Assembly (NCBI GenBank): GCA_030141605.1
Contig: JAQGDQ010000457.1
Coordinates: 1 to 64,000, forward strand
Source of the DNA: Tubiluchus corallicola
Taxonomy: Eukaryota; Animalia; Priapulida
Length of the DNA stretch: 64,000 bases
Direction: 5' to 3'
Position numbers and translations under genes: made by a program. Under the pieces are notes generated by a model. The model worked only from the letters and a program-made list of their open reading frames with translations, was not told where the DNA came from and did no database searches. The stretch's first letter is position 1. Each line of letters opens with the position of its first letter. This document shows positions 1 through 64,000 of this stretch, one piece after another.

Positions 1-725
1 TAATCTATTGTTTAATTATCAGAAACGCTTTTGAGTATTAATTGTGTTAAAATTTACACTCTTTATCGGACTTGAAAGTGGGGTAGTATGTGAAAAATCA
101 TCCCGTCTTCCTTTAAAAATATTTCACTGTAACTAAAATCGTGTGAATTGGATCCTCTGCCAAACATGCAGATCATGATACTTTCTCACGTGACAGCTGC
201 TATTGTAACCAACAGACATTGTAGATTCGAGCGAACGTATCTTACTATCTGTTGTTTCATGTAATTTATAAAACAGCGTGGATCTACAAGTACTTCTTGG
301 TTCCAGAATTTGTTGACCTTTCTCACAAGTTACGTACAAAATATCTGTTTCACATTTTACCAAAGTTTGTGGTAGGAAATCGGAAAACAATTTTAGCACA
401 AACCGAATTTAACTCAGAGAACACATGTGTGAAGTGCCTTGTTTCTTCGCAATTTACTATCGGTAAAAGATTGCGAGCTCTCAGGCAGTTGCTACGAGTT
501 GAGTTACTGTCTAGTGTGAACATAGAAGAGTTACTCTGCTTGTAGTGAATATAGAAGGTGTGTCCAGTTTCCCACAGAGTGTTAAAAAGTAACTCAAAGT
601 AAAAGATTGCAAATTCTTCGACAATTACTACCAGTTGAGTTACTGTCTAGTGTGAATGCGCATATGCGTAACTCTGCTTGTAGTGAATAGAGAAGACACT
701 CTTAAAAAGTAACCCAGAAAGGTTA
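1..725 (+). repeat. Direct repeat of 5045-5772 (right end of the Kolobok-like element plus its right flank)
   Basis: Near-identical sequence at offset 5044; ORFs 133-399 and 5177-5443 translate almost identically. The element end CTTCCT-TTAA is at 107-116. Confidence 0.9.
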
Positions 726-905
726 ACAAATTCTGGAACCAAGAAGTACTTGTAGATCACGCTGTTTATAAATTACATGAAACAACAGATAGTAAGACGT
801 TCAGCGAATCTGTCTGTTGGTTACAATAGCTTAGCTGTCACGTGGTATTATCATGATCTGCAGCGAGAGGATCCAATTCTGATTTTAGTTACAGTGAAAT
901 ATTTT
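721..905 (-). repeat. Inverted, indel-rich copy of the flank 117-318 / 5161-5362
   Basis: Reverse complement of ...GGTTCCAGAATTTGTTGACC... with many 1-4 nt deletions. The junction shares the microhomology AGAAAGGT. Confidence 0.85.
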
Positions 906-2747
906 TTAAAGGAAGACAGGATGATTTTTCATATGCTACCCGATTTTTAAGTACGATGAAAAGCATACATTTTAACACAGTTAATGGTGCAAATATGTTT
1001 CTGATAATTAAACAATAGATTAAAAACTTAATTAACGGTGCGCGAGCAAACTATTGATGACATCATAAATGAACATAATTTTCAATAACAAAAATATTCC
1101 GCAAGCGTGTTGTACGTGTTTGTGAAAGCGAAAATTGAAATACCATTTTCTTTAGCAAGGACGATAAGTGTGTTACACTAAAACTAGGCAAGTTTTAAGA
1201 CAAATATTCAAATTTCAAATAGAGCTGTCGAATGTATGTAGTTCGTCACAAACGAACACATCTGAACTGAGAGGTACAGCAAATGCTCGCCTACATGTCA
1301 CATGTATTTCCAAATGCGAAAATTGAAGTACAGTGCTACTGTAAGATATTCAGTGTGTTGTATTAGAACTGGGAAAGTTTTAAGATGAAAATTCAAATTT
1401 CAAATTTACCATTGTGCTCACGCATGAGTTGTCGAACGTGTGTAGTTCGTCACAAACTAACACATCTAAACTGAGAGATACAGCACCTGTTTTGTGTGAA
1501 TGAGTTTCTGAAATTCAGGTGCTGGTGCCCGTCTTGGAATGAGAAGTGCATTTAACAGTGAAGAACTAGTGACGCGAACGTGAAATTGTGTTTCTGTGGA
1601 AATAATTCTTTCACATAAATCATTTTTGAGAAAACTAGTAGGTTTCCTTTCAATATTTTAAAGAGTGGATTGTTTTAACGTACATTTTAGATTGGGTCCG
1701 GTTTTTCCTTGGTTATAAATTTTGCATAAGAAAACTCACCCTGCAATTATCAAATGAAAACGACAATTAAGCAGCATGCTGCGCCATCTGGCAACGAAAA
1801 TAACACGAAAACAATATACACTTTACCTTTAACTACCCTCACCTGTATGCGTTGGTATATCCCTACCGCTTCTGCACCGCTACTGCTGCAGCGATATCGT
1901 TCGCAGTAATACGACCTTTATACAAACAATATTTCTGTGTTTTGAAAAAAGACACCTTTCACAGAAAACTGTTTCCTAAAATTTCTCGCTTGCACTCGAG
2001 TAAGAAACAAAACAAAAGGTGACGAGAATAGATACAATTTTATAGTTAACATTTGACCTTTTAACGATTGTCATCAATCTGTGGAATTGTGAAAAGGTTT
2101 ATTGACGAGTTTACATCTTTGTGACAGCAAGGTACGTTTACTGCGGGATAATTGTACAGCCAGTTACTGACGTATTTTGAGGTGAAATGGCAACAATAGT
2201 ATTCACACTGTACACGTGAAATGGCCATAATATGATTCACACAGTAAGTGTGAAATTCCAACATCAGGTATGATTTTTATATTAATAAACCTCAGAGGAG
2301 AAACCTAGGATACGTTACCCTTGTAATTTATATTTTGATGATTGCTGTTAAGATAGGGTTATGCGATTGTCCATTTTTAAAGTAAACCTCGACAAGTATT
2401 TCTTTAATTGATTGTGTCTCACTACTTTGAATGTTTAATCATTTTTATTTAGTCATTCGTACTTCTTATTTCAAAAGTTCACAAACCAACAATAAAAATA
2501 AGACAAGATTTGACTAAAATATGGCCACAAAAATAAACAATTATTTCATCCTGTTCATTCATTATACATACTTCACAAGCTATAGTTTGGTTCTCACATT
2601 ACAAATTTCACAAGTATAAGGTGTTAGTTTAACTATCATAAATGTTTATTTACATATTACCAATTACACGAATAGCATAATTATCACAAGTAGCTCAATG
2701 CACTAAAGCACAATAATCACCTTAAAAAGGCATAATATTGATTCAAT

Positions 2748-3308
2748 CGTCTACGGCCATATCACGTTGAAAACACCGGTTCTCGTCTGATCAGCGAAGT
2801 TAAGCAACGTAGAGCCTGGTTAGTGCTTGGATGGGTGACCGCCTAGGAATACCAGGTGCTGTAGGCTTGCGGGATGTCCACACTGTATCTCGACACTAGG
2901 CGGAGGAGCTGCAGAAGCAGCCAACGGCTAGAGGGCCGAGGAGGTCAAGTGACCCAACGGCCATGTGTAGAGGAGTAAACCTTTCAAATCAGGAGTGGAG
3001 CCCCGAAGGCGGACCAATGGGGCATGCTCACTGACTCCGGCAGCTCCTGCAGCCAACCTGGTGCCAAATGTATCGCTCTGCTTTCCTTTGTACTACACCA
3101 GGGAGGAAGAGAGGGGGTTCCTGTTGTCTGGGCAACTCAGGGTCTCCATACACCTTGGCCATGCGTGCGCCCTGGAGATGCCACTCCATTGGTTCAAGGA
3201 TCGGATTGCTCAGCCACAGTCGACCCTGCAGCTCCAACAATGTGATCAATAACTGACTCTCTTGGCGCACACTCCATTGTTTTCCGATACAGAAGGATGA
3301 CAACAACC
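2748..3308 (+). mobile_element. 5S rRNA-headed SINE (SINE3) with RTE-derived tail, longest copy
   Basis: Full 5S head at 2749-2868, then a ~440-nt body containing the RTE ORF2 C-terminal motif SRIGLLSHSRPC and ending GAAGGATGACAACAAC. Target site duplication (TSD) ATTGATTCAAT at 2737-2747 and 3309-3319. Confidence 0.9.
2749..2868 (+). pseudogene. 5S rRNA-derived head of the SINE (internal Pol III promoter), not a standalone 5S gene
   Basis: GTCTACGGCCATATCACGTTGAAAACACCGG...AGTTAAGC...GGATGGGTGACCGCC...GTAGGCTT (120 nt). No oligo-T terminator follows; the sequence runs into the SINE body. Confidence 0.88.
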
Positions 3309-6000
3309 ATTGATTCAATTCAGGTGAACCATAATGTTAACTATAATTTAGCACTATAGGCCTATACGGAGGAACTTGCTCTATTAGCCAGTGAAAGCTA
3401 AGAGAGTCGTCCTCGTCGCTCATGTCGAGCGGCCTTATATAAACTTTTCCTTCAGAAAATTAATCTGAACGGGGGGCTTGCATGCTGGTATGGTCTGAAA
3501 CTACCTACAGACCTATTCTAAGTGCAAATCTAAGTTTAGCATTCAAGGCCATATTATAAGACTGTCGTTAAAGGAAAATTCATTAATCACAAAAAATGCT
3601 AGAGAAATTTAGGAACGATTTTATAGACTAACACACAAAACTAAATTTAACTTCGGGAAATATATTTAGAGTCTATATATTTAGAGTCTATATATATATA
3701 TATATATATGCAAATCTCCTGACAGTAGCATTCACGATGTAACTGTGAAACGGAAACGGAAACGATAACCTGTGATGGATCAACAAATTCTCACACTAAA
3801 CAGCACTTATAGATAAACACAATGTCTTGTAAATTACTTGGGACAACAGACGGTAAGATAAGTTTGTTTGAAACAACAAGGTCCATTGCTAACGTAGCAG
3901 CTGTCGGTCAAAGTTTAGGTTGAGATGGAATGTTGTATTGTTGCTGTAGTTGCTGTTGGTCAAAGTTTAGGTTGAGATGCAAAGTTGTATTGTTCTTGTG
4001 CACCTGTAGTTTGTAATGTTGTCTATAAATTGTATCTATTCGTCACCTTTTGTTTTGTTTCTACTGAGTGCAAGCGAGAAATTTTAGGAAACAGTTTTCA
4101 GAAAGGTGTCTTTTTTCAAAACACAGAAATATTGTTTGTATAAAGGCTCGTATTACTGCGAACGATATCGCTGCGGCAGTAGCGGCAGAAGCGGTAGGGA
4201 TATACCAACGCATACAGGTGAGGGTAGTTAAAGGTAGTGTATATTGTTTTCGTGTTATTTTCGTTGCCAGATGGCAGCATGCTGCTTAATTGTCGTTTTC
4301 ATTTGATAATTGCAGGGTGAGTTTTCTTATGCAAAATTTATAAACGTTAGAGAAAAACTGGACCTAATCTTAAAATGTAGGTGAAAACAATCTACTCTTT
4401 AAAATATTGTAAGGAAACGTACTGTTTTTCTAAAAAAGTAACTTACGTGAAAAATTATTACCACACAAACACAACTTGGCATTCATGCCACCAGTTCTTC
4501 ACTTTTACATGCATTTCGTGTCATTCGCTAGTTAGATGGGCACTAGCGCCTGCATTTCAGAAATTCATTGCACAGAAAACAGGTGCTGTACCTCTCAGTT
4601 TAGATGTCTTAGTTTCTGACAAACTATACACGTTCGATAGCTTATGCGTGAGCACAGCGGCAAATTTGAAATTTGAATTTTTATCTTGAAACTTTCCCAG
4701 TTTTTGTACAACACACTGAATATCTTACAGTAGCACTGTACTTCAATTTTCGCATTTGGAAATACATGTGACATGTAGGCGAGCATTTGCTGTACCTCTC
4801 AGTTCAGATGTGTTCGTTTGTGACGAACTACATACATTCGACAGCTCTATTTGAAATTTGAATATTTGTCTTAAAACTTGCCTAGTTTTAGTGTAACACA
4901 CTGAATGTCCTACAGTAGCACTATACTTCAATTTTCGCTTTTGGAAACACGTGCAACACGCTCGTGGCATATTTTTCTTGTTGAAAATTATGTTCGTTTG
5001 TGATGTCATCAATACTTGGACTCGCCCGCCATTAACTAAGTTCTTAATCTATTGTTTAATTATCAGAAACGCTTTTGAGTATTAATTGTGTTAAAATTTA
5101 CACTCTTTATCGGACTTGAAAGTGGGGTAGTATGTGAAAAATCATCCCGTCTTCCTTTAAAAATATTTCACTGTAACTAAAATCGTGTGAATTGGATCCT
5201 CTGCCAAACATGCAGATCATGATACTTACTCACGTGACAGCTGCTATTGTAACCAACAGACATTGTAGATTCAAGCGAACGTATCTTACTATCTGTTGTT
5301 TCATGTAATTTATAAAACAGCGTGGATCTACAAGTACTTCTTGGTTCCAGAATTTGTTGACCTTTCTCACAAGTTACGTACAAAATATCTGTTTCACATT
5401 TTACCAAAGTTTGTGGTAGGAAATCGGAAAACAATTTTAGCACAAACCGAATTTAACTCAGAGAACACATGTGTGAAGTGCCTTGTTTCTTCGCAATTTA
5501 CTATCGGTAAAAGATTGCGAGCTCTCAGGCAGTTGCTACGAGTTGAGTTACTGTGTAGTGTGAACGCATAGAAGAGTTACTCTGCTTGTAGTGAATATAG
5601 AAAGGAGTGTGTCAGTTTCCACAGAGTGTTAAAAAGTAACTCAAAGTAAAAGATTGCAAATTCTTCGACAATTGCTACCAGTTGAGTTACTGTCTAGTGT
5701 GAATGCATATGCGAGTAACTCTGCTTGTAGTGAATAGAGAAGACACTCTTAAAAAGTAACCCAGAAAGGTTACAGCGCCCCCTTTCAAAAAATTTACCCG
5801 TTGGCCTACGGCTATAAGTTAAGTTACTTATGTTACTGCCCTCGCCACTTTATAACTGTGAAGTATATGTAAATACGTGTACTAAGATAGAATATACTGT
5901 ACACAATCGTATCTGTTACATAGAATCACAAAGGTTACTGTTTACAATTCGTTTATAATCTACTCCTAGATACATAGAAACGGCACACAGCTGAAAGATC

Positions 6001-7968
6001 ATGACTACTTATCAGAGTCCGTACAACGACGTGCATTTACCCAAGGATAATGAAAGTCTATACGAACTACTCGAACGCCACCTGGATCGGTACAGAGATC
6101 AAACTGCTGTGGTAAGTGTCATCAGTGAATAGTAAGTGAAATTCTCAAACGTTTTGCTCTAGGTAAATGATTCGTTCCATTTTATAACCGTTTTGCTCCT
6201 CTCAACAGTGATCTATTAGAGTCAGCAAGAGGCATAGCAAGGTCATAAGTCATAAGTCATTTATTTCACCTTACACATTTACAATGGTTACATATACAAT
6301 ATCTAGTGAAAGGGCCTACAATGGAAATAATACAAATAAGAAATACTGCACAGGAAAAGCCTCAAACACTGTTCACTTATACACGAAGGTAAATGTGTTG
6401 CGGGCAATCAAAAAGCAGGGCTTGTTAGATTGTCCCACCAAGTGATAGAAAAAAATGGAGATAATCTGAAGATTTAAAGTGAATCGTGATTTTAAAAAAA
6501 CGTTAGTGCCTAAAATGGAATGACGTAATGAATGAAGCTCATATATGGGATGATATAAAAGATAGAAAGACCATTATTTTTTAATAGTATGTAAATTTAA
6601 AATAGGGGGGGGGGTCGCCCGCTGGGTGCAAGTGTAATCTTCTTCTAAAGTTCGGGGACTGTACTAATTACTAAGGATTAATTACCTAAGTATTAACTAA
6701 GTTCCAGTTTACCCCATTTTCCCTAGTATGGCTGATTAGCTTAGTTATTCTGTTGTTCATACAAGACCAGCTGCTCTTTGCTTTTAGATTGAAGGAGAAA
6801 CTGGAAAATCTTACACATATGAAGAACTGAAAACTCTAATCCAGAAAGCAGCATGTGGACTCTATGCACGTGGATTAAGACGTGGAGACATCATTGTCAT
6901 TAGTTCTCACAACTGCTTTGACCATTACCTTGTGGAATTGGGCGTTTTTGCTTTGGGAGGCACCGTGTCATTCAAGTCTCCAAAAAGCACACAACGTATG
7001 TAGTTATTTTTTTATAAAACGTCCGCTCATTTGATGTTGAAATGATTTCTAGCTTTCAAGGAAACAATTTTCTAGCAAAGAATTCCAAAGATAAGAAATC
7101 CGTTGATAAAAGAACTAGCTCTTCTGCAGGTAAGAATGTCCAGAAGCAGTCAATGGGAGACAACGCAGAAACTAATACTAGAACGCTCGAAAAGTTGTAA
7201 TAAAAAATTAGAGATCTAATTGTAGAGATATGCTGAGCTAATTGTCACGCAAAAATATTATTAAAAGTCAAATTTAGCTTACGAACAAGTTTTTTGACAA
7301 AAAGAGTTAACCATCACTAAAAATTGAATTTGACACTAATTTTATCAAATTTCATCACTTTCTTCCTAATGAAATCGAGTTTCGAAGTTGCATTTTCCCC
7401 CCCAAAACATTCTGTTCAGTTTGGCTTGTGAAAATTCGAAAAAAGGTACGCAAAACAAATGTGCTAGCAACGGTTTCCTTGGATACCGCGTTGTTTCTAT
7501 GACGATGAATTTGTAAACAATGCTACACAGTGAAATGTGATGGTCAAACACAACGCTGCCGTAACTAAGGCGCATGATTCGGTGGCGTCATCTAGCGTGC
7601 AAAACGGAAATGACACCTGCACACCCAAATTGCTCTTACATAAATCACCAGGGAAAATTTAAAAGTATCTGCAAATCTTAGTTTTAGCATTTTCTTTCTG
7701 TTTTATGTAAAGCTGAAACGTCACAAACTATGCTGTATTTGACCTTGAAAGATTATATTTTTTAAATGTTTACATGAAACAGTAGTTGTAAAGTTTAATA
7801 AAACAATGTTATGGAAAAAATTTGTTGTTTTAAATGGAATTATTAATTTTGACAGATGAAATGAAAAGTTTTTTGGAAAGCAATCGACATCTTATAAGGT
7901 TCATCTTTGTAAACGAACAAAGTTACTCGAACATCAAAGCTGTTGCCATGGAGATGGATAACGTAAAG
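6001..7968 (+). CDS. Acyl-CoA synthetase, luciferase/4-coumarate-CoA ligase-like; N-terminal three exons only
   Basis: Exons 6001-6111, 6788-6995 and 7856-7968 have GT-AG borders and compatible phases (0,1). Translation MTTYQSPYNDVHLP...IEGETGKSYTYEELKTLIQKAACGLYARGLRRGDIIVISSHN... matches the ANL/4CL-like N-terminus. No exon with the SSGTTGxPK motif was found downstream. Confidence 0.75.
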
Positions 7969-8012
7969 GTAAAAATCAAGGCTACAGAATTCAAAACTCT
8001 GTCTTACGTTTA

Positions 8013-8461
8013 TGTTGTTAGCATCCTTCTGTCTCGGAAGACAATGGAATGTGCGCCGAGAGAGTCTCCAGGGCGCACGCCTGGGCAAGGTGTATGCAGA
8101 TCCTGAGTTGCCCAGACAACAGGAACTCCCTCTCTTCCTCCCTGGTGTAGTCCAAATGAAAGCGGAGCGATACATTTGGCACCAGGTTGATTGCAGGAGC
8201 TGCCGGAGTCCGTCTTCGGGGCTCCACTCCTGATTTGGAAGGTTTACTCCTCTACACATGGCGGTTGGGTCACTTGACCTCCTCCGTCCTCTAGCCGTTG
8301 GCTGCTTGTACAGCTCCTCCGCCTAGTGTCGAGATACAGTGTGGGCATCCCGCAAACCTACAGCACCTGGTATTCACCCATCGAAGCACTAACCAGGCTC
8401 TACGTTGCTTAATTTCGGTGATCAGACAAGAACCGGTGTTTTCAGCGTGATTTGGCAGTAG
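8013..8461 (-). mobile_element. 5S-RTE SINE copy (shortest junction variant)
   Basis: Reverse complement of the 2748-3308 family. Imperfect TSD TTACGTTTATGT / TTGCGTTTATGT. Confidence 0.88.
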
Positions 8462-8499
8462 TTTGCGTTTATGTGGAATCTTCATTAAGAGAAACATAA

Positions 8500-8745
8500 A
8501 CCATATTTTATGCGTATATCGCACTCGCGTTGAAAGGAATTTCTATGTGTTTTCATTTTAAATCTCCCCGCAAACTGTTCTGACCGCGCATTACATGACG
8601 TCATATATACACAACGTAAATCAGGGGAAGAAAAGGAAATGTTAAATTATGTCCCAAAAAACTTTCCATGCAAATCTATTTTACTTAGCATTTCGCTTCC
8701 CTGTTGGGAAAACTTATGTAACTAAGTTTAAAATGTTCGTGCAAA
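8500..8745 (+). repeat. Dispersed repeat, second copy at ~16520-16770
   Basis: Shared TTTTCATTTTAAATCTCCC...CATTACATGACGTCA...GAAATGTTAAATTATG...GCAAATCTAT blocks. Confidence 0.7.
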
Positions 8746-8765
8746 TAGATAAACAACATACACAA

Positions 8766-8766
<1 letters not shown>

Positions 8767-8838
<72 letters not shown>
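8767..8838. repeat. (CATATA)n microsatellite
   Basis: Direct reading. Confidence 0.95.
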
Positions 8839-8840
<2 letters not shown>

Positions 8841-9507
8841 AATATATATATAACATTCGAGGCTATAGCTTCGACGGCGGGCACCATCACCATTAGGGGC
8901 GATCTACATGTCAAACAAAAGGTCTCATTTGTCCGTCGTCAGCTCCGCCTTATGGACAAAATGGACAATGGACAATGCAAAGGGACAAAACCAGAACAAT
9001 CTAGAAACTACTATACGCATCGCGTATAGAAAGTTCTCGAATCTACGATTGCTTCTACAAGATAAAAAGATTGTCTTCTATTCTATAGAACATTCTACAA
9101 TTTTCTGTTCAATTCTAATGGATCTCCACATTTAAAGTGTGGCTAACAGTAAGCCAGATTAATATGTGGTCTAACCTGTATTCTGAACCGGAGAAACATG
9201 TGCCTCTAGATAGATAGATATTTTATTTCTGAAAATCACATTTCCAACACAAAAATTACAAATTACACCCGATGGTTTTATCAGCGGGCAGAGCTCAGGT
9301 AATGATTTCCAGATCATACTAACAATTTTACTCAACATAGCTGCACAGGTATACATACAGATATACAAATTTAGTTGTAAGCTCCATAAAGCGAAAAATA
9401 AAACTATTTACTAAGCATTTGTACACATGTATTAAACAAATATTTTACCTATATGATGATCTCCGTGATGCGGTTATATATCCGCTAACAAAGCTATACT
9501 ATTTAAT

Positions 9508-12500
9508 TCACAAATCTTGCATACAGTCGTAAATGAAACTACCTATTGACATTAATTCTCCATCAAATAAATTTGCAATATTACTATAATTTAATGCGTA
9601 CAGTGATCTATAAAGTGCATTTTCATGGCACTCGCACAAAAAATGCTCTTCTGTCTGAATTTCTCCACAAAGACACAGCCTGCGCTCACGAGGTACATTT
9701 GCCCAACGACCTGTTTCTATAGCTAGATTGTGTGATGAGACCCTTATTCTTGTGATGAGTATACGTTTGTGCTCAGGTAACTCTGTCTTCCCATACATTG
9801 GATACACGGTCAAATTGGGATTTATTTCCAAATAAGTCTTGCATTTTGTACGATTAGAAACTCGGACATGAGTCTTTCGTCTCTCTACATCTATCTGTAC
9901 GTGATCCGCTGTAGACATAACATTGTCTGAATATTTGTATCCCTTTGTTCGCGTATCTTTACATAAATTCCATACCAGCATAAACGGGTCATCCGTCATA
10001 GCGTGACGCTGGCTTACCAACTTCGAGACGAACTTTTTTTGTACGTTTTTACCCTCGCTTCAAGTGAGGGCATGCCAAGTTCTAGCAAGCACACATCGTT
10101 TGTTGTAGATGTACGAACCCCCAGTAGAGCTTTAATAGTAGTGCGGTACGGAACCTCGCCAATACGGGCACTGCCACATATCCAGGCTTCGCACCCATAA
10201 AGTATGGACGAGAGCGATGCAGATTCTAGCACCTTCAGTTTTATCCAAAATGGGAAGTCAATGTTCTTGGATACAAAAGAGACAAATTTCATCACGTGTG
10301 GCTGCTTGAATTTAAAATGTTCCCTAACAGCAGCATCGGGCGATCCATCTTGAGTAAAGACAACCCCCAAATAAGTGTAATCATTGCAATTCAGCACACA
10401 CACATTGTCAACTACAAGTTCCACTCTGTCCGCTAGGGAACCGTTCACCACCATAAATTTTGTCTTCTCTACATTGATGACCATTCCTGATTCTTCACAA
10501 AATACTAAAAGCAAAGAAAGTTTCTTTATAGCCTCATTTCTAGACGTGGCAAGTAGGACAGTATCATCCATAAGCAGTAAACAATGAACCCACCCAAGAA
10601 AGTCATCTATTCCACACGCGTGTTTAATTCGCCTCACAAACGGATTTAGGTACAAGGTAAAAAGAAACCACGATGTCGGGCTTCCCTGACGAAGACCAAT
10701 AGTTACTATAATTGTAGCCGTTCCTAAAATCAACTGCGTATCTGAACATAAGGTACAAATAGCCGCTACCATGGCATATCCACATCCTAAAGCTGCCAAG
10801 GTAGTAATAATAGCACCACGAGGTACTCTGTCATACGCTTTGCTAAAGTCGACGTAGATTATGAAAAGCTTTTTCTTTTGGCACAGTGCGTAATCCATAA
10901 GTAACCGAAGGGTGAGTATGTGTTCCAAACACCCCCTCCCGCGCTGGGCACCTGCTTGTTCCCGATCAGGGCAAAACCACTTTTGAAGGCGTTGACAAAG
11001 CATGGCATCGTACAATTTGGCGAAGGTATCCATTATCGATATACCGCGATAATTGTCGCAGGACTGACGACGTCCTTTCTTGAATATCACTATTAGCCGT
11101 GAAAAAGCCCAACTGGTGGGCACAATGGCACACCGAAACATTATCGTAAATATTGCCACTAAAAAGGCAAGCCACGCTTGGGGTAATACCTTGAGCACAC
11201 CGGGTGGAACACCCGACGGCCCACCACTGCGGTCCGACTTCATAGCGGTAATAACTTCACACATTTCAGACAATGTAAAATCATCGTCAGTAACAGGCAT
11301 GCATGGCAAATTCATTGGCGGAACTAAAACTGAATTTTGCTCGTAAGGGTTAAGCAGGCGTTCGAAATGAGCCTTAAACTCTGAGTCATTTGGGCGCGTC
11401 GCCGACAACCCCTCTTCATCTAAAGTACCCCTCCATCCGATGGCCTTCCAGATAGTTTTTGGATCGTTTTCAGTAGCCAACCTACGCCATCTATCGACAG
11501 CTAGTGGTTGAGTAGCATCTCCGCTTGTGTTAGCATTAAATAACTTTGCCTGGGAAATAAAAACCCCAAAGGACTGATCGATTTCTCCAAATGTAGTATT
11601 TATATCCAGCGAGTCTGTTATAGGTGGTGGTCGGCAATTGTTAAACAACTGCTCGAGTTGGCCATGGTTTACGTCAGACCACCTTATCTGTTGGTGTAGC
11701 AACTTGTTCCCAGACGAAAATGTATATTCTCCAAGCAAACTTGCTCTTAATCTGAGATCTTCTGCATTGAAGACTTTATTATCTACCTTTTTTAGATCTA
11801 AATGAGCAATAACAGGTGCATGGTTTGAGGGCAAATCAGTATCCGTTACCAATGAAAAATTGTTTACAGCACCTATTAAGTTATTTGTTACGTAAATGTG
11901 GTCTAATTCAGATACCCAACGTTCCTTTCTACGAAATGTCATGTGGTTTGAAAATTGAAAACCGGTACCTGTCAGGCCATTTAGAACTGTAGTTTGATCA
12001 CATAAAACTCCTTCCAACAACTTAGCATTTTCATTGGGAGTGCGAGTATTATCCTCCAAGTTTGCATAATAAAATGACTCTCCATTTCCTCTCAAAAAAC
12101 TGTTTCGCAATGAAGCATACCTAGCATTATCATCTCCTAATATTATGTAATGCCCTGGCTCTTCACGTAGTTTAGCATTTACTACTGAGATTGTCTCTAG
12201 AGAAAAATAAGGCGATTCATGTGGTGGTAAATAATAAGAAATAAATGTAATAGGTATATTACGAAAGCTAAAAATTATCATATCAGTATTACCACAGTCT
12301 ACATGTGTCAAATCTGAATTTAGCCGGTTACGAACGAGTAATGCACAGCCGCCACGATGGCGATTTTTACCTGAACTAGTATATGTTTTATATCCAGGCA
12401 AATTAAAATTATGTTGAGTTTTAATTTCATTCAAACATACGATGTCACACGTTAACAATAATTGTTTAACAGACTCGTTTTCTAATTTATTACATACAGC

Positions 12501-12527
12501 ATTTATATTCCAAGTTAAAATTTTCAT
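9508..12527 (-). CDS. LINE ORF2: apurinic endonuclease + reverse transcriptase + C-terminal CxC...HxxxxC motif; one frameshift near 10046
   Basis: APE motifs TWNINA, LNE, GDxN, SNH; RT motifs NYRGISI, YVDFSKAYD, GLRQG, LLMDD, YLG. ORF 9508-10020 (HNLAIETGRW...CLCG...EEHFLCEC) joins in frame if one A is added to the homopolymer at 10046-10050. Confidence 0.9.
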
Positions 12528-12550
12528 GGAAGAACAGCTCTGCCCGCTAT

Positions 12551-13306
12551 TTAAAAATGTGGAAGGAAACGGTCAGTAACTACTCCGTCCTTTAACAACA
12601 CTCGTTTGCGCCGGTCAATCGTTATAGTGCAACCTGCATTTTCTGGTTTTTGCTTCTCACTTATTTCGGCGTCAAAAAGGCGTCTCCATTCTTTTCTCAG
12701 GGCAGGGTGTTGGTCCTTCTTTATTTTTATAGACGCCAGAAATGCATCGCCAGCTAGCTCGCTTTTCTTTTTTAGCACCTCTTTTCTGTTGGCTTCACTG
12801 CTTAACGTAACTAGCACCGGTCGAGGAGTTCCGTTGTCTTTTGCCTTTCCTAATCGGCGATTTGCAAATTCAAAATTTATCTCAGGGCAGATTTTTCGAA
12901 AAAGCAAGTCAAGTTTATCCCTATCAGTAGATGCGCCTTGAACATCAAGGCCATTTTCTTGTAGACCTAAAATCACTATATTTTTGGCCCTGTCACGACT
13001 GTCAAGGCGCTCTAAGTACATTTGCTGGCTTGATACAGCATCTAGCAAAACACTAACAGTTTTTTCCAAAGACGATGTGAGTTCTTTCTCGGCTACCAAT
13101 TGTTGTCGTAATTGCGTCACGGATTCCTGTAAACTATCTAGCCTCTCTGACATACGCTTTTCCAACCTGTCAATACGTTGTACCACACTACTTCCGGATC
13201 CAGCTTTATGAGAATTAATTATGTAAGCTGCTAGCTCCTCCTTTGTGTAACGACCTCCAGCGAGTTCTGCCAGGTCTAGCGATTTTAACTGTTCTACTGA
13301 CATCAT
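12551..13306 (-). CDS. LINE ORF1 (coiled coil + RRM-like nucleic-acid chaperone)
   Basis: 251 aa directly upstream of ORF2; heptad region followed by RAKNIVILGLQE...RRLGK...PRPVLV, typical of LINE ORF1. Confidence 0.85.
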   Translation of the reverse strand: MMSVEQLKSLDLAELAGGRYTKEELAAYIINSHKAGSGSSVVQRIDRLEKRMSERLDSLQESVTQLRQQLVAEKELTSSLEKTVSVLLDAVSSQQMYLERLDSRDRAKNIVILGLQENGLDVQGASTDRDKLDLLFRKICPEINFEFANRRLGKAKDNGTPRPVLVTLSSEANRKEVLKKKSELAGDAFLASIKIKKDQHPALRKEWRRLFDAEISEKQKPENAGCTITIDRRKRVLLKDGVVTDRFLPHF

Positions 13307-14219
13307 GCATAGGAAAATCAGCTCGATAAATGCTTACAAAGGAGTTATTATTGTAAGGAAGTCGATAAAACGGAAACCTGAAGACGTTTTCGTTGTTCTT
13401 TTTGAGAACTAGCACGATAATACGATACTATGTACGTATGATAGTACGTACTATCTACAACTAATGTACAACCAAACCTAAAGTATTAGGTGCAATGCAC
13501 TGTCACTAAGCACTTTAGTAGACAATAACTTCAAAATCATAAAAGATTTCACAAAAAATTTTAATCACCACGAGACAAAACCTGACCGCCAGTTGGTTTT
13601 GTACGCATAAACGCAGAGCGAACAAAAACACGTCTGCTCTCAACAGTACCTACAGCCTGACCTCTGCATTGAACATTAACAGACCTCTGTCTTATAAAAA
13701 CTGCATACAAACATGAGTTTAAAATAACAATTCCGAAACTATTCAATCCAAATTTTCAACTTCAGGATGTGTGCTGGACTCTGGAGTGTAATAAATGCAC
13801 ATGGTAAAATAGGCCGAAACAAATTAGACTTTGGAAAAGACTTTAGAAAACCACGAAGCCATGAAAAAAACTTTGGAAAAGAAGCCATGAAAAACGATTT
13901 AATCTTCATTGAAACCTGCCCGAACTTTTTGTGGAAACTTGCAGTATCAAATAAACTTCATGACATCATTCTGAATAACAGAAACACAAGCGTGTGAGAT
14001 TTGACAAAATAAGTAAAATTTATTGAAAGTACGACCTATTGGCTAGACAGCCAGATACAGCCATTTAGACTGGTAGAAAAACAGCTGGACAAACTTACAG
14101 ATAGGAAGACAGACAGGTAGAACCACAAAGTACAACAGTCAAATGAATACAATTTCAATTGATATATCTAAAATGGTATATTATTAGTAGTATTATTAGC
14201 TAAGTAGACGGTGCGTGCA

Positions 14220-15203
14220 TTATTGCTGATCAGTGCTCAGTGCGTCAGTACATTCGTTAGATGCTTCGTTTTCAGTTTCTTTTCCCAGACGTTTAATATA
14301 CCACACAGCAAAACCTGCCAGTGCACCAGTTAAACACAAAACTCCCATGAGGATACCCAGAACTTGACCTGCCCCAAATCTTGCTGCATTACTGGGTTTC
14401 ACATCCTGAGCATCCTCCTCATCCTCCACATCCTCAGGATCCTCCACATCCTCAGGATCCTCCACATCCTCAGGATCCTCCTCATCCTCAGGATCCTCCA
14501 CATCCTCAGGATCCTCCACATCCTCAGGATCCTCCACATCCTCCACATCCTCAGCACAGAGTTCACCAGTGTATCCTTGTTCACAACTGCAAGTGTACGA
14601 CGCCATTTTATTAATGCATGTTCCATTATTCTGACAAGGATTAGAATAGCATCCAATATAAGAGTTACAGTGAGTTCCATCGTGTGTGTCTTCACATGTA
14701 CAGTTGTAAGAATGCTCTTTGTTAAGGCAGGTACCATCATTTTGACAAGGATTTGACTTGCAACCGTCATAATTTTGACAGTTTTTTCCGGTATACCCTC
14801 TTCGGCATTTGCACACGTAGTCATTCCATCGATCAGAGCAAGTACCTCCATTTTGACATGGATTGCCCCTATTGTTGTTGTAGCAGTCGTTAACCAAATG
14901 ACAGTTCCTACCTGTCCATTTTGGTTTGCAATAGCATATAAACCCAAATTTGTTGTTATCAAGAACGCAAGTGCCATCATGCTGACACTTTCCAGGATAA
15001 CACTTTTTCTTTGTTTCACAGTTCCTACCTGTCCATTTTGGTTCGCAAATGCATACAAACCCAAATTTGTTGTTATCAACAACGCAAGTGCCACCATGCT
15101 GACACGTATTAGGTTCACACTTATTCTCTGCTCCTGTGATCAAAACTCCTATGATGGATAAGAAAAAAACTGGACAACTTGGTAGGAAAGTTTTAAACAA
15201 CAT
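14220..15203 (-). CDS. Single-exon type-I membrane protein: signal peptide, 5 EGF-like repeats, acidic (EDVEDP)n stalk, transmembrane helix, short tail
   Basis: 327-aa ORF with five 6-Cys EGF units and TM segment VLGILMGVLCLTGALAGFAVWYI. TATA-like TATATAAAA ~30 nt upstream of the ATG; AATAAA at 14019-14024 (-). Confidence 0.85.
   Translation of the reverse strand: MLFKTFLPSCPVFFLSIIGVLITGAENKCEPNTCQHGGTCVVDNNKFGFVCICEPKWTGRNCETKKKCYPGKCQHDGTCVLDNNKFGFICYCKPKWTGRNCHLVNDCYNNNRGNPCQNGGTCSDRWNDYVCKCRRGYTGKNCQNYDGCKSNPCQNDGTCLNKEHSYNCTCEDTHDGTHCNSYIGCYSNPCQNNGTCINKMASYTCSCEQGYTGELCAEDVEDVEDPEDVEDPEDVEDPEDEEDPEDVEDPEDVEDPEDVEDEEDAQDVKPSNAARFGAGQVLGILMGVLCLTGALAGFAVWYIKRLGKETENEASNECTDALSTDQQ
14410..14552. 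repeat. 18-bp coding tandem repeat (EDVEDP), about 8 units
   Basis: ATCCTCAGGATCCTCCAC repeats. Confidence 0.9.
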
Positions 15204-15529
15204 AACACTCTTTAGGCACCGACGAAACTTTTATATATATAATGCGAAATGCTTCTGATTCTGCTAAGCAAAATAACGAATTACTGTCAGCCTTCAACTA
15301 ATTATAAAAGTCATCAGCTAATGGTTAGAATTTGCAAAAAAAGAACAATTTTAGTAATTCGAAGAACAATGTACATTTTTCAAATGATTGTGATGAGGCG
15401 TTTAGAATTTTAACAAATCGCTGCTGGCATAGAAATTGAAGAGAATGCATTATCGTGTTTTAACATGCTTGACTGTTTAAAGGAACATTTTGAAATCGTA
15501 CACATTAATTTCCGTGGTTTATACATAAC

Positions 15530-15780
15530 CGACGAGGCTACAGCTCCGACGATGGCGCCATTTTCGGCGATCTAGACATCAAATGAAATTTCCGGACCCA
15601 GAGATTTGCCATTGGGGTTTTATCTTTCGAATCGGTCCCACCGGTAGGAAAGTGGGGCGAAAAACCTCCAAAAATGGCCCTTTTTACCGTTTTACGCGAA
15701 AATTTGCAAAGCTTAGGTGATTTACTAGCAGGATCTTGCTTGAGAACAGGAAAAAATGAACTAGGCAAGGTTCTAGCTAG
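15530..15780 (+). repeat. Dispersed repeat family R1 (GAGGCTACAGCTCCGAC...); other copies at ~8853, 25533, 25637, 45046-45614 and inverted 42619-43023; possibly Helitron-like
   Basis: Shared 5' block GATTCGAGGCTACAGCTCCGACAATGGCACCATT...ACATCAAACGAAA, usually preceded by TA-rich repeats. The class assignment is inference. Confidence 0.65.
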
Positions 15781-18116
15781 CTGTTAAAACTGTTACTGTT
15801 ACAATAGCATGGGCTGCAAGGCGTTGTCAAGTGTATATAAATGCGTTTTCTGGTAAACTTAACCTTTGACCTTTTCACGATCATTCGCTGGAACTATGGA
15901 AAGCTTATTTTTATAGCAAAGTCACAACGAAAATCAGTTTTAAGCTTCAGAAAATTTGCAAAAGTAAAATCAAAATCATTTTCCATTACCACTGATCTCA
16001 GTTTCGTGGGATCTTTGAGACCCTTCTTTCAAAACGAACAGCAAAGTTATTATCATCAACAATGGAGCTGATCACAGTTATAATGTGACTAGGATTCTTC
16101 CGTTGATTTATCCTTGGAAACATTGGCGCTTGTAATTACGTGAACGTTGGTAACCGTTCAACTCCAGTTGAACTTACAACAAAGAAGATAAGGTTTGGAA
16201 ACATGCAGTCGAAGTGAAAAGTAGGGTTGCTTTACAGTAAAAGAAAATATTCTTCATAAAATAGAGCTTAAAAATTCATTTTGAAAATTTCATATCACTT
16301 ATAAACCATACTGTCTTATTGCATACAGGGCTTGCGCCATCAGTAACGCTGAATAATCAGAAATCGCTAGGCGCGGCCAACATATTTGAAAGTGTTTGGT
16401 GTTTTGTATCCATTTTACCTATTTCCTGTAAATAACTCTACATACATTTAAAGGACAAGAAAAGGGGCACCTGAAGTAGGTTTCAGAAAAATGGCCTTAA
16501 AAAATTATATAACTTTATAGCAATTTTATGCACATATCATATTCGCTTCGAACGGAATTTTCGTTTGTTTTCATTTTAAATCTCCCGCAATACTGTTCCG
16601 ACGGCGCCATTACATGACGTCACTACGCCACGCAAATCAGAGGAAGAAAATGAAATGTTAAATTATGACCCAAAAAACATTCCGTGCAAATCTATATTAC
16701 TTAGCATTTTACTTACCTATTGGAAAAGAGTTAAGTAACTAGACTAATCATTTAAAATGTTTGTGTCTGTTGGTAAAATGTCGCTGACTCACCCTCCAGG
16801 GTGCAGCACTCACTTACTAAAAACGTATTTTTAATCTTACTGACAAGATACAGTAATTCAAAATTTTACTTACTTAGTAACATGTATGCTTATAACTTGT
16901 CATATGCATGTAGCCATACTTACCTGCATGATTTTTACATTTTAGTAAGAAGTTATTTTGCTTATTCTGCTGATTTTGCTTGTCTATTCTAGTTTAAAGT
17001 GCCACAATTATCAATTTTGTTTTCTACTGTAACCACTTGGATCATAATTTAAATAACTTTGCTTTACAACATTTTTGCAAGTATGTGTTTGAGGAAAATC
17101 TCTGTTTGTATTACGTCCTATTCCATTAAAATTTTATTATTAAGATTGATTGCAAGAGACGAAGTAATGAACTGTCAGAGAGCCTGAGCGTCTTTGTGGC
17201 CAGGTTTCGAAAGCAACCAGAATCAGTATTGTGAATTAACCTCTTAAATGCGAATGTTGAACCGGTCTGTAGTCTCTGTAGTCCATCCATTCATTGACCA
17301 GCCTTAGCATTGTTTAACTTCAGTAGCTAAGCACATCAGCCAGTGCCGGCTCTACCATTAGGCACACTAGGTAGTTGCCTAGGTGCCCATTTTGGGGGGG
17401 GGGGGCAAATTCTGACTTTCTGGTTAAATATTGCTTTCCAGCGCTTGTACGATTTAGCTTCATAAATTTAATTGTCTTAATAATTACTACGGTAAAATTG
17501 TGATGAATCTTAGATGGTAATCGAAACGGATTGAAGAAATCAGAGATTGCAAGGGGAGGAATGTGACCTAGAACTGTGACCTACCACGCCTCTAGTGTCG
17601 GTATGGAGAATTACCTGCATGTGGCGGAATTTCTGCCCATGCATTATGGCTTCTTATGGTAACTAATCACACACGATTTTACAAATGGGCGGCAAATGTG
17701 TCATAATGTACACGCACGGCCACGCTAATTATTTGCCATTAAGCTTATCACGTATACTGGGAAACTCAGTCATAATGGTGCTATATTATAACAATCTTTG
17801 CAGCAGGAACGTATGTAGGTCTTCTACACGTTCTTGCAAAATTTGCTACACATTATTGAAGACATGGTTTTGCAGGCTTATCTGGGGTATAGACTTTAAG
17901 CCTAACACAAACATTAGAATTAAAGCCCAGCCTAAAAAAGAGAATACAAAACAACTTTATTTTAAGAAATGCTTTAGCAAATATAAATTTGAATTGTGAT
18001 GATCGATGCACAAATAGGTAACGTCATTTCCCTGTAGCGAAGCATTGGGCCCCCGTAGACTGACCAAAACAGAGAAGAGGAACACGAACACTGTTGTGAA
18101 ATGCGTCAAAAACTCT

Positions 18117-18588
<472 letters not shown>

Positions 18589-18829
18589 TCAAAGCTTACT
18601 TTTTCTTTACTGATAACAAAACGATTAAAACAAATGCTCTTGATGAATCCTGACAAAATGTTAGTCAAAGATGTTTTTATAATGCAGGCGCCTGCCTAAC
18701 GCCCATATCCCATGGTGGGCCTATTATTCATTCAACAAATTAAATTCCGTTGTGTCAGATATGATTATTAGACATACAGCTGTAACGCTAATGTAAAAGA
18801 TTAACCAACATTAAAAGACACTAATAGTT

Positions 18830-19471
18830 TAAGGTAAGGTAAGGTAAGGTAAGGTAAGGTAAGGCAAGGCAAGGCAAGGCAAGGCAAGGCAAGGCAAGGC
18901 AAGGCAAGGCAAGGCAAGGCAACGCAAGGAAAGGTAAGGCAAGGTAAGGTAAGGTAAGGTAAGGCAAGGTAAGGTAAGGTAAGGTAAGGCAAGGCAAGGT
19001 AAGGTAAGGTAAGGTAAGGTAAGGTAAGGTAAGGTAAGGTAAGGTAAGGTAAGGTAAGGTAAGGTAAGGTAAGGTAAGGTAAGGTAAGGTAAGGTAAGGC
19101 AAGGTAAGGCAAGGTAAGGTAAGGCAAGGTAAGGAAAGGTAAGGCAAGGCAAGGTAAGGCAAGGCAAGGTAAGGTAAGGTAAGGTAAGGTAAGGTAAGGT
19201 AAGGTAAGGTAAGGTAAGGTAAGGTAAGGTAAGGTAAGGTAAGGTAAGGTAAGGCAAGGAAAGGTAAGGTAAGGTAAGGTAAGATAAGGCAAGGTAAGGC
19301 AAGGCAAGGCAAGGTAAGGTAAGGTAAGGTAAGGTAAGGCAAGGTAAGGTAAGGTAAGGTAAGGTAAGGTAGGGTAAGGTAAGGTAAGGTAAGGTAAGGT
19401 AAGGTAAGATAAGATAAGATAAGATAAGATAAGATAAGATAAGATAAGATAAGATAAGATAAGATAAGATA

Positions 19472-19502
<31 letters not shown>

Positions 19503-19612
19503 AGATAAGATAAGATAAGATAAGATAAGATAAGATAAGATAAGATAAGATAAGATAAGATAAGATAAGATAAGATAAGATAAGATAAGATAAGATAAGA
19601 TAAGATAAAATA
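18830..19612. repeat. Compound pentanucleotide microsatellite (AAGGT/AAGGC then AAGAT)
   Basis: About 780 bp, read directly. Confidence 0.97.
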
Positions 19613-20224
19613 AAGTTCATTCTGCCCTCCTGTAATCGTACATCGCTAATTTAATTTAGTTCAACATTAAAATATACACTACTAAAAACATACGAAACGC
19701 AATATGTGCGCAGGAACAAACGTAATTATAAAATGTCTCTTCCACACAAGGTACATCATTCTATTAAATTTACACCTGTAGCAATACGGTTATTATAATT
19801 ACCTCGCTATACATTACTATAGACCTAGCTACGGTTATTATAATTACCTCGCTATACATTACTATAGACCTAGCTACGTTTTAAAAATTAAACGTACAAT
19901 AAACCCAATAATGACACTTCATGGAGACTAAGAAACTGTTTGACGCTTGAAGTTAGATAGCAAATCATCTTACTGTCCTTGGGAAGAAGAATTCAGAAAT
20001 CTATTGATTTTACAAATAGGACTTTTATACCTGTCAGATTTAGTATTTCAAAATTTGATGCAAGAAGATGGGATGGATAATTTACAATACACTTTCACTT
20101 TGGATGTAGCATAAACAATATGCAATATAATTATATACAGCACTTCTATACGCAATATTAAACATTTCAGTTAATATTAATTATATACAGCACTTCTATA
20201 TGCAATATTAAGCATTTCAATTAA

Positions 20225-20674
20225 CCCTTTCAGACCCAAATTATTTTTTATTAAGAAAAAAATTTTTGGCTTGGTATTTTTGTTCCCAATGTATCCTGTG
20301 GGATACACAACATTCTTTGTCATGTGCAAAAAAACAAAGTCCGACTTTTTTAAAAACAAAACAAAAGCAAAAATGTGCTTCATTTTGCAACTGTTGATAA
20401 TTTTTAAGTATTTAATTGATTAAGTATTTAAGACATTTAGTATGCATGCTATGCTGATCTGTACAAAGTCGTCTCTAAAGTACTGTTTCTTGCACAGTTT
20501 TTTATGTTATGTAGATTTTCTAGTTTGCCATGTTATCACCATTTTAGTCTATTGTTATTGGCTTAAATCAAAAGAACTATTAACAGATCAAATAACTGTC
20601 AGTTTTAAAATTTTATTAATTTTAAAGGCAGAAAATATTCTCGTATCCCACGGGATACAACGGGTATGAAAGGG
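20225..20674. mobile_element. piggyBac-type MITE
   Basis: TTAA TSD at 20221-20224 and 20675-20678; TIR CCCTTTCAGACCC / GGGTATGAAAGGG; subterminal palindromes GTATCCNNNGGGATAC. Confidence 0.85.
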
Positions 20675-22645
20675 TTAATGTCAATTCCTTAATTTTGCCG
20701 GTTAGATTTTCAAAAGCATTCCATTTGCAACATTTTTGTTGTTTTATTCTACCTAATATCAATATTTTTATTGATTATTTTGCGCACGTCCTTCACACTT
20801 CACATTCAAAATAACAATTAAATTTGGAAACTCACCCGAGCAAAATTATCCAGTTAGAAAAGCTCAAAAAACCGATTGATGGTCATCAACCTACTTTTAC
20901 TTGTTTTACTGCTGCCGCCTCCTGTTATAAAACGCCGGGCAAATTCAAAATTCCCACATCTGCCGTTTCATAATAGAATTTCCCTCTCTGATGTATCACG
21001 CTATAATAATCACAGCCTCTCTGCTGTTTTCATTTCACCTGCATGACTGAATCTGATTATTTACACTCTGAGTACCCCGTGCGCCTGCGCGCAAGGTTAT
21101 AGTCAGTAACTATAATATCGTCGCGCCGTCATCCCGATCCGCTGAGATTCTCTCTACCCCAATTAATTACTTTGAGTCTTGAGGTTGAACTGTGTGTTTT
21201 TAACAGTTAGCACCACCCACACCGACTGTTAGGCCAACAGTGTTATGTGACTTTGCGTAAAGAACTCTTTCCCCTTATTCTGACGTGTTTGCACAGGTAC
21301 GCAGGGTGACAGGTGGTGATGCCTCAACTGAGATAATAAGTAACGGATTCTTAGGAGTCACTGCGTAAACACAACAGTAAAACGACTCGTGTGCAAAAGT
21401 GATGCTCGACATCAGGTATTTCTAGTAAGTGTTACTTTTACCTCATTAATCAATAATTTTACGAAAAGTGAGCGTTACGCTACGATGTCTTCATCGACAC
21501 TGTTGCGCGTTTCCGATATTTCACGAATTGTTTTTACTATCGTTAAAACCCAAATTTTTGGCAATGAAAAGTGATTTTGTAACTAATTAGTGAGTAATTA
21601 ACCGAGGCGTGAAAACATCCATCAAACAATCAATTAGTTACTTAATCAGTTAGTTTATTAATGAGTTAATCACCGATTAATCTGCAGCTTAATCAGCACT
21701 TTATAAACTTAATACACCTTAAACATAAATGGCATATCTCTTTAAACTTAAAAAATATAACCAGGTTCGAAAAGTATTGATATAATAGATAAAATGGTCT
21801 TATTATTAAATTTTTTTAGTCATTTTCGGTCGATAATCATATTAAAAATAGCATTAATAATATACAGTTATTTGTTATTCATTTAGTTTAAAACCATTAT
21901 GACCTTACAATTACACGCAACCTTGCTTCTTTTAGTGTCATTATTGCATAGTCAAATTAAGTTGTTAGCTATTTTGCTTTTAATTAGTTAGTTTTGCCCA
22001 TAGAACTCTGATTTACTAATTTTGTTTTCACTTTGTTTTGCGTAAATTTGCATAATTTTATTTACCATAATTGTTTGCTATTAATTTAATTTTGATCTGT
22101 TTTCCTATTCAAATCTTTATTTTGTTCTAACAATATTTGCTCGCCATGTTGAAATTAGTAGAGTCACTATTTAGGGATGGCAGACTAGATGACCTTTTGG
22201 TCTTTCACCATCCCGCCCTTCTTTAATCTTTGTAAATCATTTTTATATACCATCTTTGATTGTTATTTTGAAGACAATAAATAAATAATTATTATTTAAT
22301 CTATTGTAATCGATTAACTATGAACAGGATCAGCAGGTGGGCCTGATCATGCCTGACAAACGTCTGGCCCTTTTTGCAACATTTTGGACATTCTGGCTAG
22401 TTTATAATTAACAGCGATGAGTAATCGCACAAAACGAATTCGCCATCTATTAACGAGAATCAGAAGTATGTAAGAGCACGTTACGTTAGTTTAGCAATGT
22501 ACTCAAAATGTAAACGCATATAGACCGTTAAATAATAAAGGATTTTTATTATTCAAAGAAGCGTTGGAACCCACTTCTCGTTATGCGAGGGCACTTTTAG
22601 AAATGATCAAATTGAACAACAACCAGGTTCTTTATAAAAAAAAAC

Positions 22646-23980
22646 TTAAAACAAGTTACAAGGTAATTTATCGGCCGGAGCCTTCGACTGTTTTGACTGT
22701 GAACAAAGATCACTTTCTACTTCCGGCTTTGAATGAGGATGGCTTTCTTGTCTGTACGCTACTGCCCAACCCTGATGAACATGTAGAGAACCAAGAGGTG
22801 CTGCAGAACCCTCCTCCATCACTTGCTCAGTGATACAGCAAGGTCCACCTATGAAGTTCATCTCCAACGTTTGTTCATAATAATTCCAAGTGAAGGGAGC
22901 TTGCGAAAGCCCCAATGAGAAATCGCCCACTTCTAATTTCTTAAAATGATTATTTATGTACTCGTCCTGCCACATGGAGGGTGTGTCATTTGGTTCATAA
23001 TAGTGTGGTTTGCCTTTTTCCACGTGCCGCTCCAATTTAGGGTATGAAGAAATGTGAGCAAACGGGTTTCTTTCTCCTTTTTTTATGTAAGGAAAGAAGA
23101 CATTTATCCACCCTGTGACATAACTGGCCGCACCCGATCCAAATTCTCTGTTAAATTTGAAAATTCGAGCCATCCAGTCTTCCAATGAAGGATCTCCTGG
23201 ATTCCGGTAACACTGAACGAGCTTCTCAAGAACTGATATTAAACCACTTCTCCACCACTCCAAGTTGGTACCACTAGGCATATCTTGAAACATGTTTAGT
23301 AAATTTTCTGCAGCTTCTTTTAATTTCACCCAATCATTCAACTCCCCTAATAATGTTACACTTGGTATTCCGCATAATGTACACAGTTTGTAGCTAAAAT
23401 ATGACTGGACAACGTCCATCAAAGTAATGCAAGAAATGTCGTATATTGTCTCAGTCGTTGTGCTGAATCGTTCACGTATAACCGGCTTTGCACTCTCCTT
23501 TAAATTTGCTTCTATAAGTTCCCTGAATGCTCGAAATACACCTGGCCAGTTGTTGTTTTGACCCGCCACAAAGTCATCTCTTCTGACACTTAATGTCATC
23601 TTTCCTTCATGTTTGACAAATACTTCGCGCAGTTCCTCGGAGTGCTTATTTACATGTGCGGCCACAGCATTTCGAATGTAGTGCCATAACAGGTCTGGTG
23701 TGAGGGTGATGGGTCGATGTCCACTGAAACCAACGAAGCACATTTTTATAAGGGGATTTCTAACAATCGCATATCCATCTTCGGGTATCGGATTAAATGC
23801 ATCGCAGTCATAATCCACATGCATCTGTTCAATATTTCTGTGCTTTGGCCTAAAATCATCGTACGTATCACCTTCCGCGGGAAAGAGAAGACGGTTGAAC
23901 GCTTGGGTGTCTTTCTCGCGTTCGATAAACTTCTCCGGAGATACTGGCGATGCCTTTATCGTGACTCCTTTATGCATCAT
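22646..23980 (-). CDS. DUF4419-family protein, single coding exon
   Basis: 444-aa ORF with recognisable family motifs HRPITLTPDLLW, HVNKHSEELREVFVKHEGK, FSTTT, YFSY...CGIPSVTLLGELNDW, VTGWINVF. AATAAA at 22545-22550 (-). Confidence 0.85.
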   Translation of the reverse strand: MMHKGVTIKASPVSPEKFIEREKDTQAFNRLLFPAEGDTYDDFRPKHRNIEQMHVDYDCDAFNPIPEDGYAIVRNPLIKMCFVGFSGHRPITLTPDLLWHYIRNAVAAHVNKHSEELREVFVKHEGKMTLSVRRDDFVAGQNNNWPGVFRAFRELIEANLKESAKPVIRERFSTTTETIYDISCITLMDVVQSYFSYKLCTLCGIPSVTLLGELNDWVKLKEAAENLLNMFQDMPSGTNLEWWRSGLISVLEKLVQCYRNPGDPSLEDWMARIFKFNREFGSGAASYVTGWINVFFPYIKKGERNPFAHISSYPKLERHVEKGKPHYYEPNDTPSMWQDEYINNHFKKLEVGDFSLGLSQAPFTWNYYEQTLEMNFIGGPCCITEQVMEEGSAAPLGSLHVHQGWAVAYRQESHPHSKPEVESDLCSQSKQSKAPADKLPCNLF

Positions 23981-26900
23981 TGATGTCTTCAGCTTTTTAG
24001 AGGATCAAGACGAATTAAAATTATATTTGTCTAAAGTGCAAGAAACTACGAAACACTAAAAAACTCAAAATATTGTCTTGAATATCAGGTTATGTAACTA
24101 ATGCGAATAAAACAAGAAGTGATCATTGAAATGACTCAATGGCACCACTATGCAATACTACAAGTTCGTAAGCGTATTCGCGCTACGCTTATATAGCTAG
24201 GCTAGCTTTAGCCACGTGCCGAGGGCAATAACTATTTGTGTTGCGCTCTGCGAAGTGACGTGGCATCCACCATATGACCATTGCGCTATTTATAGAAACG
24301 ACTCAACCGGATCTTCATTGACAGTGCATGCATGAAGTGCATATCAAATGTAACTATATCGATATACAAAGCTAATTTATAATTAATGAGCTTCTAAGTG
24401 AACCGCATTTACTGAGAGTGGCATGCACCGCACACCGCGCTAGAGACCGTTCATCTTTCCAGTTTTAAATGTTCTGTAAACGCCCAAACTTTTGAAACAA
24501 ACACGTTGGCCAGACAGAGTTGTTATTGTTTCATAACTAAGTTTTATCTCTAAAACCTCCCAAGCCTGATCGTGCTGTAGACTGAGAAATATTTTTTTTA
24601 TTAAGTTGAAAGAAAAGCAATGCTTTTGCTTCTACATAAATTCTGTGACCATGTAGCCTGCCAGTATAACCCTTTGTCACAATGTCTTGTAAGCTTGAAA
24701 AGTTGCTAATAAGCATTAAAATAACATTTAATTCAATGTTTTTCAAAAATTTCTTGTCGCTCCAATATGCATGGTAACGAATACAAAATGTAGACGTTTC
24801 TATAATAACTTCACAGAGCAAAGTTAAATAGGCAACGACCAGAACAACAGGAAGAGAGAGAGAAAGAGAGAGAGAGAGCGAGAGAAAGAGAGAGAGAGAG
24901 GAGAGAAAGAATAAAAGAGCGAGGGAATGAAAATAATACAGAAAAAATACGTCATTGACCGAAATGAGCCTGTAAGTGTAGCGAGTAGCGATATAAAAGT
25001 TAAGAAGATCAAAGCTCGTCGGGTCAAGGGTCATAGCTCAGCTTATACAGCAGCTAGAATTTTCCAGAAGACTAGAATATAGTGGAACGATACTTTGTCA
25101 CAGGAAAACTTTCCATGACAACGGTATATAGTGCTTTACACGACGTATCCTGGCAGTAGGGCAGAAGAAAACGAAATAAGCAAGTAACCCAATGCTTCTC
25201 ATTCCTAATTTATTCTCCTGACTATAAGGTATGACGTGCATCGTATAGCTTTCTCGTTTTTAACAAACTAGTGACTTTATAGGGACTGTCTGCCAGAGCT
25301 ACTGTTAAAGTTATACAAGCGTTAACATGTTGGACCGTAAGAGGTGATGGTTTCATATGCGTTGCTCACAAAGTTTTTGACTTATAATAATTGTTCCATT
25401 GTTTCATAAGAAAATTCATCTTCCTTCTGGCCCATGCACGGCTTTTGCAACTACCAATTCAACTTTATTACAGCCTGCACTGCCAAATGAAGTGCAGTAA
25501 ATAATAATACAATATATAATACAATGTATATATGATTCCAGGCTGCAGCTCCGACAACGGCACCATTATATGTATATGTATCTGTATACATACATGCATA
25601 CGTATATGCATACGTATACCTACATATGTATGTATATGTGATTCGAGGCTACAGCTCCGACAATGGCACCATTTTCAGTGACCTATAAATCAAACGAAAT
25701 GTCGCAATCTAGTGGCTATAATAATTTACAAAACTAATACAGTGCACTTTCCGGGCAGTTACTTTTTTATTTATTTAAAATGTAAGTTCATCTCGCCCAA
25801 TCCCTACTTTTTAGTAGCCCTACGTTATTACAGTAGTTATTACTACTTGAATGCTATATCGAAGTTGATACTCGGATGATTGACTTGTCTTATACCTTGG
25901 AGGTTATGCTCTAAAAAGTCTTAGTCGTATAGCACACATGCAGTGTTACTTAACAAACAAACCAGGACAGACCTGGCACATTTTGGACAGTACAATTTAA
26001 TATCGTTATACGCTATTACAAATCACAATTCTAAAAGAAATCTAAACTAATTGTAATAAGTTTGTTGGGCGTTATCCTTCATAAAGCAAGTAATATTTTA
26101 AAGGCGTTTTAAGTCAATCAATAATTATTAAATGATTATAATTACATAGAGGGCCAGCAGGCTGAGTACAGGTTGCCAAGTAATCCGTAGAACATTTCTG
26201 AGGAAGAGTGTTATGAGTCTTATGACTATGAGTTGGATGCGTCAGTCGTAAGTAAAGACGAAATCATCTGCTGTTGACGGAAAATATTATCACTTAGTTT
26301 GGACTGGAGGGTAATGGTAAAATAAAAAAAGCCTTTGGTAAAATTAAAGGAAGGCAGTGTTTTACTGTTGTGTAAATGTAATGAAGTGTACTATCCGGTA
26401 ATATGAAATGTCTGGTATGCTAATTTGTTTGTTTTGAAATGTGGTTCTGTTCTTAGGTTCTACCTCGTTACTGTTACTAATTTAATTGTTCATTGTCTAT
26501 CTAAATACAGTAATGCCAGGATGAGCCGGCATTAAGCCAAAGTCTAAGAGATGACACTATTTGCCATGTCATATCAGTGCGGGAAAAACTTAGCCCAATT
26601 GTCGTATCAAACATATTTCACTGCATACTAGTAATATCAAGTAAACTGATGTAAAATTAAGCATAACAGAGATGATAAGGATTTAAATTGTTTTATTTCG
26701 TATACGTGGGAAAAACATAGAATACAACAAAATTCAAAATTTAAAACTGCCAAAGTGTGAGGGTAACATATGATCATTATGCCAAATATGAGAAAGAAGT
26801 TGTTATTGTATTATAAATATAAATTGAGACCGCTTGCTCACAAAGCCTAAGAGACTTAACCATAAGATGGTCTCTCTTCAATCAGCGAAATTGAGACAAT

Positions 26901-27485
26901 GTCGATGCTTCAATGGTTTCATTATTAAGTGAATTCCATGGGCCCACAACATGGTAAGAGAAGAAGTGGGCTTAAAACCATTTGTACCAGCCAACATTTG
27001 TCTTTGTGTGCTAAAAATGTATTAGGCTTCCTAACTTTATTTTTGAGTATGCAATTCTAGAGAATTGTAGTAAAATTTTTTCAAAGATGCATTTTTAAAT
27101 GCTTGGTTTGCGGATCATTTGTGGTGTTGGATTTTTTATTGCAGTCCAATAGCCTGTAGGATGTTTATTAAAAATGTGGTAGAGGCAAGATTTCTAAAGG
27201 TTCGCGAAAACAAATATGCAGATATTTAAGTAATTTTAACCGGACTGGTTGTATGAACTAAATTGAAAATTTTCAAAGTGTATTGCTTGTAGCCTAGGCA
27301 GACCCTAATTGTGCGGTTAATTTGATTATCCAACTAAATTCCCACTTTAATGTTCTATAACTACCAGACCGTCCCTCACTATTGGCATTAAGCATACATG
27401 CATGACACAGCTATTCCCCCAGCCTAAAGTTATATTTACTAATATCATGCTTTAACAGGGAACAGTTTAATTAAATCTGTTTAAA

Positions 27486-30003
27486 ATGGATATCGATGCT
27501 ACGCAAGTTCTCTCTGATAATGTAATAGAAGAAGACGAAGAAGGGGCAGGGAACAATGTTACTGAAGGATCTGTGGTGAGTTAAGGTTTATAATAATTTT
27601 TTCTTGATGTTTGTGGATTTTTCGGTTAGACATGTATTCACATGTTCCAAGCTGCTGCATTAGGGTCTAGATAGTAAAATTAGAACATTTCTAACTGCAT
27701 ACGTATGCTTGCTCATGTGTTTGCATAACTTTGTTACTGATGTAATTTACTGTATTACCTTGATTGTAGTGCGAATACAGTGTTCCTTCACTTATCGCGG
27801 GTGTTCCGTTCCAGGCCCACCCACAATAAGTGAATTTCCGCGAAGCAGGGATGCTATACTTATTTAATACTTGCACGTTTGGGTGGCATTGTAGGGCTTG
27901 AATAAATTCAGTCTCTAACGGAAATTTCACAAATAGTGTACAAGAAAACAAATTGCACGGTAACTGAGCCAATCAGCGACCGGGATACAGAGCAGCATTC
28001 TCTGGTTGGTCGCTTTCCATCAATCAACCAATCGTGTGTTGCGCACAATCTCACGTTGGCAAGTAGCATCTCAAGTGGGCGCAAGTACTACATTTCGTTT
28101 TTCGTATGTATTCATCTGCCGAATGAATACACTATTTACTGTAAATGGTAATTTTTGATGATTTATAATATTCTTTGAACACCCGCGAAACAGTGAGTCC
28201 GCGATAAACGAACCGCGAAGTGGCGAGGGAACACTGTATCACCTTTTGAGTTTTGACCTATAGTCTACCATTCTATTATGTCACCTATAATAATTATCAA
28301 AATGTTTCCTATAAGTTACCTATCTTAACTTGGAAGTTTAAGTAAAGCATCCCACAAGTGCAAGCAGTGCTTTCATAACAATTGGATGCAATTTTCTAAC
28401 TCCGGGATTCGCAGCAGGAATCTTCCTTGTGCATTTTGCATATGTTTGCAATAATGTGGCAGTGAAACGCAACAATTCAGCAAGTTCACAATGTTATGTT
28501 TCGAGTTCATTGCTGAGCTAATGACTTCAAGAGACCTCACTGACATGTCTGTGTCTTCCAGTTGCCCATAATTCTGCTAATCCAATACTTAACATGTTTG
28601 CAAAAAGCAGGTGCTTTTGTCTATCTAAGTATATATGAGCACAAGCTTACAGTGATGAAAAACTAATGAAATTAGGCTTTTGAGGGAATAATTCTTAAGA
28701 GGAAAAGTCAAGTGTCCAACAGCCTTTAGTGTATTTTATTGTTCATTTAAAAATATTGACATTAGTATGCTGTACATATCCATAAAATATCTTATTTAAA
28801 AATACAAAACAAGTTTATATAGCCTAGTCAGTTTTACCTCCTGTTAAACTAGTTGAGCCGTAGACATATTTTTATAACTATGATGTGTGTGGCCAGCAAG
28901 GAAAACAAATGATGCAAAATTAAATAGAAGAGTCGAATAAGTACTGAGGGTCAGTTTTATTCGTTCCCGAAACTGCACATAAATAAATTGTTTGATTTGT
29001 TTCTCATAATTTTGTCGGAGCTTCATGATTTTCAAGTTTTTATATGGATTTAAGTTGTTCTGGTAATTCGTTGATAATTTAAGAGCACATTACTTATGAC
29101 TCTTTTAGGTAGCACAACTTCATGTTTTACAACATAAGTCATGTGATGAAATGATACTTGATCTACATGAAGGTAAATACAACTATTTTCTTTTAACCTG
29201 ATAAAATCTGCATAGTCATTAGGGGTGAGCATCGAACGTTTGAGTTCGAACGAGTTTTTTTAGTTCGAACTCGATTCGAATCCAAAACTATAGATTCGAA
29301 TAATTCAGAACTTCAGTCACATAATTGAAACATCATGCAATTAGCATAATTTAGCTGTGATTTCTGCGAACAATTTTAAAGAAATTGCTAGTCGTTTTGT
29401 TGCAGAACAAAATCTAGTGATACACATGATTTTTGTAAGACTAATTTTTACTGGTGGTTCGAAAACTTGTTCGAAAATCGTCCAATCTCAATTAGAATTC
29501 GGTTCGAATTCGAAACACTGAAGTTCGGTTCGATTCGAATTCGAAAGTCAAAAATTCGGTTCGATTCGAATTCGCTTTCTGGTAGAGAATGCTCACCCCT
29601 AATAGTCATACATACTATATAAATTGACATGTAAATTAAATATCCCAATTTGGCGAGTGTGTTCAGTATCAGTATTTTTGTTAAATGTTTGAATTTCATT
29701 TAAACAGGCGAATACGTTCATAGTTGGTTTCACCTAGACTAAAATAAGTATATCTTTCTATATTCTTGTATATTTGGGGGAAATGTAAACTTTCTGAAGT
29801 AGCTGGTATTGTGGAAAATCTTTGTAAGTCAGTGTAACATATCTGCATATGTTGTTGCAAATTACGCTTTTGAGGGAATAATTCTTAAGAGGAAAAGTCA
29901 AGTGTCCAACAGCCTTTAGTGCATTTTAATATTCACTTAAAAATATTGAGATTACTGTGCTATACACATCCTAGTATATATATTATACTATACACATATA
30001 GTA

Positions 30004-30041
<38 letters not shown>

Positions 30042-33000
30042 GTGCTGTAACAGAACAGATAGATGTAATGCCTGATTGAGAATTTCAGTAACTCATTACA
30101 CTTAAGCGAGGAAACTAGTGAAAACTTTAAGAATTTTCATTGCTTTATTTAATTTAGGGAAAAACATCATCGGGCGAACAGCTGATCGGTGCGACGTGCC
30201 AATACCGGTCAAGTCTCTGTCCAAACAGCATGCTTACATAGAAATCCATGGCGATTCGGCATGGGTATTGGACATGGGTAGTAGAAATAGAAGCAAGAAG
30301 GGCAAGGTATGTAATTAAGTCAAAGTGGGTGAGTACATCCATCTGTTTCTCAGCAGTAGAGGTAGATTTTTAGATACAAGTGGTATGACTTCGAATAACA
30401 TGATTATGCTAATTTTTTACGACGTAAAAACTGTAAACTAGTCAGGTAGTTAGTTAGTTTATAATTTAGAGTTACGGCCTAGTGAAAATTTTACTCTTCA
30501 TTCTTCAAGCTTTGTGTATAAGTAAAATGTAAATTTAAAATTGAATAAATACTATTAGTTGCAACATAATATCAAAGTGTGCCTCCATATACATATTTCA
30601 CATATATATATATTCTCCCTTCAGCTATACGGATCATAAATTCTGTATTTTGTGCTTTGGCATGTATCTATAGCCAAAATACAGCATGTACAGTCAGTAT
30701 GAATAAACATGTGCCAAAAATATAAATATAAGTTGTTGTTGGCATCCTTCTGTCTCGGAAGACAATGGAATGTACGCCAAGAGAGTCCGATCCTTGAGCT
30801 CTCCAGGGCTCACACCTGGGCAAGGTGTATGGAGATCCTGAGTTGCTCAGACAACAGGAACCCCCTCTCTTCCTCGCTGGTGTAGGCCAAAGGAAAGCAG
30901 AGCGATACGTTTGGCACCAGATTGACTGCAGGAGCAGCCGGAGTCAGTGAGCATGCTGCACTGGTCCGCCTTCGGGGCTCCACTCCTGATTTGGAAGGTT
31001 TACTCCTCTACACATGGCCGTTGGGTCACTTGACCTCCTCCGCCCTCTAGCCGTTGGCTGCTTGTACAGCTCCTTCGCCTAGTGTCGAGATACAGTGTGG
31101 GCATCCCGCAAGCCTACAGCCACTAGTATTCCTAGGCGGTCACCCAGCCAAGTACTAACCAGGCTCTACGTTGCTTAACTTCGGTGATCAGACGAGAACT
31201 GGTGTTTTCAACATGATATGGCCGTTAAATAAAAGTTATTAATTAAAAATTGTGGGTTGTTGTATTTGCAAAAGGTGAGTATTGTCTGTATTACAAGAGA
31301 TGTATGGGTTGATTTCAGCATCATATTGAGCCAAATGTGAAGTACGGCATTGATGACGGAGACATTCTGACATTCGCTGATGTGCATTGCCAGTTTAACC
31401 TTCTACATGCAAAGGTTTGTTAGTTTATGGATTAATAAATTACAAGTTAAAGTTGTTTTGTTTTTGCTGAATCTGCCTATTAATCCCCTTTGAACTGCTA
31501 TAAATTTTGTTGAACATATTTGTTAAAGCAATACTGAGCATCAAATTTTTGGTTTTTATAAAATTTCTCAAAAAAAAAAATCAAAGGGCTAGGGAGCTTT
31601 ACTTCTAAACACTGTATCTTAATGATCTTCTAAACAATTCTTCAATGGTCAACCACGCACTTACTATTCGAAATTGATAATGCTCAGTCTTTTGGAAGCC
31701 TATATGAGTTGCACGACTAGTACTATCCCTGACTCGATTTTAGCTGTGTTAAATAAAATGTTGACGGTTTTTTTTTTGCATAAAAAATATTCATATTTGC
31801 GTCCATTTTAAAATCTCAGTGCTTCTCTTTCAGGAGGAAGCTGAAAAAGTGGCAGAGGATGTTTCGGAGGCGGGTTCAGAATCTATGATTGCGGCAACTC
31901 AACCAGGAGCAGCTGGTGACATGGAAGCAATAGAGAAGCAGACTGTGATGTCTGATGGTGTTGATTCAGAACCTAGTTCTGACTTATTGCAGCAGCCTAC
32001 ACAGGTATGTTGCTTTGTTCACGGTTTCTAGCAGGATAAAATTTAAAATATTCTTGTCATTGAATTAAGATTACTGTTGTTATAAAAGACAAATATTATT
32101 GTATATTTGTGGTTGTTGGAGATGTGAAAATGGAAAGAAAGTAAAGAACTTTTAGGACGTGGTTTCTCGCATTACTTCCTATTGTTTTTAGAAAACTGTT
32201 AACAGAAATATGGTTATGTGCCGTCTAAAAGATTGACAGTTTTTGTTAGAACTTAGTTCAGTTTCTAATAGGGTACATTTGGATAAAACGGAGCACTTAA
32301 CTTTTTGTGTGACACTATAACTCGGTCAGACTTAGATTGATGTCAAAGATTGGAAGTTTTGCTTAGAACAACTTTGTCTTTTAGCATTCCAATTGCCTGA
32401 TTGTCTCTGTAAAGTGTGCTAATAACAACGCCACTGTCATTAGTCTAACATGGAAATGAATTTTACAACTTAATGCTAGAAAGACCAAGCCCCTCATTTG
32501 ACAGGTCTAACTATAGCAGGGGTGTGCAAATTTTCTGACTAGCCGGGCCATTAAACTTTCCCGCAATTCCTGCGGATCAAGGAGCCAAGTACAGAAAGGC
32601 CTAATAACGATTTTTTCACATCCGACCTGCGTACATCACTACTACTACACTCAAGAAACTATTTTAGAAGTTATTAAAATTTATATTACAAACCATATAT
32701 TTCTACTTTCAGGACAGATAGACATGGTAATTTCATTGCAATGCATATTAGTAATGTTTATCACACAGTCTGTGTAGTACAGTGTTATTAAGCTACAACC
32801 ATCTTGTAAGGGTTAATGGCATCCGATCTAGTAGAAAAAACTACCCGCACTATCTTTGGGATTGTGGCACGGACTTCAGCTGGATACACTCAATATCGCC
32901 CGGGCCGCACTTTCATTAGGTTGCCAAATCTCTTCGCGGGCCGCACAAACTCTCTCGGCGGGCCGCAATTTGCACACCCCTGAACTATAGTGTCTACATA

Positions 33001-36000
33001 TTCCTGAAAACCACACATCCGTGAAACTTCATATTTCGTGATTTTACCTAAAGAAGCACTTCATAGTCAAAACTGTATGCAGCTACATGTTGTCTCAATT
33101 AACTACTTTTGTCCTTTTAGCTAAATTAAATATCTAGTCTCTTCTGTGTTTTGTCTGTTTACTATAAAGAATGTTACTGTTATTGTTACTTATGTTCTAA
33201 GGCTGTTACAAGATTTGCGGTTCCTCGTGAGGAGTCTACACCCACCCAAAAACCAGGTCCTACCATCTCTGTGGTAGAGGAGACCCCATTTCCGTTGCGT
33301 AAAGACAACACGAATCAGCAAGGTACTGATGAAAATTCTCTCCATGCAGTGTCCGCAGAGAAGCAATGTAGTGTTGAAGGTACGCTGTTTGCTAATTTAA
33401 TTAGATCAGTGGTCTTCAACCTTTTTTAATGTCGTCCACCCCTAGTGGTGATTAAATATTTCAAATCTGTGTTTAATCCCCCACCCCCCGAAAAAGTCTC
33501 ATTAAAAATTTCACGTTTTTAATATTTCAAATCTATGTTTAATATCTCATTTCTGTGACTATGTAAACAGAAAAAAGCAGTTTCTCTTATTTTTTATTTA
33601 ATTTTTACATATTCATCCATATATTTACGCACCTCATCTCAAGAGGCTCAAAATACACAAAGATAACATTAAGCGTGCCATTTAGACGCATTTTCCGTCA
33701 CTAAAATAAAATTGCAGACAATGTTTGCAATATTTTGTACGGTACCAATAAATAAAACAAATAGTTATCCTTTAAAAAAATCAGTGGCTTGGCTGCTGTT
33801 GCACTTGTCTGCTATTAGGTTGAATCCGAGGTTTCACACGATTTTCAAGTGCAGCTCCTCGCATGAGAGGAGCATGGTAATGATTAGATATCAAGAACTA
33901 TCCTAATTACTAAGGAAAGACGTTATCAACTGGTTTACGTAATTGTGACATTAGTCGTGGTATAGATTTTGAAATTTGCTCATTAATGACTGTATTTAAG
34001 TGCACATGTGTTTTACATCCCAGCAGCATATTGAAGTAATTTTCAGTGAACCACAAAAGTTTTTATATAACCTTTTTCATTTTGTTATATTGTATAATAA
34101 TCAATAATAATAATAATCTTTTTTATTTATGTTGCCACTCACGCACAGTTATAATACAATTAATTTGGAAAAATGTGAAGAAAGGGCAGCGAAAGCCCAA
34201 TTGGTCATCTAGTCAGCTGCCTTTTCGTTGGTGATGAACATTTTTTATAGGCGCTGTGCTACAGTGTATTAGTGTTAGTACTGTATTAGAGTTAGCACTG
34301 CTTGTAATAAAGATTTAATTGCTACGAATGACATTAAATCGATATGCTTATAACATGTTAATACAATTCATACACAGTAATAATAAGTGCATAACAAAAA
34401 AAATCAAACAAGAACTGAAAATAAAAATCTAGCAATGTAAACATAAGAACAATGGCAACTGAAATATACTTCATAACACAAGCATAATTCTTAGTCAAAA
34501 AAAATAAATTATCTTGTAAATAATAGAACTGAGAATCACGTTTATCTATATATTGGTATATTGAAGTATATTAAATTGTGTGTTAAATTTCATGCACAGG
34601 CATACAGAAGTTATAATTTACATAACAAAATATACAAACAAACAAAAATGTTTACAAACAAAAAACAAAACAAAACTTTTATATTGTTAGATGTTACTGT
34701 ATCACAAGCAGCTCACAATTATAAGTTTCTAAGTTTTCAAAAAATTATGCCATGGTAAAGTTGTCTAGAGTAACGTTTGCTTTCAGATACACCTGACAAC
34801 GTTGCATCAACTTCCGTCTTCAATCAGCCTACTCAAATGTTGGTCGGCGCTCCTAAATTTTCCGATGATGAAGACGACGATCAAGCAGATGAAGATGACA
34901 CTCTGAGAGCATCAGTATGTTTTAGATGGATTCCATTTTTAATCATGTAGCCGTCATTAAAAATGCAATTGCTGTATTTCAGACATTCTGTTGTTTATAC
35001 AGGAGTATTTCCCATGACAATGCTTAGATAGTTTTGTATAGTCCAGTGGTTCCCATAGTAGCGGTAAATTACCCCCTGGGGGTAATACGTTTTTTTGGGG
35101 AGGTAACGGGCACCCCTCTGAAAATTTTTAAAACTTCGCTCGGAATGCATTTTACGTTGTTTTCTCCTTGAAGAGACTGCCTACAACAACAACACCTGGA
35201 AATTTATTTATGTCACGAGCAAACATAAATAATTTTGCTTGCTTGTGGCATATACGTGTGTTTACTTTTTGAGTTGGAGAAGTAGTACTAGGTGGGGGGT
35301 AATGGACACGACCGGGTTTCCCGATTTGGGTAACGGTCCGAGAAAGTTTGGAAACCACTGGACTATAGTCTTAGATGAACTTTTTTACCACTGTCATGTC
35401 GATTTTTGTTTTTCTTCTATTTTTTGCTTTCTCTTTGTACCATTGTAATTTTTTAGTTTTCTTTCATTCTCTCTTCTAATTTCTGTGCTACTCGTGCAAT
35501 GCCACTTTAGTATATGCAGCACATTGCGCATTACAATTTTTTGATCAAGTTACAATTTGTAGAGCTTATTAGTCTTGGACCTGGTGGAATCCCAATAAGT
35601 CTGTCTGAGCTGTCTTATGAATTGAGGACCAATTCCGTAATTTTCAAATGGCCAACAAGTTTAAATGGTGCAAGCGCTGGATTCTTTAAATAAGGGATTT
35701 ATGGTTTTGCTCTACGCATTTGTTGTTTGGAACGTGACAGCACTGCAAAATTTTCAATTTTTCGTTTACGTTAATTCGTTTGTTATTATTTTTAGAAAAC
35801 AAGAATGTTACTAACCCAGACACATTTTGTTGCTCCTATGGGTGACAATGAAGATGATGCCATTTTAAACAGCAAAACTCAAGCACCGATGTCAGATGCT
35901 TTGCAAGCCGAAACGCAAAATTTTTCATCAGACGACACTGACCGGGCCATGCTGAATATGGAAACTCAAGTGCCACCTGAAATTTACTCTAAAGTGCAAC

Positions 36001-39000
36001 ATTACGACACGCCAAGACCTGTAACTAATCTAGCTGACTCTACAATTGACGGCGATTCTGCAGAGAGTGATAAAGATAAAACTTATTCAGAGCAGCCAAC
36101 AATTGTATGCAACATCACCGATTCACAAAGTAAGAAACCAATGAAAATTTTCACTACTCCTACATTATCTTATGATGATAACTCAGGGCAGGAAGATGAG
36201 GATGCTCACATATTCAATCAACCGACTCAGATGTTTGGCGATGATGGTAGGGTGTTGGACAAAAACGATGCAAAATCGTCAGATGATGAAAGAATTTTTG
36301 ACCAGCCAACTATTGATCCTTCTGATGTAATGGAAACTCAAGATGATGTTGACGAAGGCTTACTAGGAGCTGCAACCCAGTTTGTAGCGAAAGGAGATGA
36401 AAGTGAAGAATCGTGGGACCAGCCAACTATTGATCCTTCTGATATGATGGAAACCGAAGATGATGTCGGCGAAGATATGCTGAAAGCTTCAACCCAGTTT
36501 GTGGCCAATGCTGATTCTCCAACAATAAGTGAAGGTTTAGCTGAGAGTGCCGATACCTTGGAGAGTAACGATCGAGAAAAACAAAATATTGTAGAAGGTA
36601 CCAGTTTGATGGTTCCAGATACCCATCTGGTTAAAACATCTTCTAGTGGTTTTATTCTGGAAGAGAAATCGGAGAAAGAGCGTAAAGCTGAGGTTGATAA
36701 AATTGACGATTCAATTGATACCACTTGCGATTCGGATGAACGACTACTTGATGCTGAAAAACTGATGTTGAGTGAAAACGATACGGACGCGAGTCATGTC
36801 AATGAAAATAGCACAATGGAAGATGTGGCGTTGCATTTGAGTGAAGAGAGTTCACAAGACCTTATTGCGGAACTCAAAGAAGACGAAGGTAAGGAAGCAG
36901 AATCGGCTGATAATAAGGATTTGCCTGAATTGCAGGACTTTGCTGATCGTATAGTTTCAGATAAATCTGCACAACAGAAAGTAACTAAACAAGAGCAAAT
37001 TGTAAATGCCGTAAAACTGATAGATTCAATGGAAGATGACGCTGTTAGTGTCGAAGATAAAGGTATGCTTAATGGAAACGAAGTGAGTGAAAATGAATTA
37101 TCCAAGGAAGAAAATATTGATATTCCGACCACATCAGGTGATGTTAAAGGGACTTATCCAGGTTCTGATCCAGAAAACATTAAAACTGCCAAAGAACTTT
37201 CTTCGGAAACTATTCTTAATGCCAGTACGCCAAGCAATAAAGTGGAAACTGCTTCTGCTACATTGGCCCAGAAGCCAGTTGTCTTCAGCAGCGATGATGA
37301 TTTTTCATTTTCTGTGAATGCAGAAACTCGTCAAGCGGCAGCTGATCAATTAGAACTTGGAACACAGAAAAGTGTTGCCTTGACTCGGGAAGACACGGAA
37401 ACATCTGCACTTGAAAATAAAGAAGATAGAGAATTGCTAGATGAAAGATTGCAGAAAAAGGCAAACGAAGACGATGACACTGAAACACAGGCATACAGAC
37501 AGACGCGTGACAAAACGAGCGGAGAAATTGCTGAAAAAGAGGTTAGAGTCTCATCCTTTTAAAGGAAGTTTGTTTAATGTTATTGACTTGCCTCTCATGA
37601 AAGTTCACATTCTGTGTAAAACTAAACAACTTATATCCATATTAAAGAGAATAAATGTTCTAGAAGTTCCCTGCATATTGCATGTTTAGATGGTTTGGCA
37701 GTTTGATAGGGAATGCAAAACATTTTCATCTTATATTTTAATATTATTATACTGTGCTCAATTGACTTTTATATGTGAAACCACTAAATAAATTTACAAT
37801 TCTATCATCCTCTGCTTTTGATGTATTTCTCTAACATGGAGAACGTTCAACCTGTTCTTAATGTTTAGCAGCGTATACTTTATCATTATTTTGTATATTC
37901 AACAGGATATCAGCAAAATCCCAACTGCGACATCGGAAGTACAAGACACTGAGGAAGAAATAAGTCCTACCGATGATTTAGAAACTCAGGCTTATGGTAT
38001 AGAGGATGAGATGGAAATCCAGGCATACAAACAAAGTGGAGAAGATAAGGATACAGCAGCTTCAGATGCTAGTTGTGAGGTAGGTATATAGGAGTCTTTG
38101 TATTAACAATTGCTGTTATATTCTTCTCTGAGTTTTGAGTAGATTGCTCTTAAGAATTTATAACAAGGAAAAAACAGGCAGACTGATTTATTTGTAGCCA
38201 TTTTTTTAACAGTGCTGCAAACATTTGAAAATCTTCTAAACCAACAAAACAAAAAACATTAAATGACTTTTTTAATATAGGTTGTTGAGGATAGCCAGCC
38301 ATCCCAGGATGAAGATATTATTGCACCCATTTTGCCAGGCTTGGACAAAATGATTCATCGTCACGAAGTACAAGCGAGTGCAGTGGTTGGAGGTGAAACC
38401 GTTCCTTCAAAAACTGCGGTGAACATTCAAATTTTTTTAGTTTTTCATATTTAACTATTCATATTCATTTTCATATTTCATAATATATGAAATTTGTAAG
38501 TTTAACTGTTTGAAGATTTTTTCAAGTTTTTTTTTATATTTCTTGTAGAAACTGGATACCACAGCTGGTAAACATAAACTTGATGCACCTGGCAGTGATG
38601 CAGTCGTGGATGAAAGCAGATCTGTTGTTACAAAAGGCAGCATTCGGCAAGCTAGAGGTAGAAGACATAAGAGAGATGATAAATTAAATGCTGATACTGC
38701 AGAAAGTAGTTCACTTAAAAGCAATGTGAAGTCACTTGGAATAGAGGATGGATTAACTGATAATAAAATCGCATCTGTGGCAATTGTTGATTCTAATGAA
38801 AACATTGCAAATGTTGAAGCAGTTACTAAAACCTCGCAGAAAGCTAAAAGGGGAAGGAAGTCAAAAAGAGGTACTCAGGTGAGGAAAACAATTGAAAGCA
38901 GAGAAAAAGAGGTGTCTTCTGGTAGGCAAGTTCCTAACGAAGAGCCTGTTAATTCTGACATGACTACTATAATCTCACCGCGAAGAAGAAGGGGCAGACC

Positions 39001-42000
39001 ATCTAAAGTTGCCTCTGAGCCAACCTCACTAACACAAGATAATAAAGATGAAACCACTAATGCTATAGAGGATGTCAAGAATATACGGAGTAGAAGAGGA
39101 AGAATATCTAGAGCTGCATCTGAACAAATGAAAAATGTTAAAGGAGAAATTGTACCTGAGATTAAAGAATTTAGCGATGAGCTCCCTGAAGTAAAAGCTG
39201 CGCAGAAAAGTAAGAGGGGACGACCATCCAGAGCCGCTTCGCAGCTAACTAAAGAGGCAAACATCGTTGAAGAAGTTGTACCTGAAGCAAAAGAGACTGT
39301 GTCTGAAGTTAAAGATTCTAGTGAAGTGATTCCCGATGTTAAAAGTCTGCAGAAAAGTAAGAGAGGAAGACCTTCTAAAGTTGTCTCTGATGAGCTAAGT
39401 AAAGTAACGCAAAATCTGGAAGTGGAAAGCAACCTTGACAAAGATGATTCTAGTGAACTTTCACAGGATAGTAGGAAAGGAAGATCCTCGAAAAGGAAAT
39501 CTGCACAGAGCGAACTAACACAGAACTCTGAAGAAATGTTTAGCAAGAAGCTTTCTGTTGCTAAGATTTCAAAGGAAGGCAAGAAAGACAGCTTGTCCAA
39601 AAGTGCTCCTGTTGTTGACAAAGCAGTTCAGGAGAAAACCGCAGTGGATGATGCGTTGCAGGGAAATAGGCGCAAATCGAAACTGGAAGAATCTGTGATT
39701 TCTGCTCGTCCTACTAGAAGAAATACTCGACATGGAAAGCTATTACCTGTTGCAGAAGAAGCTGCGGCAGTCAGTGATGTCATAGAAACGAGTCGAGGGA
39801 AGAAAGTGCATTCTAGCAGTAATAAAGAAACTGAACAAGCAACTACTGCACAAAGGAAGGAAGACCACCACATAGCAAAAACTAAACATGAACTTGTTCT
39901 ACAGGGAAAAACAGAAGCCCATGTCAAGAATGATCAGTTAGCTTATCGGGTAGATGAATCAGAATACAGTCCACCAAAGAGAAGGAAAGGAAATGCCACT
40001 CTGATTAGTGCGCGGGAAACTAATTTAGATAGCCCGTCTCCGAAAAGGATTCGGATGAAGAAAGCAGTAGCAGAAACTGTATCTTTAGGTGAAGAGATTG
40101 CTCAAAAAACTGTAACCAATCCTAGAAGAAAAACACGCAGAAGCAAAATGACAGACTCTGAAATATCCATTCATGAAGATGAACAAGAGCTTTCAAGTCT
40201 TCCCATTGTAAGACATTCCCCGATAAAAGAAGTACATGATGTACTTCCTCCTGATACTGGTGATACTACATTAGTGGCCAGACCTCTTCGAAAGAAAAGA
40301 AATAGAAAATCAGCAGAACAAGAAGAGCAAGCAGTTGTAGTAACTCCTCCCACAACGAGACGAACAAAACATGTAGTAAAAACAGAAGAGATTTCTGGCC
40401 TACAGAAACCATCGGCCAGTTCCTCGAGAAAAGGGGCACAGCATCTCGCAGCATCAGAGGAAGATGATAAACGTGAACCAACAGTTGTACCTCTGAAGAG
40501 AGGAAGAAAAAAGATATCACCAGTGAATTCTGAAACAGTAGTAATTGGACATGATACAACAGGTTTAGCAACAATTCCTCCAAGACGAGGAAGATTGAGA
40601 TCGCCATCAACCATAGCAAAATCTATAGTGACACCTTCTAAAGTTATACTCAAGTCAATAGCCAGTCCTCCCAGGCAAGGAAGAAACGCACTGCCAGCCG
40701 TCACAGTTAAACTTGAAGTTCCGCCATTGGACGATGAACCTAAGCCAACTTCTACGAAGAGGGGAAAGAGGAAGTCAGAAGCAGTAGGCGAAGTTTCAGT
40801 ATCAAGTGATGAAAATAAAACTGAAGAAGGCGTCAGTCCGTCAAAGAGGGGCAGGTTAACGAGAGCAGCAGTTTCAGTTGTACCTGAACATCTATCAATA
40901 GCAGAAACCAGTCATACACGAACAGGCAGGAAAAATCAATCAGCAGTGGAAACTAAAGCAGCAACAGTGACTTTGCCTGATGAGGATGATCTGAAACAAG
41001 TAGCAAGTTCTCGTGGGAGGAGGCGAAAGACTGTGACATCGAAATCAGTGACTGAAGACACGTCTAAACTAGCTTCCAGTCCATCTAGAAGAAAAACTCG
41101 GGGAACAGCAGCAAAAACTGAGGAAAGTGTAAGTTCAACAAAACGAGGTAAAAGTAAATCAGCGACATCTGAATTAACTCGGACTGTTGTGTCTCCTAAA
41201 GTTCTTGCATCTAAATTAGAAGACGGTTCTTTGCCAAAACGGCGACGGCGAGGACAGAAGGTGGTTCAGGAAGTTGCAGTGCATGAAGTGAAGGATGAAA
41301 CAATGCCTATTAAGAATCTCAAGTCGAACCGAGTAGATGTCGAGGTCGACGAAGATGATAGTGTACCATCCAAAGCAGAACGTACCAGAGGAAGAAAACC
41401 AAAAGTACAACAGTCAGAGACGCCAGTACGAAAGAATCGGCTGAAGCAACAGGCGACATCGCCAAGAACAGAATCACCATCATTGAGACGTTCACTTGCA
41501 GAACTCAAGCCAAAAGTTATGTTTACTGGCATTATTGACCCAGCATTAGAGAAGGTGGGTTCCTGGCTTATTTACTAATCACAGTTTTTGTTTTTGTAAA
41601 ATTGTGCAGTAGAGGGAGAAGTAGAAGTAAAAAGCAATTCTATCCATCTTTATTCCATCTTGTTAAATATTTCTCAAAAAGAAGGAATCATTTTTGTGCA
41701 TTAACTCGTTTTAAAATTGCTTCAGCTAATTTTTGCTTTCTGTTTGGAAAAGCCATTATGTCTGATATTACAGGTTAAACAAATCAAGTCCCTATCAGCA
41801 TTTAAAACAAAATTAAAATTACTAATATTAACCAGATATGAAATATCATCACACCAGTACGACAACATACACACTAATTCAGAATTTATATATCCACGGC
41901 CATATTAATTAAATCATATTTTTTTCATTTTTTTGTGCATAGTTGCAAATATGTTTGATTTTATTCGTCGTTACTTTCCATTACTGCACAGTAGTTTAGA

Positions 42001-44847
42001 TTGCACTGACGCATTTGCCTTCAGCAGTGTAAGTTTTTATCAACTAACACTGATTGATCATCTCTGAAAAGTTTTTATCAGTGATTATCAATGTATTTTA
42101 ATGGCAAATAAAGATTATTATGTATATATATATATTTATATATATTCAATGGTTCAGGTCTGCAAAGACGTAGATTTGAACCATTCTATCTCACTTGGTG
42201 CAAATTCAGGAACTTCGAGACAGTTTCAAATTCTGATATGGTTATTCATAGTTAACTGTACTTTGCTTATAAGTTACAACGCATTTAACTATTGTTTATT
42301 TTTAATAGAAAGAAATTTTAGCTTTTAATTTCTTTTTCGTCTGTTTTGTTAGATTGTGGTGCAACTTGGTGGTGAGCTGGCCACTTCTGTGTATACCTGC
42401 ACGCACCTCGTCACCGACGTGAAGGTAAAAAGAACGTGCAAGTTTCTCTCCATCGCCGCTAGAGGTCAGCCCATTGTTACTCCTCAGTGGCTTCAAGGAT
42501 GTAAGGAGGCGAAAATGTTCTGTGGTACGTTTAGCAATTCAAGCTTGAACTTATACCCAATTAGCTTGAAACGTACATCAAAATTACTAATATTCAGTTG
42601 GCATTATTCAGTGTTGTAGAACATCCTACATAGTCCTCATTTACAATGCGAAGCCAGCAGCAGCTTTTACTGAATTAAAGTTATAAGCAGAGTATAATGG
42701 ATGACGTAAGAACAATGGCTTTGCATCAGCAGTTTTCCAAACAAAAAGTGCCAAAATGGAACATCTAATTAACTCCTCTTGGTGGACGTGTCCTAAAATA
42801 TAGCCTACATCATCTTGTAGCCCTGTTCTTCCTCTTTCTAAAGAGGCATATATCTCCTTGCGAGAGTCCCACCAGGCGCCGCTAGAACATTTTTTCTGCA
42901 GGCTGTTTAACCAAAATTTCGAAGGTCGGGGAAAACGTCCATTACGGGACGCCGTGGCCCTCTTGCGAATTCTAAATACGCCTACTACACCCAGTATTGA
43001 ACGGCTATCTATCCATAGCCAGCATAAAAATTTACCTAGTAAGTACGAGATAAAATCCTCTTTTTGCTGAACTTATTGGACACCATTCTTGTTCTGTTAA
43101 AATTTTCTTTGGTAAAGTTTTTGTTTTCTTAAGCATCAGGATAAAATGTGCGATTGGTGAAATATTATCAGCTAGTTTGATTACTTTAATGCATTAATTT
43201 TTTTACAGTACAGCAGTTTGTAATGAATTAATTTTACAAAGAATTTGATTTCTAATTCAGTGTAACAGTTTTAATTGAGCTTGCTAGAACGGAAGTGGTG
43301 CTGACAAGCCACTGGCGTAGCAGTGTCTAGTTTTTTTTGGTGGATTACTGCTACGTTTACCTGTCTGAAAGCAGATTTCTTTTATTTTAGAATTCTGCCT
43401 GCCCGATGTCTACAATAGACATGACGGGCGTATGATGATGACCAGAAGCTTTTTGTTGTGTAATCTGCTCCATATTCAGAGTTGACATTAGTCAGGTTAT
43501 TGACAATGGTCAATCCTTTATTTATGGTATGTCATAATTCTCTGTAGTACCTGTGTAATTTTAATTTACTAAATTCAGGTTTGTTGACATTTTTCCAGAC
43601 CCGCAGCAGTATCTTACACGTGACGCTGAGGCCGAGAAAAAATGGAAATTTAATCTCAAGCGGACGTTGTCCACTACAGCGAAGAAGGGTGGCATTTTCT
43701 CGGGGCACAAAATTCACGTCACTAAAAATGTGAAACCGCCCCCGGCAGACATGGAGGAGATAATTTTGTGTGCCGGAGGCGTGAATTTGAAAGGTACGTC
43801 TCATTCTGTTCACTTGAAGCTTGTATTTTGGAGTCCATTCCTACATGTACCATTGAATTTCTTCTAACTAAGGGGACTAATTAAATATTTTAAGCAAATT
43901 TTTGTGCTTAAAAGCATTTTTCATTTTTGTTTCTTCATGATAAGTATTCTGCAGTTTTTATTTGTGATCATGTGATGGAATTACAGTCAAGCCTCGTTAT
44001 CTCGCCCCTTGTTATGCCGCCAAACTCGTCTCTCGCCATAGAAAATACCAGGACGGATTTCCTGCTTTGATATTTACCTCGTTAAGTCGCCACCCTCGCT
44101 TCTCGCCCTCGCCACGTCATGCTGGGATGAGTGCTTATGTAAACTATATTCGTTATGTCGCCAAACAGACAAACTCAGAGGTGAATCGATCAATACTGTA
44201 CATATACCGCGTGTCGATCAATATAACCGCGGTATGTGGACAATGCTGCTGTACTCGATAGACAGACATAATTAATCTAGTGTGTGTCTCACCAGGATTA
44301 GATTAAATAAAAAAGTAACATTCTAAGATTATTTTTATGACATTTTTTCATTTCTGATTTAATGTTGATTGGTATCATAATGCGAAATATATTTTATATG
44401 TACATAGAGGAACACTGTGTTAATCAACTATTATGTATATACATATAGACTAACTTCGTTATATTCCCGTTATCTCGCCATACTCGCCTCTCGCCAAAAA
44501 TTTGCCCTAGGCGGACAGGGGCGAGATAACGAGACTAGACTGTATAATATTGAAATTTTTTCAAGATTTACGTTATCAATTATATACAATTGCTAATATT
44601 GTTGTGTATTGATAATGTGCAGTATTGATGTGCTAGCTTAACTGCATTTTTTACAGCTAACATTTTGCTTTCATTTTTTTAAGGCATGCCATCCATTAAT
44701 GATGGAAACACGGTCGTAGTTTCATGTGAGGAAGATAGAGGACTCTGCAAGTCTGCTATCAACAATAATATTCCCATTGTCAGCAATGAGTTTGTGTTAT
44801 CTGGTGTATTACAGTATCGTGCAGACAGCAAAAAATATCCTTTTTAG
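27486..44847 (+). CDS. MDC1: Mediator of DNA damage checkpoint protein 1 (FHA - TQ-rich acidic region - basic repeats - tandem BRCT)
   Basis: Exons 27486-27575, 29109-29172, 30158-30306, 31319-31414, 31834-32004, 33202-33379, 34787-34914, 35796-37541, 37906-38079, 38281-38418, 38549-41554, 42353-42524, 43599-43793, 44684-44834 (stop at 44847 if unspliced); phases are consistent. N-terminal DATQ motif, FHA (GKNIIGR...SLSKQHA), TQxF/TQxY motifs, BRCT (PKVMFTG...CTHLVT...RTCKFL...W). Confidence 0.9.
27778..28236. mobile_element. Tc1/pogo (Tigger-like) MITE
   Basis: TA TSD; TIR CAGTGTTCCTTCACTTATCGCGG / CCGCGAAGTGGCGAGGGAACACTG. Confidence 0.85.
29220..29601. mobile_element. hAT MITE (TAGGG termini)
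   Basis: Perfect 8-bp TSD ATAGTCAT; TIR TAGGGGTGAGCAT; subterminal TTCGAA repeats. Confidence 0.9.
30732..31225 (-). mobile_element. 5S-RTE SINE copy in MDC1 intron 3
   Basis: Family match; TSD TAAATATAAGTT / TAAATAAAAGTT. Confidence 0.9.
32517..32982 (+). mobile_element. hAT (Charlie-like) MITE
   Basis: Perfect TSD AACTATAG; TIR CAGGGGTGTGCAAATT; inverted sibling at 57211-57690. Confidence 0.92.
35044..35360. mobile_element. hAT-type MITE
   Basis: TIR CAGTGGTTCCCA / TGGAAACCACTG; TSD imperfect. Confidence 0.65.
42619..43023 (-). repeat. Inverted partial copy of R1 (45261-45614)
   Basis: GAACATCCTACATAGTCCTCATTTACAA... is the reverse complement of ...TTGTAAATGAGGACTATGTAGGATGTTC. Confidence 0.85.
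43984..44542. mobile_element. Tc1/pogo-type MITE
   Basis: TA TSD; TIR CAGTCAAGCCTCGTTATCTCGCCCC / GGGGCGAGATAACGAGACTAGACTG. Confidence 0.85.
44835..44843 (+). promoter_or_regulatory. Candidate U12-type (AT-AC) 5' splice site near the MDC1 3' end
   Basis: Exact ATATCCTTT where the BRCT coding sequence ends. Confidence 0.6.
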
Positions 44848-45045
44848 ACCCTTATTATCATAAATAATTTAATGTATAAATTCGACAATAAAAATTCATT
44901 GAACATTCAGGAGAACAAAAATATTTGAGTCGACCATTAGTAAGAATGAGCGATTTGAGGGATTGCTGTTCTTAATATTGTATGTATTAATATCCATGGT
45001 ATGTTATATATATATAAGTATATATGGTATGGTATATATATATAT

Positions 45046-45614
45046 ATGATTCTAGGCTACAGCTTCAACGACGGCACCATTTGCGGCCATCTATACATCA
45101 AACGAAAGGTCTCGATCCAGTGTTGTGCCATTGGGGGTTTATTTTTCGAATCGGGCCCACCGCGAGGAATCGGGGGGGGGGGGGTAACCTCCAAAAATAG
45201 CCATTTTTCGGCCGTTTTTTGCAAAACTTATACCTCATATTTCTGAAGAACAGGAACGGGGCTGGCTATAGATAGATAGCCGTTCACTTTTGGGTGTAGT
45301 AGGTGTATTTAGAATTCGCAAGAGGGCCATGGTGTCCCGTAATGGACGTTTTCCAGGACCCAACTCCCGATTTTTTCGGAATTTTGGTCAAACAGCCTGC
45401 AGAAAAAATGTTCTAGCGGCGCCTGGTGGGACATGTCCACCAAGAGGAGTGACGACGAGTTAATTAGATGTTGTATTTTTGGCAATTTTTGCTTGGAAAA
45501 CTGCTGACGCAAAGCCATTGTTCTGACGTCATCTATTATACTCTGCTTATAACTTTAATTGAGTAAAAGCTGCTGCTGGCTTCGCGTTGTAAATGAGGAC
45601 TATGTAGGATGTTC
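45046..45614 (+). repeat. Longest copy of repeat family R1
   Basis: Follows (TA)n; homologous to 15530-15780 and to inverted 42619-43023. Confidence 0.75.
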
Positions 45615-46198
45615 GCGTATTATTGATTATAAGTGGATTTATACGCAAAATTTTTTGTGGGACCTTTGCTAGTTATAATAATTATACTAACAGTTACTTA
45701 CAGCGAGCTTCATAATATTGGTGTAAATTTTTATTTTGTAAGACTGTGCATTAGACGTGATAAATGCCTGCTACAAGTGTCTTACGTTATTGCTGAGTGA
45801 GATTGTTAATTTCATATTTTGAGTTCCATGTTCTTTTTAATTTGGTTGTTGGTCCTACTGAGCAACCATTGTTAACTTGCTAAGTTTTTGAAAACGCTCG
45901 TTGGATGGTTCTTTTGGGCGTAAAAATTTGCATTTCAACGTGAATGTTGATGTCGCGCCACAGCAGTTGACGAAACGTCTTTTTGTTTCTGGCTGCTTAT
46001 TTAACTTTGATGTTAAGATGTTGTTATTTTATTTATTTATTTTTTAACGCAATTTGCCCACTGCAGGCTGACATCCAGCTTTTAAGAGCTGGGTCTAGTC
46101 AATATCGATATCTTTTGGGGAGGCTAGAGATTGTCTTGTTATTGGGTAATCTGCTAGAGAAGCCATTGAATGTGTAGTGGTATCTTAAGCATGCTCAA

Positions 46199-46247
<49 letters not shown>

Positions 46248-46342
46248 CGTGTGTGTGTGCGGGAGTGTGTGCGTGCGTGTGTGTGTGCGGGAGTGTGTGT
46301 GTATGTACTTCCACAATGAATTGAAAAGCCTGAATTAATGTA

Positions 46343-46846
46343 CAGTCAACCTCAGATATAAGGGACACCTCCGGACCAGAAAAAATCGTCCCTTATATCC
46401 GATGACCCTTATAACCGAAGTTGAGTCAAACCGAGGGTACTTTTGTGTACCTTTGCCCATATTTTTATGGATTATTGCCATTATTTTTATGGATTTTATG
46501 GATTATGGACACATACCTACAAGCTTCAGGTACGTAGAAAGCTTCCTTCAGTGATGCGAGATGTATGTGACCTCGGAAATAGAGCTGTTCAAAGGCCGAG
46601 TTTGTGAAAAATTGAGGTTAAAAATCAATCGATTTCGCCTTGATTATAGGGTCCCTTATATGCGAGTTAATTTACCTGAGTTTCTATTACGCGGGACCTG
46701 AAGATATCATCTCTTATAACGGAAAGTCCCTTACATCCTAGTACCTTATATACGAAGATTTTTACGTAGGAAAAACATTACGAAAAATCAGGACCGGTGT
46801 TGGTGGTCCCTTATAAGCCGAGTACATTATACCCCAAGGTTGTCTA
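46343..46846. mobile_element. Tc1/pogo-type MITE
   Basis: TA-CAGTCAACCT ... AGGTTGTCTA-TA; internal TCCCTTATA repeats. Confidence 0.7.
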
Positions 46847-47244
46847 TATTGAATAAAACCACCCAGAACGAGTATTGAACCCTGTACTGAACACCACAAG
46901 GCATAATTTAGTCATGAAAGCATACCACTTGGCTATTCAGTTTGAGTCAAGCAGTCAATGAAATGCGATGGAGTAGTTCACACCCTGACACTTTTCCTGA
47001 TTTCTGGAGAGTAATGGGAAAAATTCCCCGGAAAATATATTTCTTTGTACATACTAAGACGCTTTAATGCATTGATTTTAAAATTAGAATATCACATACT
47101 TTGTTACGTTGTTACAGTGTTTACACCACAAGTTAATCAGTGATATTTGTATACTTACGAATTGCCTTCGTATTAGGGAATATGTTGCTGATTACTTTCC
47201 TTAACATTGCCTTTACATTTGCATTGTAATTTATAACTAGATGC

Positions 47245-47361
47245 GAGCATACTGGACACTAACTTGAGCACATTGGACACTAGCTCGAGTACACTGGACA
47301 CTAACTTGAGCACACTGGACACTAGCTCGAGCACACTGGACAGTAGCTTGAGCACACTGGA
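47245..47361. repeat. ~21-bp minisatellite (GAGCACACTGGACACTAACTT), about 5 copies
   Basis: Direct reading. Confidence 0.85.
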
Positions 47362-48641
47362 AGTTAACTCTAGTACACCATTTTAAAGACTCACCGAAGA
47401 TGCCGGAAATTGTGCGTACATTTGTAAAATATGGAAATACGGTAACTTATTTCGGTCACACTGGAGAACTTTTACCACCACTGAAACGGATTACAAGTAT
47501 TTTATTTTTAATGCGATTGTGAACTGGTGTGTGGATTTTTATATTTGTTGTAGATATTTGTAGTTTCATGCAGGCAGCATTTTTAAGAGTAATTTGGATC
47601 AATTAACTTGTTTTTTCTGCGATTGGTTATGATCAATGTTGTATAGTTGTACTAGCTAATTTTCTGCTAGTAATTAGCAAAATGACATTAAGAGCTGGAC
47701 AGATTAGGTGCCTTTGAAAGCTTTTTGTGCCTTGGTGATTAGTTGAAGTTTTCATTTGCAACCACTGTGGTTGATTTTGTTGCGTGTTAAACATGAATTT
47801 TTAAAGTCATCGTATACTGTACATCTAGTTTTTTTTAAATGTGTGTATTTTATGGACTGCCTGACTGACTGAGTGACAATCTTTTTTCTGCATTTCGCAA
47901 TTCAGAAATTAACGTAAATGATAATATGAAGTGATCATACATTCCAGTAAATGATGCCACCATCTTGTCTATTTAATTTATAACCAGCTTCATCATGTGA
48001 ATTATAAACCACGACATGCATTATATACCGACTTGCCAGTTCAACTTTAATGCTGAATGAATGCAACGTTGACAGACTTAAGGAAAAAATATGATACTTA
48101 AAGGATAAATACTTAATGGATAATTTATCGTTTGCACCTGTCGAATACTGAAACAAATTGTGAATAATAATAATTGCCAAACACTGAATTGATTAATGAA
48201 AAGTACCAAAATTGATGAAAAATGTTAGTGTCTTATACATTAAATGCGCAGTTATGTAAATGTAGAGATTTATAATTTATGAATTTCTTGATTTTCTAAG
48301 TGTTGTTTGATGATGGCTAGTTATCAATGAAATGTGACTAATCTGCTGTTAATTGCTCTTAATCCATAATTCTTTCATGCCATAGTATTCTCCTAAACAA
48401 AGTGCCTATTTTTACAGACTGGAATACAGGTGTAGTACTTGTTTACATAGTTTTTGTTGTTGTGGACAGCTTGTTTTGTGATTCAACCAGTACAGTATTC
48501 ATATGCTAGGATGTTGTAGCTTATTTGTGCTTGTTTTTTTACTGTACTTGTTGCTAAGCCACACTAGCTTGTAGACAGTAACATAAAGTGGTACTGAACC
48601 AGACTCACACACAGTAAATATAATGAAAAGCAGTTCCTCCT

Positions 48642-49258
48642 GTCCCTTACCATAGATTTAAATGACACACATGTGCAGAGAACGAAGTCCCTGACCATAG
48701 ATTTAAACGTCACACGTGCAGAGAAGGAAGTCCCTGACCATAGATTTAAATGTTACACATGTGCAGAGAACGAAGTCCCTGACCATAGATTTAAATGTTA
48801 CACATGTGCAGAGAACGAAGTCCCTGACCATAGATTTAAATGACACACGTGCAGAAAAGGAAGTCACTGACCATAGATTTAAATGTTACACATGTGCAGA
48901 GAACAAAGTCCCTGACCATAGATTTAAACGTCACACGTGCAGAGAACGAAGTCCCCGACCATAGATTAAAATTTCACGCATGTGCAGAGAACGAAGTTCA
49001 TGACCATAGATTAAAATGTCACACATGTGCAGAGAACGAAGTCCCTGACCATAGATTTAAATGTCACACATGTGCAGAGAACGAAGTTCCTGACCCATAG
49101 ATTTAAATGTCACACATGTGTAGAGAATGAAGTCCCTGACCATAGATTTAAACGTCACACGTGCAGAGAACGAAGTCCCCGACCATAGATTTAAATGTCA
49201 CACATGTGCAAAGAAGGAAGTCCCTGACCATAGATTAAAATTTCACGCATGTGCAGAG
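48642..49258. repeat. 42-45-bp minisatellite, about 14 copies
   Basis: GTCCCTGACCATAGATTTAAATGTCACACATGTGCAGAGAACGAA units without spacers. Confidence 0.93.
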
Positions 49259-49940
49259 AGAGATTGCTATCCTGCATGTCTAACAATATTTGAAAAGTGG
49301 GTCATTCGGGGCTGTTCTTTGCCACACAGTTGAGAGCAGTTTTTGAATTGTACAACACGGTACCCATTGTTTGCGCATACAGCATACCATAGAGTTTGTG
49401 TTACAACACAACATGGCACCCATTGTTTACCTCGCAGTTTGCTTGAATCTAGCAATCTGTCTCTGTGTATGACTTGCATTTAAATCCACGTTCCTGACAT
49501 ATTTAATTAAAGCTGAATTTCTACATGTACAAGAGCATCAACTAAACAAAACTACTAAATTGGTCTGTAAGCGTATGCCGTGTTTTAGCCATTTTACAGG
49601 CGCGTGAAATCTTAAAATACCGTGGGGCGGGAAAGCGGAAGTTTTGTATTCCAGTAAGCCTGCTGATTTCATTGTTTAATGATTAGTTCATCGTGTGTTA
49701 GTTCAAACCGTCAGTTAACCGCAAGCATAGTCACCTTGTACCTGTTGTGAAAAGCCTAGTTTTTCCTTACAAAAAGCAACCCTAACCCAAACATTTGCCA
49801 TAAGAATCTTCCACTAGCCGTACATTTTTTTAATTTAACTAGTTTGAACAAACCAAACAAGTTAAGTTTTGGTTTATGGTAGTCATACAAGCAATCCCGT
49901 GGGAGAAGCATGCGACTTGCAGATATTGTTCATCATTGCA

Positions 49941-51172
49941 TTGATTATATGCACTAAAGTAACGGAAGGAAAGTGAATAAAGGTGTCAATTGATTATATG
50001 CACTAAAGTAACGGAAGGAAAGTGAATAAAGGTGTCAATTGATTATTGGCACTAAAGTAACGGAAGGAAAGTGAATAAAGGTGTCAATTGATTATTGTGT
50101 GGGGGTGTGGTGTTTGTTTTGTGTGGGGGTGTGGTGTTTGTTTTGGTGGTGGGGGTGTGGTGTTTGTTTTGTGTGGGGGTGTGGTGTTTGTTTTGGTTAT
50201 ATGCACTAAAGTAACGGAAGGAAAGTGAATAAAGGTGTCAATTGATTATATGCACTAAAGTAACGGAAGGAAAGTGAATAAAGGTGTCAATTGATTATAT
50301 GCACTAAAGTAACGGAAGGAAAGTGAATAAAGGTGTCAATTGATTATATGCACTAAAGTAACGGAAGGAAAGTGAATAGAGGTGTCAATTGATTATATGC
50401 ACTAAAGTAACGGAAGGAAAGTGAATAGAGGTATCAATTGATTATTGGCACTAGAGTAACGGAAGGAAAGTGAATAAAGGTGTCAATTGATTATTGGCAC
50501 TAGAGTAACGGAAGGAAAGTGAATAAAGGTGTCAATTGATTATATGCACTAAAGTAACGGAAGGAAAGTGAATAAAGGTGTCAATTGATTATTGGCAGTA
50601 TAGCAACGGAAGGAAAGTGAATAAAGGTGTCGATTGATTATTGGCACTAGAGTAACGGAAGGAAAGTGAATAACGGTGTCAATTGATTATTGACACTAGA
50701 GTAACGGAAGGAAAGTGAATAAAGGTGTCAATTGATTATTGGCAGTATAGCAACGGAAGGAAAGTGAATAAAGGTGTCGATTGATTATTGGCACTAGAGT
50801 AACGGAAGGAAAGTGAATAAAGGTGTCAATTGATTATTGGCACTAGAGTAACGGAAGGAAAGTGAATAAAGGTGTCAATTGATTATTGGCAGTAGAGTAA
50901 CGGAAGGAAAGTGAATAAAGGTGTCAATTGATTATTGGCACTAGAGTAACGGAAGGAAAGTGAATAAAGGTGTCAATTGATTATTGACACTAGAGTAACG
51001 GAAGGAAAGTGAATAAAGGTGTCGATTGATTATTGACACTAGAGTAACGGAAGGAAAGTGAATAAAGGTGTCGATTGATTATTGGCACTAGAGTAACGGA
51101 AGGAAAGTGAATAAAGGTGTCAATTGATTATTGGCACTAGAGTAAGAGAAAGAAAGTGAATAAAGGTGTGAA
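49941..51172. repeat. 49-bp minisatellite (about 23 copies) interrupted by 4 copies of a 24-bp G-rich unit at 50097-50195
   Basis: TTGATTATATGCACTAAAGTAACGGAAGGAAAGTGAATAAAGGTGTCAA units; insert GTGTGGGGGTGTGGTGTTTGTTTT. Confidence 0.95.
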
Positions 51173-51552
51173 TGAAATATCACTCTGAAAAATCGTGTTA
51201 CGGAGGAACTTTTGTTCTCGCGAATGTTAACATTGTTATATGTATTCAAGCAAAAATTAAGCTTCTATTCTATTACATAAAAGCATAGCTACTAGGCCTA
51301 TTTTCTATTGATGATTAACTGATGAAATTCAGGAATGTGCCAATTACTAAGATTTATTTTCTTTTAATAAATCTGATTGGTCAAACCTAATTTACATTGA
51401 TAATGACCATATTTTTTATATGTACAGGCAATCCAGAATTCATTGTAACTATTGTTAATTGTTTTAAAGTACGCTAAACAATTGTATACTGCTTCATAAA
51501 TATTGATATTACTATACAGAATTATGTACAAATTTGTTTTAGTAGCAGTGAG

Positions 51553-54500
51553 TTATGTTATCTCTGATTTAATGGATTCGGGTTCGACACTGATGTGTGC
51601 GATGAATCGAAGACGAAGCTGCAGCGACGGGCGTAACCTTTTGATAATTTTCTCTGTCTCGGCCTAAAAATGTAATAAATGTTTGTTAATAATAATGTTC
51701 AAAACTAAACAAAGTGTTCTTTTTCTTTTACAAGTGCACAAATTGCTGTCAAAACAGGTTATGTCTAAAAGTGTTTAAGTTCTTGTTTATCTGAGTGAAC
51801 GATTGATTGATATTAACTCATATAATTATATGATAAGCCAAGCAGATGTTAAATGTCCACCATTGTAGCAGGTTTTGACAACGTCTTAGAAGTTGAGAGT
51901 TTGAGTTTGATGCAAATTAACACCAGTGACATGATGGTGTCCGAGTGGTGATGAAGGTGTTTGGTGCATCATTGGTGTCAACTTTTTTCATCAACATTTA
52001 AGATACAAATGGTCTTAGAAGTTGGGAGTTTGAGTCTGATGCAAATTAACACCAGTGACATGATGGTGTCCGAGTGGTGATGAAAGGTGTTTGGTGCATC
52101 ATTGGTGTTAACTGTTTTCATCAACTGTTAGGATACTTTACTGACTTACTTTTACACCGTCTCCAGTGAACATGTATTTAATGTGGTACAACAAGTCACA
52201 GATTGGATTGATGTGATGAAGATGTTCGTTTAGCTTATCAACCTTCTCCAGCATCTCGTACAGGCTTACAGTCAGCTGTAAACAAAACAACATTACAGGC
52301 TTACAGTCAGCTGTAAACAAAACAACATTACAGGCTTACAGTCAGCTGTAAACAAAACAACATTACAGGCTTACAGTCAGCTGTAAACAAAACAACATTA
52401 CAGGCTTACAGTCAGCTGTAAACAAAACAACATTACAGGCTTACAGTCAGCTGTAAACAAAACAACATTACAGGCTTACAGTCAGCTGTAAACAAAACAA
52501 CATTACAGGCTTACAGTCAGCTGTAAACAAAACAACATTACAGGCTTACAGTCAGCTGTAAACAAAACAACATTACAGGCTTACAGTCAGCTGTAAACAA
52601 AACAACATTACAGGCTTACAGTCAGCTGCAAACAAAACAACATTACAGGCTTACAGTCAGCTGTAAACGAAACAACACAACTTAATAGATATGCATATTA
52701 TCAGTAATTAGGACAATAGATTTATGAAGAGTAACAGCAGGCATCTTTGAAGGAAGAAACAGAGGAATAATCGCTCTAATATTTTTCACAAATTGGACTC
52801 TCAATTTCAAAACAATGCACTGCAAATGGACATTCGATCAGTGTTGATTATTACAAACTATTATTAATATTAGTAATACGAAGGTAAGCTTAAAATTGGC
52901 ACTGTAAAGTAGACATTTAAGCTCAAACAGTGTCATAGTGTCTCATTCTCCTAATACAATGTTTTCTACAACAGTACTGATCATAAATAGAAAATGTGCA
53001 AGGGCGTATGAAGACTTTACGACGCCCTAAGCTGATAGTTCAGTGCCACCCATTTCTATTGTGAATTTATGCTTGTTTATGTAATGAGCAGATTAAACAA
53101 TTACTTGTGGTGTATTAGAAACACTACAAATCTAGTTTCTACGTGTCATTATTAATTACATGTATTTCCATAGCACTTATATTCAAGCAGTATGTGCAAG
53201 TGCTTGTATAATACCTTCAACCTGTTCGTAATAAGGTACTTATATAAACGGTAAGATCTGTAACTGCCTGTGGTGTGTTATGAAATGTGCCCTTTACATG
53301 AATATCAGTATGCGTATTTTCCAAAGTCCGAGAATAGGAATTTTTTCTAAAATGTGACGCCCCTGAAAATGTGAAATTCCTCAATGTTCGCATTCGATTT
53401 GAACGAGTTTTTTAGTTCTAAGCTAAGTTTGTTAAGGGGGTCTCCCACCAATTATAGGCCGTGATGATATGTATATACTGTATATAGGCATTCCCAGTTT
53501 GAAGAAAGGACTCATGCAAATTTAATGAAATCTCAGTGACAGTACGTAGGCAGACTTCCTGTACAGACTTATCATAGACAAGCGTGTGCAGAACACTTTC
53601 CCAAACATTGAGATTGTTGGCATCCTTCTGTCTCGGAAGACAATGGAGTGTGCGCCAAGAGAGTCAGTTATTGATGGATCTGCAGCGTTGACTGTGGCTG
53701 AGCAGTGTGATTCTTGAACCACTGGAGTGGCCTCTCCAGGGTGCACGCCTGGGCAAGGTGTATGTAGATCCTGAGTTGCCCATACAACAGGAACCCCCTC
53801 TCTTCCTCGATGGTGTAGTCCAAAGGAAAGCGGAGCGATATGTTTGGCACCAGGTTGGCTGCAGGAGCTGCCGGAGTCAGTGAGCATGCTGCACTGGTCC
53901 GCCTTCAGGGCTCCACTCCTGATTTGGAAGGTTTACTCCTCTACACATGGCCGTTGGGTCATTTGACCTCCTCCGCCCTCTAGCCGTTGGCTGCTTGTGC
54001 AGCTCCTCCGCCTAGTATCGAGATACAGTGTGGGCATCCCGCAAGCCTACAGCACCTGGTATTCCTAGGCAGTCACCCATCCAAGTACTAACCAAGCTCT
54101 ACGTTGCTTAACTTCGGTTATCAGACGAGAACCAGCGTTTTCAGCGTGATATAAAAACATTGAGATAGCTCTACGCATATACCTTATTTTGATAGTATGA
54201 AACTGCAGTGGAGAGCACTGCTTCTCAAAACTCAAATTAATTGAGAACCGATTATGGACATCCACGAAGCAGAAACAACTTGTAAATCTGGCTATTATGA
54301 GATATACTGCGTGAATTGGACTTTAATGACATCATCAGTGACTTTGCCACACGAAAATCAAGAAAAGTGTCTGGTCTGTAATGCTTGTAACTCTATCTGT
54401 TTTCTGATTTGAACTATATTTACTTCTTAGTTATACTAGACGTTTTCATGAAGCAATAAATAATTTAAACTGAATTTCGCTGCATAAATTATTCATTAAG

Positions 54501-56526
54501 CACAACTTGTGTTCATTTCATTTCGTGTTCATGCATTACATGTTACACCATTGGAAGAATAGTCTCCGTTCAGTATTTCCTAACTAAAAGTGTCCTATTT
54601 ATATATTTGGATTTAGGTTACTAATCTGTGGTGTGTGCAATGGGGGAGTTGGAAAGGGGGCCTCTCTTTCAAGTGGGCCGCAGGCCTAGGGTTACCATTT
54701 GTCCGGGTTTCCCCGGACACGTCCTCTTTTTGGGCCTCTGTCCGGGCGGGTTTTCAAAAAACCGGCAGTTTGTCCGGGTTTTGCCTCAATCCGTAAGTAT
54801 GTACGAACGTTGCAAACTGCAGAGGCATACAACAGTACGAGACAAAGAAGAGCTCATTAATTTTCAATACAAGATGTTGCTAACATCTCAAAATGCAACC
54901 CTTGTAAAAGCTTTGTGTACATATTTACTGAACAAAAGTAAGAGATGCGCACATCACTATGGGTCACACGACTCACACCGCTGTCGATACTCGGCGTATT
55001 CCCTAACGACTTAAAATGACGTCAGCTTCCTGGAGCCATTTTGTTTGTTTTTATGTGAATTTTTTTAAGTTTGTATAGTTTCGCTGTTTTGCAGTTTTGA
55101 GCAACTGGTAAAAGTTAATTAGAAAGTAGCAATGCCGAAACGACAGTGTGAATTTACAGATGAAATGAAGGCCAAGTACCCGTGTTTTCGCGCAGGTCAG
55201 TATTACCGGGAAGCCGAATGCTCGACATGTGGTCCTCTTTTTCAACTCGGTCAATGTGGTAACCCTACGCAGGCCTCCCATGTGCTTAATCCAGCCCTGC
55301 CAGTCAGCGCTGTGTTCACTGTCATAAAGCAACAAAAGCAACATCTACAAAAGTCTAAATGCCACACGACAACTCACATCAAGCAGACAGCGCGTTCTTT
55401 CTTCACGAAATCTTTGTAGGAAAGGTCCTACCAGGCTGCACAAATAGAGAAACTGTGCTTCTGTTTGGATAACAGGGAGCATACGTTCTTTTATGAACCT
55501 AAAGAATAAAAATAATTTTCTTTTAAGCAATTCTCCAAAACAGTGCAATGCTTCTACACACATACATACTGACATGCATAGAACATTCATGTATAGAACA
55601 GTCATGTGTAGAACATTCATGTGTAGAACATTCATGTATAGAACATTCATGTATAGAACAGTCATGTATAGAACATTCATGTGTAGATGTATAGAACAGT
55701 CATGTATAGAACATTCATGTATAGAACAGTCATGTATAGAACATTCATGTATAGAACGTATTCATGTATAGAACATTCATGTATAGAACATTCATGTATA
55801 TAACGTATTCATGTATAGAACATTCATGTATAGAACGTATTCATGTATAGAACGGTCATGTATATAATGTATTCATGTATAGAACATTCATGTATAGAAC
55901 GTATTCATGTATAGAACGTATTCATGTAAAGAACATTATACTTCTGTACAGTCATAGTATAAATTAATTTATGTCTAACAAACAGTTTATTGTAAAATTA
56001 ACTGGTTGAATACTTAGTTTAGTGCACAGAAAGATTTTGCACTTTACACAAAAGTGAACAATGTAATGAGTTATTACAGCCAATTGTAATCCATTGCCAT
56101 TTAGGTTACTAGGGGCAAAAGTGGAAAAACGTTTCAGTGTCTCCGGAGAAGTAAGAAATTCAGGAATGATAAATGCTTGGTAAAAGAAAGCAAACTAAAA
56201 CCTGTAGCCTGACAGAACTGTCATATGTATAAGAAACCGACCAGACGGTCTAGTCTAGTGGTAATGCGTCTGCTTTCCGTCTGGGAGGTCGTGAGTTCGA
56301 ACCAGCGGCCGGGTCATACCAAACACTTTAAAAATGGTACCTGCTGTTGCCCTGCCTGACGCGTGGTATTTAGGGTAAAAGTGGGGTAATAATAGTCTCT
56401 GTTATGTAGTTGTAGGTTGTTATTTACAGTCGGCGATAATAGCTCTTTGAGCTAATGTTAACTGTTGACCCAAAAGCCGACTTTAAATAAAGATTATTAT
56501 TATTATTATTATTGTTATTGTTACTA

Positions 56527-56617
<91 letters not shown>

Positions 56618-59600
56618 GAATTGTATAACCCTTATAGTTCTTTGATTATGGCTTGGATGTCTCTTTAAAACCACACTGTTAATGGCAAAGGAATAAAAAT
56701 AAGAAACAGAAATAGTTCACTTTGTGATTGCGAACCACCTCAGTTTTTCACACACTGAAACTGCAGCCGGCTTTATGGCAAACATGGTCAATTCACAGAC
56801 ATGCAAACCACTGACAGGAAGATATAATGAATTTATGTTTTTATAAAGGCACACGTGGACACATGCCTAGGTTATGAATAGTAATATTTATGAGTAGTAT
56901 TGTGACAGTGGCCCAGCATTTTGAAAGGAATCGAAAAGTGGCAATTTGACGAAAAACTGATTATTATAATTTCTGAAGCTCGAATTTGCGAAGACGTCAC
57001 TGTACAGTTCGCAATAAATTACAGATATTTACTCCTCTTGTTCACAAATGTGCTAGCAGTACATTACTACTGCAGTACTAAATGTATTATAGTAATGCTT
57101 ACTATTAATTTAATATGTTTAGCTAGTTTCAACTAAAACAAAAAAGTAAACGATTTCTAACATATTTTCTAAAAACTGAATAAGAACGAGTTTAGTTTAG
57201 TTTACTAGAGCAGGGGTGTAGAAATTGCAACCCGCTGAGAGAATTTGTGCGGCCCGCGAAGAGATTTGTTAATCTAATGAAAGTGCGGCCCGGGTGATTT
57301 ATTGAGTGTATCCAGGCTGAAGTCCGTGCCACGATCCCAAAGATAGTGCGGGTAGTTTTTTCTACTAGATCGGATGCCATTAACCCTTACAAGACGGTTG
57401 TAGCTTAATGTCACTGTACTACACAGACTGTGTGATACACATTACTAATATGCATTGTAATGAAATTACCACTATCTGTCCTGAAAGTAGATATATGGTT
57501 TGTAATATAAATTTTAATAACTTCTAAAATAGTTTCTTGAGTGTAGTAGTAATGATATGACAGATCAGATGCAGAAAAATCGTTATTAGGTCCTACTGTA
57601 CTTGGCTCCTTGACGAAACTGCTTGTGGTCCACAGGAATTACGGGAAAGTTTAATGTGGCCTGGCTAGTCAGATAATTTGCACACCCCTGTACTCGAGTA
57701 AGCTAAGTGTGCAGAAAAGTAAGTGTTACCCACATTATAGCTCAAAACTGGCAGTTAAATATTTCACAAAAAAATCAAAGCAAGACATGAAATTACGTTA
57801 TTATTGCGATCTTTTTTGCAGAAACGCTTATGAAATAGTATGTAATAATGAAATATATGAAATAGTAGAGCGAAAACAGAGAAAAATGGGTGGAGGACTA
57901 CTCACTGTGGGAGAACACTGAGCTGTCCAATGCTGCAATGATGCCAAACCATATGTGCAACGGCTAACAGGTAAGCACCGTAAACTTCCTCCGAAGTGTG
58001 GTACATCATCGCATACTTGAATACGTCCAACCTAAGCGCCTTGCTTTCTATCATTGTGAGCTTCTGTACGTGTTCAATAAGACGTGTATTCAACACAAAC
58101 CTAAAACTGTCCTGTAAACAAGAAATAACATTTTACCACTGAAAACAATAATTGTTTAATGCAGGGATGAGAATGACACATTGCAAAAAACTCTGAAACA
58201 GGCTGGGAGTTTTGGGGCCACCTAGGCTCCTAATGGAGTTCAAAGGGAGCCAGCAACAAATTGCAATTTTGTGACCATAGAGAGCCTCTAAGTGGACTTA
58301 AATATCAATTACCTTGTTTCATGCATAATTTAACATACCCAACTATCAAGGATACATGATACCTTATTGTCTCAAAAACGCCTAAGTACTGGCCGCTCCT
58401 CTGCAAAAGTATATAAAAACTGTCTGCAATTGACTCAAATAACTCTGCACAATTGATTCTATATTTTTATACATAGAGATATACACGTGGTTATACTGAT
58501 GTACGTGATGTAAACAAAGTGACGGCCTGCCAACTAGCGGTCAGCTTGTGAAATAATGTACTGGGTCCGTAAAAGTTTTCTCAGCGAATTTACGCGATTT
58601 ACAAAAACACCACTACTGGTCTTCCAAAAACTCGGAATTCCGCGTATCCGCAGAAAATTCCCATCCATGTTAATGGACCGAGGCAGGGTGATTACCAAAT
58701 CTATCATGACCTATTACCCCATTCAAAATACTAACTAGTAGTTTTAGCATGAGAAGATCACAAAAACTTGTCTTACCGGAAGAGACGTAAGTATAAGAGC
58801 AATAGCATTCATCCAACTTTCCACATTCTCACTATTCACTTGAGAATTACTGAAAAAATATAGAAAACAAAACCTATAATGCAGCTAATAAATACATTTC
58901 CCCCGGGCCTCTTATCTGTGGAATTCTTTACCAGAAAATTGTTTTCTGTTAACTACAAACTCATCTACTTAAAGAAGAATGTTAACAGGTACTTGCACTA
59001 TCAATAGTAAATTAGTCACAAGAATTGTCACCTTGAACGTCTCCAGGGCGCATGCCTGGGCAAGGTGTATGGAGTTCCTAAGTTGCGCAGAGCCTGCGTT
59101 GCCTTGGCTGCTTGTGCAGCTCCTCCGCCTAGTGTCAAAACACAGTGTGGGTATCCCGCAAGCCTACGCCAATTGGTATTCCTAGGCGGTCACCCATCCA
59201 AGTACTAACCATACTCTATATTGCTTAACTTCGGTGATCAGACTAGATAGCTAGAACTAAGTTTATCGAATTTGATATGCTCCCATTACAGCCGCTCAAA
59301 ATTTCAGATTTGATTAAAATTTGGAAACACAAGTTCTCCACATGCATCTCTCTATATTGATCAAAAACTAAATGCTACAGAAGCTCACTTTTTCAAAACC
59401 ACATCTAGCAGTCCATTGCCCACTATTTCACTTGAGACTGGTAGTCCCATCACTTCTACGCAAGTCGAGTGCAGAACGTGAGCCGGAGCACTGGAAAATT
59501 CACTGAAGCGCCAGTCTATGCCCGTCATTTGGGAACTGCTGCTCATAGCTAAGTGCAGAATAAGGAATAGCAACGTATAATTTTAGACAATGTGCAAATG

Positions 59601-62263
59601 TAGATTACAGGGGGAAAACTCATTGTTATTAAGTTTAACTGACACACACTCTTACTGTAGAATGCAAAAGTAAAAAATAATTGTTGACATAAGAGCCTTT
59701 GCAGGAGTGATTACGAAACACAGTTTACTTACGGTGGCTGCTAGCAAAAATGTCAGAACAGCAATATGTTGGTAACTGCAGAAACATAAGGTGACAAATG
59801 CAAGAGCTGAATGCATTTAGTACGGGAAAGAAGAAACAATAACAGGTACCAGACTAAAAATGTTTTTTTTCTTTGGAAACTACTGGCAGAACACACAAGA
59901 TGGCCAAGTTTTGTCTAACTGCTTTACTACTTTTTTGTTAAAACCTGGAATTGTACATTGTAATAAGGTGCTGCCATCTATGTGCTAATCTTGTTACATT
60001 CTACCAGCTGACTTACCTTCAGTATAATTGTATGGTTCAGTGACTACATACACGCTGGTCCTCTCCCTATCTAAAATTAATGGTTGTTGTGAAGCCTGTG
60101 CAACTCTGCATAGGTCAAGTTCTATACCTGTATACTGGCTGTGAAACAGGTTTTACTGACTGCTTTTGCTTTCTAGTTTTTGCTCAATGTTCAGTGAAGC
60201 AGTTTAGCTACTCATGTTTTCTGTAGTTTAATAAACACTTTTATGTTGTGTGCAGTGCAAATATTTATTATAGATTTCGGGTTACTATCCATACTTCTCT
60301 GTGTCTAAACTCAATCATAACAAAGTGACTGAACAACAACTTCAAAAATGACTTTCACACCTAGAGATGCTTTGCCCATGTCTGAGTTGACACAGCTTCC
60401 CACAAGAGTCACTAGGGGAACATTTTGGATTGCCAAGACGTTTACCAAAAAAGAAGACACCCAGTTTAACACCAAGGCAGTTCTTTAACAATCACTGATA
60501 CTATCATTAACAATCAACGCAAAGTGTACACGTATACTAGAAAAAATGGTAAAAGATTTTTTGGTGTCAAGAACGAGAATGACAACAACATTAAATGGCA
60601 TCTTGAAAAAATATCGATCAAATAAAGGCTTCTTTCTTTGTTTTCATAATGCAGCTAAGACGACAGAGCCACAGAACTACCAAATATTCTAGAAACACCA
60701 CACAAAATAGCTGTGCTTTTTTACTTTTATACAGAATAATTTTAGGTTTTAATGTCTTCGTTTAAAGGATACCATCAACCAGCTGGCTGACCAATTGGCT
60801 GTAGTACTCCATACCAGGTGTCCAATCGATGTCGTCAATCGGACGTTGCATATATGAGCTGTATGCGTCCGTCACATATAGCTTGTTCTGCAAATCAGAT
60901 TCCTTCTGTGCACCTTTGAGAGAAAAAGTTGGGCACTAATTAAAGTTTTTCAAACTGGAACAGATGCATGTTGCAGAATTACGTTGTTTTCGTGATAAAA
61001 TACTGTTAGCAAGCTCTTTCTAGTCACCAATAGGCATCGCCGTTCCCCAAATTTACGTCAAATTGCAAACTGCAATATAGAGAGCTCAAAAATAATTAGA
61101 ATTTGAGATGCCAATGCGAACTTTTGTCAGGAAGCCACATACTAAATTCTATCCTGGCAGCAGGTTAAGTCTAAACTCAGTAACATTTACCATCTGAAAG
61201 TTCATATAATGAAATAGTATAGCAAATCTGTAATTTGATTGAATTACGTATTTACTGATTAGTATCATCAACACTAATCTCAAACTATTAATAAAAGTGA
61301 TAAGCTTTGAATAGTTAAAAAAGGACTGAGCCTCATGCCATTTCACATTAAAGGAAGATGGGATGATTTTTTTTGCTCATTTTGACCAATGATCTGAAAT
61401 GTAGGTGTTATAGGTACCTATATGACAAGTGCAAAATGTTTCTAATATTTAAACTTTAGCTTACAAATTTAATTAACGGGCTGCGAGCATTGGTAGCAAT
61501 GATGATCATCATCATCATCCAATGAATCACATGTCCAGTGACATGATTCTGCTCACCTCCCTATGCCAGGACTCCCTACACGCTGCAATGCCCCAAGTGG
61601 ATTTATTTCTAAGGATCAATGCCGAAGTGTTTAGATCTTTCTGTGCAAAATCTAAATGTGTTAACATTTGTCCTCCTACACATTTTTTAGCTGGTTCTAT
61701 GGCTTGTTGAAGAGCTATCTTCACTGGAGTATCATCAGGTAGTCTAAGTATATGCCCAATCCATCTTAAACGATGTCTTTTTATTTTTCTTGTCCAAGGT
61801 TCTTCTTTTATTTTTTCATATAGATCTTTGTTTGAAATTTTCTTTGGCCATCTAATACCCAAAATGTTTCTGTAATTCGCCTTTGAAACAATGATGTTAT
61901 CGCTGGACACGTTTTCCAATGGTGGGAATCTTTTAAGCGCGTCTTGCATCTATATGCCAAACCAAAGATTGTGATATTACATTAGCCGCACTGCAGTGCA
62001 AAAATGACGTGGAAACAAAAAATTCACACAATTTAAGAGCAGAATTTCTTATTTCAAAGTTGATCACACAAAGGCATAGTTTATTTCAAATCATAGATCG
62101 TTAATTCGTCAGTTTCAGTTACAGCTTGATATTATATCCTGTTTTTACATAATAATGTACATACCATATATAGTTGCCAGCAGTTTCTTCTTTAGTGATG
62201 GTCTATCTCTCAATCTTTTCTCATAGTAATGCAAAGTGTTGTACAGATATGTTACAGGATGAT
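51553..62263 (-). CDS. MED23: Mediator complex subunit 23, last eight coding exons (5' part outside the window)
   Basis: Exons 62263-62165, 60913-60773, 59548-59389, 58849-58777, 58111-57906, 55498-55378, 52275-52150, 51663-51553 join in frame. Peptides HPVTYLYNTLHYYE, DWRFSEF...AHVLHSTCVEVMGL, WMNAIALILTSLP, WHHCSIGQLS, LVGPFLQRF, PICDLLYHIKYMFTGD and LRLRFIAHIS match the MED23 C-terminus. Confidence 0.93.
52261..52677. repeat. 35-bp tandem repeat (12 copies) of the MED23 intron/exon boundary
   Basis: CAGGCTTACAGTCAGCTGTAAACAAAACAACATTA x12. Confidence 0.96.
53545..54380 (+). pseudogene. hAT transposase C-terminal (dimerisation domain) remnant split by a SINE
   Basis: ...VQNTFPNIEI | IALRIYL...NCSGEHCFSKLKLIENRL...LDFNDIISDFATRKSRKV, with a stop and a frameshift. 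Confidence 0.75.
53615..54152 (-). mobile_element. 5S-RTE SINE copy
   Basis: Family match; perfect 12-bp TSD AAACATTGAGAT at 53603-53614 and 54155-54166. Confidence 0.92.
54687..55235 (+). mobile_element. 5' fragment of a hAT (Blackjack-like) transposon with the transposase start
   Basis: Terminus TAGGGTTACCATTTGTCCGGG, subterminal TGTCCGGG repeats, and MPKRQCEFTDEMKAKYPCF...CSTC at 55132. Confidence 0.6.
55575..55937. repeat. 15-17-bp minisatellite (CATGTATAGAACATT)
   Basis: Direct reading. Confidence 0.9.
56240..56616 (+). mobile_element. tRNA-headed SINE with Meta-domain-like core and (ATT)n tail
   Basis: A-box TAGTCTAGTGG, B-box GAGTTCGAACC, core GGTCATACCAAACACTTTAAAAATGGTACC; second copy at 18118-18588. 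Confidence 0.82.
57211..57690 (-). mobile_element. hAT MITE, sibling of 32517-32982
   Basis: TIR CAGGGGTGT; TSD TACTAGAG / TACTCGAG. Confidence 0.9.
59031..59243 (-). mobile_element. Degenerate, internally deleted 5S-RTE SINE
   Basis: Partial 5S head plus body segments. Confidence 0.8.
59549..60772 (-). other. U12-type GT-AG intron of MED23
   Basis: Donor GTATCCTTT (60772-60764); branch-like TTCCTTAT about 10 nt before the acceptor AG (59550-59549). Confidence 0.85.
61348..61490 (+). mobile_element. Terminal fragment related to the Kolobok-like element at 910
   Basis: TTAA-AGGAAGATGGGATGATTTTT...TTAATTAACGGGCTGCGAGC parallels 906-1048. Confidence 0.55.
61499..61880 (-). mobile_element. 5'-truncated RTE-clade LINE fragment with (GAT)n tail
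   Basis: YRNILGIRWPKKISNKDLY...RLRWIGHILRL, followed by GGATGATGATG. Confidence 0.8.
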
Positions 62264-62362
62264 CTAAAAAAATGAAGTAAGAAGCAACAATTTAAATAAT
62301 CGTGTAAAGTTGTCCACGCCAAGGATAAATTTACATTTGCTAATGAATTCAATATCACAGAC

Positions 62363-62636
62363 TGTTGTTGTTGTTGTTGGCATCGTTCTGTCTCGGAAGA
62401 CAATGGAATGTGCGCCAAGAGAGTCTGATCCTTGAACGTCTCCAGGGCGCACGCCTGGGCAAGGTGTATGGAGATCCTGAGTTGCCCAGACCGCAGGAAC
62501 CCCCTCTCTTCCTCCCTGGTGTAGTCCAAAGGAAAGCGGAGCGATACGTTTGGCACCAGGTTGGCTGCAGGAGCTGCCGGAGTCAGTGAGCATGCTGCAC
62601 TGGTCCGCCTTCGTGGCTCCACTCCTGATTTGGAAG
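62363..62636 (-). mobile_element. 5'-truncated 5S-RTE SINE (no head), (CAA)n tail
   Basis: Family match to the body and tail. Confidence 0.88.
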
Positions 62637-63549
62637 TTATCACGGACTATTATAATCATAAATACCGGTCTAAATAAACTATGTAAGTAGAACTATAGGT
62701 ACATTTAAGGAAAATAAAAATTCTTACGCTCGGAGATATACTGCGCTGTTGCATTTATCATCTAAAGATGAAGTACTCAGCCATTATGTAAGGTCAAAAC
62801 AAGGGCAAATGAAAAATTTATTTTTTGATACTTTAGCTTTCACAAATTCAATATCTGGATTCGACCGTTTTATTACTGTTTTTGTGCCACGCGAAAAATG
62901 GAGACGATTATAAATAAACTGAACTTTATGAATATATTCACATCTCAATCAGAAATTTTTAGAAAAATGAAACTGTGAGTTTACTTTTGCATTCTTTAAG
63001 CCCCCGAGCTTACAACTTTTAGTCTTGAGTATTTTAAGCATTTTTTAATATTCATTATTAAGTCTGGAAATTTTACTATAAATTTATTTGCACTGAAAAT
63101 AAATAACTTTTGCCCTGAGAATGTAAAATTTACTTGCTCTGGGAGGGCAATGTACCTCGTACACCTATGAGCATGTTAAAGTTCGTGCAATAACATTGTG
63201 TACATGTTGTCATTAGGAATAGAAATAATAATTAAAAAATACTCATCCATATACTCTATGTGATACAATGTTTAGCTTTTTAATAAGTTTGTGATTCGTC
63301 AACTATACGATGAGATTCGTACTATGAACTTAATTACGCATAGCAATATCTGTAAGGCGCTGACAAATCACTTGTTGACAATTTCTTTCAATAACAACTC
63401 ATTTGGAACCATTAACAAGTTGTATTCTTTTTAAGTCTCAGTTGTAATGGATTGTGTTTACCTTAATCACATATAATCTAAGATTAGTTATTTTTCATCA
63501 TTTTTGTTCTCCAAGCAGATTTTTCAATCATAAGCAAACATCTTACTGG

Positions 63550-63625
63550 AACCTAGCCACGGGGGGGGGGGGGGGCAAGCCAGCCCTACTCAGTGCCGGT
63601 CCCAAACCCGGATAAATAGGGAGGG
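63550..63625 (+). ncRNA. Twister ribozyme 3' cleavage product (P1 type, P1 5' strand missing)
   Basis: AA-CCTA-GC-CAC[P3]GTG-CCGG-TCCCAAAC-CCGG-ATAAA-TAGG-GAGGG. This parallels the rice Osa-1-4 twister as recalled: AA-CACU-GC-C..G-CCGG-UCCCAAGC-CCGG-AUAAA-AGUG-GAGGG. Confidence 0.8.
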
Positions 63626-64000
63626 TTAGGGTCAGAAAGGGCATCCGCCTGTAAAAACTGCGCCAAAACCTTCTATGAATGAGTCGGTGAGACTTAAAGG
63701 TAAAGTCCACAAAGAAGCGGTCAGACCCGCTCTAATCTATGGGCTGGAAGCAGCTTCTCTAAAGAAGACCGAAGAGAAGAAAACGGGTGTGGTGGAGATG
63801 AGGGTGTTGAGATGGATGGTGGGAATAACAAGAAGAGATAAAATTAGAAATAATAATATCAGAGGAACAGTAAAAGTAGTGGAAGCCTCGCAAGATTGCG
63901 ATGGTATGGACACCTGAAAAGAAGAGTCGGTGAAGATCATGTGGGAATTGAAGACATAAATGAAGAGATGGTCAACAACAGTAATGCGTGGAGAAGACTC
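63550..64000 (+). mobile_element. Bipartite (internally deleted) RTE element: twister-bearing 5' UTR fused to the RT C-terminal region
   Basis: 5' UTR 63550-63675, then VRLKGKVHKEAVRPALIYGLEA...EMRVLRWMVGITRRDKIRNNNIRG...RLRWYGHLKRR; runs off the window end. Confidence 0.8.

What the first reader, a model, noticed from the sequence alone, without database searches (positions are those of the whole stretch)
63550..64000. Mini-RTE retroelement that starts exactly at a twister ribozyme cleavage site
Twister cleaves U/AA. Homology here begins precisely at AA (63550), preceded by G and with no P1 5' strand, as expected if self-cleavage defined the RNA 5' end before reverse transcription. P2 (CCTA/TAGG), the P3 base (CAC/GTG), P4 (CCGG/CCGG) and TCCC/GAGGG are intact. 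One pseudoknot base is mutated (GC to AC at 63606), and the P3 5' arm appears replaced by a G15 run. About 125 nt downstream the element jumps directly to the RT C-terminal region. This points to a ribozyme-headed, non-autonomous bipartite retroposon with no Pol III head, whose activity would depend on flanking sequence restoring P1.
Basis: partly seen in the sequence, partly recalled or inferred. Interest (0 to 1): 0.75.

Follow-up and report, generated by a model that had tools for sequence, protein, structure and literature searches.

The report
Twister-headed mini-RTE retrotransposon copy
This is one copy of an abundant short jumping element, cut down from a full-length RTE-type retrotransposon, whose relatives begin at the base where a "twister" self-cutting RNA is predicted to cut, so they likely free themselves from host transcripts, as shown for a blood-fluke element, while this particular copy's cutter is likely dead.

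Summary
63550-63631 is a type-P1 twister fold (Rfam 28.9 bits, E 4.6e-4, below gathering 67.2). Contigs from the organism's sequencing runs show a very abundant family: summed depth about 8e5 against 52-90 in the flank, with no drop across the main junction. The displayed 5' ends sit at the AA behind differing flanks, and 99% of depth has the intact pseudoknot G at 63606. Two contigs carry the undeleted ORF start behind the same head. Full-length relatives also have twister heads, one with an 11-nt target-site duplication ending at the AA.

Corrections: the junction is at 63685-63689; there are three deletions; the G-run is a variable family trait inside P3, not damage; P1 is dispensable in published mutagenesis. 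This copy's pseudoknot mutation likely kills it. Its own duplication lies beyond the window; cleavage is untested.

Every ingredient is published (Perere-3 twisters, R2 SIDEs, bipartite RTEs). I did not find the combination in print, but this scan noted it in other genomes.

The parts
63550..64000 (+). Copy of an internally deleted, non-autonomous RTE-type element; it runs off the window about 25 nt before the RT stop codon
   Evidence: Depth step and family variants; loose ends behind 63999 complete the RT C-terminus and stop
63550..63551 (+). AA: 5' end of the element and predicted 3' product of twister cleavage (N|AA)
   Evidence: X1 depth 66-90 upstream and 9,331 at 63551-57; 10 contigs lose homology before 63550 (agreement 0.5); listed pieces start at 63550 in X1 and X4
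63550..63631 (+). Type-P1 twister fold lacking its own P1 5' strand: P2 63552-55/63617-20, T2 63556-57/63606-07, P3 63558-63595, P4 63596-99/63608-11, T1 63601-04/63622-25, GAGGG 63621-25, P1 3' strand 63626-31
   Evidence: Rfam RF03160 E 4.6e-4; pair check; assignment of T1 and T2 follows the Rfam consensus and recalled structure numbering
63561..63575 (+). G15 run inside P3; about 5-17 G among copies, in many of them after CACT
   Evidence: Indels of -7 to +2 at 63560/63561 and loose ends at 63561-63571
63606..63606 (+). Copy-specific G>A that breaks the T2 pseudoknot pair with C63557; predicted to inactivate this copy
   Evidence: 98.9% of X1 depth has G; PMC5113685: substitutions at the equivalent G30 abolish activity (position mapping inferred)
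63632..63685 (+). Rest of the parent's 5' UTR with its ATG (63679) and first two codons
   Evidence: 2 X4 contigs leave behind 63685 and read on in frame to an N-A-R motif at codons 10-12 (translated by eye); NAR lies in the first 20 aa of 9 of the 18 full-length relatives examined
63685..63689 (+). Main junction; removes about residues 3-840 of the roughly 987-aa endonuclease/RT ORF (about 2.5 kb)
   Evidence: (RT-type loose ends before 63689 in X3 and X4)
63687..63889 (+). RT C-terminal remnant 1 (P0015 residues 841-909)
   Evidence: 71% aa identity; 78.6% nt identity to L008 over 192 nt
63890..63947 (+). RT remnant 2, after a 16-nt frameshifting deletion
   Evidence: 86% nt identity to L008
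63954..64000 (+). RT remnant 3, after a deletion of about 90 nt; deleted and undeleted forms both occur in the runs
   Evidence: 30-residue gap; loose ends behind 63947 and before 63954
62148..62291 (-). Context: nearest MED23 exon (profile 989-1029). The element likely lies antisense in the next intron upstream
   Evidence: Pfam Med23 hits on 6 of 64 frames tested, in order along the minus strand

Best explanation
This is one copy of a high-copy family of internally deleted RTE-type retrotransposons that begin at the predicted cut site of a twister ribozyme and likely spread without a promoter, by cutting themselves out of host transcripts and borrowing the full-length parent's enzymes. SHOWN: the twister fold; a large family sharing the main deletion; displayed 5' ends at the AA behind differing flanks; an intact catalytic core in about 99% of depth; the same head on an undeleted ORF start; twister heads on full-length relatives, one with a target-site duplication ending at the AA. 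INFERRED, by analogy with Perere-3 and R2 SIDEs: host read-through transcription; cleavage at N|AA; binding of the retained 3' end by the parent's endonuclease/RT; target-primed reverse transcription; a new flank that supplies a chance P1 strand and tunes, but is probably not required for, the next round of cleavage. The RT remnant is likely an RNA recognition handle rather than a gene. This copy is likely a dead end: T2 is broken, there is no P1 in register, and it lies antisense to the probable host gene MED23.
For: Fold. Family size: 3,412 X1 contigs laid on 701 bases; summed depth 5.9e5-9.0e5 from 63588 to 63995 against 52 for the exact-match flank contig. Shared deletion: X1 depth 8.8e5, 9.0e5 and 7.9e5 across 63677-63697; contigs 63656-63779 and 63641-63800 bridge it. 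5' end: 9 of 11 displayed rows at the AA; one is a truncated copy at 63611 and one is the head's own sequence. Core: only 63587, 63606 and 63636 differ at majority level in the head, all away from this copy. Parent. Relatives: twister-P1 just upstream of the ORF in 4 of 12 loci scanned (L022 E 8e-13, L030 4e-11, L059 7e-8, L021 1.5e-5), plus a core-only match in L044; L059 has an 11-nt duplication ending exactly at its AA, and 0 of 3,100 control 11-mers matched. Remnant not under protein constraint: parent-like letters at five sites make up only 3.8-4.7% of X1 depth, and a TGG>TGA stop makes up 13.3%. Literature: PMC8501958, PMC3414825, PMC5786205.
Against: No cleavage or transcription was shown. 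No target-site duplication was seen for any copy of this family, because the window ends before the 3' end and no genome is held. Loose-end rows are consensus over contigs, and most rows were hidden (107, 254). Summed depth is only about 9e3 at 63551-57 against 8e5 in the body; clipping at the G-run may explain this, but the share of full-length copies is unknown. Depth rises toward the 3' end in X2, X3 and X4, which may mean many truncated copies. Summed contig depth is not a copy number. The family is young (this copy differs from the majority at about 9 of 451 sites), so conservation of the core is weak evidence of selection. The parent's head rests on 2 contigs. L022 and L030 gave only 6-7-nt duplication candidates away from their element ends. 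The RTE clade label is recalled, not from a tree with named references.
Confidence: 0.75

Rival explanations
1. The same element, but cleavage strictly needs a flank-supplied P1, so only copies that land behind a matching sequence become masters.
For: PMC8501958 proposes that the duplication forms P1 and affects activity. The P1 3' strand UUAGGG could pair with AT-rich flanks. T precedes the AA in 5 of 9 consensus rows.
Against: PMC5113685: P1 is not essential. PMC8501958: all NAA triplets cleave, and cleavage occurs, inefficiently, without P1. 5 of 9 T is unremarkable in a window of about 37% GC, and the rows are consensus letters.
Confidence: 0.12
2. The head holds an internal Pol II promoter that starts transcription at or near the AA; the twister is an inherited passenger.
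For: PMC5786205 notes that LINE 5' extremes drive transcription and that bipartite LINEs are probably Pol II products. Core conservation in a young family proves little.
Against: The boundary falls on the exact scissile position here and in a distant relative with a duplication (L059). Twister heads persist in relatives only 42-47% identical in protein. PMC8501958 shows cleavage for the homologous arrangement.
Confidence: 0.08
3. The deleted copy was amplified as DNA, in a tandem array or inside a DNA transposon, rather than through RNA.
For: No target-site duplication could be checked in this family.
Against: Upstream flanks differ from row to row (agreement 0.46-0.73 in rows of 4 or more contigs), and depth falls to single-locus level right outside the AA.
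Confidence: 0.03
4. A single decayed LINE copy that suffered deletions after insertion.
For: The window holds no second copy.
Against: The joined form dominates in runs of two studies, and parent-like letters make up only about 4% of depth.
Confidence: 0.02

Closest known systems
T-variant twister ribozymes at the 5' end of Perere-3 (RTE LINE, Schistosoma mansoni; Liu et al. 2021, PMC8501958)
   Same: Type-P1 twister at the 5' end; the element starts at the AA; the P1 5' strand comes from the variable flank; insertion is not site-specific.
   Different: Perere-3 is described with its endonuclease/RT ORF; this family has lost about 85% of the ORF. Cleavage was shown there and is untested here. 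Here P3 carries a variable G-run.
R2 SIDEs (short internally deleted elements) of Drosophila (Eickbush and Eickbush 2012, PMC3414825)
   Same: A 5' ribozyme joined to the parent's 3' end by internal deletion; no ORF; mobilised in trans.
   Different: HDV-like ribozyme, site-specific in 28S rDNA, and described as rare. Here the ribozyme is a twister, the flanks are dispersed, and copies are abundant.
Bipartite non-autonomous RTE elements (Bov-A, RTESINE1/2, WALLSI3, MAR4_MD; Kojima 2018, PMC5786205)
   Same: The 5' end plus the 3' end of an RTE, without a small-RNA head; the paper already links such elements to 5' ribozymes.
   Different: That paper cites HDV-like ribozymes and does not contain the word twister (0 occurrences). 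Its examples often come from the UTRs, whereas this one keeps about 310 nt of RT coding sequence in three pieces.
Truncated twisters at RTE 5' ends (unpublished note in PMC7761336, 'Martin and de la Pena, in preparation')
   Same: States that truncated but active twisters are conserved at the 5' ends of RTE-superfamily elements.
   Different: One sentence without data; non-autonomous derivatives are not mentioned in the passages read.

Membership tests
Type-P1 twister ribozyme (RF03160) | P2, P4 and T1 pairings; conserved UCCCAA and GAGGG; AA at the cut site | tested here: met
Type-P1 twister ribozyme (RF03160) | T2 pseudoknot intact (this copy) | tested here: not met
   A63606; met in 98.9% of family depth
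Type-P1 twister ribozyme (RF03160) | P1 helix in register and Rfam gathering score (this copy) | tested here: not met
   1 of 4 pairs; 28.9 against 67.2 bits
Type-P1 twister ribozyme (RF03160) | Self-cleavage at N|AA | not testable with these tools
   Needs a cleavage assay
Perere-3-type T-variant head | Element begins at the AA behind heterogeneous flanks | tested here: met
   9 of 11 displayed rows, 54 contigs; 107 rows hidden
Perere-3-type T-variant head | Target-site duplication abutting the AA | not testable with these tools
   The window ends before the 3' end and no genome is held; met only in the distant relative L059
Internally deleted non-autonomous LINE (bipartite RTE, SIDE-like) | 5' end and 3' end of the same LINE, with the ORF lost | tested here: met
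   Undeleted ORF start behind the same head in 2 contigs; RT tail
Internally deleted non-autonomous LINE (bipartite RTE, SIDE-like) | Many dispersed copies sharing the deletion | tested here: met
RTE clade | Parent has a single ORF of about 1,000 aa with AP-endonuclease then RT, and a very short 3' UTR with a simple-repeat tail | tested here: met
   P0015 and P0006; tails of L013 and L059; shown on relatives, not on the parent itself
RTE clade | Placement in an RT phylogeny with named RTE references | not tested
   No hit carried a clade name; the label is recalled from motifs and architecture
SINE (Pol III) | tRNA, 5S or 7SL head with internal promoter boxes | tested here: not met
R2 SIDE | HDV-like ribozyme and 28S rDNA target | tested here: not met
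   Twister hit; probable MED23 intron; heterogeneous flanks

The most novel reading that the evidence does not exclude
A promoterless twister-released parasite has outgrown its parent LINE about twenty-fold and seeded the genome with many hundreds to thousands of mostly intact self-cleaving RNAs. Their activity is set copy by copy by the landing-site P1 and by a slipping poly-G tract in P3. The genome is then a natural mutagenesis library for twister, and the host purges or inactivates copies in sense orientation in introns because they would cut pre-mRNA.
Probability: 0.2. Interest if true: 0.62.

Novelty: new variant of a known kind. Interest (0 to 1): 0.36.

Why it matters
The biological role of eukaryotic twister ribozymes rests in print mostly on one blood-fluke LINE. 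This family extends that role to a non-autonomous derivative in another animal, and the related loci extend it to distant full-length elements. It gives a concrete reason why RTE elements so often spawn ORF-less two-ended derivatives, a question left open in PMC5786205: a head that cuts itself free would need no promoter. A young family with many copies allows direct tests of whether flank-made P1 selects master copies and whether live ribozymes avoid the sense strand of introns. It is not a new principle.

Tried and rejected
No whole genome is held, so copies, duplications and orientation bias could not be counted. There is no second copy in the window. The whole-window Rfam scan at gathering level gave only four 5S matches. 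A 30-letter family motif found 0 loci in metagenome contigs. A twister-plus-UTR motif found 0 in viral contigs; a looser motif found 3 viral twisters, none with an RT match. No RNA holder was listed and 0 contigs of the guessed-RNA run X6 were laid; this says nothing about expression. Pfam on the remnant gave only a sub-threshold 3Beta_HSD match, rejected as chance. Minimum-energy folding of this copy keeps P2 and P4 over 63550-63626 but loses the P4 register once flanks are added; it cannot model pseudoknots and was not used. The 80-codon frame at 63675-63914 was rejected as a gene: it is out of frame with the parent's ATG, has non-conservative changes at conserved RT positions in the family majority, and has a stop in 13% of depth. 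An insertion preference for T before the AA is not supported (5 of 9 consensus rows). L044 has a twister core by pattern but no Rfam match at E 0.05. The Rfam scan covered 12 of the 80 metagenome loci, chosen for reaching toward the ORF start; the pattern scan covered all 83 loci. No look-alike stretch of this DNA was found among the scan's earlier findings.

Full report
OBSERVATION. The AA is at 63550-63551 after G63549. P2 (63552-55/63617-20) and P4 (63596-99/63608-11) pair fully. UCCC 63600-03 and GAGGG 63621-25 are present. A63606 leaves only one of two T2 pairs, and the G-run is 15 long, 63561-63575. Rfam twister-P1 is the best of 8 listed matches in 63300-64000, at 28.9 bits and E 4.6e-4, against E 0.32 for the next best. 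It is under the gathering score of 67.2 and absent from the whole-window scan. In register, the flank gives 1 of 4 P1 pairs; a 4-pair helix exists only if the N-1 base is drawn into it. P3 is not destroyed: 6 of 7 base pairs form with 63589-63595, plus GGGC/GCCC above.

RT REMNANT. A search with 63690-63884 returned 21 proteins among 56 candidates, the best at 77% identity, including full-length ORFs of 962 and 987 aa. Both carry an AP-endonuclease and an RT domain. P0015 aligns from residue 841 at 63687 (71% over 69 aa) and, after a frameshift, from 914 to 980 with a 30-residue gap. Against the close locus L008 the breaks are 16 nt at 63889/63890 and about 90 nt at 63947-63954. The window stops about 25 nt short of the stop codon, as read from loose ends behind 63999. 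Calling the parent RTE is recalled from motifs and the single-ORF layout; no hit carried a clade name.

IS IT A FAMILY? No genome is held and the window has no second copy, so I laid contigs of public runs. X1-X3 are one sample, possibly the source of the window; X4 is a second study. In X1, 3,412 contigs lie on 701 bases. Summed depth is 66-431 in the flank, where the exact-match contig has depth 52, and 5.9e5-9.0e5 from 63588 to 63995. The tool warns that this is no copy number, and overlapping contigs inflate it. I infer many hundreds to thousands of copies. Depth does not fall across the main junction, and contigs bridge it (X1 63656-63779, X4 63641-63800). At the 90-nt deletion, 77% of spanning depth differs from this copy only at two junction bases, while 5 X1 contigs leave into the undeleted sequence, so both forms exist. 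No displayed row shows an undeleted form of the 16-nt break. This copy differs from the majority at about 9 sites, so the family is young.

5' END. X1 depth is 66 and 90 in the bins up to 63543 and 9,331 at 63551-57. Of 11 displayed rows of loose letters lying before the match, 9 (54 contigs over X1, X2 and X4) place the boundary at the AA. One row stops at 63550 itself; eight are clipped in the G-run and show the head back to the AA. The letters before the AA differ from row to row, with agreement 0.46-0.73 in rows of 4 or more contigs. One row is a copy truncated at 63611, and one is the head's own sequence; 107 rows were not shown. Against this, depth at the very start is about 1% of the body's. 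Clipping at the G-run may explain that, but I cannot give the share of full-length copies, and depth rises 3'-ward in X2, X3 and X4. Other copies carry CACT followed by about 5-17 G, so the run is a family trait of variable length; short-read homopolymer error may add to the spread. G at 63606 makes up 98.9% of X1 depth, so the family's T2 is intact and the break is this copy's own.

ORIGIN. Two X4 contigs follow the head to 63685 and then leave it. Read by eye from the ATG at 63679, they continue in frame to an N-A-R motif at codons 10-12. The same motif lies in the first 20 residues of 9 of the 18 full-length relatives examined. X3 and X4 also show RT-type sequence entering before 63689. Head and tail therefore likely come from one parent, with about 2.5 kb removed; three bases, 63686-88, are unassigned. 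Letters that restore conserved RT residues at five sites make up 3.8-4.7% of X1 depth, from which I infer that the deleted family outnumbers parent-like sequence about twenty-fold. A TGG>TGA stop at 63815 makes up 13.3%, so the remnant is unlikely to be kept as protein.

RELATIVES. A metagenome scan kept 80 of 472 confirmed loci. I scanned 12 that reach toward the ORF start. Four have twister-P1 shortly upstream of the ORF (L022 E 8e-13, L030 4e-11, L059 7e-8, L021 1.5e-5), and L044 has the core by pattern only. In L059 an 11-nt duplication ends exactly at the AA (3345) and recurs after the simple-repeat tail (6216); 0 of 3,100 control 11-mers did so. L022 and L030 gave only 6-7-nt candidates away from their ends. 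These loci are 44-47% identical to P0015 and are not the parent.

CONTEXT. Six of 64 minus-strand frames match Med23 in order, the nearest at 62148-62291 for profile positions 989-1029. The element therefore likely sits antisense in a MED23 intron, where the host pre-mRNA would not contain the ribozyme strand.

MECHANISM. Most likely (0.75): read-through transcripts are cut at N|AA, the parent's protein binds the retained 3' end and reverse-transcribes it at a new site, and the new flank becomes the next P1 strand. Transcription, cleavage and trans-mobilisation are inferred. PMC5113685 (passages read) reports that any substitution at G30 drops activity below 0.2 and that P1 is not essential. 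PMC8501958 reports that G*AA, C*AA and A*AA sites cleave.

LITERATURE. PMC8501958 (abstract, introduction, section 18 part 1 of 2, sections 19 and 22, passages) establishes the twister head, the AA start and the flank-made P1 for Perere-3. PMC3414825 (abstract) describes ribozyme-headed SIDEs. PMC5786205 (passages) lists bipartite RTE derivatives and links them to 5' ribozymes. PMC7761336 (passages) notes unpublished twisters at RTE 5' ends. PMC6765202 (passages) and PMC6007223 (abstract) gave background. No supplements were read. Four searches listed no paper on a twister-headed non-autonomous element, judged from listings and the passages above. The library lacks most subscription journals, Repbase and Dfam. 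In PMC8501958, 18.6% of T-variants had no conserved domain downstream, which could hide such elements.

EARLIER SCAN NOTES. Six of the eight notes shown describe twister-headed mini-RTEs of about 180-290 nt in other genomes (one also). They are unchecked AI notes, read after my own reading was recorded, and are not counted as support. They suggest the arrangement recurs.

VERDICT. Real, and a new variant of a known kind; interest 0.36. What is particular here is the longer coding-derived body, the variable poly-G in P3, and a young family whose ribozyme core is largely intact, which makes it good test material.

Noticed in passing
window 2749-3306 (+), 8013-8463 (-), 30732-31229 (-), 53614-54162 (-); fragments 59031-59247, 62339-62636: A dispersed repeat of about 430-550 nt headed by a full 5S rRNA sequence (Rfam 69-104 bits) with a shared body at 84-95% identity: a 5S-derived SINE-like family.
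   Followed up: partly
window 10014-13333 (-): A two-ORF LINE with an open 852-aa endonuclease/RT frame and a 260-aa upstream ORF, only 23.5% identical to P0015, so not the parent of the mini-element.
   Followed up: partly
window 14220-15230 (-): An uninterrupted 336-aa frame with several EGF domains, an acidic tandem repeat and a hydrophobic C-terminal segment, lying about 0.9 kb from the LINE; possibly a retrocopy or single-exon gene.
   Followed up: no
window 22646-24004 (-): An uninterrupted 452-aa DUF4419 frame (E 1e-64).
   Followed up: no
window 35796-41578 (+): Two long low-complexity frames (588 and 1009 aa) with TQ-type and basic repeats; they resemble MDC1 from recall, with no Pfam hit for the one tested.
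   Followed up: no
window 55348-62291 (-): Six MED23 exons.
   Followed up: yes
window 61527-61949 (-): A decayed RT C-terminal fragment of another non-LTR element (tblastn E 7e-4).
   Followed up: no
L059 3345-6226: A full-length but frameshifted endonuclease/RT element with a P3-less twister head and an 11-nt duplication ending at the AA. Its twister carries the same T2 G>A change as the window copy.
   Followed up: yes
window 63611 (runs X2 and X4): A 5'-truncated copy starting at 63611 appears in both samples, with flanks of about 230 letters; possibly the same insertion.
   Followed up: no
L001-L003: Three viral contigs with type-P1 twister cores, two candidate cores in L002.
   Followed up: no
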